Source: a virus
Direction: 5' to 3' (one strand)
Virus record (IMG/VR): IMGVR_UViG_3300010376_000020
Location: 1 to 41,518 of that record
DNA length: 41,518 nucleotides
Shown here in pieces: positions 1 to 41,518 of this stretch. Position numbers and translations under genes: made by a program. How positions within the stretch are numbered: the first letter of the stretch is position 1; the number at the start of each line of letters is the position of its first letter. Under the pieces are notes generated by a model. That model did no database searches and was not told where the DNA came from. It saw nothing but the letters and a program-made list of their open reading frames with translations.

Positions 1-123
1 AGCGCGGCGTCACTGATCGTGTCACCCGCCGCCTGGACGCCCGGGTCCATCACCACGGCGGGCTGAACGGCCTGCGCCTTCACATCGGGCGCTTGGATAC
101 ACTCCTGCGCCCACCGGAAACGA
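1..123. repeat. Terminal direct repeat, copy 1 (identical to 41396..41518)
   Basis: Direct reading: the 123 nt from agcgcggcgtcactgatcgtg to ccaccggaaacga are present at both ends of the window. Confidence 0.95.
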
Positions 124-299
124 GTGTTATGCGCGGGCGTGCTCGGGGATTCCCCGGCGACGTAGGTCGCAAAGTGCAAGCAGGCGACCTTGATGCGGCC
201 CCGGAACGCGAAATCGTTCATGAGTTGGGCGGACGAATCATAATCGAGCGGCCCCGGATAGTTGCTCTTGGGCAAGCCGGGGTTGGGTGTGGGTGTCAT
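1..299 (-). CDS. Hypothetical protein, 5' part of a 112-aa ORF that wraps the contig junction (3' part at 41356..41395)
   Basis: ATG at 299..297 with a GGAGAA-like SD just upstream. The frame stays open to position 1. The same frame followed through the terminal repeat ends at TAG 41358..41356. I recognise no family; the gene follows the tail fibre gene. Confidence 0.55.
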   Translation of the reverse strand, partial: MTPTPNPGLPKSNYPGPLDYDSSAQLMNDFAFRGRIKVACLHFATYVAGESPSTPAHNTRFRWAQECIQAPDVKAQAVQPAVVMDPGVQAAGDTISDAA

Positions 300-314
300 G
301 GGTTCTCCTTTGAA

Positions 315-1871
315 TTAAGCCAAAGTTAAAGTCGCTTGTCGCCATACGCCGTCGGCTCCGCGCATACGGAACACGAGCGACGTGTTCGAGGTTGAGTAAG
401 CGTAGAACTGTCCGGTTGTCCCACCGAGTGAATCAAGTCCCGCGCTCGATGCCGCCTGAATAATAACGCCGCAGGTAGCGAGAGTGGAACAAATGAGCGG
501 CGTCACCGCTGCGCCTGCGTTCCACAGCGTGACGACGAGCCTTCCCGCATTTGCCGCGCTCTCCGTGTATGCGCTAATGGCCCCAAGGCGGTTGTTGCTT
601 CCGCCTATCGCCCAATTGCCGAAATCGTAGGCGCAAACGTAGCTGCTAACACCCGTCTGATTTCCGGCAACGCAGATTTCACCGGGCAGGCTTACCGACC
701 CCACTGTCAAGTGGATCGCACTCAGCCCCACAGAACGAATTGGGGTTCCATCATTGCCGATGCCCACGTGCCCGGCATTGTGAACGCGCATACGCTCGGT
801 GAACGCTGGAGCGGTCGGCGGCGTCACGATGGCGCTGGTAAAGAACGCGATTGCGCCGCTGCCGTCCGGCACACCTATCTGCACCGGGTATTCTTGCGTT
901 GAACTATAGTGCGATTGAAGCTGTAAGATGCCGTTTCCGTTGGATTGAAAGAGAATTGATGGCGTTTCGGCGTAGGTTTTTGCGAGGGCGAAGGATGCCG
1001 CATTGCTCACGCCGAAGCCCGCCGCCGCGATGTTCTGTAGCCAAGGCGTCTGCGTTGCCGCGATAACCGCCGCCGGCGGCGCGCCGGTCAGCTTCGATGC
1101 GGCGAGTGAGCTTATCCACGCGGGATTCGCGTAGGTTTGTGTCGCATCCACGGCATTCGTGACCTGCGCCGCCGTATAGTCGCCCGCCGCCGCGACCACC
1201 GCGCCCGCGCGCGTGAAAACGCTCGAAACGCCCGTCGCCGGAGCGCCCGTAATCTTAGACCACGCGAGCGAAGTAATCCACGCCGGATTCGCATAGGAGC
1301 CGCTCGTGACCACGCCGCCCGCCGCCGTTATGAGCGCCGAAGTAAGCGCGAGCGAGAGTGTCACGTCCGCCGAGAGCGCGCCGCCGCCTGTTAAGCCTGA
1401 GCCAGCCAGCACTTGCCGCGTGGTCGGCACAAGCCCTGTAATGCTCACCACGCCCGTCGCGCGGTTAATCGAGAGCGGCGAATCGATCAAAGTACCCGCG
1501 TCGTTGTAGCGCGAGACGAGGAAATTCGATCCGGCGTTCGAGCCGGTTTCCGCGCTGCCGTCTTGCTGAACCACCCACCGATTGAGCGCGGGCGTGGCCG
1601 AATTCATCAGGTGAATTTCCGCCGATGTGTTACCCGGAGTCGGCGCGATGTGTACCGGCGAGGCCAAGCCGCCCGCCGCTGTGAGGTCAAGCACGACGTT
1701 TGAGAGCGTGTAGCCGCCGCCACTCACAGGGCCGCCCCACACCCGCAAATCGTTCGCGAGATTGTTCATGTCTGTCGCTTGCAGCTTGTCGGTCGGCGCG
1801 AAGTTATTGCGCGAGAGCCATCCCGTACTCGTGGGCGTGACTCCAAAATGCGTGACGTGCGGCGGCAACAT
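315..1871 (-). CDS. Tail fibre protein (putative)
   Basis: 518-aa ORF with ATG at 1871 and GGAGG 5 nt upstream. It is the last large gene of the tail module and is rich in G/A/S/T. A 19-aa motif YANPAWI(T/S)SLA(W/A)SK(I/L)TGAP is duplicated (nt 1239..1295 and 1077..1133). The call rests on position and composition. Confidence 0.6.
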   Translation of the reverse strand: MLPPHVTHFGVTPTSTGWLSRNNFAPTDKLQATDMNNLANDLRVWGGPVSGGGYTLSNVVLDLTAAGGLASPVHIAPTPGNTSAEIHLMNSATPALNRWVVQQDGSAETGSNAGSNFLVSRYNDAGTLIDSPLSINRATGVVSITGLVPTTRQVLAGSGLTGGGALSADVTLSLALTSALITAAGGVVTSGSYANPAWITSLAWSKITGAPATGVSSVFTRAGAVVAAAGDYTAAQVTNAVDATQTYANPAWISSLAASKLTGAPPAAVIAATQTPWLQNIAAAGFGVSNAASFALAKTYAETPSILFQSNGNGILQLQSHYSSTQEYPVQIGVPDGSGAIAFFTSAIVTPPTAPAFTERMRVHNAGHVGIGNDGTPIRSVGLSAIHLTVGSVSLPGEICVAGNQTGVSSYVCAYDFGNWAIGGSNNRLGAISAYTESAANAGRLVVTLWNAGAAVTPLICSTLATCGVIIQAASSAGLDSLGGTTGQFYAYSTSNTSLVFRMRGADGVWRQATLTLA

Positions 1872-1898
1872 GATCCCCTCCTCTGTCGATAAAGACTT

Positions 1899-2225
1899 TT
1901 ACGCCGCTTTAAGATCCGGCTGCAATGCGCCATTGACCTTCATGGGCGGCGGCTCGGGCGCGAGCTCCATCTTCGACTCTTCCGGCGCGTTATAGATGAG
2001 CGCGGTGCCTTGGAGACGCGCATTCTCGTAGCGGTCCACAGCGCGAGCCATGAGCGCGGCCCGCACGAAGGCATTTTGCTTCTCGACGACGTTCTCGACC
2101 ATCTTTCGCGCCCGCTCGATATCCATCGACAAAGCGCCGTACATAGCGAGAGCTTGTGTACGCTCCTGATCTAACTGCTGCGCCTGCATGATCTCTCGCT
2201 GCTCCAATTGGAATACTTTTTCCAT
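1899..2225 (-). CDS. Hypothetical coiled-coil protein between tail-tip protein and tail fibre
   Basis: 108-aa ORF in the 13-nt-spaced gene chain. It is rich in Q/E/A/R and looks helical. No motif recognised. Confidence 0.5.
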   Translation of the reverse strand: MEKVFQLEQREIMQAQQLDQERTQALAMYGALSMDIERARKMVENVVEKQNAFVRAALMARAVDRYENARLQGTALIYNAPEESKMELAPEPPPMKVNGALQPDLKAA

Positions 2226-2237
2226 GCCTTTTCTCCC

Positions 2238-5200
2238 TTAAACGATTTGAGTAATAATTCCGTTGGTGAAAGTGACGGTTCGCTGCACGTTGTTCTGATC
2301 GTTGATGTGAAACACTCCGCTTTGACCCGGTGAAGAACCGACGCTATAGCTCGCGGCAGTACAAATGTTGAAATTGGTATTGCGCTGAAAATCGATCACC
2401 TGCGTGCCGTTCAATTGATAGCTTCCGTTTGCACCCACGTTGAATCCTTGCGTGGATGTGACAAAGGTAAACGTGGGACTCGTCGGCAGTGGCATCGCCT
2501 TACCCATCCAACTTCCATCGGCGCCGATCACTTCGCCATAGCCGAGCACCCAAAACGATTTGCCTGAAATGCTCCCGTTTTGATCCGCGATGAAGAGCGC
2601 GTTGCCATTCACGTCCGCCGTGGTGATCGCGCCGTTTCCGCTCGATGCGCTGCCCGAGTTGATATAGACCGTGCGGTTGTAAGGCGAGTTGGAGCTGTAC
2701 ATCGCAAGCTCGCCCCAAAATACGCCGGGCGTATCGCTGCCAGAGCTTTGCCCGTTGAAGGTGACAAGCGAGACGAGCACCGGGTAGCTTTGAGATTGGG
2801 TGCCGCGCAGCACCAAGCCCCGGCTGATGAAGGTCGCGCCGAATAGATTCGAGGCGTTATCGACCTCGCGAATCACAAAGCCGGGGAACTGCCATGACGC
2901 GCTTGCCATACCCGCCGTCGTCCAGACCGAATTGCCGAATGTGACGCTGTAGTGCTGATTGGAAACTGTGCTTGAAACCGCCGGGTAGTCGATGTTGAAC
3001 AGATAGACGTTGCGAATCTGTACCTGACTTCCGAGCGGGTTTGATCCATCCGGCGTGATTGAAAAACACCAATTGGAGATGTTCGAGCCGCCCGCCGCGA
3101 ACTGCGTGAACCATGCGCCCTCGGTGATCCCCGGCGGCGAGCCGCCGAGGTTATCGCCTGGTTGTCCGCTCGCGACGTTGAGCTTCGCGCCGATGCGCCC
3201 TTTTTCAAGGCCCGTCGCATCGCGAATCGAGATGTAGGGGTACGTACTCCCGGCGTGATTCGCCGGTTGCCCGGTCGAGGGATCGGTCGTATAAGAATCG
3301 ATGCCGCCTATCATCACGATTCCGGCGTTGTTGATCCAAACCGGCGCATGCAGCGGTGAATCCGCGCCCACATAAAGCTGCGCGAACCATGCGCCGTAAA
3401 TCCCTGAGACGCCGCCTTGCCCCGCTTCGCCGGTCTGCGGCGTTGACACGCCCATCCATGCCACGAGCGCTCCACCCGCTTTCTTGACGGCGATTTGCCC
3501 GTTCAGGCCGCCGGTCTGCCCCGCGAAGCTCGTGGGAGCGCCGCCCACGATCAACTGATCGCCGACATAGATTTTCTGCGCGGCGAATTGCTGCGCTTGA
3601 AACGAGCCGCTCGTCGGCCAACTAAACTCCGAGCTAAACCATCCCGACCGCGCTGGGATCACGGCGCCCGCGCTCGGCACATAGGTGTAGTTGATGACCG
3701 GCGTGGTGCCGGGGATAAGCTGGTTGCGCTGCCCTTGCGGGTTGTCGCTCAAGATGTAGAACGCGACTGGCACGTTCGCGCCGATGTTGCCGAACGAGGG
3801 CATGGCGGGTGTGGTGAAGCTCGTCGCGCCCTTGGGCACTTTCCAATACACGGCGTTGTTGACTTGGCCGTTGATGACCATGGCAACCTCGGCCTGTCCG
3901 AAATTGTTGCTGGTCGGGTTTGTCCACGAGCCGACGGCGAAAGAAACCATTCCCACGCCATCTCCCGAAACGCTCGTAGTCGGCGTCACCGAGGTTGTGC
4001 CGAGCGTGACCAATGGGGCGTAATCCGTACCTGCGCCGCCTGGCCCGGGAGGTCCAAGGGTCCACGTCACCGTGGGCGAATGCAGCCCCGCGCCGTATTT
4101 GCTTGGGTCATCCGAAAGAACGCCGTTCACGTCTACGCTGATCGCGGCTACGGTCCAGGTTTGCGCCGGATTAGGGATGGTGGGAATTTGCAGCAGAAAG
4201 TGGGTATCGACATTCGATTGCTGCGAGGTCAACCGCACCGGAGGATTGGCGGCTATGCCGCCCACGGCGACTTTGTAGAGCACTACGCCCGCATAGCGCG
4301 CGCTGGTTGGTATATTCCATGCGAACGTTGATTGCGCAACAAATGAGCCGTCGAGTTGCCAGATATCCGTTGCTGTCGAGGATGCGGCGCCGTCTACCGT
4401 GAAGCTGGTCACATCCGGCGCCGGCGTGAACGTCGGCGTCCAGTAGTAATTCAAATTGGGCGTGATGGCCGGGTTCCAGGCGTTGAGCTGCCCCTGCTGG
4501 TTCTTGCTCACGAAGTAGAACGTGAGCGCCGTTTGCGGGCCCTGGAAATTGCCGATGATGGGCATCGGCGGCGTGGTGAAAGAGGTCGCGTTCTTGTCCG
4601 GCACGTCGTACCAGATCAGATGCGTCGCGTCGGGATCACTGTTGAATTGCAGCGCAATCTTGATCCCTCCCCAATTGTTGTTGGCCGGATTGGTGAGGTC
4701 GGGATTGACCCAGTTCGCCAGTTTGAAGGCGATCATCTGCGAGCCGTCGGCTGAGGTCGAGTTGATGGGCGTTACCGCGCAAGTGCCGAGCGTGATGTTG
4801 GGCGCATCGCCGCCTTGATTATTCGTCGTGGCCGGCCCGATGTTCCACACCTGCGTTGGTGAATGCGTGGGGCCATGCGGATCGTCATTCAACTGCCCGT
4901 TGTAGCCGACCGCGATCGCGGCGACGGTCCAGGCCTGCGGCACGTTCGGCCAGTTATTGACCGAGAGCGTACAGGCCGAGACGCTATCGCTTTGCTGCGG
5001 CCCGATCTGCATGGGCGGATTCAGGAAGGAACTGCCGATTTTGAAGACATAGAAGCGCACGCCCGCGAAACGCGCCGAATCCGGCGGGGTCCAGCTCGCA
5101 TCGATTTGCGCGAGATCCGTGCCGTCGCCTAAAACCGTGTGCCGCGGATTGGCCAATACGAAGTTGGCGATGTCTGGTGTTGAAATCTGGCTCGGCGGCG

Positions 5201-8200
5201 GGTAGATGACCTCGACCTGCACCATCGGCGTCACGCCGGTGACGATGGTATTGGTTTTCCCGTTGACATCCTGGGAGCGGAAATAGACGTTGAAGGTACC
5301 GCCGCCGCCGACTGCATAGCCGCCGGTCAGATACTCGGCAAACGCGCGGCCTGTTACGGCGTCGATATCGCCCGAGGGCGCATTGGGGATGAAAGGCCCA
5401 TCCACTCGTGAGGCGACAGTACCATCGGGGTTCAGATATTCGTAGGTGATTTGCACGCCCGCGAAATCGCTCAGGCCCGCAGGCAGCGGGATGGTGGGAT
5501 CGGGCGGCAGATAGCTCTCGAGCAGCGTGTAGCATGGCGGCGGCGCTCCTCCGGTGTCCGGGGATACCTGATCAAAGTAATCGGTCACGTCAACCGTGCA
5601 CTGGCTCACGAGCCAAGTAAACTCAACTCCGCTTTGATAAGCGCCCGGCTCGACGGGGATAGATACTTGAATGCTCGGCGTGGCGCCGGGAGCATTGGCG
5701 CGCACCAGATTCGGCGCGGTGTTGGGACCGTAAGCCGCGAAGTAAATGCGGATATTGCGCTGAATGTTCTTCGCGTCGACCAGGACCGCAACGGGCGAGG
5801 AGTCGTCGGTCGAATCGGTAACATGTATCGGCACCCAATCGCCACCCAGGTTCGACGTGCCGTCGAGCGCACTGGTCCCATCGAGTGGAATGGTCGATTC
5901 GCTCGATACATCGGGATCTTCGAGATAGACCGCCGCGCCGAGATAGTTGGTGGAATTAGCCGAGGCATTGCGCCTATAGGTAACATCGACCTCCCACTTG
6001 CCGTCCTGCCGCATCAAGGTCTTCTCGGAAACGATGGACACGGGCGGCGCTCCGGGGATATTTCCGCCGCCCCCGCCGCCGCCTCCTCCGGCCGAGGTTC
6101 CGGCGACGACCGCAAGCCCTCCGCCGGGCTTCTGGCGGCGCGGATTGATGGTAGCCAAGCGCTGCCAGAGCATTTGCCAGGTCGCCTTGCGCGGAATGAT
6201 CGTCGGCGAATTGGCGCGCATGTCCGGCGAAGCGGCGCGCCCATTGAGGCTCATGGCAATCGCCTGCACCTGACAGCGCCAGCCCGGCATACCCGGAATC
6301 CAGGAGCCATCGATCTGCGACGTCAGCCAGGTGCCGTTGAGCGTCGAATCGAAGGGCGGTGCCAGATTCACCTTGAGCGCCTGGCCGGGCTGCCAGCCGG
6401 CCGAATCGGTGTAAAACGTGAGTGTCTGCGTCAGCAGGCCGTAACTCGCGAGCAGAGAATTGGCCCGGGCGATGGCGGCTGCGGGATCGTTCGCCACGGG
6501 ATCAATGCTATATGCCTCTTCGATCAGCGCCTGATAAATGCCGCTCCCGCCTTCAACGGCCGCTCTCGCCTGCGCGAGCGAGGTATTCTCGACGCCGATG
6601 ATATCCACGCCCAGGCGGTAGTAAGTGACGGCCGCGATCACGTTGTTCGGCAGCGCCGGCGTGCAGCTGATCGTATCGCTGCCTTCGGTCCAAATCCAGG
6701 TTCCAGTGCCCGAGCCCCCGCTCTGGAGCGTAGCGGTTTGGCTTGGGCCGGGGATACCGCCGGTAAGATTGCCGTTGTCCCAACTGAAGGCGGTGGAAGC
6801 TGCGGAAATCGCGATGTTGTTGCCATCCGCGCCTGGCGCCTTGGCGAAGACCGTTAAACCGCCGGCGCCGGAATAGGAAGCCACGCAAGTCGGATGAGGC
6901 AGTGTGGGCAGCGAGAAATCGTTTCCCGCGGCTACGTGCGGCGCTCCCGCGATGGCTTCGACTAGATTATTGGCGCAGGCATCCGCGGTACCTCCGATGA
7001 GTACCTGGTTGGAGCTGGTGTTGTCGAGCGTGGCGACGAAGATATAAACGATGCCATCGATCGTGACGGTATCGTTGGCCGCCGGCAAGCCGCTGAACAT
7101 GCCATTGACTGCGGCGCGCGTCGGCCCGTCATTGCCGTTTGAAAGCGTATCCGTGGGCCAGCTAAATTCGTCGGGCTGGCAGGTGGTGGTGGTCGGAATC
7201 GTGTTGCCGCTGGTGCCGCTGATGATCGCCGTGACCGTAATAGTGTTGTTGTTCGACGTGGCGATACATTGCGGATTGGGAACGGTACCGTTTGAAAAAT
7301 CCGTTCCCATGTTCGGGCCGCCGTTGATCGCCTCCGCCAGATTGCTCATGGTCCCGGCCGAATCGGACCCGATCAGCACTTCGTTCGGACTGAGATTATC
7401 GATCGCAGTCTTGACCGTGTAAGTGACGCTTCCCACCGTGATGGTGTCGCCGTCATTGAAGGCCAAGCTGCCGGCAGTGCCCATATTGGAAGCCGGCCCG
7501 CCCAAAATGGTTACCGCGGTGACCGTATCCACCCGGTTGCCAAGCGTGAAGCTGGTGGTGGTCCCGTCGCCCGTCATCAGGTCCGTATCCGTCGGCATGG
7601 CCTGCATATTGACGGTGATGTATTGCCGGGAGCGGAAATCCTGCTGCGCCGTGTCCCATTCAAGGGTGTCCCAGAGCACACCGGCGCCGGTCAACGGATC
7701 GCCGGTTAAATCAAAAGGCGCATTGACGCTCGTGGGTGCGCGGAAATAGAGCTTTTCCGTCGCCGGATCCACGCCCCAAACGAAGTTCGCGTCCGTCGCC
7801 AAATTGTTGAAGACATCGGTCACGACCTCATGGCGATATACTGCGCTCGGAACTACCGGCCCGGCATCGACCTGGCCCAGTATAATCGTCTCCCCAGGCA
7901 ATGAGTTGAAGATAGCGGTAAAGATTGCGCCCGCAGTCTGATTGAAATAGGACTGCGGTTCAATGCGGTGTTTGTCCAGCAGGCGCTCGAAGCTCGCGCA
8001 GGTGCAAACATAAAGCGTTTCCTGCGTATTGCCTTCGTTGGTCTTTACGATTTCGGTAATGAGCCCGCCAAAAACGCGCTGGCCGGCCTGGTCGTAGAGG
8101 CCAATGGGATTGCCCACCAGCGGCGCATAGGTATCGCCGGCATGGACGCGGAGGGAAACGCTGGCCGTGCCGCGCTGGCCGCTGGCCACGGTGTATTTGG

Positions 8201-8279
8201 TCTGGCCGCCCTTGCCGCTATCCACGTTGTCGAGATAGCCGGCGCGGTTCACGCCTGCGATGACAACTCCTATAGCCAT
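2238..8279 (-). CDS. Giant tail-tip / host-specificity protein (2013 aa, apparent fusion of distal-tail, hub and receptor-binding modules)
   Basis: A single uninterrupted 6042-nt ORF starts 2 nt after the tape-measure stop (TAA-TC-ATG). It contains internal tandem duplications (about 100-aa and about 250-aa modules), a Gly9 tract (6063..6089) and long beta-rich, T/S/G/N/P-rich segments typical of tail-tip and fibre proteins. Confidence 0.65.
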   Translation of the reverse strand: MAIGVVIAGVNRAGYLDNVDSGKGGQTKYTVASGQRGTASVSLRVHAGDTYAPLVGNPIGLYDQAGQRVFGGLITEIVKTNEGNTQETLYVCTCASFERLLDKHRIEPQSYFNQTAGAIFTAIFNSLPGETIILGQVDAGPVVPSAVYRHEVVTDVFNNLATDANFVWGVDPATEKLYFRAPTSVNAPFDLTGDPLTGAGVLWDTLEWDTAQQDFRSRQYITVNMQAMPTDTDLMTGDGTTTSFTLGNRVDTVTAVTILGGPASNMGTAGSLAFNDGDTITVGSVTYTVKTAIDNLSPNEVLIGSDSAGTMSNLAEAINGGPNMGTDFSNGTVPNPQCIATSNNNTITVTAIISGTSGNTIPTTTTCQPDEFSWPTDTLSNGNDGPTRAAVNGMFSGLPAANDTVTIDGIVYIFVATLDNTSSNQVLIGGTADACANNLVEAIAGAPHVAAGNDFSLPTLPHPTCVASYSGAGGLTVFAKAPGADGNNIAISAASTAFSWDNGNLTGGIPGPSQTATLQSGGSGTGTWIWTEGSDTISCTPALPNNVIAAVTYYRLGVDIIGVENTSLAQARAAVEGGSGIYQALIEEAYSIDPVANDPAAAIARANSLLASYGLLTQTLTFYTDSAGWQPGQALKVNLAPPFDSTLNGTWLTSQIDGSWIPGMPGWRCQVQAIAMSLNGRAASPDMRANSPTIIPRKATWQMLWQRLATINPRRQKPGGGLAVVAGTSAGGGGGGGGGNIPGAPPVSIVSEKTLMRQDGKWEVDVTYRRNASANSTNYLGAAVYLEDPDVSSESTIPLDGTSALDGTSNLGGDWVPIHVTDSTDDSSPVAVLVDAKNIQRNIRIYFAAYGPNTAPNLVRANAPGATPSIQVSIPVEPGAYQSGVEFTWLVSQCTVDVTDYFDQVSPDTGGAPPPCYTLLESYLPPDPTIPLPAGLSDFAGVQITYEYLNPDGTVASRVDGPFIPNAPSGDIDAVTGRAFAEYLTGGYAVGGGGTFNVYFRSQDVNGKTNTIVTGVTPMVQVEVIYPPPSQISTPDIANFVLANPRHTVLGDGTDLAQIDASWTPPDSARFAGVRFYVFKIGSSFLNPPMQIGPQQSDSVSACTLSVNNWPNVPQAWTVAAIAVGYNGQLNDDPHGPTHSPTQVWNIGPATTNNQGGDAPNITLGTCAVTPINSTSADGSQMIAFKLANWVNPDLTNPANNNWGGIKIALQFNSDPDATHLIWYDVPDKNATSFTTPPMPIIGNFQGPQTALTFYFVSKNQQGQLNAWNPAITPNLNYYWTPTFTPAPDVTSFTVDGAASSTATDIWQLDGSFVAQSTFAWNIPTSARYAGVVLYKVAVGGIAANPPVRLTSQQSNVDTHFLLQIPTIPNPAQTWTVAAISVDVNGVLSDDPSKYGAGLHSPTVTWTLGPPGPGGAGTDYAPLVTLGTTSVTPTTSVSGDGVGMVSFAVGSWTNPTSNNFGQAEVAMVINGQVNNAVYWKVPKGATSFTTPAMPSFGNIGANVPVAFYILSDNPQGQRNQLIPGTTPVINYTYVPSAGAVIPARSGWFSSEFSWPTSGSFQAQQFAAQKIYVGDQLIVGGAPTSFAGQTGGLNGQIAVKKAGGALVAWMGVSTPQTGEAGQGGVSGIYGAWFAQLYVGADSPLHAPVWINNAGIVMIGGIDSYTTDPSTGQPANHAGSTYPYISIRDATGLEKGRIGAKLNVASGQPGDNLGGSPPGITEGAWFTQFAAGGSNISNWCFSITPDGSNPLGSQVQIRNVYLFNIDYPAVSSTVSNQHYSVTFGNSVWTTAGMASASWQFPGFVIREVDNASNLFGATFISRGLVLRGTQSQSYPVLVSLVTFNGQSSGSDTPGVFWGELAMYSSNSPYNRTVYINSGSASSGNGAITTADVNGNALFIADQNGSISGKSFWVLGYGEVIGADGSWMGKAMPLPTSPTFTFVTSTQGFNVGANGSYQLNGTQVIDFQRNTNFNICTAASYSVGSSPGQSGVFHINDQNNVQRTVTFTNGIITQIV

Positions 8280-8281
8280 GA

Positions 8282-11065
8282 TTAGGGTGAGAATGCGGGC
8301 GAGACGTTTTTCAGATAACTCGCCACGGCCTGCGCGGTCTGCTGTGGGCTTTGCGCGCCGTTGATGGTGATATTCACCGTGAGAGGCATGGTGGCCAATT
8401 TTTTAATGTTGGTATTGATGTTGTCGGTGTCGCTCAGGAGGCCGACCCAGGCATCGTGAATCCAGGTGTTGATATTCAACAAAGGCGTGGTATTGACGGC
8501 AATGATGTGCAGCCAGTCCTGCACGCCGCCGCCGCCCAGACCCCCGATGAACATCGCGGTTTCGCGGGTGTTGAGCTCGATCGAGCGCAGGATGTCGGTC
8601 TGATGCGCATTTTGGATGTCGCCGATGACGCCGGTGACGAAAGAGCCCACCGCGCCGATGGCGCCCACCATGCCCATCGCACCGGAGAGCGCGCCACCGA
8701 CCGCGCTCGAAACTCCGCCACCCCCGCCTCCGCCGGGAAGGGGCAGGCCTGCTCCGCCTCCGCCTCCGCCTCCTCCGCCGCCTCCGCTAGGCCCGAAGAT
8801 CTTGGTCCACATCCCGCCCAAATCCGAGAGCTTCGACATCAGCGCATCGATCCCCTGCTTGATGAGCTTGTTCAGGATCACGTCGAGCACGTCCTGCCCG
8901 AGCTTGGTGAAGGCCTGCGAAAGATTGCCGGTTTGCAAGATCACGTCACTGATGCCTTTGGCGAGGTCGCGGTCAATAGCCTGGCCAATTTCCTGGCCCA
9001 TCGATTTGCCGGCGGTAGTGGCGGTCAGGAAATGCTCGCGCATCTGATCCGTGGCGCTAATCTGCGCCTGCGTCAGGACCGGCAGATTGCCCAGCTCGAT
9101 TTCCGTACCTTGGATATCGGTTGTGAGCTCCTGTACGCTCACGCCTGCATTTTTGGCGGCTGTCTCTAGTTGCTTGTAGGCTTCTTCCACCTGACTGCCA
9201 GAAAGCGTGCCCCAATTCACGAGTTGGACATAAGCGGTCAGCAGATCCTGGTACTGCTGCTGGTTTTTGGTGGTCTGGTCCTGAAGCTTGACCATCGCAT
9301 CGGTGACACCGCCCATCGCAGGCGGCACGTCGCCGATTTTGCCCGCAAGTTTATCCCAGTCGTCGATTTGCTTTTGGATGTTCTTGTCAACGTCCGCAGT
9401 GACCTTCTCGAGGCCCACGCCGTTCTGGAGGACGTAATCGTTCAGGATCTTCAACGCATCCGAGACTTGCGCGAAGCCGAGCGAGCCCTGGGCGCCGGCC
9501 TGGACCATCTCGGCCTGGAGCCGGATAAACTCGTCGTAGAGCTTGGAAACGTTGATACCCGCAGCAGCCTCGTTCCATTGCTCATCCAGGCCCGCGAAAC
9601 CTCGCTGGAACTGATCGAAAGCCTTCTGGGCGCTGTCATCGAGGGTCTTGAAGGGATTGGTTTCTCCGATAAGGCCTAATTCTTTGAGCTGTGCAATCGT
9701 AGAAACCGTGGCGCTTGTAGTTTGTGTCAGCGTGTTTCCGAGGCCTGCTATGCGCGTTCGAAACTGCTCTACACTCTCTCCGGTCTGATCGGTTTTCTGC
9801 TTCTGATCCCAGAAACCCGCGCTCACTGCCGCCATGTGCTCGCGGATGTAGTCCAGCTCGGTGCCGATATCGGTGTTGTTTTTGTAGGCCCGGATCGCCG
9901 CTGCGGCCAGGGTTGCGGCTTCGGCCAGCGCCTTCCATTCTGCGACGAACTGCTGTAGCGGCGGGATGAAATCGGTCCACTTGATGCCCAGTCCGCCCGT
10001 TCCAGTCAATTCCTTGAGCGGAGAGAGAACCTCGGCAACCGTGGTTTTGAGAACCGAAAAAGCTCCCGCCGCCTCGACCACGGCGTCCGCCAGCGGTTTT
10101 ACGAGGCCGGCCGCCTGGCCGATCAGGGGTATGAGCGGCTGGATGGCATTCAGCACCGTGATGATGGCTGGTGCTAAGGCGTTGCCCAATTCCTCGGCCG
10201 CGAACTCAAATTGCGTTTTTGCGTTCTGCCAAGTGCCCGCCAGATCGCCGGCGGTGGCTTGCGCGGTGCCCGCAAATTTTTGCAGAGCAAGATCCAATGC
10301 TTCAACGCGGTCAGCCACATCCATCGACTTGAAGAGGTTTTTAACCTGATCGTCAGCCACGCCCAGGACTTTCGCGAGATCATCCGTGGTTAGCCCAAGG
10401 CTAGCCAGCGTGCGCCCCATCGCATTGCCGGATAAACCGATCCGGTCGATGGTATCGGCAACGGTAGTAAAATCCGTTCCCAAAGCACGCGAGGCATCGG
10501 CTGCGGCCTGCAGGGTCGTCATCGTCTCTTCGGTCGAAAAGCCGAGTGCGGTCATGCGCTGCGCGGCTTGCGCGAGGGATGGGAAGCTCAATGCATCCGA
10601 GAGAGCTAGAGCCTTGAGGTCTTCGATCATCCCGGCCGCAACTTCGCCTGAACCCGTCAGCGCGGTAAGCGACGTTTCCACGCGCTGGACTGCGGCGTAG
10701 GTTTCCACTGCCTCAGTCACGAATTCCTTGAGGGTTTCGACAATTTGTTCGAGCCCGACATTGAATCCAGCAAATTCAGCCGCGAGATTCAGCGATTCCC
10801 CGAAGCCCTCAAAGGCGCCAGCGCCTTCGTGCGCGCCTTCTCCAGCCTGCTGAGCGGCTTGCCCGAGTCCTTCGACTTGCGGCGTAGCTTCACTAGCCGC
10901 CGCCCCCAATCCACCTGCATCTTGTGCAGCGGCAGTAAACGCCCCCGCGATCTCCTGCCCACCCGCCTGCGATGCGGCTACTGCGGCATCAATGGCCGCT
11001 TGCAAGTCCGACCAGTCGCCGATAATGTTTACATCGATATCGCCGATGCTCGCAGCTACCGACAT
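8282..11065 (-). CDS. Tail tape measure protein
   Basis: 927 aa, A/Q/L/G-rich and helical, lying directly after the chaperone pair (TAA then ATG, adjacent). The C-terminal part carries poly-Gly tracts (GGGGGGGGGGAGLPLPGGGGGGG). Size and position are canonical for a siphovirus tape measure. Confidence 0.85.
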   Translation of the reverse strand: MSVAASIGDIDVNIIGDWSDLQAAIDAAVAASQAGGQEIAGAFTAAAQDAGGLGAAASEATPQVEGLGQAAQQAGEGAHEGAGAFEGFGESLNLAAEFAGFNVGLEQIVETLKEFVTEAVETYAAVQRVETSLTALTGSGEVAAGMIEDLKALALSDALSFPSLAQAAQRMTALGFSTEETMTTLQAAADASRALGTDFTTVADTIDRIGLSGNAMGRTLASLGLTTDDLAKVLGVADDQVKNLFKSMDVADRVEALDLALQKFAGTAQATAGDLAGTWQNAKTQFEFAAEELGNALAPAIITVLNAIQPLIPLIGQAAGLVKPLADAVVEAAGAFSVLKTTVAEVLSPLKELTGTGGLGIKWTDFIPPLQQFVAEWKALAEAATLAAAAIRAYKNNTDIGTELDYIREHMAAVSAGFWDQKQKTDQTGESVEQFRTRIAGLGNTLTQTTSATVSTIAQLKELGLIGETNPFKTLDDSAQKAFDQFQRGFAGLDEQWNEAAAGINVSKLYDEFIRLQAEMVQAGAQGSLGFAQVSDALKILNDYVLQNGVGLEKVTADVDKNIQKQIDDWDKLAGKIGDVPPAMGGVTDAMVKLQDQTTKNQQQYQDLLTAYVQLVNWGTLSGSQVEEAYKQLETAAKNAGVSVQELTTDIQGTEIELGNLPVLTQAQISATDQMREHFLTATTAGKSMGQEIGQAIDRDLAKGISDVILQTGNLSQAFTKLGQDVLDVILNKLIKQGIDALMSKLSDLGGMWTKIFGPSGGGGGGGGGGGAGLPLPGGGGGGGVSSAVGGALSGAMGMVGAIGAVGSFVTGVIGDIQNAHQTDILRSIELNTRETAMFIGGLGGGGVQDWLHIIAVNTTPLLNINTWIHDAWVGLLSDTDNINTNIKKLATMPLTVNITINGAQSPQQTAQAVASYLKNVSPAFSP

Positions 11066-11907
11066 TTACTTAATCCTCAGTGCCCACTCCGGCACGCCCT
11101 CGGTATCGCCCGGCCGCATTCGCCCCAACCGCGCATTGAGCATGGCCACTTCCGCCTGATCGCGGGCAGCTCGCGCGCGCGCCGTTATCCGCTCGGCTTT
11201 CCTTTGCGCGGTTTCGGGGGTGTCCGGCAGAAAGTCTTCCGAGGTCCAAGGCTGGCCATCTTTGCGTGTCATCCAAGCGTTGTGCAAATCCGCGCGATTC
11301 GCGGCCCACATTTCAAGCTGCTGCTGCTGGTAATGGTCGTAGCGTTCCCGCAAGGCCTCGAGCTCGCGCCAGGAAAGCATCCAGAGTCTTTCCGGAGTGA
11401 TGCCCAAGCCCAAAGGAGCAGGCGCGGTCCACAGCGCCCACAGTCTCAACCAGTCCGGTTTTATTGAATCGGCGTTGGAACTGGATTCCCCGCCGCCGGC
11501 TCGCGGGCCGCCGACTCCCGCAGCTTGATCTCGACGGAGGGGTAGGCTTTTATCCAGGCTTCGGAGATGGCGCGGGCCACTTGGGTCATCTGCTCCATGT
11601 TCTCGAAGCAGGCCGCGAGCTCTCGCCACGGGATCTCGATTTGATGCCGAATGGTAGCCGATAACGCCTTGAGCAGCACCGTATAGTTGGCGCGCCCGGG
11701 GATTTGGGTGCCGGTGATCGGATCGACTTGCGGGGCCCATTCCTGGAACGCCTTCATGAGATCGTTTACGTTCACGCCCATGTCCTCGAGCTCGATCGCA
11801 GCCAGCGGCCCGAACTTGACGATGAAACTTCCCTTGCCGGGAATCTCGATAACCGGATATTTGATGGGCGGATATTGGCGTGGCTCGCTCCCGTTTTGTT
11901 CGCTCAT
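11066..11907 (-). CDS. Tail assembly chaperone, long form (G-T analogue) needing a -1 shift from 11461..11907 frame
   Basis: The ORF ending at 11066 is in the -1 frame relative to the chaperone ORF and overlaps its 3' end. It has no ATG or SD of its own near the overlap. Its sequence LGITPERLWMLSWRELEALRERY resembles the conserved segment of GTA/siphovirus T-type chaperone extensions. I did not identify a slippery site. Confidence 0.45.
11461..11907 (-). CDS. Tail assembly chaperone, short form (G analogue)
   Basis: 148 aa from ATG 11907 (GGAGGC upstream), acidic, lying between the major tail protein and the tape measure. A -1 frame ORF overlaps its end. Confidence 0.65.
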   Translation of the reverse strand: MSEQNGSEPRQYPPIKYPVIEIPGKGSFIVKFGPLAAIELEDMGVNVNDLMKAFQEWAPQVDPITGTQIPGRANYTVLLKALSATIRHQIEIPWRELAACFENMEQMTQVARAISEAWIKAYPSVEIKLRESAAREPAAGNPVPTPIQ

Positions 11908-11915
11908 GCGGCCTC

Positions 11916-12377
11916 CTAGCACAACGTTGGCGTGCCGGTGGTGCCGATCCCGCACGTCGCCTTGAATACATCCCCCACCTTGCCGGTGATCTGAAACGAC
12001 GTCACATAGCCGTTGAACTGATCGAGCGGCGGCGTGGAGCCGGTGGGATAAGTTACCTGCCAGGCGGACAGAATGCGGTTCATCAGCAGATACCGCAGGC
12101 CCTCGGGCGGACCCGCGGCATTCATGTGGCTCGGCTCGTTCATGACCCAGAAGATCGAGAAGGTGACCTTACCCATGTCGAGCAGCGTGGGCACGCGCCG
12201 CACCCAGGTATCCGATACGTTCGTCACCAGCACTTCGGTGGCGGTGATCGGCACGGTCAGGTCGCTGATGTTGCACACCGGCGTATAGGTCGGCGGCGAA
12301 GCTGTGGCTGAGCCTACCGAGAGTAAAAGACCTGCTACCGATACGTGGTCGGCAATCGCGGATACACCGGCTGGCAT
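11916..12377 (-). CDS. Major tail (tube) protein
   Basis: 153 aa with a GGGAG SD upstream of ATG 12377. It is beta-rich and sits immediately upstream of the chaperone pair and tape measure. Confidence 0.7.
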   Translation of the reverse strand: MPAGVSAIADHVSVAGLLLSVGSATASPPTYTPVCNISDLTVPITATEVLVTNVSDTWVRRVPTLLDMGKVTFSIFWVMNEPSHMNAAGPPEGLRYLLMNRILSAWQVTYPTGSTPPLDQFNGYVTSFQITGKVGDVFKATCGIGTTGTPTLC

Positions 12378-12390
12378 AATTAAAATCTCC

Positions 12391-12825
12391 CTAAAGCAGT
12401 TGGTTGTCCCAGATCATCACGTCGAGCAAGCGCTGGTAAATCCCTGTGTCGGTCTGGATGAAAAAGCCGTCGCGTTCGAGCGTGATCTTGTTGGGATAAA
12501 GCGCCAGATTGGGCGTGCCGATGGCGTTGAACGTGTCGAGAAAGGTCTTGAGGGCGTTCTCGACATCGTAGGCCGCCTGGCAGCCGGATTCGCCCGGTCC
12601 GCCCCAAATGTTGAACTGCACGCGATTCTCGACCGGATTCTGCGCGCGCATGGTGTAGCCGTACTTCGGGATCGTCGAGATGATCTGCACCACCATCGCG
12701 GGAAAGCCGCTGCCCTGCAGGAGTTGCATGTTGTACCAGCGGAATGGATTGGTTCCCAGCAATCCCGAGAGGCCGGCATCGGCCGCCGCGGCAGTGCGGA
12801 TCTTGTGCTTGAGCGGCGTCGTCAT
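12391..12825 (-). CDS. Tail completion / neck protein (DUF3168-like)
   Basis: 144 aa from internal ATG 12825, with an ATGA overlap to the upstream gene stop at 12822. It lies between the gp10-like protein and the major tail protein. Size and position fit the tail terminator/completion family. Confidence 0.55.
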   Translation of the reverse strand: MTTPLKHKIRTAAAADAGLSGLLGTNPFRWYNMQLLQGSGFPAMVVQIISTIPKYGYTMRAQNPVENRVQFNIWGGPGESGCQAAYDVENALKTFLDTFNAIGTPNLALYPNKITLERDGFFIQTDTGIYQRLLDVMIWDNQLL

Positions 12826-13250
12826 GCATACGGACTCCTGATGGCTGTCGAGATATTCGAGCGGAACAGATCCTTGATGTTTTCGCGCTGTTCGTCGAGA
12901 GCGGGCCGCATATACGGCTGGGCGGGCATGCCGGGCCAAGTCGGTGAGTAGGGCCCCTGGCCGGCGCCAGGCGACGATGCGCCGCGGATCCCCGTCCCGA
13001 ATTCCACATAGCCGGCGTAATGCATCGTGGGCCCGATGCTCGCGCGGACGGTTTTGTCGAGCTGCTCCACCTCGACCATGATGGAATCCCGCAGAGCGCC
13101 CGTAGCCACTGGACACAGCCGCCGCGCGGCCTGCTGGATCATTTCGCCCGCCTGCCGCACCGTCTCCAGCACTACTGGCGAGATAACGACCTCGGTAAAG
13201 CGGCCCGAGTCGCCGCGCGGTGTCCACGTTGCCGTTGCCGAGATGCTCAT
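12822..13250 (-). CDS. HK97 gp10-like head-tail joining protein
   Basis: 142 aa. The motifs TGALRDSI and YAGYVEFGT followed by PYMRPA match the HK97 gp10 family pattern as I remember it. ATGA overlap with the upstream gene. Confidence 0.7.
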   Translation of the reverse strand: MSISATATWTPRGDSGRFTEVVISPVVLETVRQAGEMIQQAARRLCPVATGALRDSIMVEVEQLDKTVRASIGPTMHYAGYVEFGTGIRGASSPGAGQGPYSPTWPGMPAQPYMRPALDEQRENIKDLFRSNISTAIRSPYA

Positions 13251-13657
13251 ATTGTGACCAGCCTCAGTTTCAGCCGCGTCTGCGAAAACTGCGAGTCGCG
13301 CTCGGCTCCGAGGATGTCGTACTCAACGCCGTCGACAATCGCGTGCCAGCCGATCTGGCCCCAGTTCAACCCGTCCAGTTGCGAGTAATAACCGTTCAGA
13401 AGCACATGCCGCAGGCTGACGCTCATGATTTCGGCGATGTTCTTGATCTCGGTCGCGGCGATGTTCCCCACCGATTCCGGCGCGTTCATGCAGGGAAGGT
13501 TCACTAGACCGGTCACATCGGCGTAGGTTCCGTCCGGCGCGCCGGAAACACCCAGGTTGCCGCTCGGTGCCTGGATGGTGCACACCGATTGCATCAAGCC
13601 GGCATCCTCGACCATCTTGGGCAGCGAGGCAAAATCGTAAGTGAGGCTCTGGTTCAT
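13247..13657 (-). CDS. Head-tail adaptor / head closure protein
   Basis: 136 aa from ATG 13657, with an ATGA overlap to the stop at 13654. The C-terminal pattern RHVLLNGYY...W...IDGVEYDILGAE...T.L.L..V is typical of phage head-tail joining proteins. Confidence 0.6.
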   Translation of the reverse strand: MNQSLTYDFASLPKMVEDAGLMQSVCTIQAPSGNLGVSGAPDGTYADVTGLVNLPCMNAPESVGNIAATEIKNIAEIMSVSLRHVLLNGYYSQLDGLNWGQIGWHAIVDGVEYDILGAERDSQFSQTRLKLRLVTI

Positions 13658-14091
13658 GCCTGCTGCCGGTAGAGCATTTTCCAAAGCCGCTCCCGCATCC
13701 AGAAGCTGTCCTGTCCCATCTCCGCGACCGAGAAGTAGCCCGCAGAAGTTTCCTGATCGATGTAGCTCTGCGCCAGGTCTTTGAGTGCTTTCGAAGCGCT
13801 CTCGGGATTGACGCTGACATCGAGCACCTTGGTGACGACCACGCGCGCCTTGGTGGCGCTCAAACCGTTGAGCAGCATCGCGGCCGCGCGGCCGTAGCTG
13901 TAAACGTTGCCGGAGAGCGTGGGCGGATAGTAGCCGCTCAAGCCCACGATGATGTTCTGCGAGCTGTTGAGATTGAGCGCACCGTTGATCTCGTCGTCTT
14001 GAAAGATCGGATTGGCCGAGTCCGTATCGCCCACCATCAGGCGAATGATGGCGATGGTCGGAGCATTCGTCCAGTCGTAGGTAAAGGCCAT
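13654..14091 (-). CDS. Head-tail connector protein (gp6-like)
   Basis: 145 aa, the first gene after the major capsid gene. Helical, with an acidic N-terminal segment. The call is positional. Confidence 0.55.
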   Translation of the reverse strand: MAFTYDWTNAPTIAIIRLMVGDTDSANPIFQDDEINGALNLNSSQNIIVGLSGYYPPTLSGNVYSYGRAAAMLLNGLSATKARVVVTKVLDVSVNPESASKALKDLAQSYIDQETSAGYFSVAEMGQDSFWMRERLWKMLYRQQA

Positions 14092-14100
14092 GCATACCCG

Positions 14101-15609
14101 CTACTTTTTGTTGTGCTTGGCCTCCGTGTCGCGCTCGGGTTCCTTGGCCGCATGCGGAGTGCCACCTGGATGCGGACCGCCGGTGGAAGCTTCGGCCAGC
14201 AATGCGCCCGAGCCCGTTCCTTGGCTATAGACGGCCATTAAGGGGTCCAGTAAACACCCACCCTTCACCGTACGTATCTTGTAATGGATCGAATCTGTGT
14301 CGAAGTCTCCTTCCATAGGATTCGCATTTGCCGTGCCTGGCATCACGCCCGGTCCGGGCCCCATCTGTCCCTCGCCGATCGCCACCGCGTTGGGCAGCTT
14401 CATGAACAGCTCCGGCGTCTTGTGCCCGCGCAGGAAGCCCATCTCGATGGCCGGACGTCCCGACTCGGGATTGGCGAACAGATACCAGCCGGTGTTGCCA
14501 TAAGTCGTGTCGACGATCGGCAGGTAGTAATTGACCGCCAGGCGCACGATGTTCTTGGCCCAGTTCATGGCGTGGAGCATCTGCGCGATCATCGGCGTAG
14601 TGCTGCCTTGAATCACCGTGCCGCCCTGGTCGGCCATGAACACGTAATCGGTGTTCAGGATGTTCTGAGCGACGGTCTTGAGCGACGGCGGCACCACCAG
14701 CGTCATGGCTTCGATCGAGATGGGATGGCCCGTGGTATCGACCTGCTTCATCATCACGATCATGGCCCGCTGTAACGAGTGAATCGAGAGCGCGGGTTGA
14801 TCCGCGCCGGTGTCGCCGACCAGTGCGCCGGTGACGATGTTTTTGTTGGCGGCGCTGAAAAACGTCGAGTTGTTGGCGAACAAGGCGGTGCAGAAGTACT
14901 CCTCTTCGCGCCGGGCGCCGCGGCCAAATCTGGCCGGCGTGTCCTTGATGGCTTGGAGATCGTCGTTGACGAAGGTCTCCCAATAGAACGGCATGCGCTT
15001 GCCGCGCTTAAAGAGCTCGTACGTGTACGGCGCCGGGACGGCCAAAGAGTCCTCGGGATAGTTCGCGCCACGCTCCAGCGGGACCAGGCCGCCGAAAGCC
15101 GTGAGGGTGGGGTCTGTCGGCCCCAGCAGCCCGGTGCCGCCGTCGACGCGGAAGCGCTTCACGGGCCGGAAGTCGTTGACCTCGGCCTCGTGCGCGATCA
15201 TATTCCAGGTGTAAGGCGTCTCGACGTAGTTGGCGAGCACGGCGCGGTCGATGACATCACCGAACAGGTTCGGGAAATCGCCGATCGACATCGCTTCTTG
15301 AAGATTCAGCAAGTCGCGCTTAGAGCCATTGAAGCCGCGATAGATCAAGCGTGCGGCTTCCGATAACCGCGATTCGTAGCGGCGCCGGCGCCAAACGTCG
15401 GAATAGACCTCGCGCACCCGGTGGGTCATATTGGCGAAGCCCGGCTCGTTGACGGTACGCGGCGCGCCGCTCCACTCGCCCAGCTCGGCTGAGGAAACGC
15501 GGCCGGGATTGAAGCCCTCATGCGCCGGATGGGTCGTCGCGGAAGGCAGGCCGGTAATGCGCGGGCTGAAGTCGCCCCAATTTTTCACTACATCGTCAAG
15601 TGGAGTCAT
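14101..15609 (-). CDS. Major capsid protein (putative)
   Basis: 502 aa with ATG 15609 and an AAGGAAA SD. It lies after the scaffold/protease candidate and the decoration-like protein and before the connector genes. The call rests on synteny and size only. Confidence 0.55.
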   Translation of the reverse strand: MTPLDDVVKNWGDFSPRITGLPSATTHPAHEGFNPGRVSSAELGEWSGAPRTVNEPGFANMTHRVREVYSDVWRRRRYESRLSEAARLIYRGFNGSKRDLLNLQEAMSIGDFPNLFGDVIDRAVLANYVETPYTWNMIAHEAEVNDFRPVKRFRVDGGTGLLGPTDPTLTAFGGLVPLERGANYPEDSLAVPAPYTYELFKRGKRMPFYWETFVNDDLQAIKDTPARFGRGARREEEYFCTALFANNSTFFSAANKNIVTGALVGDTGADQPALSIHSLQRAMIVMMKQVDTTGHPISIEAMTLVVPPSLKTVAQNILNTDYVFMADQGGTVIQGSTTPMIAQMLHAMNWAKNIVRLAVNYYLPIVDTTYGNTGWYLFANPESGRPAIEMGFLRGHKTPELFMKLPNAVAIGEGQMGPGPGVMPGTANANPMEGDFDTDSIHYKIRTVKGGCLLDPLMAVYSQGTGSGALLAEASTGGPHPGGTPHAAKEPERDTEAKHNKK

Positions 15610-15620
15610 TGTGGTTTCCT

Positions 15621-16043
15621 TTAGCTGATCCCGTCTTTCAAGCTGACCCGCACCATTCCCGTATTACCGGCCGTCAGGTTCGTCTCCGCCAGGCCCACCA
15701 GGAAGCCACCGGTAGCGGTGTTATTCAGCGTGTTGCCATAGCTGATTCCCGATGGAGCATCCGTGGTGCCGAGATGCACATAAATCGGCGTCCCTGGCGT
15801 GATGTTGGTCGCTACGGCGGCCACCGAGAGGTTGAAAGAGCCTTCCGTATCGAGCGTGAGATAACCGCTATTGGAGTAATACGGCGGCTTGGTGGTCATG
15901 TTCTGGCCGTCATTGGCGATGCCAATGAGGTTCGGTCCGGCCGCGGGCCCAAAGACCAGCACATCGCCGGGGGCGATCACGGCGGCACCCGGCATCTTGA
16001 GCTCAATGCCGGTGAGGCGTTCGCGGGTTTTATTGGCAGCCAT
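15621..16043 (-). CDS. DUF2190-like small head protein (decoration-like)
   Basis: 140 aa, G/A/T-rich and beta-type (GDVLVFG, GIANDG). TAATG overlap with the upstream gene. It sits between scaffold and capsid genes, where DUF2190 / decoration-type genes are usually found. Confidence 0.5.
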   Translation of the reverse strand: MAANKTRERLTGIELKMPGAAVIAPGDVLVFGPAAGPNLIGIANDGQNMTTKPPYYSNSGYLTLDTEGSFNLSVAAVATNITPGTPIYVHLGTTDAPSGISYGNTLNNTATGGFLVGLAETNLTAGNTGMVRVSLKDGIS

Positions 16044-17770
16044 TAGGCGGCCCTCCCTTCCTTGAAGATCCGGCGCATGCGTTTGCGCTCCATGCGCTGA
16101 GCTTCGCTCTGCTCGCCTTCGTTGATCTTTTTGCCCACGAAGACATCCGCGAGGCGGCTCATGGATTCATCAAACTGCTCTTCCCATGCCTTGCCATCGT
16201 CCTCGGTGAGCTTCTTAATCTCGGCCTCCGTCATGCGCGTGCCCATCGAAGCCACTCCGTTTCCGTAGCCGAGTTGCGCCAGAAAGCGCGCCTCTTCGAT
16301 GGCTGCGCTTTCGACCAACTTGGCGAGAGCTTCGGTGTCGATTTTGCCGTCTTTGAAGGGCAGTAAAGGCGTAAGCCGCTCAGCGATGCGGCCGCGCGTG
16401 AGCGCAACGACATGCGGAGGCCCGGGCAGACGGATTCCGTTCAAGGCTTCGCTAATCGCTTGCGCGCCTTCCTTTTCCCGCACCATGCTTTCACGTAATG
16501 AGCGAATCTCATTCTTGAGCTCGCGTATGTCGGCTGCGTCCATACTTTCTCCTTCCAATGCGGACTCGAGCAGGAGCTTCCCGTCGCGTCCCGCTTTGGT
16601 GACTAAATCGATTGAATCGGCGCTCGTCAGCCGCTCGATCAGGCCCGGCTTACCGTCCGGCGCCTTGCGATTACCCTCGGCATAAAGGCCGCGCGCCCGG
16701 ATCGAAACGCCAGTGAACGGCGCTTTCTCCTGCACTTGCTGGGCGTACTCGCTGAAGACCTTCGCCGGCGCATAGAGCGCGGCCCCGTCTTTTCCGTGCT
16801 CGTCCCAGTAGGCATCTCCGGTAGTAACAGCCGCGAGCTTCGACCAGTCGCCTTCCGGCCGCTCGGCTTCCTCCGCCGGCGTGGCGTGATTGATATACAT
16901 CAGCGTGCCGCGCTTGAAGATCTGCGGGCCGTCGCGCTCGAGCACTTCCTTGGTGTAGTAGCCGGACGAGCCGCGGCCAGGCGAGATGATCTTGACGAGC
17001 GGGTTGACGGCGGTGGCTTCCTGGAATTGGTAACCGGCTTCGAAAGCCGCGGATTCGACCAGCCGCACGCCTTGACTGGCCCCTGGCCCCTGGCCCCTGG
17101 CCCCTTCTTCCTTGCTATCGCCGTCCTTGCCGTCTTTCTCTTCGTCCTGCCAGGATTGCGGCAAATGCTTATGCCAGCCCTTGCGCTTGGCGATCGCCTT
17201 GATGTTGCGCTTTAAGCTTCCGGCGCTCTGGCCGCCGGCCACGCCCCGGCCGATGGAGTGAACGGCGGCCATTACGTCGGAAGGACGCAGGATCGGAAAG
17301 GACCGGCCGGTGCCCGCAAAATCGGAAGTATCGGCCGCGTCTCTTTCCGATTTCGAAATGAAGCGCTCTCGAAGCGGTCGATACTTCCAGGTTAAGGAAC
17401 CGGGGAATCGCTCGACGAATTTCTTCTTCCCTTCCGCCTCGCCCATGCCCTCGATACCGTCTTCGTCCGCTTCCTCGTCATAGACCGTACGCGGCAGCAC
17501 GTCGACGGCGTTTTCTGTGTCGATCGAGTGCGTACGCTTGCCGGCATCAAAGCCGATCTCATAGGGCGCGCGGTAGTATTCGCCGTCTTTCTGGTACACC
17601 ACATCGCCCGAATCGTCGTCGCCGAACACGTCGCAGATGTAGCAGCAGCAAGCGGGGTAGAGATCGTGAAGGCAATCGGCGAGGCCGCGCGAGATATCGG
17701 AGTGGGAGAGCTCTTCGCCGGCTTCCTGAAGGCTCAGGGCGAGAGCTTCATAGGCGGGGGATAATGGCAA
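16043..17770 (-). CDS. Capsid scaffolding / prohead maturation protein (putative); start uncertain
   Basis: 575-aa ORF. The first codon at 17770 is TTG and has no SD. There is a very acidic central linker, and the segment ISPGRGSSGYYTKEVLERDGPQIF..GTLMYINH resembles protease/scaffold N-domains. The C-terminus is a long charged coiled coil typical of scaffolds. It lies directly upstream of the capsid genes. Confidence 0.45.
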   Translation of the reverse strand: MPLSPAYEALALSLQEAGEELSHSDISRGLADCLHDLYPACCCYICDVFGDDDSGDVVYQKDGEYYRAPYEIGFDAGKRTHSIDTENAVDVLPRTVYDEEADEDGIEGMGEAEGKKKFVERFPGSLTWKYRPLRERFISKSERDAADTSDFAGTGRSFPILRPSDVMAAVHSIGRGVAGGQSAGSLKRNIKAIAKRKGWHKHLPQSWQDEEKDGKDGDSKEEGARGQGPGASQGVRLVESAAFEAGYQFQEATAVNPLVKIISPGRGSSGYYTKEVLERDGPQIFKRGTLMYINHATPAEEAERPEGDWSKLAAVTTGDAYWDEHGKDGAALYAPAKVFSEYAQQVQEKAPFTGVSIRARGLYAEGNRKAPDGKPGLIERLTSADSIDLVTKAGRDGKLLLESALEGESMDAADIRELKNEIRSLRESMVREKEGAQAISEALNGIRLPGPPHVVALTRGRIAERLTPLLPFKDGKIDTEALAKLVESAAIEEARFLAQLGYGNGVASMGTRMTEAEIKKLTEDDGKAWEEQFDESMSRLADVFVGKKINEGEQSEAQRMERKRMRRIFKEGRAA

Positions 17771-17783
17771 CTTGCAAATAAGC

Positions 17784-17813
17784 TTGCAAGATAACTTGTT
17801 TTCTGTCTAGTAT
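17784..17813 (+). promoter_or_regulatory. Sigma70-like promoter for plus-strand HNH gene (TTGCAA - 18 nt - TAGTAT), overlapping an imperfect palindrome CTTGCAA-N6-TTGCAAG (17771..17790)
   Basis: Hexamers read directly at 17784..17789 and 17808..17813. The region is AT-rich and lies between the divergent scaffold and HNH genes. Confidence 0.4.
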
Positions 17814-17825
17814 GTTCATGTAAAC

Positions 17826-18458
17826 GTGGCAAAGTTTAGGCGCACATGGAAGGGCCCGGTCCAAGGCTGTCCGATTACGCAGCCGCACGCCTCTAGAAGT
17901 TGCCTTTCCTGTCGCAGCGCCAAGTTGAGGCGCTATCGTGTCGATGGCAAATACAAGTGGACCTCAACAATCAAAACGCGAGCGCGAGCCGTCGTCAATA
18001 TGCGAAAAAAGCGGGGAAGTCTTATCCCCGAATCTTGTCAGGATTGTGGCGCGGCCAAGGTGGAGGCTCATCATGAAGACTACTCAGAGCCGGATAAGGT
18101 CATTTGGCTTTGCCGCCAATGTCATCGATCCCGGCATTCACATATGAAACGTCCGGCAAAGATCCGCACATGCTGCTGGGAGGGTTGCGAGAATTTGCGC
18201 CTCGCGACCCGTACCTATTGCGACCATCATTGGGCCGAATATCAACGCGGCTATCGCATCGATGAGGAGTTGAAGAAATCTACCGCCGCGTTTTTGGATG
18301 GCGTGGACGCGTGCGTGCGCTACCTGCGCGAACAGGTCGGCGACCGAATGACGACCGGACGGCAAGCGGCGCAATTACTCGCCCGGATCGGGCAGGGTGA
18401 AACGCCGGAGCAGGCGCAACGCAGGCAGTTGATCGAGTCGATGAAAGCAGGATCATAA
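17826..18458 (+). CDS. HNH endonuclease
   Basis: 210 aa with a GTG start. The motif CQDCGAAKVEAHHEDYSEPDKVIWLCRQCHRSRH is the classic phage HNH signature (C-x2-C ... HH-x-DY ... WLC-x2-CH-x3-H). It lies on the opposite strand to the flanking late genes. Confidence 0.8.
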   Translation: MAKFRRTWKGPVQGCPITQPHASRSCLSCRSAKLRRYRVDGKYKWTSTIKTRARAVVNMRKKRGSLIPESCQDCGAAKVEAHHEDYSEPDKVIWLCRQCHRSRHSHMKRPAKIRTCCWEGCENLRLATRTYCDHHWAEYQRGYRIDEELKKSTAAFLDGVDACVRYLREQVGDRMTTGRQAAQLLARIGQGETPEQAQRRQLIESMKAGS

Positions 18459-18477
18459 ACAAACCAAAGGAGATGGC

Positions 18478-18906
18478 ATGAAGACTTACCCGACAGATGT
18501 ACTGCAGAACTACAACATCCAGGGCGCGGGGCCGCCCAATTACGGGCCGGTGGCGGATGAGAACTGGAAGATGTTTGCGCCGCTTGCCGACGCACAGGCG
18601 GGACTGGGCATGATTGAGGGCATCACGAATGAAGCCGTGATGGTCGATGCCAAAATCTACGGCGGGATGTATGCCCAATTCGCCTATCTGAATCCGTTGA
18701 GCTCCGATATCCGGGCCCGCATCGTGGTAGGCACGGCAACTGATTCCCAGGGCGAGATGGCGATCCTGGAGTACCCATCGGACATTTTTGACCGCGATAC
18801 CACGCCCATGCCCTTTATCGATCAGTACAGCCCCGGGCAGCAGCACACACTGAAGATCCAGCGCATCACGCCCGAGCTCGGGCAGCTCTACTGGGCTGCG
18901 GCGTGA
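18478..18906 (+). CDS. Hypothetical protein
   Basis: 142 aa with AAAGGAG 6 nt upstream of the ATG. It is co-oriented with the HNH gene. No motif recognised. Confidence 0.55.
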   Translation: MKTYPTDVLQNYNIQGAGPPNYGPVADENWKMFAPLADAQAGLGMIEGITNEAVMVDAKIYGGMYAQFAYLNPLSSDIRARIVVGTATDSQGEMAILEYPSDIFDRDTTPMPFIDQYSPGQQHTLKIQRITPELGQLYWAAA

Positions 18907-18975
18907 GGCGCGACCTGCGGGCAGCGTTCCTGCTTTATTCGGTGCTCGCGCTGTTTGTGCTCGTGGTGAGCGTAG

Positions 18976-19218
18976 CTACGCTGCGGTGTGCTGTTGAAGA
19001 AAACCGGGCTGCGCCCAACTCCACATCTGAAAGCGCGGCCCGGTGTATAGCGCCTGCGTCTCGCCGGCAATATCGGCCCGGACTTCCTGAACCTCCCGTT
19101 CGAGACGAGCATTCGCCTCGGCCAGGCGTGCGAACTGGACTCCGAGCAGCCAGACAATGATCAGAGCCAGAATGGTGGGAACGACAATCCCGGCCAGGAT
19201 GACCACGCGGTCAGTCAA
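18976..19218 (-). CDS. Small membrane protein, N-terminal TM helix plus coiled coil
   Basis: 80 aa with a TTG start directly after the upstream TAA. The hydrophobic stretch VVILAGIVVPTILALIIVWLLGV is followed by the charged helix ARLAEANARLEREVQEVRADI. Confidence 0.45.
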   Translation of the reverse strand: MTDRVVILAGIVVPTILALIIVWLLGVQFARLAEANARLEREVQEVRADIAGETQALYTGPRFQMWSWAQPGFLQQHTAA

Positions 19219-19584
19219 TTAGAACAACACACCCGCGCGCTCAAAAGAACTGTCATCCGTGATATCCCACGAGAACACCGAGCCCGAGGTGCGGCACAGT
19301 GTCCAGGTGATATCGCTTGCTCCCAAGAAGTTGGCGGACTTGCAGGCGCCGATGGCGAAGTGGATGTCCAGTGTTTCTTCCGTGACCCGGTCGGTCTGAC
19401 AGGTTACGTGGATCGTCTCGGGAATCACCAGATCAAAAAAGCACACGTTATGCCCGTTTTCAGCAAATACACGCGTGTCGCTGGTTTGAACGATGTGGCA
19501 ACTATTCGATCCAGCGCAGCCTTGAGCCATGCTAAGACCTGCACTGGCAATAAGCATCGCGAGTAAAGGAAGAAAAGTTTTCAT
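19219..19584 (-). CDS. Secreted (signal-peptide) Cys-containing protein
   Basis: 121 aa from ATG 19584. The N-terminus MKTFLPLLAMLIASAGLSMA-QGC looks like a Sec signal peptide with an A-x-A-type site, or possibly an atypical lipobox. GC is visibly lower here. A G8 tract lies between the SD-like GGAGG and the ATG. Confidence 0.55.
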   Translation of the reverse strand: MKTFLPLLAMLIASAGLSMAQGCAGSNSCHIVQTSDTRVFAENGHNVCFFDLVIPETIHVTCQTDRVTEETLDIHFAIGACKSANFLGASDITWTLCRTSGSVFSWDITDDSSFERAGVLF

Positions 19585-19666
19585 GGATGGGGGGGGCCTC
19601 CGTGCCCGCATCCATGATAGCTTGCTTCGGTGAAAACTTGATGGCTTTTTTAGCCGCAAGTTTGGC

Positions 19667-19945
19667 TTACGGCTTTTCCCTGCGCTGCCTAAGTGCGGCG
19701 AGAATGTCATCGAGGATAGCCTGCTGCCGCCTGGCCGTTTGAAGCAAAATGTTTACGTCATCGAAATGCTGGGCGTGTTCATCAAGTTCGCGGCGATGCT
19801 CATCATTGATGGCGCGCTGATGCTCCAGAGCGGTTACGACATCGTCGAGCATGCCCTGATGGATCTTGGCTGTCTCAAGGAGTGCGTCTACTTTCGTTCC
19901 GAGCTCGCGGAGCCACTCAGGCAGATGTCCGTTATTGTCGCTCAA
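19667..19945 (-). CDS. Hypothetical coiled-coil protein
   Basis: 92 aa from TTG 19945, with a TTGA overlap to the upstream stop and GGAGGAG 8 nt upstream. The sequence has a heptad-like acidic/His-rich helical pattern. Confidence 0.45.
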   Translation of the reverse strand: MSDNNGHLPEWLRELGTKVDALLETAKIHQGMLDDVVTALEHQRAINDEHRRELDEHAQHFDDVNILLQTARRQQAILDDILAALRQRREKP

Positions 19946-20160
19946 GCGGTTTCTCCTCCGATGCGTGGCCGCTTGGCAATCCAATCCTGGATATCCCGAA
20001 CTGAATATCTGACCGCTCGACCTAATTTCACATAGCGCGGCCCCTGCTTTCGCAGACGCATTTTTTGCAGCGTGGACACAGAAAGGCCGATCAGTTCACT
20101 GGCTTGCTGCTCTTGCAAAAACTGGTCGTTGCTGTTTCCTGGTATTGCCCTGACTTGCAC
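19942..20160 (-). CDS. AlpA/excisionase-type helix-turn-helix protein; start uncertain
   Basis: 72-aa ORF with a GTG start. The segment ASELIGLSVSTLQKMRLRKQGPRYVKLGRAVRYSVRDIQDWI matches the AlpA / HTH_17 pattern. Confidence 0.65.
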   Translation of the reverse strand: MQVRAIPGNSNDQFLQEQQASELIGLSVSTLQKMRLRKQGPRYVKLGRAVRYSVRDIQDWIAKRPRIGGETA

Positions 20161-20181
20161 TAATCCATTATGCCATGCCGA

Positions 20182-21027
20182 TTAGCTGAAGATCAACGCC
20201 GCTTCCGCCGCCCCAACCGCCAGCTCCACCGTCGCGCGCGCCTCTTCTGCGATAAGATCCTTCTCGCCTTCCATCCGCGCCACCACATCCGGCGTAATGA
20301 GCCAATGCAGTTTACCCTTGGGCCGCCGCGCTTCATACAGCCGCACGCCTTCTGCTGGCTGCCGATCGCTCGCATACACGCGTACGCGCCGGTCGGCGCT
20401 TTCGATGACGCAAGTACAGTTCGGATGCAAGGGCGGCTCGTCCAGATCGCCGTCCGGCCCTTCGAAAACATCATCCATGTCGATCCAGCCGAGGTCCGCG
20501 GCATCCTCGCAGAAATCGCAATTTCCAGACTTCCCGCCGTCGCCGAGCACCAGGCGCTTCTGCGGCATTTCGTCGTAGTAGTATTCACCTTTGGCTTCAG
20601 TAGCGCGGCCAGTCGTTTCAAAGTGCGCCACAGCAGCGTGCGCGAAATGATGGTTCTCGCCGCTGCCGCCGGTCAGCAAGCCGAGGATAGTGCCGACGAG
20701 CGGCCCATGGCTCACTGCAATGACGTTATCGGCTTTGAGCCGCCGGCCCTGGCGCTGCATCTCGGCAAGCGCTTCCTCGGGCGTCGAATTGGGGTCGAGC
20801 TTGTGGCTGCGCGTGCGAGCGGCATCGAGCCGATCGGCTACGCGCTTGGCGGTCTGGATCGAGCGCCGCATGTTGGATTCCATCACCAGCGCGGAGCCGG
20901 AGGTCTGATGCTTGAGCCATTTGCCCATGAGCTTGGCTTGGGCTTTGCCGGTATCGGTGAGAGGCCGGGTCGGGTCGAGCTGCTCGCCCTCCTCGGCTTC
21001 CGCGTGGCGCATCAGATACAACTTCAT
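20182..21027 (-). CDS. SixA-like histidine phosphatase domain fused to MuF/SPP1-gp7-type C-terminal motif
   Basis: 281 aa. The N-terminal part has LYLMRHAEA, RPLTDTGKAQA, RRSIQTA and VSHGP, which together form a histidine-phosphatase (SixA-like) signature. The C-terminal part has GNCDFCEDA...EPPLHPNCTCV, the terminal motif of MuF-family minor head proteins. The gene lies downstream of the portal. Confidence 0.6.
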   Translation of the reverse strand: MKLYLMRHAEAEEGEQLDPTRPLTDTGKAQAKLMGKWLKHQTSGSALVMESNMRRSIQTAKRVADRLDAARTRSHKLDPNSTPEEALAEMQRQGRRLKADNVIAVSHGPLVGTILGLLTGGSGENHHFAHAAVAHFETTGRATEAKGEYYYDEMPQKRLVLGDGGKSGNCDFCEDAADLGWIDMDDVFEGPDGDLDEPPLHPNCTCVIESADRRVRVYASDRQPAEGVRLYEARRPKGKLHWLITPDVVARMEGEKDLIAEEARATVELAVGAAEAALIFS

Positions 21028-21057
21028 GAGTGGGGCGAATCGTCCTCCTCTTCTTGG

Positions 21058-21231
21058 TCAAGCGTGTAGGATCCCGAAGATTCGCAGCAGATACAAGATC
21101 AGGATCAAAATGATCACCACGTTAATCAGCGTCTTGATCGGCGGCGGCAGCGGGACGTATTGCTGCACCAGCCATAGAATGACGCCCACGATTATCAGAA
21201 CGATGACAACCTGAATGAGAAGCGCGATCAT
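21058..21231 (-). CDS. Small two-TM membrane protein (resembles Thivi_2564-type family)
   Basis: 57-aa ORF not in the supplied track. ATG 21231 has GGAGGCC upstream. Sequence: MIALLIQVVIVLIIVGVILWLVQQYVPLPPPIKTLINVVIILILILYLLRIFGILHA. Confidence 0.55.
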   Translation of the reverse strand: MIALLIQVVIVLIIVGVILWLVQQYVPLPPPIKTLINVVIILILILYLLRIFGILHA

Positions 21232-21240
21232 GGCGGCCTC

Positions 21241-21552
21241 CTATCCGAAAATCTGCTTGAGCCAGGCCGCTTTGCCGGGCGTCTTTTTGGGCACAACGTC
21301 GAAGCCTGCCGGCAATTGCGTCTCGACACCGGGCGGTTTGCGGTTGGCTTCAAAGCGGTCCTGGCGGGCCATCTCGCGCAGTTCCATCGCAGCCGCGCCG
21401 AGGCGCTTGCTGCTCAGGATATCCGCGATGCACTCGACGTTTTCTTCATCGCCGAGGAAGCACCAGGCGAGGACGGCGTGAGTCTGCGTGTGGATGACCT
21501 CGGCGAGGTTGCCGCGGCGCTCGATGCGGACGTTGGGCTTAGTGTCAGGCAT
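21241..21552 (-). CDS. Hypothetical protein
   Basis: 103 aa from ATG 21552, which overlaps the upstream gene end by 8 nt (ATGCCTGA). No motif recognised. Confidence 0.45.
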   Translation of the reverse strand: MPDTKPNVRIERRGNLAEVIHTQTHAVLAWCFLGDEENVECIADILSSKRLGAAAMELREMARQDRFEANRKPPGVETQLPAGFDVVPKKTPGKAAWLKQIFG

Positions 21553-21763
21553 ACAGACATTCCGGATCATGCGATTCGCCTTGGAACACATCCGCTCCGC
21601 ATTCGCAGCAGCATGGAACGGTGAAGATACTATCCTCTTCGTCCACGTCTCGCTCGCCTAGGCAATGCTCACAATTCTCCTGAGCGTCCCTATCGCCTGT
21701 ATCGGTATCGTCAACGTCACCGTTGCAATAACACGCCTGGCCGCACTCTGGACAACTATGCAT
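21545..21763 (-). CDS. Small acidic Cys-rich (zinc-ribbon-like) protein
   Basis: 72 aa. It has CPECG..CYC at the N-terminus and CEHC and CCCECG later, and is very rich in D/E. It lies immediately downstream of the portal stop. Confidence 0.5.
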   Translation of the reverse strand: MHSCPECGQACYCNGDVDDTDTGDRDAQENCEHCLGERDVDEEDSIFTVPCCCECGADVFQGESHDPECLYA

Positions 21764-21772
21764 TAGTATTCA

Positions 21773-23638
21773 TTAGCGCCGTCCATTTCCGATCAATTGC
21801 GCCCGCTCCCGAATCTCCCGCAGCACGCTCAGCGCTTCCTGCGCGGCCGCGCCCTTCTCCGGCGGCGGCGTCCCTTTCCCCGGCTCGCCCTTGCCCGGCG
21901 GCGGCATCGTCTGCGGCGCGGCTTGCGTGCGCTGATCCTCCACATCCGCTTTGGGATCGTAATCCGCGCCGTAAATCTTGTCGAGCAACTGGGTGCGGTT
22001 CTCGTAGCCCACTTCGGCCAGCATTCCATCGACGACCGTCCTCCGGTCGATCCCGCCTGCGTAGATGCCCTGCCGCCCGCCGTTGGTAGCGATATCCACC
22101 CAGGCCTGCACCATCGCGTGCACGTCGTGTTCGAGCACCGCCGGGAACTTGACAATGATCTGGATAGGCTGTGGCGCCGGGTTCTTCCCGCGGGCCTCGC
22201 GCATCTTTGTACCGGGCGTCTGTCCCGCCACCATCAGCACGTATTCGAGCACGCGTGTCAGCGTCTCCACCCAGCGCTGCTGGATCTCTCGAAACTTCAG
22301 CTCCGTCGGCCGGTCGAGCGAGACGGCCGTGGCGAGCGATCCCGTAGAGGCATCCCCAAAGAACGTCTCGGGCAACCCGGTGGCGGCAGCGGCCATGAGC
22401 AGAACCCGTCGTGCTTGCTCGGGCGCCGTTTGCGTGCCGGCCGTTTTGAACGGTGTGATCTTGTTGTCCGGTCCTGCGACATGTGCTGCTCCTACTGCAG
22501 GCGGCGGGTTGCGTTCGATTTGCGTGCCGCCGGCATCCGCAAAGGTCGTTGTGAGCAGAGCCTGATAAGCCGCGATCGCCGCGGGTCCGCCCTTGGTTTC
22601 GACATTCAGCGCGAAGCGCGCGAGCGACTTCTGCACGGTGGCCCAATCCTCAAGAAAGTCCTTGTACGCCCGCGCCCAGTCGATGGCCGCATAGATCGGC
22701 GGAACCGGCCAGCGCCACTTTGCCGGGGACCCGCCACCATGGACGCGATAAATCGGCATCTCCCAATTGACCGGCACATCGCCCAGCGATTGCGGCTTCT
22801 CTTTCGGATTCGAGAGCAGGTATTCAAGCGAGGGATACCAGGCTTTCTTCGCTTCGCCGGGCTGTGTGCCGCTGTGCGTTTGGATGTTTAACTGGTTCCA
22901 GTGCCGCAGGTAGTACCAGATGCGGCCGGTATCGTCGGGATCGCAGAGCACGTCCATGATTTCGAGCGGATCGATGGTCGATACTGTGATCTCGCCAGCG
23001 GCGTTGGCCGGCAGAGCGAAATACAGAGCGCCATCGGTCTGAATGGAGTTTTCGTCATTCGCGAGCGCAGTGTGGCTCAACTGCGCGGCATTGAGCTTCA
23101 AAAAATCCTGAATCGTTTCGTTGGCCGTCTCATCTTCAGCACGCATCTCGATGCCGCGGCCGAAGACGTACATGCGGCAGATTTCCGCGCCGCGCTTGAT
23201 GATCGGGTTTTTCAGCGCGTAGAGGCGCGAGATGCGGATGAGCTGCTGCACGCCGTAGCGCGAGAATTCGAGCATGGCGAGCGTGGTTTCGCGAATCCAG
23301 CCGCGGTCTTCGAGAGCTAATTCGAGCTCCCACAGCCGCTCTCGCAACTCAACTGGAGTGTTGACGGGCACGGCCAGTGCGCCGGTTTCACGGATGCGCT
23401 CGTAGGCTTGCGGATTGACGCAGGCCAGCTCGGCTTCGCGCAAGACCAGCATTTCGTGCATGCGGAGGCGGAGCTGGTGGCGCTGGTATTGGAACTCTTC
23501 GGCGAGGAGGGAATCGGATTCGGAGGCCCGCGTGGCGGAACGGGCCTCCCGGATGGCGTCACCGGCGCGGGTCAGCAGCTCACGAACAGGCGAGAGGTTA
23601 AGAGCGCGGGTCGTGAGCCAGCCGCGGAGCGAGCGCAT
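21773..23638 (-). CDS. Portal protein (putative)
   Basis: 621 aa, the only ORF of portal size between the terminase and the head genes. The C-terminus is acidic and Pro-rich. The call rests on size and position; no clear SD at ATG 23638. Confidence 0.6.
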   Translation of the reverse strand: MRSLRGWLTTRALNLSPVRELLTRAGDAIREARSATRASESDSLLAEEFQYQRHQLRLRMHEMLVLREAELACVNPQAYERIRETGALAVPVNTPVELRERLWELELALEDRGWIRETTLAMLEFSRYGVQQLIRISRLYALKNPIIKRGAEICRMYVFGRGIEMRAEDETANETIQDFLKLNAAQLSHTALANDENSIQTDGALYFALPANAAGEITVSTIDPLEIMDVLCDPDDTGRIWYYLRHWNQLNIQTHSGTQPGEAKKAWYPSLEYLLSNPKEKPQSLGDVPVNWEMPIYRVHGGGSPAKWRWPVPPIYAAIDWARAYKDFLEDWATVQKSLARFALNVETKGGPAAIAAYQALLTTTFADAGGTQIERNPPPAVGAAHVAGPDNKITPFKTAGTQTAPEQARRVLLMAAAATGLPETFFGDASTGSLATAVSLDRPTELKFREIQQRWVETLTRVLEYVLMVAGQTPGTKMREARGKNPAPQPIQIIVKFPAVLEHDVHAMVQAWVDIATNGGRQGIYAGGIDRRTVVDGMLAEVGYENRTQLLDKIYGADYDPKADVEDQRTQAAPQTMPPPGKGEPGKGTPPPEKGAAAQEALSVLREIRERAQLIGNGRR

Positions 23639-23647
23639 GCTGGCATG

Positions 23648-23875
23648 TTAGCAAGTTTGCCTGTTAGCGGAACGCCCTTCGAAAATCTTTTCTAGTCGCT
23701 GAAGTGCTTGCTCCACTTCTTCGCTGAAGGGCGGGCGTGCTCGTGCCTCTTGAATTAACCAAGCGGGCCAGCGCCCGGTTCGGTGGTAATACTCCATCGC
23801 GCGTGAGTACTTTGCTTGTTTTACGCGAGCTTCATAAGATAGTTGGCTCCATCCTGGCGGAGCATTTCTGATCAC
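23648..23875 (-). CDS. Hypothetical protein
   Basis: 75 aa from GTG 23875, with a GTGA overlap to the upstream stop. Confidence 0.4.
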   Translation of the reverse strand: MIRNAPPGWSQLSYEARVKQAKYSRAMEYYHRTGRWPAWLIQEARARPPFSEEVEQALQRLEKIFEGRSANRQTC

Positions 23876-24078
23876 TGAAACTTCACCCGCATCTCTTTCC
23901 CGCACGGCCGGTACTCGATCCCGTCCGGTGCGATCTGGCGCACGATGGCGATCGCTTCGGCCTGGCCCGGCTCCTGAATGCGTGCGAGCACGAAGCCTTC
24001 GGGCTTCTGAAGCATCATGCACTCGTGTTTCAACAAGAGCTGCGCGATTTCATCGAGGATGTCGCCGGCGTCCGTCAT
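23872..24078 (-). CDS. Hypothetical protein
   Basis: 68 aa from ATG 24078, with an ATGA overlap to the 30-aa ORF stop. Confidence 0.45.
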   Translation of the reverse strand: MTDAGDILDEIAQLLLKHECMMLQKPEGFVLARIQEPGQAEAIAIVRQIAPDGIEYRPCGKEMRVKFQ

Positions 24079-24167
24079 GACTTCTTGGATAGCCTCCCGA
24101 GAAGCCAGCCGCTGATGAGGCCCGCGAAATAGATGGTGCCGATCAAGAACCAGTCCAGGCCGCTCAT
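24075..24167 (-). CDS. 30-aa single-TM peptide
   Basis: Not in the supplied track. Sequence: MSGLDWFLIGTIYFAGLISGWLLGRLSKKS. Both ends are ATGA-coupled to the neighbouring genes, which argues for translation. Confidence 0.45.
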   Translation of the reverse strand: MSGLDWFLIGTIYFAGLISGWLLGRLSKKS

Positions 24168-24382
24168 GGTTTCTCGTCCCGGCATTGATTACACAGGAGA
24201 ACGCCGTGTGCATGATTCAGGTTGCCGAAAGTTTGCACGACGTGGCCGCACTCTAGTTCGACAATACGACCCGAACGCGTATTTGGAATCGGTTTCCATC
24301 GCACCATGCGCTTATGGAACGGCGTGTCACGCGGCTCCTCGTCGGGTTCAAGATAGGCGTCATGCCCAAGCGGAATCTTCAT
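24164..24382 (-). CDS. Hypothetical small protein (C/H pairs: CGH ... CNQC)
   Basis: 72 aa with an ATGA overlap to the upstream gene. Confidence 0.45.
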   Translation of the reverse strand: MKIPLGHDAYLEPDEEPRDTPFHKRMVRWKPIPNTRSGRIVELECGHVVQTFGNLNHAHGVLLCNQCRDEKP

Positions 24383-24636
24383 TGAACACCCGAATCAAAG
24401 CGATTGGCCTGTTCCCTCAGCAGCTTGATGATGTCGCGGCGATCGGCGCCGTTGGAAATGTAGTTGCATCGCCCACTCTTGTCCCCGTAGGGAAACACCA
24501 GCAGGACAAAGCCGGTCTTCCGGTCGTGCCCCCTCGCATCTCCATTGAAGGTTTCATCTAACACTCTGGCGATCGCATTCATCTGGACTCGATATTCGTC
24601 TTCAATCGGGGCATCTCCTAATTGGTGATCGCTCAC
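24379..24636 (-). CDS. Hypothetical protein
   Basis: 85 aa from GTG 24636, with a GTGA overlap to the glycosyltransferase stop. Confidence 0.4.
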   Translation of the reverse strand: MSDHQLGDAPIEDEYRVQMNAIARVLDETFNGDARGHDRKTGFVLLVFPYGDKSGRCNYISNGADRRDIIKLLREQANRFDSGVQ

Positions 24637-25316
24637 AGCGCCATCTCCTCCCTGCAAAAATCGTCCCACTCCGTCGCCCGCTTCCAACTGATCGAGCTCT
24701 TGGCAACCTGCTCAATCCGATATCGCTCGGTGTTGCCGTTGTGTATCCCGGCAATGATACGCGGGTTTTCGGGAGCGATCCCAAGCGAGTCCACCTGGCG
24801 CAGCCATTCCCAGTCCTCGCCGCGTCGCAGCTCGGGGAACTTCACCCGCTCCCATACCTTCAGCCAGTAGCACATCGAATTGCCGAGGCAGTAGCTTATC
24901 AGGCCGTTCGAATACATCCAGGCTGTGCCGGTCTGCTCGTCCCAGAACAAGCCCGCGCGGTAGCCCACGCAATCGCGGTCGGATGCCTGAAGCGCCGCCA
25001 CCTGCTCCGAGATGCGCTCGGCGTGCGACCAGTCGTCGTCGTCAAAGTGCACCGCGATCTTAGCGCCGGCGGAGACGGCGAGCTGCGCGGTCACATTGCG
25101 GTAGTAGCCGATCGTCTTGCCGGGTGCCGCGGCGTGCGTGATGATGCCGGGGCCAGCGTAGAGCGAACGGATCAGCTCGTCTTCCTGCGGGTCGTTCGAT
25201 AGCAGGATCAGCACGCGGTTGGGATAGGTCTGCTCACGGAAGCTGCGCACAGCGCGCGGAAGCATGTGGAAGCGGCCGGCGGTGGGCATGAGGCAGGCGG
25301 CGAGGGGAGGGGTCAT
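24633..25316 (-). CDS. Family-2-like glycosyltransferase
   Basis: 227 aa from ATG 25316 (TAATG overlap). The N-terminal pattern of a beta strand followed by P(T)AGR, the segment REQTYPNRVLILLSND and the acidic motif HFDDDDW look like a GT-A fold with a DxD motif. Confidence 0.65.
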   Translation of the reverse strand: MTPPLAACLMPTAGRFHMLPRAVRSFREQTYPNRVLILLSNDPQEDELIRSLYAGPGIITHAAAPGKTIGYYRNVTAQLAVSAGAKIAVHFDDDDWSHAERISEQVAALQASDRDCVGYRAGLFWDEQTGTAWMYSNGLISYCLGNSMCYWLKVWERVKFPELRRGEDWEWLRQVDSLGIAPENPRIIAGIHNGNTERYRIEQVAKSSISWKRATEWDDFCREEMAL

Positions 25317-25975
25317 TACCACTTGAAACCAGCTACCGGGAATTCAAAGGCCTTTGAGCCGTTCTGATAAAACTCCGCCTCGATGTGAACCACCTTGGCC
25401 TTTCGCATTTGTTGCACAAAGCCGCCCACATCCTGAATGAATAGCAGCGTTGTCGAATAGTCGCTCGGTCCAACAGCGGAAAAACGTTGAATTGGTCCTT
25501 GATCAAAGCGAACATTAACGGCACAGCCTTGTACATGGCAAATAAATTGGCCTCGTTCGATTCCAATAATCACATCCGTCAAGGTAGTCTTATTGGTCCG
25601 GACGGCCAACATGCCATGCTGGGCGCCCTGATAGGGAAATCCGAAATTGACCGTATTGCCGGATAATACAGTTGCTGTAAATTTCTCACGGCCCATTTGG
25701 TCTGTATTCTGTTCATAATCCCAGCCGGGCTCGGCAGTCTCCTTGATCGCAACCGGCTCGTGCGTGGATGTCGGTGCACTGGCTTGCACATTTCGCTTGC
25801 CGCCGAATGCCGCAATCATTACCGCCATCGTGACCGCGATTCCAACCAGCACGAGCAGGATCGTGATTTTGGGTGAAGTGCGCCGATGATCATGGCCGGT
25901 AAATTGATACCGGCATCGCTCGCAGAATTTGACTTGCCGTGGAAATACCATGCGGCATCTTCGACATTCACTCAT
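25316..25975 (-). CDS. Zinc-ribbon / single-TM membrane-anchored protein
   Basis: 219 aa. CRRC-x12-CERC at the N-terminus is followed by the TM helix ITILLVLVGIAVTMAVMIAAFGG and an exported domain of about 150 aa. ATGA overlap with the Imm-like gene. GC is visibly lower. Confidence 0.55.
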   Translation of the reverse strand: MSECRRCRMVFPRQVKFCERCRYQFTGHDHRRTSPKITILLVLVGIAVTMAVMIAAFGGKRNVQASAPTSTHEPVAIKETAEPGWDYEQNTDQMGREKFTATVLSGNTVNFGFPYQGAQHGMLAVRTNKTTLTDVIIGIERGQFICHVQGCAVNVRFDQGPIQRFSAVGPSDYSTTLLFIQDVGGFVQQMRKAKVVHIEAEFYQNGSKAFEFPVAGFKW

Positions 25976-26193
25976 TGCCGTTGATAACCTCCGAAGTTCG
26001 CTGCTGCGGCATCACCGCGCACTTTCACCGCCCATACCATCGCGATAACCCATCCCACGAAGGTCCAGCCGGCTAAAAAATTGAGAGCAAAAATCGCGCC
26101 GGCATTGCGGTTGCCTTTGGCCCACAGCGCAGGCAAAAAGTAGATCGCTCCGCCTATTGCAATGAGTACAACAAGTACAACAAATATATCCAT
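25972..26193 (-). CDS. Superinfection immunity protein (T4 Imm-like family)
   Basis: 73 aa. IYFLPALWAKGNRNAGAIFALNFLAGWTFVGWVIAMVWAV matches the YFLP...N...GWT.(I/V)GW...WA signature of the Imm_superinfect family. GGAGG SD present. Confidence 0.8.
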   Translation of the reverse strand: MDIFVVLVVLIAIGGAIYFLPALWAKGNRNAGAIFALNFLAGWTFVGWVIAMVWAVKVRGDAAAANFGGYQRQ

Positions 26194-26227
26194 TCATTCC
26201 TCCGAAAAAATCCCCTTCGATTCGGGG

Positions 26228-26422
26228 TTACTCTTGTTCCTTCTTGGCCGTCCGCTGAAGCTCCCGCCGCAGCACACGCTCGATCCAGCGATGGACGAAC
26301 ATGCCGTCAGCTTTGGCCTGCGCCTTCACTTGCGCCCACAGCTCGCGGTCGATGTTGCGGATGTAGGCAACGGTCTCGTGGCGTTCCACTGGCATCAGCT
26401 TATTCATGCGGAGCACTTCCAT
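26228..26422 (-). CDS. Ribbon-helix-helix DNA-binding protein
   Basis: 64 aa. VAYIRNIDRELWAQVKAQAKADGMFVHRWIERVLRREL fits the strand-helix-helix pattern of the Arc/CopG/antitoxin type. Confidence 0.6.
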   Translation of the reverse strand: MEVLRMNKLMPVERHETVAYIRNIDRELWAQVKAQAKADGMFVHRWIERVLRRELQRTAKKEQE

Positions 26423-26425
26423 ACG

Positions 26426-26656
26426 TCATCGTTCGACCACCGGCGGATGAGTCCAGCGGTCCCGTTCTTCCAGCGTTGCGACCCGTTCGCGGATATTGCC
26501 GATGTCTGCCCGAATCTGTGATAGCTCCGCGCGAATCTCGAGAAGCTCAGCGCGGATGCTCTTCACCTCCATGAGGTTCCATAGCACTGCGCCCAATAGC
26601 GGCAGCGTTCCCATAAAAACAGCAAGCGCGAATTGCCAAACCTGAAGATTTATCAC
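26426..26656 (-). CDS. Small membrane protein, N-terminal TM helix plus coiled coil
   Basis: 76 aa. The hydrophobic stretch WQFALAVFMGTLPLLGAVLWNL is followed by the repetitive helix IRAELLEIRAELSQIRADIGNIRERVATLEE. Confidence 0.5.
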   Translation of the reverse strand: MINLQVWQFALAVFMGTLPLLGAVLWNLMEVKSIRAELLEIRAELSQIRADIGNIRERVATLEERDRWTHPPVVER

Positions 26657-26907
26657 TGCTCAATCCGGTAGCACTGTTCGGTTTCGTTCCAGATCTGCTG
26701 GCGCGTCACCCACTGGCCATTTTCCCATTTATCGACCATTAACACCTTCGGTTGCGGTGGCCTACGCTGCGATCCTGCAAGCGATGCTTTGCGCCAGCCA
26801 TCCAAAATCGCTCCGAAATCACCGGCTAACCCGCTCGCGTGGCTATTGAAGCCGCTATTCATGAATACGCTTGCCGGGATGCCTTTGTTCCGTTTTGTGT
26901 TGCTCAT
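26653..26907 (-). CDS. Hypothetical protein, first gene of accessory operon
   Basis: 84 aa with an ATGA overlap to the next gene. It is preceded by a strong promoter-like element. Confidence 0.5.
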   Translation of the reverse strand: MSNTKRNKGIPASVFMNSGFNSHASGLAGDFGAILDGWRKASLAGSQRRPPQPKVLMVDKWENGQWVTRQQIWNETEQCYRIEQ

Positions 26908-26929
26908 TTGTTATCTATCTTCCATCTTT

Positions 26930-26958
26930 ATGCTAGCGCAATGCTAGCATGTTGTCAA
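26930..26958 (-). promoter_or_regulatory. Sigma70-like promoter TTGACA - 17 nt - TAGCAT (minus strand) with two ATGCTAGC repeats 11 bp apart (26930..26937, 26941..26948)
   Basis: Read directly. The -35 hexamer is the reverse complement of 26953..26958 and the -10 hexamer the reverse complement of 26930..26935. The repeats cover the -10 and the spacer, so they are a candidate operator. Confidence 0.5.
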
Positions 26959-27043
26959 GATGTATTGTGTGCTTGCAAACACGGGCGCTTTCCGGCACCC
27001 TAGGGTTAGGTACCGGCAACCGCCAACGGAGGGCAAAACACGG

Positions 27044-27277
27044 ATGCAAAATCGCAAGACGGGGCATTTGAGAAGAGGGCAGGTATCGCCGGAGGAGCGC
27101 CAGATCCGGTATATGCGCCTGATTGTCCTGGACGGCTTCCAATACGAGATACCCAGGTCTATGGCCTTGTACATTCTCGACGGCAAGGACAAAGCCGAAC
27201 GCCTTGCGGCATCATCCAAGGACAATTCCTGCGTCAGCTACTCGGGCATCTCCCGGGTTTGGCGTGAACAACGCTAG
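27044..27277 (+). CDS. Hypothetical small basic protein (plus strand)
   Basis: 77 aa from ATG 27044 with GGAGGG about 10 nt upstream. I prefer it to the overlapping minus-strand ORF 26944..27225, which is R/C-rich and lacks an SD. Confidence 0.4.
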   Translation: MQNRKTGHLRRGQVSPEERQIRYMRLIVLDGFQYEIPRSMALYILDGKDKAERLAASSKDNSCVSYSGISRVWREQR

Positions 27278-27564
27278 CGTCCTCGCTGCTCCATCATGCG
27301 CTCCCGCAGAATCCCGTTAATGCGGCCCTGATACCCGGCACCTTGCGATTTGAGCCAAGCCAGCACATCCGCGTCTAAGCGTAAGGCGATGGGTTTCTTG
27401 AGCGGCCGATAGTATTTGCCGACGATGGCGCCTTCCCAAGCCTCGGGCGGCAAGGTCGGGGCTTCCGGGTCCGCGCTATCTTGTGAAGGATCACGTTCGG
27501 CATAAGCTTTGCGAATGGCATCGGTAATCTTAAGCCGACGCTTCTTGGTAGAGACTTTCTTCAT
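27274..27564 (-). CDS. brnA: BrnA-type antitoxin (DUF4415-like)
   Basis: 96 aa. The C-terminus KKPIALRLDADVLAWLKSQGAGYQGRINGILRERM matches the BrnA/DUF4415 signature. It lies downstream of brnT and overlaps it. Confidence 0.75.
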   Translation of the reverse strand: MKKVSTKKRRLKITDAIRKAYAERDPSQDSADPEAPTLPPEAWEGAIVGKYYRPLKKPIALRLDADVLAWLKSQGAGYQGRINGILRERMMEQRGR

Positions 27565-27829
27565 AACGGGTCACCTTTCGGGCGGTAATAAACCGCAGCC
27601 GGATGTGATGCTCATCGCTGCGATCCACGAAGATCACCGTCAGCAACAGTAAATCGCCGCTCCTGCCAATCGCCTGATAGCGCTGTTCACCATCTTCGGA
27701 AAAGTAGTAGTTTTCGATGACGATGTGACATGGATCGTCGAAGATTTGAATTGCCTGCTCGAAGGAGATTCCATGCAAGCGCCGATTTCTTTCGGCCTTC
27801 GTGGAATCCCAGCTATAGCTCACTTCCAT
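27530..27829 (-). CDS. brnT: BrnT-type ribonuclease toxin (DUF497-like)
   Basis: 99 aa. The N-terminus YSWDSTKAERNRRLHGISFEQAIQIFDDP matches the BrnT signature W-D..KA..N..KHG(I/V)SFEEA..(V/I)F.DP. Confidence 0.8.
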   Translation of the reverse strand: MEVSYSWDSTKAERNRRLHGISFEQAIQIFDDPCHIVIENYYFSEDGEQRYQAIGRSGDLLLLTVIFVDRSDEHHIRLRFITARKVTRYEESLYQEASA

Positions 27830-27867
27830 CTATACTCTAGTGTATAGACAGAAATGTATAATGTCAA
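27830..27867 (-). promoter_or_regulatory. brnTA promoter/operator: TTGACA (rc of 27862..27867), weak -10, and 18-bp near-perfect palindrome CTATACTCTAGTGTATAG (27830..27847) abutting the ATG
   Basis: Read directly. The palindrome has one mismatched central pair. There is no SD before ATG 27829. The -35 hexamer overlaps the terL stop codon. Confidence 0.5.
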
Positions 27868-29219
27868 TACCTCGAAATCACCACCGGCTCCATGAACGCC
27901 ATCGCCACGGTCCGCTCCTCCGGCTCCACCACCAGGTCCGTCACCGCCCACACCAGCGCGTCCATCCGGTCCGGCGACCGCATGTCTGCATCCGGCGCCC
28001 ACTCGCACATCTGCTGCTCGAGTTCCGCGAGCCGGCCGACATGATGCACCCGGCCCTGCTCGTACAACGCCGCCACCGGCTCCGCGCGCACCGCTTTGCC
28101 GCGGGAAGCACGCACCGCGCGAAACGCGACTTCCGGAGCAACGGCCCGGATGTTGGCTTCGACCAGATCGCCGCCGTTGTTCACCTCGCCCACGATCCGG
28201 TCAGCGCGCTGTGTCCGGTACGCCGTCACCGCAACCCGCGCCCAGCCGAGCGGCGTTTCCCGGCAGCTCAGGTCGTCGAGCACGATCACGTGATTCGCCC
28301 GGGTGAGCGCCGCCACGACGATGCCGGTCTCGGCGGAGTCTTCCTCATGCGACACCGCTGGATCGATTGCCACCACGATGCGAATGATCGCGGTCCAATC
28401 GACATCGTGGGAGCCGATGCGCGCCGCGTCGATCTGCTGTTGCTTCCACAATGCGCCGGGATGATCTTCCAAAATCTCGGCCATCAGCTCCTGCCGGCCG
28501 AGGCGCGTGCCTTCATAGCGCTTGATGATCGAGTCGAAGAACGCGACCGACAGATTGGCGCGGTTGTCGTAGGTGGTCGCGCGCGTCACCACGGTGTGCG
28601 GCTCGGCGAGAATTTCCTTGAGTACCGCGAGCGGTTTGGGTGTCGTCGTGATGATGCCGCGCGGATCGTCGCCCAAGCGCCAGCCGAATTGCAGGTTGTC
28701 CCAGGCTTCGCGCAGGTAGCGCCAGGCGGCGACCTCGTCGGCTGCGAAATGGCTGCACTGCGGGCCGCGCAAACGCTCAGGTTCATCCGCGCTGAATAGT
28801 TCGGCAACTGCCCCGGTGTGAAACTTAATCAGCCGCTTCGAAGGCTCGTATTCCGGACGCTGATGGCGCGGGAAGCAGTTGAGCAGACCGCTCTCGCCCA
28901 GGACCATCACGTTGCGCACGTCGGCCGCCGTCGGTCCCACCAGATGAATCCGCTTCGCGCCCTGCTCCACCCACTGCCGCACCGTTTCGCCGCCACATCT
29001 CGTCTTGCCGAAGCCGCGGCCGGCGAGCACCACCCAGATGCGCCAGTCTTTGCGCGCGTCGGCCGCGTCGTCCGAACCCGGCGGAAGCTGCGCGGGCCGC
29101 GCCCAGAAGCGCCAATCGTAAAGCAGCTCTTCAGCTTGCTTGGGCTTGATCGCTTTCAGAATTTGCTCCCGCTTCGAGACGGGCAGCCGCGCTAAGGATT
29201 CGGCCACGGAATAAGTCAT
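27864..29219 (-). CDS. terL: Terminase large subunit
   Basis: 451 aa from ATG 29219. The Walker-A-like segment VVLAGRGFGKTRCG is followed by HLVGPTAADVRNVMVLGESGLL, a pattern I associate with Terminase_6 / GTA-like large terminases. A C-terminal nuclease-like acidic region is present. The start is uncertain; the ORF is open to 29486. Confidence 0.85.
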   Translation of the reverse strand: MTYSVAESLARLPVSKREQILKAIKPKQAEELLYDWRFWARPAQLPPGSDDAADARKDWRIWVVLAGRGFGKTRCGGETVRQWVEQGAKRIHLVGPTAADVRNVMVLGESGLLNCFPRHQRPEYEPSKRLIKFHTGAVAELFSADEPERLRGPQCSHFAADEVAAWRYLREAWDNLQFGWRLGDDPRGIITTTPKPLAVLKEILAEPHTVVTRATTYDNRANLSVAFFDSIIKRYEGTRLGRQELMAEILEDHPGALWKQQQIDAARIGSHDVDWTAIIRIVVAIDPAVSHEEDSAETGIVVAALTRANHVIVLDDLSCRETPLGWARVAVTAYRTQRADRIVGEVNNGGDLVEANIRAVAPEVAFRAVRASRGKAVRAEPVAALYEQGRVHHVGRLAELEQQMCEWAPDADMRSPDRMDALVWAVTDLVVEPEERTVAMAFMEPVVISRY

Positions 29220-29631
29220 AGGCTCGGTGTTCGATTTGGATCGGATCGCCGTTCGGTCCGCTGATAGCGTGCTCATAGCGCTCGCGGTATTTTTCCGGCG
29301 CTGCGCCTTTGAGCAGGAAAATGAGCAGCGTGTCGGAATATTCGCGGATGGTGACGCGCTTGCCCGCCACCGTCGTCGGTTTGTTAACGCCCTCGACGGC
29401 GCGCCGCCACGCTTCGTCTTCGAGCAGTTGCACGATGGCTTTGCGGGCCTTTTCGAATTGCGCCTTGTATTCCGGGTCACGATCAAGCCACTCGTAGTGA
29501 TTCCTGCGATGCAGACCGACCACCTCGAAGGCTTTATCTATCCGGCCGACTTCCTGGTAGCGCATCAGCACGGCCATTTTGGTGGCCTTCAAGTGGCCCA
29601 GCTTTTTAGGACGTGCGATTACGCGACTCAC
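29131..29631 (-). CDS. terS: Terminase small subunit (putative)
   Basis: 166 aa from GTG 29631 (GTGA overlap with the upstream stop), or 148 aa from ATG 29577. It has an HTH-like N-terminus, and the segment SDTLLIFLLKGAAPEKYRER is typical of small terminases. It lies directly upstream of terL and overlaps it. Confidence 0.6.
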   Translation of the reverse strand: MSRVIARPKKLGHLKATKMAVLMRYQEVGRIDKAFEVVGLHRRNHYEWLDRDPEYKAQFEKARKAIVQLLEDEAWRRAVEGVNKPTTVAGKRVTIREYSDTLLIFLLKGAAPEKYRERYEHAISGPNGDPIQIEHRAYDLFRGRILSAAARLEAGANSESDQAQAS

Positions 29632-29927
29632 TGCACCCACACTCCACCGGAGTAACGCCGGGTCGATCGAACATCTACCGGCGCTTCGGAATAGCGCTGA
29701 CTCCAGATTTGGCGTAATCCGGCTACGCCCCGCCATTCAGCCCATTCCGTCACAGCCGCATTCACCAGCCAGCGCAATGCTTCCGCGTGCTGTTCGGCAG
29801 GCAAAACGCTCAAGAACAATCTGTCGATGTAACCCAAAATCACCTCATGATTCCGTTCCGGGTGGGATTCCGGATACAGGTGAATCAACTTCAAGCTTTC
29901 GCAAATTGCCTTCAATTCAGCGCTCAT
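29628..29927 (-). CDS. Hypothetical protein
   Basis: 99 aa with an ATGA overlap to the DUF1376-like gene. Confidence 0.5.
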   Translation of the reverse strand: MSAELKAICESLKLIHLYPESHPERNHEVILGYIDRLFLSVLPAEQHAEALRWLVNAAVTEWAEWRGVAGLRQIWSQRYSEAPVDVRSTRRYSGGVWVQ

Positions 29928-30715
29928 CCCGCCGCCTTCTTCGCCTGCTGAGGCGCCATCTTGGGCACAAAACCGAGCGCCTTGAGCTGGTGCTGGATCA
30001 CGGTGCGCGCATAGGCCACCGGATCGTTGGCGCGCAAGATGCGCTCCTGAGCGTTGCGCATCGCTCCGGCGAAAGCATCCCAGACTGGGTTAGGCTCAGA
30101 ACGGCCGCAGTCGTTTTCCGTGGTGCGCGACGGAAGAATCAGATCGCGGCTGGCTCGCCACAGAATGCCTTCAAAGCGCGAGAGTCCGGGCGGGGGTTCG
30201 GGCTCCGGTTCGGGCTCGGGGTCCGGCAAGCAAGCAGCAGCAGCTCCGTTCGCCGAAATTTCCGCGCGTGTTCGGTTGTAGGAAGAGCTGCTAGCTTGCT
30301 CTAGTGTAGTATCTGTTCTGTTCTGTTCTGTTGGCATTGCATCCGCATTTGCGATCGGATATGCATTCGCATATGCGTTAGCATGTCCATTCCAGCGTGC
30401 TTTAGCTGCTTTCACGGCAGCATCGTGAACGGCAACCGATTTCTTTCGTTCACGTTCCTGACGCGGATTGCGAAAGCGGCCATCGGCAGCCATCGGAAAG
30501 TTAGACGAGACTTCTTTCCAAAGTCGCCTGCATCTGCGGCGATCTTCCCCGAGAAGTTGCGCCGAAGTCTCGCCGAAGTCGGCCGGAAGTCCGTCGTTAA
30601 CCCAAGCGTAATTTAAGAGCGTGACGAAAAATCCGATGCCTTCGAAGTCCAGCCGACGCACCCGCTCATCCGTGTCAAAATCTCCAGGGTACATAGAATA
30701 ATAAGGCAGCCTCAT
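29924..30715 (-). CDS. DUF1376 (YdaU)-like replication-associated protein
   Basis: 263 aa from ATG 30715 with a GGGAGG SD. The N-terminus YYSMYPGDFDTDERVRRLDFEGIGFFVTLLNYAWVNDGLP fits the DUF1376 pattern. The central linker is low-complexity (ANAYANAY, PEPEPEPEP). Confidence 0.6.
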   Translation of the reverse strand: MRLPYYSMYPGDFDTDERVRRLDFEGIGFFVTLLNYAWVNDGLPADFGETSAQLLGEDRRRCRRLWKEVSSNFPMAADGRFRNPRQERERKKSVAVHDAAVKAAKARWNGHANAYANAYPIANADAMPTEQNRTDTTLEQASSSSYNRTRAEISANGAAAACLPDPEPEPEPEPPPGLSRFEGILWRASRDLILPSRTTENDCGRSEPNPVWDAFAGAMRNAQERILRANDPVAYARTVIQHQLKALGFVPKMAPQQAKKAAG

Positions 30716-30723
30716 CGCCTCCC

Positions 30724-31113
30724 TCACGCTGTTTTCTGCCGTCCTCCGAGACGCACATAGCGCACCTGCAGTTTGCTCTTCTCGTACCAATCGATGAAGC
30801 CTTCGAGCGAAGGCTCAAAATCGATGCTGGCGGTAATGACCACGGCGCCGCGGCGGCGCTCCCGCTCTTTCCATTCCCGCTGCCAGCGCGAAATGACGCC
30901 GCCTGGGCGCTTGCACTCGATCCAGAGGATGTTCGCCCAGCCGGGTAGCGCGTGATAGCGCAGCGCCAGGAGATCGGGCATGCCGCGTTCGCCCACCGAA
31001 CGCTGCTTGCGCTCGGAGTAATTGAGTTCGAGGTGGCGGGTGTACCAGGAGTCGAGGGCGAGGTATTGGGCGATTTGCTCTTCGATGTGGGCTTCGAGCA
31101 GAAGCGATTTCAT
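30724..31113 (-). CDS. VRR-NUC domain nuclease
   Basis: 129 aa from ATG 31113 with a GAGGGAG SD. The motifs EEQIAQYL...G.PDLLAL...WIECKRPGG..S..Q..W match the PD-(D/E)xK VRR-NUC arrangement. Confidence 0.7.
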   Translation of the reverse strand: MKSLLLEAHIEEQIAQYLALDSWYTRHLELNYSERKQRSVGERGMPDLLALRYHALPGWANILWIECKRPGGVISRWQREWKERERRRGAVVITASIDFEPSLEGFIDWYEKSKLQVRYVRLGGRQKTA

Positions 31114-31280
31114 TGCTTGCGCTCCCTCAATTCCTCCTTCAATTTCCGGTATAACCAGCTCCATCGAATCGTCTCATGGCGCTTAATCTGTCCTTCGGCG
31201 GCGGCGAAGCGTGCTCGCATTAGCGGAGTCATAGGTGCACGGGTTATTTTGACCAGACGGCGGATTTTATGCAGTTTCAT
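31110..31280 (-). CDS. Hypothetical small basic protein
   Basis: 56-aa ORF not in the supplied track (MKLHKIRRLVKITRAPMTPLMRARF...). It is ATGA-coupled at both ends. Confidence 0.45.
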   Translation of the reverse strand: MKLHKIRRLVKITRAPMTPLMRARFAAAEGQIKRHETIRWSWLYRKLKEELRERKQ

Positions 31281-31963
31281 CGTGCCCTCAGAGCGGCCAT
31301 CAATTCGGCTTGCTCGGCGGCGCTTAGATGCGCGCGGATAGATTTGGCAAAGCCGTTTACGGTCGCCGGATGCTGGATCATTACTGGCCGGAATCCAGCC
31401 ATTACTGCTGCTGCGTTCGCCGATAGCTCGCCGACTTCCACTTTGCGCGCAAGGTCTGGACGGTCGCGCTTCAATCGGACGAGAACGCCAGTAGGACTCT
31501 CATGATGAAAGCCCCGCATATTATGCGTAGCTTTCTTTCCTCTTCCCCCCATCGCGCCCGCTTCCGCATGAGTCTTGGCTTCTGGCGTAAGCTCGCGAAT
31601 AATCCGCAGCGCGATCTCCGCGTCTTCCTCGCCCTTATAAGCTGCACAAATGCGCTTTAAACCCTCCGCTCCTTCCGGAACATCCAGACCTTTGGGCCAT
31701 TTTGCCCGCGCGAATTTATCAAAGTCTGAGTCAGCGTAATCGAATACCTTCCCGAAATCATCCGCATAATGCTGCCACGCTTTGGTTTCCAAGGCTTGCC
31801 GCAGAAAACGCGGACAGTTTCGGAAGGCGTCCGCGCCATAAGTCGCCGTGCGGGCGAGCTCGCGAACGATTTCCAGGTTCTTAATCGCCCGCGCATCCGG
31901 CCAGGGACATTTATCGGTATGCGGAATCGGCTTGATCAGCAAGGCGTTGTGTGAGCCACGCAT
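31277..31963 (-). CDS. Putative DNA-binding protein (KorB/ParB-like HTH tail)
   Basis: 228 aa from ATG 31963 with a GGAG SD. The C-terminal segment RLKRDRPDLARKVEVGELSANAAAVMAGF is a motif I associate with phage/plasmid DNA-binding proteins. It overlaps the helicase 3' end by 53 nt. Confidence 0.4.
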   Translation of the reverse strand: MRGSHNALLIKPIPHTDKCPWPDARAIKNLEIVRELARTATYGADAFRNCPRFLRQALETKAWQHYADDFGKVFDYADSDFDKFARAKWPKGLDVPEGAEGLKRICAAYKGEEDAEIALRIIRELTPEAKTHAEAGAMGGRGKKATHNMRGFHHESPTGVLVRLKRDRPDLARKVEVGELSANAAAVMAGFRPVMIQHPATVNGFAKSIRAHLSAAEQAELMAALRAR

Positions 31964-33758
31964 ATTTACGCTCCAATTCTTTAACCGGCGCCTGGGCTTG
32001 ACGGCTGCCCCCCAGGGAAGCCATCCATTCGTTGTGTACCTTTTGAACTTCGACCGAAAGCAGTTTCGATAATTTGAAAGCCATCGCATTGCATTCACGC
32101 CTAAGCCTCTGCTCCTGTTCATATTCCGGCTCAGGACAGGGAGGAGACTTCTCGCTGCGTTCCTCGTGATCATGCAGGAACAATAAGGCCGCAATTTGTT
32201 CGTCATGGGCTTCCGTTATGCCCACGCGTTGACGCAGGTCTCTGGCATAGCTGATTTGATCGGCTGAAAAAGTCGCACCGGTCGAGATCGTGTCCGCATC
32301 CTCTGCCGCCGTTTCCAATACGTGAAACGTCCCGTTTTCCGTACGTTCACCCGGGGTTCGCTCCTGCGGCTGCCTCCTTTTCGGCTCTTCCAGCACATGC
32401 GCGATTTCATCTTCAATCTCTTGTGCCAGCGCCCGGAGTTCGGGATGATTCGGCAGAAAGACGAATGCTCGCTGGAGCTTCACGCCTTCGCTCATCCGCA
32501 CCACGCGGCCCACGGCTTGCCGGAAAAAAAGCGGCGCCCGCCAATCCGTGGCATAGACCAAAACTGCCAGCCGATCGATATCCACACCCTCGCTAACCAT
32601 GCGCACCGCGACCAGCCAGCGGCGATCCGACTCGCGAAAAGCGTCGATGCTGGTGGCCTCCTCATGGTCCGAGATCACAAGGTCCGCACGCTCGTTGGTT
32701 ACGCTTTCGATGAGCCGCTTGTACCGCTCTGCCGCTTCACGGTCGGACGCAATGATAAGCCCGCCCGCATTGCGATGTCCCGCTTTCCGGCAATCCGAGA
32801 GTTTTTCGTTCGCCTGGCGGCACAGTGTCCGCATGTAATCGCCAGCCGGATTCAACAGCGCCCACATCCGCTCCCGGTCCAGCGATGGCGGCAGCTCGTC
32901 TAGAAGCGTGGCCTGCTGTTCCCCTTCGCACCCAATCCAATGAGCACTCCCGTCCTTCATGGGAAAATGCACCACCCGGCAAACCTTGTCACGGATGGCA
33001 TCCGCATATCCATACGTGAAATCAGCAATACTTTGCCAAGTGTTCGGTTTATCGTCGACAGGTTCGTAGTGCACAAAGGGAATCCGCACACCGTCCGAGC
33101 GAAAGGGCGTGCCCGATAATCCCAGCCGGAATTCTGCGCCGCCAAAAGCGGTCTGCGCTGCTTCACCCCATGTACCTTCGCCCAGATGATGCTGCTCGTC
33201 GAAAATGACCGCCGTCGATTTCCTCGCGCATAACTGGCGGTGCATGTGTTGTTGAGAGGCAAGACTCTGATAAGTCACAACCAGGCCCTGATAAGTCGAG
33301 CTTTCCGGATGATCGCCGCTCCAGTTCGGATTTAGCGCAATCATTCCCGCCGCCTTTTTCGCCCACTGATATTTGAGCGCTTCCGTCGGCACTACCACTA
33401 CCAGTCGCCGCGCCCGCCCTCGGAGCAGTTCCGCACTCGCCCGTATGGCCGCGTGAGTCTTGCCGGAACCCGGAGTCGCAGCCAGAAGATAATCCCGTAT
33501 CTCCGGGCTGCGATTTTTGAAATGCGATAAAAACCTCTCTTGCCAATCGCGTATAGTCATATTGGATGTGCCTTTCTGCCGGTTACAGTCGGGGCAGAGC
33601 GCCTGCCCGTTGAAAACATCCGTGGGGCCGCCGGTCGCATATGCCTGTATGTGATCGGCGTTCCATCCTTGCATTAATTCGGCCCCGCATCGAGCGCAAC
33701 ACCCCTCCGCCTGAAGATACAGGGCCCGGCGTTCGCCAAGAGAAAAGAAACGTTTCAC
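31911..33758 (-). CDS. HNH endonuclease domain fused to SF2 (DEAD/DEAH-like) helicase
   Basis: 615 aa with a GTG start. The N-terminal 65 aa carry CARCG...ADHI...GG...N.QALCPDCNRQKG (HNH). They are followed by ATPGSGKT (Walker A), FDEQHH (motif II), SGTPFRSD (motif III) and QAVGRVVR (motif VI). Confidence 0.8.
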   Translation of the reverse strand: MKRFFSLGERRALYLQAEGCCARCGAELMQGWNADHIQAYATGGPTDVFNGQALCPDCNRQKGTSNMTIRDWQERFLSHFKNRSPEIRDYLLAATPGSGKTHAAIRASAELLRGRARRLVVVVPTEALKYQWAKKAAGMIALNPNWSGDHPESSTYQGLVVTYQSLASQQHMHRQLCARKSTAVIFDEQHHLGEGTWGEAAQTAFGGAEFRLGLSGTPFRSDGVRIPFVHYEPVDDKPNTWQSIADFTYGYADAIRDKVCRVVHFPMKDGSAHWIGCEGEQQATLLDELPPSLDRERMWALLNPAGDYMRTLCRQANEKLSDCRKAGHRNAGGLIIASDREAAERYKRLIESVTNERADLVISDHEEATSIDAFRESDRRWLVAVRMVSEGVDIDRLAVLVYATDWRAPLFFRQAVGRVVRMSEGVKLQRAFVFLPNHPELRALAQEIEDEIAHVLEEPKRRQPQERTPGERTENGTFHVLETAAEDADTISTGATFSADQISYARDLRQRVGITEAHDEQIAALLFLHDHEERSEKSPPCPEPEYEQEQRLRRECNAMAFKLSKLLSVEVQKVHNEWMASLGGSRQAQAPVKELERKYAWLTQRLADQADSAYR

Positions 33759-33810
33759 TCCCGCCCCCTAAAAAGCTGCGCCCCGGCGCGTGCGTACCCG
33801 TTCCCGCACG

Positions 33811-33837
33811 TGTGTACTTTACGAGTACAGAATCGTC
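33811..33837. repeat. 27-bp direct repeat, copy 1 (candidate integrase arm-type site)
   Basis: TGTGTACTTTACGAGTACAGAATCGTC is identical to 33996..34022. It contains the internal inverted repeat TGTAC-N7-GTACA. Confidence 0.85.
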
Positions 33838-33898
33838 CGAAACCAGACGTTTTAGCGCCCTTCGGGACTACTGGATTTGCTTGTAAGTGATTGAAAAG

Positions 33899-33948
33899 TG
33901 GTGCGCCCGGAGTGATTCGAACACCCGACCTTCTGGTTCGTAGCCAGA
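33899..33948 (-). other. attP core: 50-nt 3' fragment of tRNA-Arg(ACG), not a complete tRNA
   Basis: The reverse complement reads tctgg-CTACGAA-ccaga (anticodon arm, anticodon ACG), aggtc, gggtg-TTCGAAT-cactc (T arm), then cgggcgc-A-CCA. The matching 5' acceptor strand and D arm are absent upstream. It is adjacent to the integrase gene. Confidence 0.8.
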
Positions 33949-33995
33949 TTTCCTCGCTGTATTTGTCTCGTCTTTCCAGTAACATCCAATCCACC

Positions 33996-34022
33996 TGTGT
34001 ACTTTACGAGTACAGAATCGTC
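33996..34022. repeat. 27-bp direct repeat, copy 2 (candidate integrase arm-type site)
   Basis: Identical to 33811..33837. It lies 14 nt from the integrase stop codon. Confidence 0.85.
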
Positions 34023-34035
34023 ACGTTTTTCATCT

Positions 34036-35298
34036 TTAGTTCGGCCTCCCCTCCCCGAAAATCAATCCCGACATCCGCTCCAATGCCTCCCGCGCATCCG
34101 CGCTCGTGGTCTGGTCGTAATGCAGCGTCATCGCCGCGTTCGCATGCCCCATCAAGGCGCGCCGGTCCTCTACCCGCATCCCGCTCACCCCTCCGAGCGT
34201 CGAGAATGTGCGCCTCAAATCGTGCCAGCCGATCCGTGGAATGCCGAGCTCGGCAGCCGCCTTGCGAACGCGCCGCAACGCCGCGCCGGCATCGAGCGGC
34301 CGGGTTTGGTCACGCCCCGGAAACACCAGCCCGTCCGGAGCCGCTTGCGCCTGGCGCATCTTCCACTGGTTCAGAATCGCCAGCAAGTGCGAAGTCAACG
34401 GCACATTGCGTCGCCGCGTTTTGGTTTTAGTGCTGCCGAACTCCCGCCGATACCACTGCTCCCGCACTGCAACCGCAAATTCGGGGATCAACTCCCCGTC
34501 CACGATCGCTGCGGATTCGCTCAGATTCACCCGCTTCCAACGGAGAGCCGAGACTTCGGCGACATTCATAGATGTCATCGAAGCGCATGCTACCATCGTC
34601 CTCTCTGCCGGGTCGAGCGAACCGAGCAAACGCCGCAACTGGTCAAAGCCCAGTGCCTGCACAGTACGTCGCGCAGTGATCTCCGGCAGCCTTACCTTGG
34701 CCGCGGGATTCCTCCCGCTGAACCATTCAATGAATTCGGCGTATTCAAAGATAGTTCCTACCGTGGTCCTCAAATGCCGCGCGGTCTTCGGCGAATAGCC
34801 CCGCAGGATGGCTTCCCCAATGAGGCGCTGCACGTCCTCATGGCGCACGTCGCGCAAGCGCAGTGTGCCCAAACCACAGCGCCGCGGAACTTCAGGGGCC
34901 CGTTCGCCCCGCTTGACGCCCTTAAAGCTCGGGAGTTTTTCCGGAATGCCCCCAATGGCCAGCCGGAGCATCGTATCGTAGTGCACGCGGCCCGCTTTTT
35001 TCAACATCGCCACACGCTCCGGAACAAACTTGCGATCCACAAACTCCGCTACCGTCACAATCGATTGCGGCGTCCGCATGTTCTGGTCGAGACGCGATAA
35101 AAAATTGTCCCACCCGAAACGCCGCGCCTGCTTTTCGGTGAGCTTTAACGGTCCTTCCGCTGGACCAATCACTACCGGCTTCGACCATCCATACCGCGTG
35201 GAACCGTCCGGTAGCATCTGGTCCTCCCTCCAGCGCAACTTCCAATATCCCGCCTGGATATACAGGTTCCCCTTTTGCTGCAATCGTCTTCTCGCCAT
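34036..35298 (-). CDS. int: Tyrosine integrase; start uncertain (35298, or 35373)
   Basis: The C-terminal catalytic pattern is ...WHDLRRTFSTL...LMGHANAAMTLHYDQ (R...H-x-x-R...Y). There is an N-terminal arm-binding-like segment GNLYIQAGYWKLRWRED. It is adjacent to the tRNA-fragment attP. Confidence 0.9.
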   Translation of the reverse strand: MARRRLQQKGNLYIQAGYWKLRWREDQMLPDGSTRYGWSKPVVIGPAEGPLKLTEKQARRFGWDNFLSRLDQNMRTPQSIVTVAEFVDRKFVPERVAMLKKAGRVHYDTMLRLAIGGIPEKLPSFKGVKRGERAPEVPRRCGLGTLRLRDVRHEDVQRLIGEAILRGYSPKTARHLRTTVGTIFEYAEFIEWFSGRNPAAKVRLPEITARRTVQALGFDQLRRLLGSLDPAERTMVACASMTSMNVAEVSALRWKRVNLSESAAIVDGELIPEFAVAVREQWYRREFGSTKTKTRRRNVPLTSHLLAILNQWKMRQAQAAPDGLVFPGRDQTRPLDAGAALRRVRKAAAELGIPRIGWHDLRRTFSTLGGVSGMRVEDRRALMGHANAAMTLHYDQTTSADAREALERMSGLIFGEGRPN

Positions 35299-35398
35299 AT
35301 CCTCGCTTTCATGCCGAAATTCATTCGGTATGAACCCGATTGTAGCAATTGGTTGCGGTTCGTGGCGTTTCATGTTATTCTGCGTTCTGTAAGATCTT

Positions 35399-35605
35399 AT
35401 GCCCACCCAAAAAGCACCGTCCCGTATCACCGTGATGGAAATCCGTAAGGATCTCGGCTTAGGCCAACGGCGCGTCTATTTCATGCTGAAGAACAACATC
35501 ATTCCGAATGTGCGTCTGGGCCGGTCCTGGATCGTTGCGCGCCACGCCTACGAACAATGGAAGCAAACCGCCGGCATGGGCAAATCCACTCCAGACCTTC
35601 CATAA
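35399..35605 (+). CDS. xis: Excisionase / MerR-type HTH DNA-binding protein
   Basis: 68 aa, or 56 aa from ATG 35435. ITVMEIRKDLGLGQRRVYFMLKNNIIPNVRLGRSWIVARHAYEQW fits the excisionase-family HTH. It is divergent from int. Confidence 0.7.
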   Translation: MPTQKAPSRITVMEIRKDLGLGQRRVYFMLKNNIIPNVRLGRSWIVARHAYEQWKQTAGMGKSTPDLP

Positions 35606-35633
35606 TCAAAATGTCCTCTCTCTGAAAACCAAC

Positions 35634-35702
35634 CCGGAAGCGCAGAAAGCCAAAGAGGCCACCTCCCCCGAGACTGACCAACCTCGCTTTCTACGCTTCC
35701 GG
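35634..35702. terminator. Long imperfect inverted repeat (17-bp arms, 16/17 paired, 35-nt loop); candidate terminator/insulator or structured RNA
   Basis: CCGGAAGCGCAGAAAGC (35634..35650) pairs with GCTTTCTACGCTTCCGG (35686..35702). On the minus-strand transcript the hairpin is followed by GTTGGTTTTC. It lies in the convergent gap between xis and the 108-aa gene. Confidence 0.35.
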
Positions 35703-35717
35703 CTCGAGACTCGCCAC

Positions 35718-36044
35718 CTAATCGACGACGCTGCGAAAATCGCGCTCTTCGTCATATTCGCGTGCGATCATGACCTCTCCTTCCCATCCAGCCGGGAGCA
35801 CGCTGATCGTCCCCTCCGGGTCGTGGTCCTCGTGCTGGATGGAAATTCCGCCCTCTTCGGAAACCCGCAAGAACGTGCGCCCGTCGATCTCGAACATTTC
35901 CGCGTTGGCTTCGTCGGCCATACAGATGCGGTGGGAATGTCCGGTCTTCTCCCCGAACGCGAATGGACGCAGCGGAATTCTCTTTGCGCCCGCCGGGATT
36001 TTTCCGGCGATGAATCCTACATCTCCTTGTCGTGCGGTAAGCAT
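35718..36044 (-). CDS. Hypothetical protein (QGDV ... GE.TGHSH motif)
   Basis: 108 aa with a GGAGAAAG SD. I have seen the RQGDV...P.GAK...A.GE.TGH.H pattern in small phage proteins of unknown function. Confidence 0.5.
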   Translation of the reverse strand: MLTARQGDVGFIAGKIPAGAKRIPLRPFAFGEKTGHSHRICMADEANAEMFEIDGRTFLRVSEEGGISIQHEDHDPEGTISVLPAGWEGEVMIAREYDEERDFRSVVD

Positions 36045-36062
36045 TGTTCTGGGACTTTCTCC

Positions 36063-37223
36063 TTACGTCTGCCAATCTGGTTGATATTCGGCGGGTTTCA
36101 CATTAAACCGCCAACTTAAACCTTCGAGCGCTGTCCGTACATCCGGAGGCACACGCTCAAAATAGACGCTCCCCGTGCTTGGACAAGTGAGACGCATCAT
36201 GCGAATCTCTACCGGATCTCCAGGAAGTTGGAGCGCGAGCAGAGTCGCGCCATGCTCAACGGCATGATCTACTTCATTAGCTCCAGCGTCGATCATGAAG
36301 CGATCGTTTCCATAGAGATTTCGCATGACGCGGCGAACTTCTGTGTTTTGTTCCTTGAGAATGCTGCCAACCGTGATTTTGTCGCGTTCTCCAATAATAT
36401 TCGCGGGGACCCGTACACCATGCCATGCATAGATAGCCCATCCGTCTGGATACATGACCGCCGGGCTGGTTTCACAATGCAATCGTCCGCGGTCATCTCG
36501 AACGAGAATATGATGACGCTCTGAAACCCAACAAATGTGCTGGTGCGGGAGATACCAACCGGCAGTTTGCGCCTGCTCGAAATAGCCTGTCAGCTTTTCC
36601 GTTTGTGCTGTTAGACCGCATTGCTCCCGAAAGAATAAATAAAACGCCAGCCAGTTAGCGTCATGCTGTCCGTAACCGCTGTCCCGGACGCTGTCCCGGA
36701 CGCTGGCCCCGACGCTGGCCCAGACGCTGTCCCAGACGCTGGCCCGGACGCTGTCCCAGACGCTGTCCCCCACGCTGTCCCGGACGCTGTCCCAGACGCT
36801 GGCCCCGACGCTGGCCCCGACGCTGGCCCGGACGCTGGCCCCGACGCTGGCCCGGACGCTGTCCCGGACGCTGTCCCCGACGCTGTCCCAGACGCTGTCC
36901 CCGACGCTGGCCCGGACGCTGGCCCGGACGCTGGCCCCGACGCTGGCCCCGACGCTGGCCCGGACGCTGTCCCGGACGCTGGCCCCGACGCGTTTATCGA
37001 GGATGATTGCGCGGGTTAAGCCCTGGGATAGAGGAGATCCACACCAGACGATCTTGCGGGGAATTTCCAAACCAGCAGATACATACATCTGCTTGATGGC
37101 CGCTTCCGCACGTGGCCTGTCGGCAGCATCTGTCGATAACCCAATCTTGATCCAACGATCACGATATTCCGCCAGCTTATCCGTTTGTTGTTTGTTCAGT
37201 GATTGTATTTTTTTCAGTGGCAT
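36063..37223 (-). CDS. Tetrapeptide-repeat protein: (V-[G/R/W]-[A/D]-S) x 26 followed by a conserved C-terminal domain (possibly DUF6745-like)
   Basis: 386 aa from ATG 37223; the ORF is open to 37256. The repeat is at 36678..36989. The C-terminal domain contains GRLHCETSPAVMYPDGWAIYAWHGVRVP and KEQNTEVRRVM, which I recall from an uncharacterised bacterial family that often has SVWDSV-type repeats. Confidence 0.6.
   Translation of the reverse strand: MPLKKIQSLNKQQTDKLAEYRDRWIKIGLSTDAADRPRAEAAIKQMYVSAGLEIPRKIVWCGSPLSQGLTRAIILDKRVGASVRDSVRASVGASVGASVRASVRASVGDSVWDSVGDSVRDSVRASVGASVRASVGASVGASVWDSVRDSVGDSVWDSVRASVWDSVWASVGASVRDSVRDSGYGQHDANWLAFYLFFREQCGLTAQTEKLTGYFEQAQTAGWYLPHQHICWVSERHHILVRDDRGRLHCETSPAVMYPDGWAIYAWHGVRVPANIIGERDKITVGSILKEQNTEVRRVMRNLYGNDRFMIDAGANEVDHAVEHGATLLALQLPGDPVEIRMMRLTCPSTGSVYFERVPPDVRTALEGLSWRFNVKPAEYQPDWQT
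36678..36989 (-). repeat. 26 tandem 12-nt units GCTG[T/G]CCC[C/G/A]GAC (plus strand), in frame
   Basis: I counted the array unit by unit. Only two nucleotide positions per unit vary, apart from one GAC to CAC change in unit 8. All other positions, including synonymous sites, are invariant. Confidence 0.95.
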
Positions 37224-37387
37224 ATCCGTTTCCACCAGCAGGTCAGGCGCACCCACCAGCCCGGATGCCGGCGCCGGTAGTCAGCCTCCATCAGCACCCG
37301 CCGCACGTCGATGGAGACGATTGCCGCCGCCTGGCCCGCCAATCGTTCCGTGCGCGTCCAGTGGCGGGATTCGGATAGCTCCCTCAT
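37214..37387 (-). CDS. Hypothetical small basic/Trp-rich protein
   Basis: 57-aa ORF not in the supplied track (MRELSESRHWTRTERLAGQ...WWVRLTCWWKRICH). ATGA overlap with the upstream stop, GGGAG SD, and its stop lies 8 nt inside the next gene. Confidence 0.45.
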   Translation of the reverse strand: MRELSESRHWTRTERLAGQAAAIVSIDVRRVLMEADYRRRHPGWWVRLTCWWKRICH

Positions 37388-37626
37388 GTGTCCGCCTCGG
37401 GAGCTTCGTCGAATTCATCCCAGAATTCCGCCGCGTCGTTCTCTTCCGCCTCTTCCGTCGCGTCATAGTTGCGCCCACACCGGGTACAGAATAGGTCCCC
37501 TGAAGCGGTCACATAGGCGCGGTCGATTACGTCCACGGAATTCGCGGGTACGTCGAAGCAAATCAACCTGCCGCAGTCCTGGCAAGATTCCATGCGGCCA
37601 TCATTCTCGTCGCAGAGGTCGCACAT
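37384..37626 (-). CDS. Small zinc-ribbon / B-box-like protein with acidic tail
   Basis: 80 aa from ATG 37626. Sequence features: MCDLCDENDGRMESCQDCGRLICFD...FCTRCG, then an acidic tail EEAEENDAAEFWDEFDEAPEAD. Confidence 0.5.
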   Translation of the reverse strand: MCDLCDENDGRMESCQDCGRLICFDVPANSVDVIDRAYVTASGDLFCTRCGRNYDATEEAEENDAAEFWDEFDEAPEADT

Positions 37627-38266
37627 GGTCGATTGGCGGCCATTTTTCGAAGCGCCGCCGCGCTTCCATGAGCGCTTCCATGCCGCCCTTTTCCACTCGG
37701 GCCAGCACCTCAAGATTCGGCAAGCCCTCATCAATCGAAGCGACAACCTCCGCGCGGCTCGCCCGCCGCCCCTCGGCCCACCATTCGACAGATTCCGGTG
37801 TACCCATCGTGATGAGATAGGAACCCCTCTGGCCGGGATTTTCAAAGACCTCGTAAGCCCGGGTAATCCACAGCAGCGCAACACCCGGATTGCGGGCGAT
37901 GCCGAAAGCCTGCTTCAGTTTGCTGTAGCCCACCTGTTCATCTTCCTGGCGCACCATGCGCGGATTCGACAGGAATGGGCAATTGCGCGCGCTCCATCGC
38001 CCGCATTCGAGATGGCAAGGCGGCTCAGAAGAAGTCCTGTTGACGCCGCACATGGGGCCAACAACGAAACAGAGGTTCACGCCCAAGCGCTCGCCGCATA
38101 CCCAGCAGCGCCGCTCTTTGATCGCGCGCCGGAACTTCTCGGCATCCATCGCGCGAAATTCCGGCTTGCCATCCAGCCAGGCGACGAACCACGGCACGAC
38201 ATAGCCGCGTTCATCGATAGGAAGACTCTGCATGCGCACAGGAAGAGGCTCTCTGGTTTTAAGCAT
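37601..38266 (-). CDS. Hypothetical Cys/His-rich protein
   Basis: 221 aa (TGATG overlap). The segment PWFVAWLDGKPEFRAMD...CWVCGERL...EPPCHLECGRWSARNCPFL looks like a conserved zinc-binding core. I cannot name a family. Confidence 0.5.
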   Translation of the reverse strand: MLKTREPLPVRMQSLPIDERGYVVPWFVAWLDGKPEFRAMDAEKFRRAIKERRCWVCGERLGVNLCFVVGPMCGVNRTSSEPPCHLECGRWSARNCPFLSNPRMVRQEDEQVGYSKLKQAFGIARNPGVALLWITRAYEVFENPGQRGSYLITMGTPESVEWWAEGRRASRAEVVASIDEGLPNLEVLARVEKGGMEALMEARRRFEKWPPIDHVRPLRRE

Positions 38267-38883
38267 CACCGCACCATCAAGCTGTATTTGCCGATATTCA
38301 AATCGGCGCCTGCCACATCTTCGCCGCGCCCGATCGCTTCCTTGATCGCCCGCTTGTCGATGTCCACGCTTTTGAGCGCGCCCGCGGTTTCGTTCGGATG
38401 CTGGTCGACCAGGCCGTACCAGATCTCAAGCGGCATCTCCACCTTGACCGTCTTGTAGCGCGCCGGCACCGCCTCCGGGTTCCCGATTTCGACCGAAGCC
38501 GGATTGGCCCGCGCGCTCATCGTCGTGGTCTTGCCGATCAGCTTCTGGAATTTTCCCTTGAGGTCCGTGCCCTGTGCCAGGATGTAACCGAGCACATATT
38601 CCCGCACGCGATCCGCCGCCTTTTCGAAGACCTTTCCGCGGGCCCGGATGCGCTCGGCTTCCGATTTGCAGAACTCGGCCTGGGCCTCGCATTGCAGAAT
38701 GAATTGCGCCACGCGCTCGCGCTTATCCTGCGCGGCCGCCAGCGACCGGGAGAGCTCCAGGTCAAACGCCTGTTGCTCGCCCGGCTCTACGGCGCCCTCG
38801 GTCTCAAGCAGCGCCGCCAGGTAGCCTTCGGCTTCGTACAGCGTCAGGGATTTCGATTCCGGCTCCAGTGTGCTAATCGGCAT
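38266..38883 (-). CDS. Siphovirus Gp157-like protein
   Basis: 205 aa from ATG 38883 with a GGAGGAG SD. The N-terminal coiled coil has the pattern LE...L......R......R...L..Y, and the C-terminal part reads KTTTMSARANPASVEI..PEAVPARY...VDIDKRAIKEAI, as in Gp157-family proteins that accompany phage recombinases. Confidence 0.55.
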   Translation of the reverse strand: MPISTLEPESKSLTLYEAEGYLAALLETEGAVEPGEQQAFDLELSRSLAAAQDKRERVAQFILQCEAQAEFCKSEAERIRARGKVFEKAADRVREYVLGYILAQGTDLKGKFQKLIGKTTTMSARANPASVEIGNPEAVPARYKTVKVEMPLEIWYGLVDQHPNETAGALKSVDIDKRAIKEAIGRGEDVAGADLNIGKYSLMVR

Positions 38884-39997
38884 AGACCAGCTCCTCCGGA
38901 GTGATGCGCCGCGGCGGTTGCGGCTCTTTTTCAAATTCCACTGGTAGCGGCAGATCCCGCTGCGCATGCTCGACGTCTGCGCCCTTCAAATGTTCGATCG
39001 CCTTCCACAGCTCGAGAATTGTGCGCTTGGCGAAGGTGACTTTCGCGACTGGATCGCCCGCGGCGAAACGCTTCACGATGTCGTCGTAGATGCGCCGTCC
39101 CTCCTCGTTGCCCGCGAGCTCCTTCAGGTCGTGATAGAGGTTTGCTAGGGTCTGGGTGATGCGCTCCCGGCTCATGCCAATCGCGCGCCACATCTCGGCC
39201 ACCGCCGGCGGGACCTGTTCTTCGGACCTGGTCTCGCGGCGCAACTCATTGAGCTTGCGATCGCGCACCGCCGCAGCCTTTTCTTCGGAGCCAACGCCCT
39301 GCTGCGGACCATCTTCGATGTCCTGCGTATAGAACTCGCTCGCCCCCGTGGCAATCAGCACCGCCGCCACCAGCGCCCGCTTCTGCGCCATCTTCTGGAT
39401 GGTGTTGATCTGATCGGCGATATCGGGGTTGGGAATGCGCCCGACCTGCTGATTCTTGATTACCGGGTCGTCGTCCTGGTACGTCGCGCCGCAGCCGTTC
39501 TTTTTCTTCCAACAGAGCAATCCTCCGCCGTATTCTTCCTTGCCGGCAATGATCGCCTCCTGGCCGCATTTGGGGCACTTGCGCGCGCCCTGGCGCCAGC
39601 GGTACTTCGATTCCCAGGAGTTACAGGAGCCTTCGCCTACGCCGAGCACCCGGCCGCCCCGGTGCAGCCGCACCGAATAGCGAATGTAATAGAAGGCCTC
39701 CCCACCGTGCTGCGCACCAGTCCAATCCACTTCCTCGACCACCTGGTGAAACTCGGGCTCCAGGCCGAAGAAGCTGCACAGCTTCTCGGCTCCTGGCTTC
39801 AGCAGTGTGGGCTTAGTCCCGGTCCCCGGAATCACGCCGAAATCCTGGTCCTGAATCATGATCTTCCGCGTGAATTCGACCAGCATGCTGCGCCTTTGCA
39901 GCGCGGTTTCCATTGACATAACCGGCATGAAATCGGTGGATTGCACCGCAACTTCCTGCGGCTTTGCCGGGATTATTTCCATAGTTTGCGTTTCCAT
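38873..39997 (-). CDS. Putative single-strand annealing / recombination protein with inserted zinc ribbon
   Basis: 374 aa. The motifs DFGVIPGTGTKPTLLKPGAEKLCSFFGL and NTIQKMAQKRALVAAVL resemble phage recombinase (Rad52/ERF/RecT-like) proteins as I remember them. There is a CPKCG...CWKKKNGCG insert. It is in synteny with the Gp157-like gene. The family assignment is tentative. Confidence 0.4.
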   Translation of the reverse strand: METQTMEIIPAKPQEVAVQSTDFMPVMSMETALQRRSMLVEFTRKIMIQDQDFGVIPGTGTKPTLLKPGAEKLCSFFGLEPEFHQVVEEVDWTGAQHGGEAFYYIRYSVRLHRGGRVLGVGEGSCNSWESKYRWRQGARKCPKCGQEAIIAGKEEYGGGLLCWKKKNGCGATYQDDDPVIKNQQVGRIPNPDIADQINTIQKMAQKRALVAAVLIATGASEFYTQDIEDGPQQGVGSEEKAAAVRDRKLNELRRETRSEEQVPPAVAEMWRAIGMSRERITQTLANLYHDLKELAGNEEGRRIYDDIVKRFAAGDPVAKVTFAKRTILELWKAIEHLKGADVEHAQRDLPLPVEFEKEPQPPRRITPEELVYAD

Positions 39998-40001
39998 TTA
40001 A

Positions 40002-40424
40002 TTACATAACCTCTCTTTTCTCACTCAAAATCTCATTTGCCACCGGCTTGCGTGTGTTTGCCGTTTGGCATATTCCAGCGCAATAGTAGTGCGCATCTCC
40101 CAAGTTCCAATCATCGACCGGCTCCTGGATCTTCTCGGCATGCGCTCTGCAGATAAGCTCGCCGCACTCCTCGCACATCACGGCGGCCAGTTCTCCGCAC
40201 TTGCAGCGGAAGCAAACCGCGCAGAAGTGGAAGTACGGTCGCCCCTCCGGGCTGTGCTTGTGTGCCATGCAGAGCAAGGCGTTGCAGCTATCGCATTTCA
40301 AGAAATCCTCGGCATTGTGGCCGACTTCCGTGCAATCGTCGGCCGCGCAGCGAAACTCGAAATCGTCGGAACTTAGGCTCCGGCCGTTGGGTCCGCGGTG
40401 GCTGGTTAAGTCGAACGTAGTCAT
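40002..40424 (-). CDS. Cys-rich B-box-like zinc-finger protein
   Basis: 140 aa. It has two modules, KCDSCNALLCMAHKH and CAVCFRCKCGELAAVMCEECGELICRAHAEK. TAATG-coupled to the upstream RHH gene. Confidence 0.5.
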   Translation of the reverse strand: MTTFDLTSHRGPNGRSLSSDDFEFRCAADDCTEVGHNAEDFLKCDSCNALLCMAHKHSPEGRPYFHFCAVCFRCKCGELAAVMCEECGELICRAHAEKIQEPVDDWNLGDAHYYCAGICQTANTRKPVANEILSEKREVM

Positions 40425-40621
40425 TAGTTCTTCTCCTTCTGGGCCTGCGCCAAAGCCGCGTCCAGGCTGCGTTCCACAAAGCTCTGAATCGATTGCCCGC
40501 GCGAGGCTAAAAACGTGCGGAGCTGCCGCTTTCGCTCTGGCGTTACGCGAAAAAGAATCTGCTCCGTTTTGCCAGCATCCTTTCGCGTTGTGCTATGCTT
40601 GCGGCTGTGTGTTGCTAACAT
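40424..40621 (-). CDS. Ribbon-helix-helix regulator (Cro/Arc-like position), probably leaderless
   Basis: 65 aa. ILFRVTPERKRQLRTFLASRGQSIQSFVERSLDAAL fits the RHH fold pattern. It is the first gene of the long minus-strand early operon. No SD; the ATG lies 8 nt after a TATCAT -10 element. Confidence 0.65.
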   Translation of the reverse strand: MLATHSRKHSTTRKDAGKTEQILFRVTPERKRQLRTFLASRGQSIQSFVERSLDAALAQAQKEKN

Positions 40622-40626
40622 TTAAT

Positions 40627-40659
40627 CAAATGATAGCAAATGATAGCAAGTTGTGTCAA
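40627..40659 (-). promoter_or_regulatory. Early promoter TTGACA - 18 nt - TATCAT (minus strand) overlapped by tandem 10-bp operator repeats (CAAATGATAG x2 on plus strand, 40627..40646)
   Basis: Read directly. The -35 hexamer is the reverse complement of 40654..40659 and the -10 hexamer the reverse complement of 40630..40635. The direct repeats have 10-bp periodicity and cover the -10 and the spacer. Confidence 0.55.
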
Positions 40660-40697
40660 GAGGGTTTGCAGGAAAAAAGGGGAGAGGCACTATTGCG

Positions 40698-41213
40698 ATG
40701 AAATCCAAGGAGAAACAAAAAAGGGAACAATTGATTCTGCGGCTTGATCCCAAACGCGCCCAGAAAGTGCGGCGTTGGGCCGTCGATCATATGACCAAGA
40801 TCCAGCCCATGCTCGACCGGGGACTTGATTTGGTCATGCAAGATAAAGACCGGACGATTATTGTTGAGGCCAAATCTTCATCCGGTAAATACCCGAGTGG
40901 CATGCAAAAAAGTGAAACGGGAGAAACCAATTCGGCATATAATCTTCACAATGTCGAGTACCGGGAATGGGTGGAATGGGTAATCCTGGTATTAGATTCC
41001 GGCCATGAGGCTGCCATTGAACCTTTAGCGGGGAATATTAAAGGGTTTCTGTCAGACTTGGCGATGAATCAAATTGATGGAGTGATTGATGCCCCTAGTG
41101 AAGCTACCCCTGATTACGCAAGAGCAGCTCGAGCTGCTCGATACGCTCATCAACAGCTCAGACTCAAATTTGCGGCAAAGCGGCAGAAAGCACAGTCAAA
41201 AGATCCTGGCTAA
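40698..41213 (+). CDS. Candidate lysogeny repressor with N-terminal ribbon-helix-helix
   Basis: 171 aa from ATG 40698 (GGGGAGAGG upstream); the ORF is open from GTG 40653. LILRLDPKRAQKVRRWAVDHMTKIQPMLDRGLDLVM fits an RHH fold. It is divergent from the early operon. GC is visibly lower. Confidence 0.5.
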   Translation: MKSKEKQKREQLILRLDPKRAQKVRRWAVDHMTKIQPMLDRGLDLVMQDKDRTIIVEAKSSSGKYPSGMQKSETGETNSAYNLHNVEYREWVEWVILVLDSGHEAAIEPLAGNIKGFLSDLAMNQIDGVIDAPSEATPDYARAARAARYAHQQLRLKFAAKRQKAQSKDPG

Positions 41214-41319
41214 ATTACGTAAAGGCGTCCGAGTTGAGCCTGGTCCATGTTTTCCGGAACTTGATGGCGACCGGCTAAAAGTAATCCGCGATGGCAAATA
41301 TTCGAATGGGGCTGCTTAG
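41086..41319 (+). CDS. Possible small ORF overlapping the 3' end of 40698..41213 in another frame
   Basis: 77 aa, helical-looking (LITQEQLELLDTLINSS...). It overlaps the previous ORF by 128 nt, so only one of the two frames may be real in the overlap, or the two may be joined by a frame change. Confidence 0.25.
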   Translation: MMPLVKLPLITQEQLELLDTLINSSDSNLRQSGRKHSQKILAKLRKGVRVEPGPCFPELDGDRLKVIRDGKYSNGAA

Positions 41320-41355
41320 AAATCCGGGCCTCAATCCGATCCCCCCCCAGCTGCG

Positions 41356-41518
41356 CTATAGGAAATTCTGGATCGCCGTCTCGGTCGCCGTCTGCAGCGC
41401 GGCGTCACTGATCGTGTCACCCGCCGCCTGGACGCCCGGGTCCATCACCACGGCGGGCTGAACGGCCTGCGCCTTCACATCGGGCGCTTGGATACACTCC
41501 TGCGCCCACCGGAAACGA
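41356..41518 (-). CDS. 3' part of the junction-spanning 112-aa ORF (see 1..299)
   Basis: The frame from ATG 299, carried through the terminal repeat, ends at TAG 41358..41356. Confidence 0.55.
   Translation of the reverse strand, partial: RFRWAQECIQAPDVKAQAVQPAVVMDPGVQAAGDTISDAALQTATETAIQNFL
41396..41518. repeat. Terminal direct repeat, copy 2 (identical to 1..123)
   Basis: Direct reading. Confidence 0.95.

Follow-up and report, generated by a model that had tools for sequence, protein, structure and literature searches.

Proteins of the MuF family (PF04233), such as SPP1 gp7, Mu gpF and 80alpha gp44, are the best-documented vehicle for enzymes carried into cells by tailed phages. Within capsids, SPP1 gp7 is attached to the portal, and it supports infection (PMC6316719). 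The 80alpha protein gp44 is an ejection protein that binds genome ends; it requires packaging in virions for full function, and neither of its halves alone complements (PMC7290940). In MuF polymorphic toxins and effector fusions of temperate phages, a MuF element is joined to an enzyme under a logic of capsid-targeted delivery (PMC5576092, PMC5512222). These toxins have MuF at the N terminus and the toxin at the C terminus (PMC5576092), and the cargo list has so far held mostly nucleases, ADP-ribosyltransferases and alarmone synthetases. SixA of Escherichia coli (PDB 1UJB), which acts on NPr, the HPt domain of ArcB and Ndk, regulates Ndk and NPr in its host (PMC12934123, PMC7948535), and viral sixA has been listed, unvalidated there, as an auxiliary metabolic gene of soil viruses (PMC12713726). 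Histidine phosphatase or SixA cargo goes unmentioned in three key MuF surveys, including Jamet 2017 (PMC5576092) and Iyer 2017 (PMC5512222), and a text search of the literature returned no paper connecting histidine phosphatases with MuF. This agrees with a preliminary description of the DNA studied here, which knew of no SixA-type cargo.

We analysed a 41,518-nucleotide virus genome (IMG/VR record IMGVR_UViG_3300010376_000020; the whole stretch is called the window), which is complete and circular and encodes a SixA-type phosphatase with a piece of MuF inside it (Table 1). The preliminary description had located the ORF, with its phosphatase and Cys-motif peptides, downstream of the portal in the usual MuF position. 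The ORF was intact (281 aa) and contained all the quoted peptides, but its strand had to be corrected to minus; the plus-strand translation of the same coordinates is unrelated. Its stop codon lies at 20182-20184. The position relative to the portal was borne out, as the portal gene lies upstream in the same orientation with three small ORFs between, and a 72-aa HTH_17/AlpA-like ORF (19942-20160) follows next after the SixA/MuF gene. The phage is predicted to be temperate from the presence of an integrase gene, and no tRNA genes were found in the window.

Table 1 Features of the window and of the SixA/MuF gene
Feature	Coordinates	Strand	Basis
Whole gene, 281-aa SixA-type phosphatase with inserted MuF C-terminal knuckle	20182..21027	-	ORF list, AlphaFold2 model, 72 homologues
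SixA core, residues 1-140, up to strand AVAHFET	20608..21027	-	TIGR00249, Foldseek, phmmer
Predicted catalytic Arg7-His8 codons (RH motif)	21004..21009	-	aligned with R7-H8 of 1UJB; invariant in 33 relatives
Arg55 codon, predicted phosphate-binding Arg of SNMRRS motif	20863..20865	-	invariant column; aligned with R55 of 1UJB
His107 codon, predicted second active-site His, SHGP motif	20707..20709	-	invariant column; aligned with SH of 1UJB SHLP
Inserted MuF C-terminal knuckle and linkers, residues 141-236 (~96 aa)	20320..20607	-	MuF HMM, mini-domain model, BFVD, P0018/P0048 indel
C170-x2-C173, first knuckle Cys pair	20509..20520	-	invariant in alignment A3; at least 90% conserved in A5, A6
H201-P-N-C204-T-C206, MuF terminal motif	20410..20427	-	H, P, C, C invariant; aligned with PPLHPNCRC of P0037
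Last SixA beta-strand (GKLHWLITP, residues 237-246), acidic stretch and amphipathic helix (257-280)	20185..20319	-	alignment with cellular SixA, DSSP
57-aa hydrophobic ORF, in the interval between portal and SixA/MuF gene (21058..21763)	21058-21231	-	ORF list
116-aa conserved ORF, same interval	21241-21591	-	ORF list; same position in 8 related loci
72-aa Cys-rich ORF, same interval	21545-21763	-	ORF list
Portal protein gene	21773..23638	-	phrog_10963 portal, E 4.6e-63; tblastn matches to annotated portal proteins
Head maturation protease/scaffold-like gene, downstream end of slot	16043..17770	-	phrog_15531, E 2e-27; kept downstream in relatives
Phage_integrase gene	34036-35430		

The SixA part of the protein comprises residues 1-140 together with about 237-249, and the peptides LYLMRHAEA, RPLTDTGKAQAKLMG, SNMRRSIQTA and AVSHGPLVGTILGLL are all present in it. 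NCBIfam TIGR00249 (sixA) matched residues 1-139 with 77.7 bits against a cut-off of 74.5, and Pfam His_Phos_1 (PF00300) matched with 43.5 bits against 21.7 (E 3.6e-11); judged by these profiles, the N-terminal histidine-phosphatase signature is far above chance. Weaker NCBIfam matches included PspA, CobC and PmrG. The sole phmmer match in the PDB was 1UJB (E 4e-9, residues 1-133). An AlphaFold2 model of the whole protein (mean pLDDT 87.6) recovered the SixA fold, with 1UJB as the best Foldseek match (E 3.9e-10, TMt 0.72) and TMt values of 0.66-0.72 for the top matches 1UJB, 4HBZ, 2RFL and 3F2I. The predicted fold is of the compact, cap-less alpha/beta SixA type, but is interrupted by an insertion. 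R7-H8-A9 aligns with R7-H8-G9 of 1UJB, the N-terminal RH(G/A) motif that contains the nucleophilic His, and R21, R55 and H107 also align to 1UJB and do not vary in alignments with cellular SixA. All five residues (R7, H8, R21, R55 and H107) are invariant in 33 relatives, which are 45-85% identical to the window protein. With all catalytic residues intact, the body of the protein is predicted to be a catalytically competent SixA-type histidine phosphatase.

Compared with E. coli SixA, the window protein has the same fold, is colinear over residues 1-133, conserves R7, H8, R21, R55 and H107/108, and has the W..P signature of the last strand in common. However, the two are only 27% identical, and the window protein differs in an insertion of ~96 aa in the last hairpin, in an acidic/helical tail of ~30 aa and in the location of its gene in a phage head module.

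The Cys-motif peptides GNCDFCEDAADLGWIDMDDVF and DEPPLHPNCTCV were likewise present in the 281-aa ORF. Neither the whole protein nor its C-terminal half gave a Phage_Mu_F or gp7-family match in Pfam or NCBIfam, even at E 10, so the MuF homology had to come via relatives and custom profiles. A custom MuF HMM of 138 positions was built from bona fide Phage_Mu_F proteins. Against the genome it matched the knuckle only (E 6e-12, HMM positions 90-129 of 138), and positions 1-89, the helical part with the RxxxAxTE motif, found no match in this or any other ORF; the consensus of alignment A6 shows the motif as RAxxIAxTE. By this HMM, run over all ORFs, the knuckle is the sole MuF-like element of the complete genome. 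In BLASTP the knuckle was 57% identical (E 1e-12) to a segment of P0037 that lies inside, at the end of, the Phage_Mu_F match of that protein. A knuckle profile retrieved proteins annotated as PF04233 or SPP1 gp7 family, and 88 of the best 143 representatives that it matched carried Phage_Mu_F. The structured core (about residues 149-218) is a long beta-hairpin, a helix and a small hairpin; a model of this mini-domain (pLDDT 87.2) had phage head-morphogenesis or MuF-like minor capsid proteins as its top BFVD fold matches. These profiles identify the Cys motif as roughly the final third of the Phage_Mu_F domain. Its four invariant Cys and one His probably form a putative zinc-binding site.

Weak profile matches of the knuckle to plant-type 2Fe-2S ferredoxins (E 0.019-1) were also seen. 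This lead was dropped: a PDB fold search of the knuckle model returned no ferredoxin and nothing significant, its best match being the DnaJ zinc-finger region at E about 1. The ferredoxin profile matches are probably an artefact of common Cys spacing.

SPP1 gp7, Mu gpF and 80alpha gp44 have in common with the window protein a gene directly downstream of the portal and the C-x2-C ... PP(L/A)HPNCxC knuckle, and the window knuckle has fold matches to MuF-like head proteins. Unlike them, the window protein is without the helical N-terminal part (about two-thirds of the domain), fails the Pfam model and has its knuckle embedded in another domain.

The MuF knuckle (~96 aa) sits inside the last beta-hairpin of SixA and is a domain insertion, not a C-terminal fusion. 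DSSP on the model assigned a strand to residues 237-244 and a helix to 257-280. W242 and P246 are invariant in the alignment with cellular SixA proteins, the ends of which directly follow that strand; the acidic stretch and helix that come after it in the window protein (~30 aa) are phage-specific and absent from cellular SixA. P0018, with the cassette, and P0048, without it, are a near-identical pair separated by a clean indel of the knuckle cassette, and this pair is a clean natural experiment on domain insertion. The preliminary description had read the protein as an N-terminal SixA-like signature fused to a MuF-type Cys motif that filled the last 130 or so residues. Both identities were confirmed and the two parts are indeed joined, but the MuF piece spans only about residues 141-236, corresponds to no more than about the final third of the domain and is nested, and the last SixA strand and the phage-specific helix make up residues 237-281. 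Of the curated models, His_Phos_1/SixA was detected in the protein and Phage_Mu_F was not, in a separate search of the C-terminal half either; the MuF piece was matched by the custom HMM.

In metagenomic relatives the gene order is portal, small ORFs, SixA/MuF slot, protease/scaffold and capsid. Of 18 related loci, 14 had the portal upstream, the portals being 30-85% identical, and 14 had the protease/scaffold gene downstream. Five occupants of this slot were observed: SixA by itself, a stand-alone knuckle, an appended knuckle, an inserted knuckle, and SixA with the full MuF domain. The fusion recurs in other phages, and in P0035 and P0039 SixA is accompanied by a full Phage_Mu_F above the Pfam gathering score; L098 contains a divergent third example of this kind, read from its sequence. 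The commonest occupant in related phages is the stand-alone knuckle (~95 aa; P0073-P0132), which has the same mini-domain (60-75% identity) and the same post-portal slot as the window protein, but no SixA and a short N-terminal helix instead. SixA-only relatives occupy the slot with no MuF element nearby, so position is no proof of packaging, and the knuckle is dispensable for the role of SixA there. In P0060-62, P0064 and P0069 both catalytic histidines are lost while fold and knuckle are kept, which points to a non-catalytic role in part of the SixA/MuF family. The SixA-only and the catalytically dead relatives weaken a simple picture in which MuF carries an active SixA cargo.

A tblastn search of 50,697 GenBank phage records with the 281-aa protein found nothing, and portal relatives among cultured phages were distant (at most 33% identity in tblastn). 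In 185,579 representative genomes only cellular SixA was detected (29-38% identity), with no fusion and no prophage. PADLOC gave no match on the SixA/MuF gene or its eight neighbours, and a defence-system role for the gene was rejected on this result. Each relative examined had another gene downstream of the slot, frequently on the opposite strand, and no conserved immunity-like gene was seen there. Neither result hints at a toxin or defence function.

We tentatively read the protein as a minor head-module protein in the Mu F/SPP1 gp7 slot and as a virion-delivered SixA phosphatase that would act on host phosphohistidine proteins, and we give this reading slightly less than an even chance. What we observed is which domains are present, that the active site is intact, how the knuckle is inserted, and that the gene keeps its position while the combination recurs in modular form; virion packaging and the phosphohistidine substrate are what we infer. 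The knuckle, possibly with the C-terminal helix, would anchor a few copies at the portal or on the DNA in the procapsid, as in MuF proteins, and the protein would exit the capsid with the DNA at infection. The SixA domain would then dephosphorylate host phosphohistidine proteins (NPr of the nitrogen PTS, the HPt domain of ArcB and Ndk being known SixA substrates) and could reset host signalling or nucleotide metabolism ahead of any phage gene expression. As in the MuF toxins, a MuF element and an enzyme would be combined in a temperate phage, but here SixA comes first and the knuckle is nested, and the enzyme is a regulatory-type phosphatase and no obvious toxin, with no conserved downstream immunity-like ORF seen in the relatives examined. 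The absence of the N-terminal two thirds of MuF, the SixA-only and catalytically dead relatives, and a domain order unlike that of described MuF toxins count against this reading.

The knuckle itself is modular: it occurs alone, in tandem, appended, inserted, portal-fused and enzyme-fused. Among the best 143 representatives it was also fused to portal, Acb1, a LigT-like 2H phosphoesterase, an ATLF-like peptidase and GNAT. Its occurrence beside effector-type enzymes agrees with publications that describe MuF as a capsid-targeting carrier (PMC5512222, PMC5576092, PMC6316719). A broader proposal, possible but rather unlikely in our judgement, is that the Cys4-His knuckle at the MuF end (~70-80 aa) is an autonomous, portable capsid-targeting or ejection tag, with which one temperate-phage lineage would load a SixA-type phosphatase into its virion. 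The SixA/MuF family isolates a minimal MuF element of ~80 aa that is naturally alone, tandem, appended or inserted, and so bears on which part of MuF gives the capsid address and on how wide the cargo range is.

Several observations are also consistent with an enzyme that never enters the virion. A late-expressed, unpackaged, cytoplasmic 'auxiliary' phosphohistidine phosphatase (on Ndk, NPr or HPr, for example) could tune nucleotide pools or nutrient signalling, and its knuckle would be a zinc-finger-like binding or stabilising module. SixA-only relatives fill the slot and have no MuF element there, the window protein retains only about a third of the MuF domain, viral sixA has its place among the listed soil auxiliary metabolic genes (PMC12713726), and Ndk and NPr are regulated by E. 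coli SixA (PMC12934123, PMC7948535). We nevertheless consider this account unlikely. The gene belongs to the head-morphogenesis block rather than to the early or metabolic genes, and this position is kept over deep divergence; repeated joining to MuF pieces, including the full domain, is hard to account for in an enzyme confined to the cytoplasm, and the same knuckle occurs on portal proteins.

A role in head assembly or at DNA ends, for which the SixA fold would mainly provide a structural or binding domain, is in turn quite unlikely; the protein would then do the usual MuF job (infection initiation, genome-end protection), with catalysis secondary or directed at a phage component. The relatives without both catalytic histidines, the ~95-aa knuckle as commonest slot occupant, the genome-end binding of 80alpha gp44 (PMC7290940) and the status of the knuckle as the only MuF-like element of the genome all speak for it. 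Against it, the great majority of the family, the window protein included, keeps the full catalytic set unchanged, which indicates selection for enzyme activity, and SixA-only versions cannot do the MuF job through a MuF domain. A virion-delivered enzyme acting on a phosphorylated small molecule, such as a nucleotide-derived alarm or defence signal, would be an anti-defence factor analogous to Acb1-MuF and 2H-MuF, and the Acb1 and LigT-like 2H fusions of the knuckle, the many small-molecule phosphatases of the histidine phosphatase superfamily and the weaker PspA, CobC and PmrG matches lean that way, but it is very unlikely, since the SixA equivalog is the top profile and passes its cut-off, small cap-less SixA proteins lead the fold matches, the cap sub-domain that small-molecule members of the superfamily usually carry is absent, and PADLOC showed no defence-related context.

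Returning to the virion-delivered phosphohistidine phosphatase, such a protein would, if the broader proposal is true, be the first of its kind, erasing His-phosphorelay, PTS-Ntr or Ndk phosphorylation at DNA entry. A regulatory enzyme of this type would widen the cargo list given above. If delivered and active, it would provide phages with a tool against histidine phosphorylation (two-component phosphorelays, PTS-Ntr, Ndk), a layer of host control for which no attack from the virion was known before, and would offer natural compact SixA variants for phosphohistidine biochemistry.

Inteins were found in relatives at the terminal motif of the knuckle. The evidence for them is the junction sequences, together with Pfam Intein_splicing matches in 3 members of the 143-protein representative set; Pfam gave no match for the C-terminal extension of P0031 or the intein-like insert of P0030. 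Junction sequences revealed two types of intein, both placed exactly between HPN and CxC, that is, between N203 and C204, and this exact placement indicates that the knuckle site is strongly constrained.

An intact 281-aa ORF occupies nucleotides 20182-21027 of the window on the minus strand, and all peptides quoted in the preliminary description are present in it; the plus-strand translation of this interval has no relation to the protein. Its N-terminal half, described earlier as SixA-type, matched the Pfam model His_Phos_1 (E = 3.6e-11) and, over residues 1-139, the NCBIfam equivalog TIGR00249 'phosphohistidine phosphatase SixA' with 77.7 bits (curated cut-off, 74.5 bits). Among all PDB sequences, E. 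coli SixA (1UJB) was the sole phmmer match (E = 4e-9), colinear over residues 1-133 with R7-H8, R21, R55 and H107 aligned. An AlphaFold2 model computed from 63 relatives (mean pLDDT 87.6) gave 1UJB as the best Foldseek match (E = 3.9e-10, TMt 0.72); the other top matches were the SixA-type structures 4HBZ, 2RFL and 3F2I, with larger superfamily members ranking below. R7, H8, R21, R55 and H107 were invariant in 33 relatives 45-85% identical to the window protein. These independent tests agree and make the SixA assignment solid; as judged from sequence and predicted fold, the window protein is a SixA member, and it is likely to be enzymatically competent. Past the last strand, the phage proteins extend into an acidic stretch and an amphipathic helix (residues 257-280), neither of which cellular SixA has.

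The Cys-rich piece of the protein (C-x2-C ... PPxHPNCxC, here called the knuckle) had been read as a C-terminal MuF fusion, but it is inserted between the last SixA strands. In SixA-only relatives and cellular SixA, a strand AHF(D/E)T is followed by a short turn and then G-x-L-H-W-L-V-T-P, whereas about 96 residues (141-236) part these two strands in the window protein. W242 and P246 were invariant in an alignment including Aeromonas and Shewanella SixA, which end just past the last strand bearing them. In the model, the long hairpin of the knuckle falls between strands E133-139 and E237-244, with low-confidence flanking linkers. The clearest sequence evidence for insertion is a natural pair of metagenomic relatives, P0018 (292 aa) and P0048 (190 aa), which show 96% identity in residues 1-140 and 87% in the tail and differ by a single clean indel of about 105 aa holding the knuckle.

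We then related the knuckle to Phage_Mu_F (PF04233, the SPP1 gp7-type minor head proteins). No Pfam or NCBIfam MuF model matched the window protein, even when its C-terminal half was scanned alone at E 10. Three relatives of 419-432 aa (P0035, P0037 and P0039) carry an N-terminal SixA domain and then a complete Phage_Mu_F ending in the same motif, scoring 40.8, 28.1 and 48.6 bits, respectively, against a Pfam gathering score of 29.6 bits. Residues 380-414 of P0037, inside its Phage_Mu_F match, align with the window motif at 57% identity (E = 1e-12). The mini-domain profile also pulled out proteins annotated PF04233 or 'SPP1 gp7 family head morphogenesis protein' (E = 1e-14 to 4e-10); an exhaustive search of 1.84 billion representatives gave 4,537 matches at E 1e-3 or better, and 88 of the best 143 contained Phage_Mu_F. 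A custom HMM built solely from bona fide MuF sequences matched, among all six-frame window ORFs, the SixA-knuckle ORF alone (E = 6e-12; runner-up, 0.21), and the match was confined to HMM positions 90-129 of 138. A separate AlphaFold2 model of the mini-domain (pLDDT 87.2) showed a long beta-hairpin, a helix after CxxC and a small hairpin. It found nothing significant in the PDB by fold search; of its first 13 BFVD matches, nine were named phage head-morphogenesis, minor capsid or MuF-like proteins, one 'capsid maturation protease' and three were unnamed (probability 0.41-1.0, TMq 0.45-0.62), the E-values being weak (6e-3 to 1.7) because the mini-domain is short. From the intermediates, the custom HMM and the predicted fold, the motif therefore corresponds to the final third of the MuF domain. 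The proposed MuF relationship thus holds for this third; curated models miss it, and the helical two thirds (RAxxIAxTE in the family consensus) were absent from the protein and, by six-frame HMM scan, from the whole genome.

Inteins sit exactly between HP(N/H) and CxC of the knuckle in P0154, P0178 and P0234 (Cys1...HN|C) and in P0193 and P0030 (Ala1...SN or CN|C), and Pfam Intein_splicing matched 3 of the 143 best knuckle representatives. Since inteins home there, the motif is highly constrained; in the window the corresponding position is the N203-C204 codon junction, at about 20418/20419. Plant-type 2Fe-2S ferredoxins gave weak, repeated matches to the knuckle profile among PDB sequences (E = 0.019-1), with CxxC falling on two cluster ligands; the fold search gave no support.

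An exact 123-nt direct repeat at its two ends (1-123 and 41396-41518) shows the window to be a circularly closed assembly; the phage genome is thus complete and measures 41,395 bp. The phage is temperate and siphovirus-like.

Coordinates of residue codons and genes in the window
Feature	Position	Strand	Remark
R7-H8 codons	21004-21009	minus	read directly in sequence
R55 codon	20863-20865	minus	read directly in sequence
H107 codon	20707-20709	minus	read directly in sequence
C170-x2-C173	20509-20520	minus	codons read directly
H201-PN-C204-T-C206	20410-20427	minus	codons read directly
Integrase	34036-35430	minus	Phage_integrase
Large terminase	27864-29486
Portal	21773-23638
Protease/scaffold	16043-17770
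Cement protein	15621-16043
Capsid	14101-15609		Phage_capsid_4 / Mu-like gpT
Tape measure	8282-11065

The SixA-knuckle gene lies downstream of the portal, the position claimed for MuF, with three small ORFs between and no terminator-like site on the minus strand of this interval. In related loci the position is kept: portal upstream in 14/18 and protease/scaffold downstream in 14/18, at portal identities of 30-85%. Directly after the portal, a 72-aa ORF (21545-21763, minus) without family assignment contains 12 cysteines and several CxxC pairs, and overlaps by 47 nt a 116-aa ORF (21241-21591, minus), likewise unassigned and conserved in place in 8 related loci. A gene for a 72-aa HTH_17/AlpA-like DNA-binding protein (19942-20160, minus) lies inside the head module, 22 nt downstream of the SixA-knuckle gene, whose 3' end holds a sigma-70-like promoter match (20196-20167). 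Farther downstream, a variable 'moron' region includes an HNH-like gene encoded on the other strand (17826-18458).

SixA-MuF combinations recur in many metagenomic relatives, as either SixA with knuckle or SixA with full MuF. Five arrangements were found: SixA on its own (180-200 aa); a lone knuckle of about 95 aa (around 60 clusters); SixA whose helix is followed by an appended knuckle; SixA interrupted by the knuckle (the window gene and about 25 clusters); and SixA with full MuF (three clusters and divergent locus L098). All share one place, in the order portal, one to three small ORFs, the slot itself, variable region, protease/scaffold and capsid. They interleave in a neighbour-joining tree of the SixA core (without support values), which suggests repeated gain, loss and rearrangement. 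No knuckle was found in the vicinity of SixA-only locus L002. Other partners among the best 143 of the 4,537 knuckle matches were Phage_portal (12), Acb1, LigT-type 2H phosphoesterase, ATLF-like peptidase, GNAT and S78 protease. In the large stand-alone family (P0073-P0132), whose genes follow the portal in related phages, as at L005:7001-7300 and L006:7001-7291, the knuckle is accompanied only by a short N-terminal helix; P0180, P0204 and P0242 are tandem double-knuckle proteins. P0031 (438 aa) adds to SixA and knuckle a C-terminal extension of about 160 aa (residues about 280-438) with no Pfam match and a D...E-x-K-like stretch (DIGIEIK) reminiscent of PD-(D/E)xK nucleases, a layout that would match MuF-toxin architecture.

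E. coli SixA was first described with the ArcB HPt domain as substrate. It dephosphorylates NPr (PMC6282199, PMC7948535) and Ndk (PMC12934123). SPP1 gp7 binds the portal, a few copies of it are targeted inside the capsid, and it aids the start of infection (PMC6316719); 80alpha gp44 has been described as an ejection protein binding to genome ends, and its halves do not complement on their own (PMC7290940). MuF is a recognised carrier of toxin and effector domains (PMC5576092, PMC5512222, PMC3482391). With this literature and the SixA, MuF, topology and slot evidence taken together, the best-supported reading, tentative and somewhat short of probable, is a minor head-module protein that combines a knuckle anchor with a working phosphohistidine phosphatase for release into the host. 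The knuckle would anchor the protein to capsid, portal or DNA, the protein would enter with the DNA, and SixA would act on host phosphohistidine proteins. The main evidence against this reading is that some relatives consist of SixA only, that others are catalytically dead, that the helical part of MuF is missing, and that a scan of 185,579 representative genomes found no fusion that would point to a host. An unpackaged late cytoplasmic enzyme is a rather unlikely alternative. A mainly structural or assembly role appears improbable. In its favour, both catalytic histidines are gone in five SixA-knuckle clusters (P0060, P0061, P0062, P0064 and P0069), apparent pseudo-phosphatases by their sequences, which lost the RH motif (e.g. 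RH to RV) and the SH(G)P histidine and occupy the same slot. Delivery of a phosphatase that acts on small molecules to counter host defence is very unlikely. PADLOC gave no defence-system match and no conserved immunity-like gene follows the SixA-knuckle gene, which argue against a toxin.

Compared with Phage_Mu_F, the window protein shares the terminal knuckle and gene position only, and it fails the curated model; 'protein with a MuF C-terminal module' is a fitting description, 'MuF protein' is not. Nor does it fit the MuF polymorphic toxins, in which MuF is N-terminal, the toxin is C-terminal and an immunity gene is present. The label 'phosphohistidine phosphatase SixA' is already given to these proteins by automated pipelines, and viral sixA appears, unvalidated, in a list of soil auxiliary metabolic genes (PMC12713726). 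Three main MuF surveys do not mention histidine phosphatases, and literature text searches found no paper tying them to MuF, in agreement with the earlier statement that no described SixA-type cargo was known to its author; cultured phage records contained no relative of the window protein. Three points are new here: the kind of cargo, the nesting of the knuckle within SixA, and a minimal portable MuF module, now defined. Their importance would rest on the functional claim of delivery and phosphatase activity, if true.

Elsewhere in the genome, a 31-nt direct repeat (33807-33837 and 33992-34022, 97% identical, 185 nt apart) lies a short way beyond the stop codon of the integrase gene and could be an attachment or arm-type binding site. 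A 2,013-aa ORF (2238-8279, minus) directly after the tape-measure gene had no Pfam or PHROG match. A single ORF (31911-33758, minus) joins an N-terminal HNH endonuclease domain to a ResIII/DEAD/SNF2-type helicase. Inside the DUF6745 ORF (36063-37256, minus), a tandem 12-nt unit of about 37 periods (36617-37060) encodes a four-residue repeat in the N-terminal half of the protein.

Follow-up and report, generated by a model that had tools for sequence, protein, structure and literature searches.

Our analyses suggest, with a probability of about 0.55, that the six genes g1 to g6 lying between the terL and portal genes of a temperate phage are the front of a mosaic island composed of separately inherited modules with separate functions, and not one machine. 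These functions are most likely a block to DNA entry (the Imm-family protein g4), a prophage-type envelope protein (the membrane protein g5), and a glycan-building enzyme conserved across the clade (the family-2 glycosyltransferase g6, hereafter GT2). GT2 would be an old resident of the terL-portal gap, Imm a recent single-gene insertion, and the BrnT/BrnA pair a further independent insertion, whereas the shared transcript and the translational coupling would stem from the tight packing of phage genes. The stretch of DNA analyzed (the window, 41,518 nucleotides) holds a complete, circularly closed phage genome of 41,395 bp (41.4 kb) with an exact terminal overlap of 123 bp, and the phage is considered temperate because an integrase gene is present (Table 1). 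The terL-portal gap is occupied by an island of ~4.2 kb, of which the six genes form the front portion. Divergence from the sister phages follows a gradient, from the upstream anchor of the island, TerL (88-90% identity, with L005 and L016 as the sister phages compared), and its downstream anchor, the portal protein (81-88%), to GT2 (62-76%) and the C-terminal domain of g5 (38-59%, or replaced). A host within the Acidobacteriota is weakly hinted at by an Imm homologue of 52% identity from a Terriglobia MAG and by a single prophage-like locus of Acidobacteriota.

Table 1. Features of the terL-portal region and integrase gene, in window coordinates
Feature	Position	Strand	Evidence
Integrase	34036..35430		
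Large terminase subunit TerL	27864..29486	-	PF03237 E = 3e-23, PF17289 E = 8e-15
Promoter-like site TTGACA-17-TACACT	27839..27867	-	directly upstream of BrnT, overlaps TerL stop
BrnT-family ribonuclease toxin, 99 aa	27530..27829	-	PF04365, 73.8 bits (cut-off 34.5)
BrnA-family antitoxin, 96 aa, overlapping BrnT	27274..27564	-	PF14384, 54.8 bits (cut-off 26.1)
Promoter-like site TTGACA-17-TAGCAT	26930..26958	-	motif scan; directly upstream of g1
Inverted repeat ATGCTAGC-N5-GCTAGCAT, possible operator	26930..26950	-	spans spacer and -10 region of the g1 site
g1, 84-aa soluble protein	26653..26907	-	N-terminal motif KRNKGIPA..FM.SGFN conserved in sister phages
g2, 76 aa, one TM segment and coiled coil	26426..26656	-	hydropathy residues 6-29, heptad repeats after
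g3, 64-aa putative ribbon-helix-helix regulator	26228..26422	-	weak profile matches
g4, 73-aa T4 Imm-family two-TM inner-membrane protein	25972..26193	-	PF14373; motif YFLP...GWTFVGW...VWAV
g5, 219-aa bitopic membrane protein	25316..25975	-	AF2 pLDDT 81, hydropathy
g6 (GT2), soluble GT-A fold family-2 glycosyltransferase, 227 aa	24633..25316	-	PF00535; DxD in HFDDDDW
g7, 85 aa	24379..24636	-	GTG start overlaps GT2 stop (GTGA)
g8, 72 aa, CxH...CxxC cysteine/histidine cluster	24164..24382	-	overlaps neighbours
Putative hydrophobic ORF, 30 aa	24075..24167	-	called in sibling contig L009 (4507-4599)
g9, 68 aa	23872..24078	-	homologues directly follow GT2 in sister phages
g10, putative 75-aa ORF	23648..23875	-	GTG start overlaps g9 stop; ends 9 nt before portal
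Portal protein	21773..23638	-	phrog_10963 E = 5e-63

Gene block, promoter-like sites, and synteny

All six open reading frames proposed in an earlier sequence-only reading of this DNA were confirmed on the minus strand, together with the overlaps that join g4 to g5 (ATGA) and g5 to GT2 (TAATG). The unit had been taken to end at 24633, the end of GT2, but five more coupled small genes (g7, g8, the 30-aa ORF, g9, and g10) continue from there toward the portal ATG at 23638, leaving coding unbroken from g1 to the portal, and a scan of the minus strand turned up no intrinsic terminator in the GT2-portal stretch. With none detected, and with the block reading on into portal, it is not an insulated cassette; of the two elements that define a moron, its own promoter and its own terminator, the block shows a promoter-like site, whereas the scan up to the portal gave no terminator. 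The near-consensus promoter reported ahead of g1 is indeed there and is kept in L005, L007, and L015 (-35 TTGnnn, -10 TAnnnT, palindrome TAGCA-N3-(T/C)GCTA; alignment A3), its hexamers and palindrome being conserved although the flanks diverge, but promoter motifs as such are not more frequent than chance would give (2 sites in 7 kb versus 3.0 expected from shuffles). Both promoter-like sites fall in the sole two intergenic gaps of the region, ahead of inserted modules (BrnT and g1). The sigma-70-like promoter with its operator-like palindrome, conserved ahead of g1 in this sub-lineage, could drive expression of the whole block in the prophage state, as the sequence-only reading had proposed.

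The distribution of the genes among relatives differs from one module to the next. The search in IMG/VR gave 282 GT2 relatives; of the fetched GT2 loci, 30 had a TerL homologue upstream and 37 had a portal homologue downstream, and the gap from TerL to GT2 is often less than 250 nt. A further 44 loci were drawn by homology to the portal rather than to GT2, each with at least 7 kb upstream; the GT2 subfamily was present on the same strand upstream of the portal in 38 of them, a position that it holds even where the portals share as little as 33% identity. GT2 had been regarded as an accessory insertion, but its near-core status and its synteny in the terL-portal interval extend over a broad clade. 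In 21 distant loci, the ORFs between GT2 and portal matched Glyco_tranf_2_4 (19), Glycos_transf_2 (18), FkbM methyltransferase (12), and also epimerase/RmlD/GDP-mannose dehydratase families. The exported domain of g5 was carried by 4/44 portal-sampled loci and Imm by none of the 44; Imm was likewise not found in L005-L008, L013, or L015-L019, and among these phages its only carriers are the window phage and L009, a 5.5-kb contig with identical proteins. The closest Imm homologues are solitary and stand in other, unrelated contexts. The sequence-only reading had taken the physical coupling of Imm, g5, and GT2 as a sign of joint action, which is at odds with the absence of Imm from all relatives examined and with its stand-alone homologues. 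On the other hand, an exported protein lies immediately upstream of GT2, overlapping it, in three sub-lineages, an adjacency that could point to a functional connection instead of common ancestry.

Imm and the exported domain of g5

The assignment of g4 to the T4 Imm family holds, with a match above the curated Pfam threshold (PF14373 Imm_superinfect, 48.8 bits against a cut-off of 27.9, E = 6.6e-13) and a further match to phrog_1039, "immunity to superinfection" (E = 1.3e-13). In tblastn searches, residues 18-64 were 45% identical to the annotated imm genes of the T-even-like phages JS10, Bp7, and VR5 (E = 7e-6 to 5e-5), and hydropathy places two hydrophobic segments at residues 1-26 and 32-58. 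By analogy with T4 Imm, which g4 resembles in its small size, its core, and its two hydrophobic segments, g4 most likely blocks DNA entry. Whereas a lytic myovirus encodes T4 Imm in its early region, g4 sits between terL and portal of a temperate phage, and no Sp-like partner was identified for it. The exclusion activity of PF14373 members is, to our knowledge, known only from T-even phages.

Both hydropathy and the AlphaFold model agree with the topology earlier proposed for g5, namely a cytoplasmic zinc ribbon (residues 4-21), one TM helix (~35-57), and, beyond a disordered linker (58-80), an exported domain, modeled as a beta-sandwich (~82-219). The ribbon does have two CxxC pairs, but these are spaced CxxC-x10-CxxC and not by 12 residues as first stated. 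In the alignment, C4/C7 and C18/C21 fall on the CxxC pairs of the homologues P0002, P0003, P0007, and P0011, and members of the g5 family match DZR and Zn_Ribbon_1, the match of g5 itself in Pfam being insignificant (E = 0.74). The metagenome gene caller placed the start at Met9; Met1 is the likely start, because homologues retain both CxxC pairs. The exported domain, which folds confidently and keeps the family-invariant residues, has no Pfam model, and a profile search placed it in a family of 4214 cluster representatives at 50% identity. Its best Foldseek match is the Bartonella protein IalB (invasion-associated locus B; 3DTD), likewise an extracytoplasmic beta-sandwich, with a target-normalized TM-score of 0.57-0.59 and 142/143 target residues covered, a resemblance that is moderate (E = 1e-3) at 12% identity. 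No IalB-family match was found among Pfam-A at E <= 1 for g5 and nine homologues, and g5 gave no profile match to 3DTD and no PDB sequence match. Membership of the IalB family by sequence profile was therefore rejected in favor of fold similarity only; the function of IalB itself is poorly defined.

On this model, g5 holds an IalB-like beta-sandwich in the periplasm, anchored by a single TM helix and by the zinc ribbon on the cytoplasmic side. On chromosomes, the homologues are solitary and lie in housekeeping neighbourhoods. In the cultured Pseudomonas temperate phages vB_PaeS-D14O and Marin, they lie downstream of cI and co-oriented with it, a position that fits an envelope role expressed in the prophage. 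Several prophages encode membrane or exported superinfection-exclusion proteins beside the repressor, such as lambda Rex, P22 SieA/SieB, and TP-J34 Ltp; the Pseudomonas phage homologues may be likened to these by position and topology, being cI-adjacent and membrane-anchored with an extracytoplasmic domain, whereas g5 of the window phage lies in the late region, away from the repressor. We infer that g5 is a prophage-type envelope protein that probably excludes other phages or alters the envelope. The two parts of the protein can be separated: L013 and L015 have the exported domain with a signal peptide only, lacking the zinc-ribbon/TM anchor, whereas L005-L008 have the same anchor with the exported domain swapped for an unrelated one. 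Given the signal-peptide-only versions and this domain swap, a conserved cytoplasmic contact between GT2 and g5 appears unlikely from the sequences. It is conceivable, if rather doubtful, that the IalB-like exported domain represents a large unannotated envelope family, which temperate phages would use, from gene positions expressed in lysogeny, as a novel type of superinfection-exclusion or envelope-defence factor, with the periplasmic swap on a constant anchor as a specificity switch.

GT2 and the readings of the island

The GT2 assignment also passed the curated Pfam threshold (PF00535 Glycos_transf_2, 33.5 bits, cut-off 23.3), so the refuting outcome named in the sequence-only reading, failure of the Imm and GT assignments in profile searches, did not occur. 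The protein has 227 aa from the ATG or 229 aa from a GTG at 25322, its residues D92, D94, and D95 are invariant across 11 sequences (alignment A4), and the AF2 model is a GT-A fold (pLDDT 83, pTM 0.82) with Foldseek matches at E = 5e-10 to 3e-8 to 8VH8 (heparosan synthase), 6P61, TarP, SpsA, and RmlT, although identity to the solved GT2 enzymes is 12-17% and none of the characterised enzymes is a close homologue. No TM segment was found by hydropathy, and profile searches of the neighbouring genes detected no GtrA flippase or GtrC. GtrB has a membrane anchor. A serotype-conversion module of the GtrA/GtrB/GtrC type was rejected, GT2 having neither TM segment nor partner genes; like these systems and S. 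aureus TarP, it is nevertheless a temperate-phage GT-A family-2 enzyme with a DxD motif. GT2 would add one sugar during cytoplasmic glycan building and, from its position, would be expressed with the late (packaging/head) genes. The single most likely target is, tentatively, a virion protein, and a host envelope glycan comes next as a somewhat weaker candidate. The virion reading is weakened by the lack of any tblastn match of GT2 among 50,697 records of cultured phages, some of them actinobacteriophages whose virions are glycosylated. Gene sets for virion glycosylation have been described for the actinobacteriophage Che8 and its relatives (Freeman et al. 2023, as cited in PMC11256854 and PMC13313380), and such genes are placed near the 3' end of actinophage genomes (PMC11256854). 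In gene content, the terL-portal interval of the distant relatives resembles these sets of glycosyltransferases and methyltransferases in holding several glycosyltransferases and FkbM methyltransferases, whereas the window phage has a single glycosyltransferase, in the terL-portal position.

Among the alternatives, a possible but improbable one is that GT2, with the glycosylation island of its relatives, modifies host LPS, EPS, or capsule, either for lysogenic conversion or against re-adsorption of progeny, with g5 as a periplasmic partner binding or handling glycans and Imm unrelated. The multiple glycosyltransferases, methyltransferases, and sugar-nucleotide genes of the relatives resemble polysaccharide loci, the cellular relatives of GT2 occur as domains within large glycosyltransferases encoded on chromosomes, the enzymes nearest in fold have polysaccharides or teichoic acids as their substrates, and the overlapping exported protein of the three sub-lineages would suit such a partner. 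However, conversion genes, prophage Gtr and TarP genes among them, are typically sporadic, and the clade-conserved, fixed place of GT2 in a late packaging/head module would be unusual for one; most GT2-bearing relatives have no g5 and most g5 homologues no GT2, and a flippase or polymerase partner was not seen in the window phage.

Less likely again is that Imm, the zinc-ribbon protein, and GT2 form a co-acting, prophage-expressed cassette for exclusion and lysogenic conversion under its own promoter, combining an inner-membrane block with modification of a receptor glycan. The secure Imm and GT2 families, the translational coupling, the promoter-like site with its palindrome kept in sister phages, the integrase, and the Pseudomonas phage relatives of g5 encoded in the cI operon are all in keeping with this proposal, as is the existence of prophage GT2s that modify surface polymers, with TarP among the fold matches. 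It has to contend with the lack of Imm in any relative, with a near-core GT2 that usually follows TerL directly, accompanied by neither Imm nor g5, with the dispensable cytoplasmic part of g5 (signal peptide only in L013 and L015), with the want of a terminator setting the block apart from the portal and head genes, and with a GT2 that has no TM segment and no GtrA- or GtrC-like partners. Least likely is that the block is ordinary phage filler: its ORFs would be genuine, yet g1, g2, g5, and g7-g10 would serve no function directed at the host, the promoter match would be due to chance, and GT2 would be the decaying remnant of a larger island. The promoter motif count within shuffle expectation, the one glycosyltransferase left here against several in distant relatives, and the many small ORFs without a family would all agree with it. 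Decay is nevertheless hard to reconcile with a GT2 that retains all invariant residues, including the DxD, in a confident GT-A model, or with the invariant residues and confident fold of the g5 domain, and chance with promoter hexamers and a palindrome conserved amid diverging flanks. A mosaic of separate modules remains our preferred reading.

Small genes and the BrnT/BrnA pair

The BrnT and BrnA genes show the features of a type II toxin-antitoxin system, with both Pfam domains above threshold and adjacent, overlapping genes in toxin-antitoxin order; domains and gene order are like those of known BrnT/BrnA systems, but the pair is here phage-borne, between terL and the island. It was not found in the sister phages, nor in any of the 44 portal-sampled loci, and a PADLOC search gave no match. 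The small genes around the three modules vary in their spread. For g1, no Pfam, PHROG, or NCBIfam match was obtained, and homologues were identified by phmmer in L005 and L015-L019 (E = 1e-14 to 1e-16). The start of g2 overlaps the g1 stop (GTGA); its only matches are weak coiled-coil families, and a similar 90-aa protein is present in L015, with none found in L005. The earlier call of g3 as a ribbon-helix-helix protein is weak at the level of profiles (Pfam PF22513 E = 0.048, the Arc-like phrog_582 E = 0.009 (0.0086), PDB Arc E = 0.4), and the gene is conserved in L005, L013, and L015, with a strand-helix-helix pattern visible in alignment A7. Beyond GT2, g7 has a 69%-identical homologue in L005, g8 is restricted to the window phage among the relatives compared, and g9 has homologues in L005, L013, and L015-L019 (phmmer E = 5e-22 to 2e-32).

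Layout and promoter of the gene block

The two ends of the window (1..123 and 41396..41518) overlap exactly over 123 bp, closing it into a circular genome of 41,395 bp. The window thus represents the entire genome of a temperate phage rather than a prophage flanked by host DNA, and its other genes include one for a tape-measure protein and a capsid/protease module. The sequence-only reading had described six ORFs (g1 to g6) as one cassette in which an Imm-like protein (g4), a zinc-ribbon membrane protein (g5) and a family-2 glycosyltransferase (g6, hereafter GT2) act together, and these ORFs, their coordinates and their motifs are essentially right on the minus strand. The Imm and glycosyltransferase assignments, on which that proposal was staked, hold in profile searches, g4 scoring 48.8 bits against PF14373 (Imm_superinfect, cut-off 27.9) and g6 33.5 bits against PF00535 (cut-off 23.3); g4 also matches phrog_1039 ("immunity to superinfection") and, by tblastn, annotated imm genes of T-even-like phages (45% identity over the g4 core). 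The RHH call for g3 amounts to a weak likeness, with no strong family match, and the zinc ribbon of g5 is present with the spacing CxxC-x10-CxxC in place of x12. A metagenome gene caller starts g5 at Met9, which would drop the first CxxC, and Met1 appears the better start because this motif is conserved in homologues. Searches of NCBIfam gave sub-threshold matches at most, of ten island proteins, BrnT/BrnA among them, none matched a PADLOC defence model, PDB sequences gave no usable profile match to the g5 domain or to g3, and megablast of the 8.5-kb region found no match in 50,697 cultured phage records.

Features of the terL-portal region and other loci of the phage genome
Feature	Position	Strand	Remarks
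portal	ATG at 23638	minus	downstream of island; phrog_10963
g10	23648..23875	minus	ends 9 nt before portal ATG
g9	23872..24078	minus	overlapping neighbours
30-aa ORF	between g8 and g9	minus	hydrophobic; overlaps neighbours
g8	24164..24382	minus	72 aa; CxH...CxxC cluster
g7	24379..24636	minus	start overlaps GT2 stop (GTGA)
g6 (GT2)	24633..25316	minus	227 aa from ATG; GTG two codons upstream also open; no TM segment (hydropathy)
g5	25316..25975	minus	219 aa; zinc ribbon and one TM segment
g4	25972..26193	minus	73 aa; Imm family; two TM segments (hydropathy)
g3	26228..26422	minus	64 aa; weakly RHH-like
g2	26426..26656	minus	76 aa; one TM segment (hydropathy)
g1	26653..26907	minus	84 aa; without family match
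g1 promoter	26958..26930	minus	TTGACA-17-TAGCAT
13-mer element	about 27010..27022	minus	GGTTGCCGGTACC
77-aa ORF	27044..27277	plus	probably spurious
BrnA	27274..27564	minus	above Pfam threshold
BrnT	27530..27829	minus	above Pfam threshold
BrnT promoter-like site	27867..27839		overlaps terL stop
TerL	27864..29486	minus	TerS comes next
615-aa protein	31911..33758	minus	HNH-helicase fusion
integrase	34036..35430	minus	tyrosine type; mid-genome
203-aa gene	35508..36119	plus	no family match
2013-aa ORF	2238..8279	minus	downstream of tape-measure-like gene
tape-measure-like gene	8282..11065

The block had been taken to end at 24633, a boundary that is refuted by g7, g8, a 30-aa ORF, g9 and g10, which continue with overlaps to the portal gene; no minus-strand intrinsic terminator was detected between GT2 and portal. 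Among the relatives examined, g8 is confined to this phage. Overlaps also join g1 to g2 (GTGA), g4 to g5 (ATGA) and g5 to g6 (TAATG). The near-consensus promoter reported ahead of g1 was recovered in a consensus scan of 7 kb, in which the count of promoter-like sites is no higher than chance (two against 3.0 expected from shuffles) and both sites fall in the two sole intergenic gaps, directly upstream of BrnT and g1. Its hexamers, together with a spacer palindrome TAGCA-N3-(T/C)GCTA (here ATGCTAGC-N5-GCTAGCAT), are kept in three sister-phage loci (L005, L007 and L015), which supports a real and probably regulated promoter, with the conserved g3 as an obvious candidate regulator.

In the same alignment of the four lineages (A3), the 13-mer GGTTGCCGGTACC is invariant and followed by a conserved GGGTG; its distance upstream of the -35 is about 60-100 nt in each lineage, the flanks diverge, and L005 carries about 80 nt inserted directly after it. 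The gap between BrnA and g1 measures 366 nt; the predicted RNA fold of the intergenic region (381 nt) is not significant (z = -1.19), and Rfam gave no match over the whole window. The 77-aa plus-strand ORF in this gap, which would diverge from the g1 promoter and has a gene call in a sibling contig (L009), was rejected as a divergent regulator, having no family match and lacking its ATG at the aligned position in L005. Elsewhere in the genome, the 203-aa gene adjoining the integrase is among the few on the plus strand and could encode a repressor, the 615-aa protein joins a ResIII/DEAD-type helicase to an HNH endonuclease domain at its N-terminus, and the 2013-aa ORF, with no Pfam match at E <= 0.01, presumably encodes a giant protein of the tail or for host recognition.

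Distribution of the island genes among sister phages

Sister phages with TerL 88-90% and portal 81-88% identical to those of the window phage fill the terL-portal gap differently. L005-L008 carry a g1-like gene, an RHH gene, a zinc-ribbon/TM protein and GT2 followed by g9- and g7-like genes, with Imm, g2 and BrnTA all absent from the gap; L013 carries RHH, an exported protein, GT2 and small genes before portal; and L015-L019 carry a g1-like gene, a TM/coiled-coil protein, RHH, an exported protein and GT2. The BrnT/BrnA toxin-antitoxin pair, inserted directly after terL with a promoter-like site of its own, is absent from all sister phages. Imm is found elsewhere among the relatives only in L009, a 5.5-kb contig with identical proteins. 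The closest named Imm homologue, at 52% identity, is encoded in a Terriglobia MAG. Other homologues are solitary, lying between the primase and dUTPase genes of another phage or, on a chromosome, next to an IS1595 transposase and a methyltransferase. Judged from these neighbourhoods, Imm behaves as a single-gene mobile module.

The island, that is, the whole content of the gap, is probably best viewed as a mosaic of modules with different histories, in which GT2 would be an ancestral resident, g5 the occupant of a fast-evolving exported-protein slot just upstream of it, and Imm and BrnTA lineage-specific insertions, while shared transcription and gene overlaps would reflect phage gene packing. 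The gradient of divergence from the sister phages fits this picture, structural genes being 81-90% identical, GT2 62-76% and the g5 domain 38-59% or replaced. A single multilayer system of three genes is not supported, GT2, g5 and Imm differing in distribution among relatives; the case, if read correctly, is a caution that tightly coupled translation of phage genes is not in itself a sign of a functional complex. A conserved physical link between GT2 and g5 through the zinc ribbon also appears unlikely from the homologues, because two sub-lineages are without any cytoplasmic part of g5. The observation was largely correct, and what stands of the earlier reading is an exclusion protein, an envelope protein and a glycosyltransferase in a temperate phage; for g4 we favour a putative T4 Imm-like block of DNA entry. 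The more interesting results are a clade-conserved glycosylation island between terL and portal in uncultured phages and a large unannotated family of exported domains represented by g5.

The glycosyltransferase and its companions

The DxD aspartates of GT2 are invariant among relatives, and its AlphaFold model (pLDDT 83, pTM 0.82) matches GT-A family-2 folds at E of about 1e-9 (heparosan synthase, a Leptospira glycosyltransferase, TarP, SpsA and RmlT) with identities of 12-17%, too low for its donor and acceptor to be deduced; a sequence search against the PDB gave nothing significant, and the fold search alone was informative. IMG/VR holds 282 relatives of this subfamily, and in the fetched loci (L001-L095) a TerL homologue lies upstream in 30 and a portal homologue downstream in 37, with the GT2 start often less than 250 nt from TerL. 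When, to avoid circularity, loci were sampled by portal homology and at least 7 kb upstream of portal was required (n = 44), the subfamily was present on the same strand in 38, as against 4 for the g5 domain and none for Imm or BrnTA. Within the clade, GT2 is thus near-core. The 131 ORFs that separate GT2 from portal in 21 distant loci gave matches to Glyco_tranf_2_4 (19), Glycos_transf_2 (18) and FkbM methyltransferase (12), as well as to epimerase, RmlD and GDP-mannose dehydratase. Taken together, the conservation of GT2 and these glycosyltransferase, methyltransferase and sugar-nucleotide companions identify the terL-portal interval of the clade as a glycan-building island; a single enzyme of it is retained in the window phage. 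One distant relative (L012, 5035..9510) encodes, after terL, a GT2, a 563-aa RmlD/epimerase-methyltransferase fusion, an FdtA-like protein and a second GT2, a set amounting to a sugar-nucleotide pathway in a phage. GTDB relatives are at most 37% identical, mostly chromosomal and often domains of large proteins, with a TerL homologue upstream in only two loci (a Chloroflexota and an Acidobacteriota MAG).

Clade-wide conservation in the packaging and head module, together with the methyltransferase and glycosyltransferase companions, favours a role for GT2 in the late programme and makes virion proteins its single most likely acceptor (probability about 0.4). These companions recall the actinobacteriophage gene sets that two reports link to virion glycosylation (PMC11256854, PMC13313380). 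A tblastn search of the 50,697 cultured phage records with GT2 gave no match, so that phages known to glycosylate their virions could not be tied to it directly. Modification of a host envelope glycan is a serious, if less probable, alternative, and expression of the block in the prophage state is possible given the promoter conserved in the window sub-lineage. Glycosylation of DNA is an unlikely role for GT2: the ORFs scanned included no gene for a hydroxymethylase, TET or matching DNA modification, and the companion genes of relatives encode sugar-building enzymes. If these readings hold, a broad clade of uncultured phages, most of them from soil, would have a glycosyltransferase as a near-core component of its packaging and head module and entire glycan-building islands in the terminase-portal gap, and phage-directed glycosylation, whether its target is the virion or the host surface, would extend well past the actinobacteriophages in which it has already been shown.

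The exported-domain family of g5

The zinc ribbon, single TM helix and further domain ascribed to g5 agree with hydropathy and with the AlphaFold model (pLDDT 81), which places the ribbon at residues 1-25, the helix at 35-57, a disordered Ser/Thr/Pro/Ala-rich linker at 58-80 and a beta-sandwich at 86-213. The best PDB fold match of the sandwich is Bartonella IalB (3DTD; 142 of 143 residues, target-normalised TM-score 0.57-0.59, E = 1e-3), with no sequence-level PDB match and no IalB-family match in Pfam-A. A profile of the domain recovers 4214 cluster representatives at E <= 1e-3, 1804 of them at E <= 1e-30, and no Pfam model covers it in the members tested; it thus defines a sizeable unannotated family that recurs in temperate phages. 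The N-termini vary between zinc ribbons, plain TM helices, lipoprotein-like or Sec signals and one trypsin-like protease. A signal peptide alone precedes the domain in L013 and, once its start is corrected, in L015, and L005-L008 keep the anchor of this phage, at 73% identity over its first 80 residues, with an unrelated C-terminal domain attached.

Two homologues (P0003 and P0004) are solitary in housekeeping neighbourhoods. Ten cultured phages carry the domain, among them Pseudomonas phages vB_PaeS-D14O (BK061588.1, 36301..36954) and Marin (OR683406.1, 15742..16395), in which the gene occupies the third or fourth position after cI, in the same orientation, and Microcystis phage MACPNOA1, in which it diverges from an XRE regulator. 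The cI-side slot is a common place for prophage-expressed exclusion genes in temperate phages, and this placement is the best functional hint for the family; by analogy, we favour for g5 a prophage-type role in the envelope or in exclusion. No paper on superinfection exclusion by zinc-ribbon membrane proteins came up in a literature search. Because the family occurs in the repressor operon of culturable Pseudomonas phages, its function is directly testable in a laboratory system. One record (P7869) labels the g5-family gene "helicase PriA", probably owing to the zinc ribbons.

Follow-up and report, generated by a model that had tools for sequence, protein, structure and literature searches.

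A tandem array of 26 tetrapeptide units forms the variable middle of a two-domain phage protein of the DUF6745 family, and across that family such arrays share one pattern, evolve in concert, change by the shuffling of blocks of units and are linked to a small partner gene. The window, by which we mean the whole 41,518-nucleotide stretch analyzed (IMG/VR record IMGVR_UViG_3300010376_000020), is the complete genome of a temperate tailed phage. The DUF6745 gene lies within its early operon, and the gene and its partner adjoin the integrase, in agreement with the early-region location proposed by a first-pass annotation made from the letters alone. As the reading that we favor, we tentatively propose that the array is an exposed binding element on a conserved body, tuned by recombination and used in phage conflict. 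The features on which the analysis is based are as follows.

36063..37223, minus strand: gene for a 386-aa protein of the DUF6745 family (ORF list, translation, Pfam PF20530).
36990..37223, minus strand: N-terminal conserved domain, aa 1-78, with W24, G28-L29, E40, Y47, P55 and the motif IVWCGSPL (alignment A1, AlphaFold2).
36678..36989, minus strand: array of 26 x 12 nt, aa 79-182, V-[R/G/W]-[A/D]-S (TRF, translation, pattern count, G+C).
36063..36677, minus strand: GYGQHD junction, DUF6745 domain (aa 183-386) and stop codon (Pfam, AlphaFold2).
35718..36044, minus strand: partner gene for a 108-aa His-rich all-beta protein (BLAST cluster of neighbors, alignment A2, HMM, AlphaFold2).
37214..37387, minus strand: small upstream ORF of 57 aa (ORF list, gene calls on the twin contig L001).
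40630..40659, minus strand: promoter-like site TTGACA-18-TATCAT, 11/12 matches, with TG (consensus scan only).
35654..35669, minus strand: terminator-like hairpin with a T-run, about 50 nt past the partner gene (consensus scan only).

The Pfam DUF6745 model (PF20530) matched aa 176-386 of the protein with E = 1.1e-41 and 142.8 bits, against a gathering cut-off of 27, and the match covers the whole HMM (model positions 2-206 of 206), which settles the family that had been suspected for the C-terminal domain. The Pfam entry covers this domain only and carries no assigned function. The N-termini of the homologs agree with a start at the ATG at 37223, a GTG further upstream at 37256 being an unlikely alternative, and an identical protein (P0001) is found in the JGI collection. 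Invariant columns in an alignment of 71 homologs (A1) fall both in the N-terminal domain (L9, Q13, W24, G28, L29, E40, Y47, P55, S63, P64) and from the junction onwards (G185, H187, P259, D260, G261, G269). The window protein follows the order of parts found in close homologs, that is, an N domain of about 75 aa (W..GL, E, Y, P, WCGSP), a 4-periodic linker or array, GYGQHD and the DUF6745 domain; the same architecture was found in the Microcystis phages LMM01 and MaMV, in gp38 of the Mycobacterium prophage prophiGD102-1 and in an uncultured siphovirus.

A search with the C-terminal DUF6745 domain returned 8,798 clusters (50% identity) at E <= 1e-3, spread over more than 12 phyla in chromosomal loci and in phages, with hundreds of viral contigs among them. 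Arrays are present in 57 of the 146 top DUF6745 representatives, and many members have none. In distant members that lack an array (Bradyrhizobium, Catellatospora and L024), the linker is non-repetitive or degenerately 4-periodic; the prospect that homologs would show ordinary, degenerate repeats thus came true for these members only and failed for the array-bearing ones. Certain members are located among housekeeping genes and, together with the large number of array-less members, this implies that the body has a function that is independent of the array and not necessarily phage-specific. The name DUF6745 was absent from the papers in the literature searched, where neither the array nor the N-terminal domain nor the partner gene was described. 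When the A1 profile was compared with PDB sequences, only low-complexity matches were found (the EEVG repeats of P230, and TLP-4), and PADLOC and NCBIfam profiles gave nothing meaningful against the window proteins.

The array occupies 312 nt (36678..36989, minus strand) as 26 head-to-tail 12-nt units, all in frame. TRF reported a period of 12, 26.2 copies and a score of 434, with no improvement from a higher-order period of 36 nt. On the coding strand the unit reads GTC-[C/G/T]GG-G[A/C]C-AGC, and the variation lies at nt 4 (C11/G10/T5) and nt 8 (C14/A12), besides a single synonymous G at nt 3 (GTG in unit 19); the remaining nine positions do not vary across the 26 units. The resulting tetrapeptides are VGAS (7), VRAS (6), VRDS (5), VWDS (4), VGDS (3) and VWAS (1), so that the phasing, the two variable positions and the counts given in the first-pass annotation were reproduced exactly. 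A two-unit pattern had 25 matches in the window, every one within the array, with 0.01 expected by chance, and the G+C content spikes to 76-78% over the same interval. The array holds 12 Asp and 11 Arg, for a net charge of about -1, which argues against the nucleic-acid mimic that had been suggested. Pentapeptide-repeat DNA mimics (MfpA, Qnr) are, like the array, short-period repeat proteins; identity with them was rejected on the same charge, on a period of 4 instead of 5, on the lack of a Pfam pentapeptide match and on a prediction that is helical rather than a beta-helix.

The same two-site pattern is found throughout the family. Across 2,426 units from 105 homologs, V occupies position 1 in 96% and S occupies position 4 in 97%, whereas position 2 is divided among R (32%), G (31%) and W (28%), and position 3 among D (44%), A (39%) and N (9%). 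Homologs with SV[WRG][DA]-type repeats are routine, as expected from the remark that the family often carries repeats of the SVWDSV type. At the nucleotide level, the minor-base fraction in 25 genome-derived arrays was 0.51 at nt 4 and 0.39 at nt 8 and did not exceed 0.10 at any other position, and 65 viral arrays gave 0.53 and 0.38 at nt 4 and nt 8. Frame codons are uniform inside one array and different from array to array, with GTC/GTG/GTT, ATC or CTC at position 1 (V or I/L frames) and TCG/AGC/TCC/AGT or CAG/CAA at position 4 (S or Q frames), and despite these differences the pattern [hydrophobic]-[R/W/G]-[D/A/G]-[S/Q] is kept. Two-site variation combined with frame codons that differ between arrays points to constraint at the protein level and concerted evolution and not to a DNA element; the homogenization with diversity at two sites that had been read from one array is therefore matched by codon data from the whole family. 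At position 2, Gly is encoded by GGG in 95% of cases and Arg by CGG or AGG in 95%, compared to 23% and 29%, respectively, in the array-flanking parts of those genes, a codon bias that would reflect rapid single-base toggling or homogenization.

Arrays also differ in length and order between otherwise identical genes. In six same-flank groups the arrays differ by insertion, deletion or rearrangement of blocks, with N and C flanks 100% identical in five groups and 97-100% identical in the L013 group; the six include the window array against a 3-unit array in a twin contig, and paralogs within MAGs of long contigs. Block indels in arrays between identical flanks fit unequal recombination or slippage, and the block indels of 12-nt units are in accord with the length-variable, in-frame array that had been predicted.

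AlphaFold2 modeled the protein with an overall pLDDT of 82 and a pTM of 0.70, both the N and C domains scoring above 90 (93-98 for most of aa 11-70, about 90-97 in the DUF6745 domain). Over the array, it gave a low-confidence helix-turn-helix hairpin, with helices at 77-135 and 143-180 and pLDDT of 40-55 over most of its length, and not the solenoid that had been envisaged; in array-less homologs, this site is taken by a helix-turn-helix-like linker. In the model, the 26 tetrapeptides would form an exposed extension between the N-terminal and DUF6745 domains, which are predicted to pack as one body. Whether this extension is a helical hairpin is in our judgment evenly balanced: the model is disfavored by its pLDDT, by the poor helix-forming propensity of V, S and G and by the lack of complementarity across the hairpin, as no signal of pairing (W opposite G, R opposite D) was found in 104 arrays compared to shuffles (mean z at most 0.26). 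Foldseek searches of the PDB with models of the DUF6745 protein and its partner gave no match below E = 0.3, and a BFVD structure search retrieved other DUF6745 proteins only.

From these data we infer the following mechanism for the reading that we favor. The array would be the variable middle of a cytoplasmic two-domain protein expressed from the early operon, which probably works together with the neighboring small His-rich beta protein. Purifying selection would hold the frame (a hydrophobic residue at position 1, a small polar one at position 4), and positions 2 and 3 would toggle by single-base changes (NGG to W, R or G; GNC to D or A), which would intersperse interface-type residues (Trp, Arg, Asp) with blank ones (Gly, Ala). 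Hot spots of protein interfaces are reportedly enriched most of all in Trp, Arg and Tyr. Change would come mainly from unequal recombination or slippage between 12-nt units, always preserving the frame. Through such events, blocks of the unit types already present would be gained, lost and rearranged at a pace far above that of mutation in the flanks, and synonymous sites would be homogenized as well. By analogy with Tweety gp54, the length and pattern of the array would set the target specificity of a protein-binding module of counter-defense type, making it a recombination-tunable specificity element in conflicts between phage and host or phage and prophage. A binding role for the array is a tentative assignment, and a counter-defense role for the protein is more doubtful.

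Tweety gp54, Che8 gp57 and PMC gp51 are mycobacteriophage tetrapeptide-repeat counter-defense proteins, the repeat-number phenotype having been reported for Tweety gp54. Its array is built of 48 12-bp units whose wobble positions do not vary, the copy number differing among related phages (PMC2884959), and the unit table that we re-derived reads A-A-[G/W/Q]-[S/Y] x48. According to PMC9262239 and PMC8549241, escape mutants of Tweety with more or fewer repeats tune counter-defense against the prophage defenses of Phrann or MichelleMyBell, by a mechanism that PMC8549241 calls obscure. Like the window gene, the gp54 gene is an early-region gene of a temperate siphovirus, with conserved termini around a G+C-rich 12-bp array; in both, two residues of the tetrapeptide are fixed and two variable, G and W are among the variants and third-codon positions are invariant. 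The window protein also shares with gp54 a copy number that varies between near-identical relatives (26 versus 3, possibly a collapse, and five further groups). In contrast, the gp54 unit has no Arg/Asp toggles such as those of V-[R/G/W]-[D/A]-S, no His-rich partner was found among the genes annotated beside Tweety gp54, and the gp54 relatives cited are from mycobacteriophages, whereas DUF6745, with its roughly 8,800 clusters (50% identity), reaches more than 12 phyla. Homology of the flanks was rejected, as gp54 had no Pfam match and hhalign of A1 against gp54 gave a probability of 0.3%.

Close homologs carry from 0 to 66 units, and this range, like the many array-less members, would be expected of a neutral runaway repeat, in which a slippery 12-nt unit expands within a length-tolerant linker, the array is functionless and the variable sites are simply the only ones that tolerate change. 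The near independence of positions 2 and 3 within a unit (observed/expected 0.9-1.14) and the lack of any detected order or pairing rule fit the same account, and the two-site diversity could equally reflect old unit types reshuffled neutrally and not ongoing selection. We nevertheless consider a neutral repeat unlikely, because the composition of R, G and W at about one third each with D or A recurs in more than 12 phyla with different codons, and because Leu (2.1%) and Gln (0.5%), which are one step from CGG, equally reachable by mutation and good helix formers, are both rare in arrays. Where the codon frame is NNC, as in array L009 from Planctomycetota (CGC/TAC/GGC at position 2; R/Y/G, 8 each), Tyr takes the place of Trp, and the aromatic residue appears to be selected, since its codon lies two mutational steps from the other two. 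Furthermore, identical adjacent units are depleted (0.78-0.87), and a non-homologous phage protein of like design shows a repeat-dependent phenotype (PMC9262239). Adjacent units also show a weak cycle from R to W to G.

The partner gene starts 18 nt past the DUF6745 stop codon. Its product, modeled by AlphaFold2 with a pLDDT of 88 and matching no Pfam family, shows invariant RQGDV, TGHxH, H71, H74, E96-Y97 and a C-terminal D in alignment A2, four His residues being invariant. HMM searches placed it on the same strand in about 60% of loci: 47 of the 83 from genomes, where it is also directly adjacent, and 49 of the 80 from viruses. The two genes often overlap and their order can flip, no third conserved gene was found among the heterogeneous neighbors of the loci compared, and the pair moves independently of the genes around it; one Ca. 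Marinacidobacterales MAG has it in 9 copies, on an element of more than 7.6 kb. The first-pass annotation had mentioned neither this conserved adjacent gene nor the block-shuffling mode or the Tweety gp54 precedent. On the upstream side, the stop of the 57-aa ORF, homologs of which are absent from most other loci, overlaps the DUF6745 start by 10 nt, which suggests translational coupling within the operon. The site at 40630..40659 could tentatively drive the leftward early operon, in a window where promoter-like sites are in total no more numerous than in shuffled sequence, and the hairpin at 35654..35669 is a possible, equally tentative, end of the operon.

The tight linkage of a small and a large gene on the same strand, their frequent overlap and flipping order, their independent movement, the multiple copies in some genomes and the position next to the integrase, a usual site of prophage accessory genes, are also what a prophage-borne defense or toxin-antitoxin-like cassette aiding the lysogen would show, with the array as a variable sensor and the body or the partner as effector or regulator. 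We regard such a cassette as improbable. The sole PADLOC match of either protein is a weak one of the repeat region to a type II nicking-endonuclease model (E = 0.009, 12.7 bits), and among 145 neighbors the known defense components are two methyltransferases only, plus matches to candidate PADLOC models. The pair is moreover co-directional with the early lytic operon, the consensus scan of the window found no promoter-like site of its own, and Foldseek against the PDB detected no toxin-like or nuclease fold for either protein.

Mis-assembly of a short repeat could account for the array or for its having 26 units. The twin contig (ENA ERZ27264385 k141_6402969), from another sample, is 100% identical to the window over more than 20 kb and has 3 units only, its junction falling in a 33-nt stretch common to units 1-2 and units 24-25, and 14 of the 80 IMG/VR contigs with homologs break off within the array. 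These observations make the count of 26 uncertain from contigs alone, and the difference between 26 and 3 units could be a short-read assembly collapse. We consider such an artefact quite improbable: the longest exact repeat internal to the array is 43 nt, so that any k above about 44 resolves it and k-mers of ordinary size leave a single path, and arrays of 20-60 units are normal in hundreds of independent assemblies, Mb-scale contigs included, the pattern being found also in MAGs whose contigs measure 0.5 to 5.9 Mb. As such arrays break or collapse short-read assemblies, their diversity is under-recorded.

The perfect phasing of the 12-nt repeats, their high G+C content, the GGG tract in each unit and an open frame on the plus strand as well (36663..37019) would be compatible with a DNA-level element (iterons or an origin, a recombination or packaging site, a G-tract structure) with an incidental ORF. 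We consider this highly improbable, as the arrays are always in frame within a conserved gene and lie in chromosomal loci of many phyla besides phages, and the genome holds no second copy; the DNA-level constraint and the iteron or origin role raised at first are not supported, given that other lineages keep the amino-acid pattern with different codons. Targeted writing of the two variable bases by a hypermutation system such as a diversity-generating retroelement would explain diversity limited to two nucleotides per unit with silent synonymous sites, but can practically be dismissed, as the window has no template copy of the repeat, the scanned ORFs include no reverse transcriptase, the variable bases (C/G/T and A/C) are not adenine-specific, and near-identical proteins differ by block indels and not by point changes.

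If the reading that we favor is extended to the whole family, DUF6745 arrays would be a widespread, recombination-driven recognition system that retargets the body and its putative metal-binding partner against changing defense and counter-defense proteins, a proposal to which we assign only a small chance. Each tetrapeptide would then be one pixel of an exposed scaffold, with Trp, Arg or a blank at its first variable position and Asp or a blank at its second, and unequal recombination between 12-nt units would keep rewriting length and pattern. Phages and bacteria would thereby have a third means of programmed protein diversification, beside diversity-generating retroelements and cassette switching, and the presence of the system in more than 12 phyla would generalize Tweety gp54, the only case found of tetrapeptide repeat number retuning phage counter-defense. 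The DUF6745 family, non-homologous to gp54 and of like design, is far larger; its two-residue code is cleaner, and a partner gene is conserved beside it. Were the analogy correct, tunable repeat arrays would be a general strategy in phage conflicts and not a mycobacteriophage curiosity, and the family would supply many natural variants of length and pattern for studying the tuning mechanism.

Two further repeat systems bear a likeness to the array. The VR2 element of bbp36 in Bordetella phages BMP-1/BPP-1, cited as a similar structure by the Tweety authors, is described in PMC2884959 as a 24-bp element in 9-20 in-frame tandem copies within a non-essential gene; compared by this description, it differs from the window array in unit length and sequence, and a two-position combinatorial pattern is not among its reported features. 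TAL-effector repeats share with the array near-identical tandem units, diversity at two adjacent residues and recombination-driven change. Their units of 33-35 aa read DNA bases one to one, whereas those of the window are of 4 aa in a roughly charge-neutral array, and the likeness is one of logic only.

The array occupies positions 36678..36989 of the window and, on the coding (-) strand, consists of 26 head-to-tail 12-nt units of the form GTC-[C/G/T]GG-G[A/C]C-AGC. Base counts were C11/G10/T5 at nt 4 and C14/A12 at nt 8; no other non-synonymous variable position was present, and the sole change outside these two sites was a synonymous GTC>GTG in unit 19. A recount of the encoded tetrapeptides (VGAS 7, VRAS 6, VRDS 5, VWDS 4, VGDS 3 and VWAS 1) gave exactly the numbers of the first-pass annotation. 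A two-unit pattern matched 25 times in the window, always within the array (chance expectation 0.01), and G+C spikes to 76-78% across the array versus a background of 50-60%. The surrounding ORF, 36063..37223 (-), encodes 386 aa and matches DUF6745, a family catalogued in Pfam but uncharacterised, along the whole model (E = 1.1e-41).

More than 3,393 relatives were recovered by a word-indexed search with a capped candidate list, and exhaustive querying with the C-terminal domain in phmmer (E <= 1e-3) yielded 8,798 clusters at 50% identity; 57 of 146 representatives, the best 146 of the phmmer search, carry a 4-periodic array of at least five units. In 105 close homologues (2,426 units), position 1 is V in 96% and position 4 is S in 97%, while R, G and W make up 32, 31 and 28% of position 2, and D, A and N 44, 39 and 9% of position 3. 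The mean minor-base fraction in 25 non-redundant genome-derived arrays, drawn from genomes of more than 12 phyla, was 0.51 at nt 4, 0.39 at nt 8 and at most 0.10 elsewhere, and 65 viral arrays gave 0.53 at nt 4 and 0.38 at nt 8.

Glycine at position 2 is encoded by GGG in 95% of cases versus 23% in the flanking parts of these genes, and arginine in arrays by CGG or AGG in 95% versus 29%; single substitutions at the first base therefore switch the residue among R, G and W at a pace that exceeds synonymous drift. The one clear exception to the NGG rule is a locus of the Planctomycetota MAG JANNTD01 (L009, 1590..2786), in which position 2 is R, Y or G through CGC, TAC and GGC (8 units each), with Tyr in place of Trp and its codon two steps from both of the others. 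Leu and Gln, on the other hand, are helix-friendly and one step from CGG, yet rare in arrays. As these two observations indicate that the variation is not merely mutational, we read them as selection favouring Arg, an aromatic residue and Gly in combination, and consider it rather unlikely that the array is a neutral runaway repeat.

The closest precedent is gp54 of mycobacteriophage Tweety, with 48 copies of A-A-[G/W/Q]-[S/Y] in 12-bp units, invariant wobble positions and a G+C spike (PMC2884959); its unit table was re-derived here. Repeat numbers in phages Che8 and PMC differ from Tweety's, and the pattern was read by its authors as selection for variation (PMC2884959). Later work, as covered in reviews, showed that defence-escape mutants gain or lose gp54 repeats; such changes 'tune' the protein so that it neutralises prophage defences, either Phrann gp29/gp30 or that of MichelleMyBell, and how it does so is described as still obscure (PMC9262239, PMC8549241). 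No homology to DUF6745 was found in the gp54 flanks, so the window protein is an analogue and not a family member. Functionally, a precedent for this design comes from another family. The literature searched yielded no description of a DUF6745 array or of the partner gene beside it.

The AlphaFold2 model of the window protein (71 homologues) had a pLDDT of 82 and a pTM of 0.70, with pLDDT >90 for the N-terminal and DUF6745 domains; the array was predicted as a pair of long helices (77-135 and 143-180) and a joining turn, at pLDDT 40-55 over most of its length. In homologues that lack an array (Bradyrhizobium, Catellatospora, an acidobacterium), its place is taken by a helix-turn-helix-like linker, non-repetitive or with a degenerate period of 4; the array therefore looks as if a hairpin already in place had been expanded. 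The odds that it forms an exposed hairpin, as predicted, seem about even. Neighbouring units show a weak preference to differ; a cross-hairpin pairing rule was sought in the arrays and not found, and neither the window protein model nor the partner model had PDB neighbours.

Trp, Arg and Asp are interface-type residues and are interspersed in the array with Gly and Ala as blanks. In the most likely mechanism the array is a specificity element, exposed and tunable by recombination, of a conserved body working together with the His-rich partner; how long it is and how its units are arranged would decide the target in phage-host or phage-prophage conflict. A counter-defence-type function, proposed by analogy with gp54, is a tentative possibility.

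Positions 1..123 and 41396..41518 are identical over 123 nt, leaving ~41.4 kb of unique sequence, and this overlap of the ends identifies the contig as a complete phage genome that is circular or circularly permuted. It encodes portal, large terminase, head protease/capsid, tape measure and tail spike, together with a tyrosine integrase, a Gam/Gp157-like protein, an HNH-helicase and a BrnT/BrnA pair; this gene content marks it as a tailed temperate phage, complete in its genome. The DUF6745 gene is the second-to-last of a leftward operon whose terminator-like hairpin lies just before an excisionase-like ORF and the integrase. The BrnT/BrnA pair lies directly downstream of the large terminase gene (27864..29486).

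Features of the phage genome
40659..40630 (-), promoter-like site, start of leftward operon nearby (consensus match only)
35669..35654 (-), terminator-like hairpin at the putative operon end (consensus match only)
31911..33758 (-), 615-aa fusion of an N-terminal HNH endonuclease and a DEAD/ResIII helicase, adjoining the integrase
27274..27829 (-), BrnT toxin/BrnA antitoxin pair (Pfam matches on the twin contig, L001)
25972..26193 (-), 73-aa ORF of the Imm_superinfect family
2238..8279 (-), single 2,013-aa ORF after the tape-measure-like gene (8282..11065), without Pfam match on record

The partner (~100-115 aa) is directly adjacent to the DUF6745 gene on the same strand, usually just upstream and overlapping, and just downstream (35718..36044) in the window type. 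Invariant elements of the protein are the RQGDV and TGHxH motifs, another two His residues, E-Y and an Asp at the C terminus; the model is all-beta (pLDDT 88), and no Pfam family was found for it. An HMM built solely from close relatives of the window copy detected the partner, directly adjacent, at 47 of 83 genome-derived loci; 49 of 80 viral loci gave a same-strand hit, and BLAST clustering adds more. As no other conserved neighbour was found around DUF6745 loci, the two genes form a self-contained cassette, which occurs in phage early regions and also at chromosomal loci, in some genomes in multiple copies. At least nine are present in the Ca. Marinacidobacterales MAG CBDFHB01 (including L013-L017, L020, L032 and L073), where arrays differ and flanks barely do. 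In six (L013-L017 and L020) the cassette lies near the right end of a >7.6-kb element, whose copies are 96-99% identical and which stops ~600 nt past an HNH gene; for L032 and L073, identity is only ~88-93% and covers shorter stretches. That the cassette instead serves prophage defence or is TA-like, with the array as sensor, has a minor chance of being correct.

The exact unit count could be an assembly artefact. L001 (ENA ERZ27264385 k141_6402969), a MEGAHIT contig from another sample, is 100% identical to the window over >20 kb, yet has 3 units versus 26, the junction falling within a 33-nt stretch common to units 1-2 and 24-25; the shorter array represents a genuine deletion allele or else an assembly collapse. 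Among 80 IMG/VR contigs with homologues, 14 end inside the array, starting or ending exactly there (L119, L120, L132, L133, L137, L140, L142, L145, L152, L155, L156, L159, L162 and L164). Short-read assemblers therefore struggle with these arrays, which are a recurrent assembly breakpoint and whose diversity is probably under-sampled in short-read data. On the other hand, with a longest exact internal repeat of 43 nt, the window array can be resolved by k-mers of ordinary size, and arrays of 10-60 units were found in hundreds of independent assemblies, Mb-scale contigs among them. The array phenomenon itself is robust, and an artefactual count in the window is improbable.

Frame codons are uniform inside one array and differ from array to array: position 1 is Val (GTC, GTG or GTT), alternatively Ile (ATC) or Leu (CTC), and position 4 is Ser (TCG, AGC, TCC, AGT or TCT), alternatively Gln (CAG/CAA). 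The amino-acid pattern [hydrophobic]-[R/W/G]-[D/A/G]-[S/Q] is kept despite these differences; the array of Mycobacterium prophage prophiGD102-1 gp38 reads L-[W/R/G]-[G/D]-Q, and that of an uncultured siphovirus L-[W/R/G/E]-S-S, with position 2 variable and position 3 fixed as Ser. The homogenisation proposed from the first reading is thus demonstrated as concerted evolution, whereas its alternative, constraint at the DNA level, was not borne out: an iteron is ruled out, and any DNA-level element is highly improbable.

In six protein or paralogue groups the N- and C-terminal flanks are identical or nearly so (100% in five, 97-100% in the L013 group) and the arrays differ, mostly in that whole blocks of unit types already present have been inserted, deleted or rearranged. 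A DGR was excluded, its likelihood being negligible, because neither a template copy of the repeat in the window nor a reverse transcriptase among the ORFs scanned was found. The block changes fit unequal recombination or slippage and not point hypermutation, and confidence in this evolutionary mechanism is high.

Unit numbers in the six groups
Window and twin contig: 26 and 3
L058 and L062: 26 and 32 (difference, one 6-unit block)
L003, L004 and L066: 31, 30 and 33
L013, L014, L017 and L020: 18, 18, 18 and 15
P0021 to P0031: 35 to 50
P0009, P0014 and P0015: 8, 4 and 5

Each window unit contains a GGG tract (codon 2 NGG plus the G of codon 3), and the coding strand and mRNA carry 26 G-tracts spaced 12 nt, which may promote slippage or structure. 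Antisense to the array there is also an open frame, a 118-aa ORF of (A/G)-(V/G)-P-D repeats at 36663..37019 (+), in all likelihood a side effect of a repeat unit that lacks stops. Other short tandem repeats in the window are a perfect 7-nt unit, CTGGCCC x4.3 (17076..17105), and a 6-nt unit, CTCCGC x6 (8752..8787).
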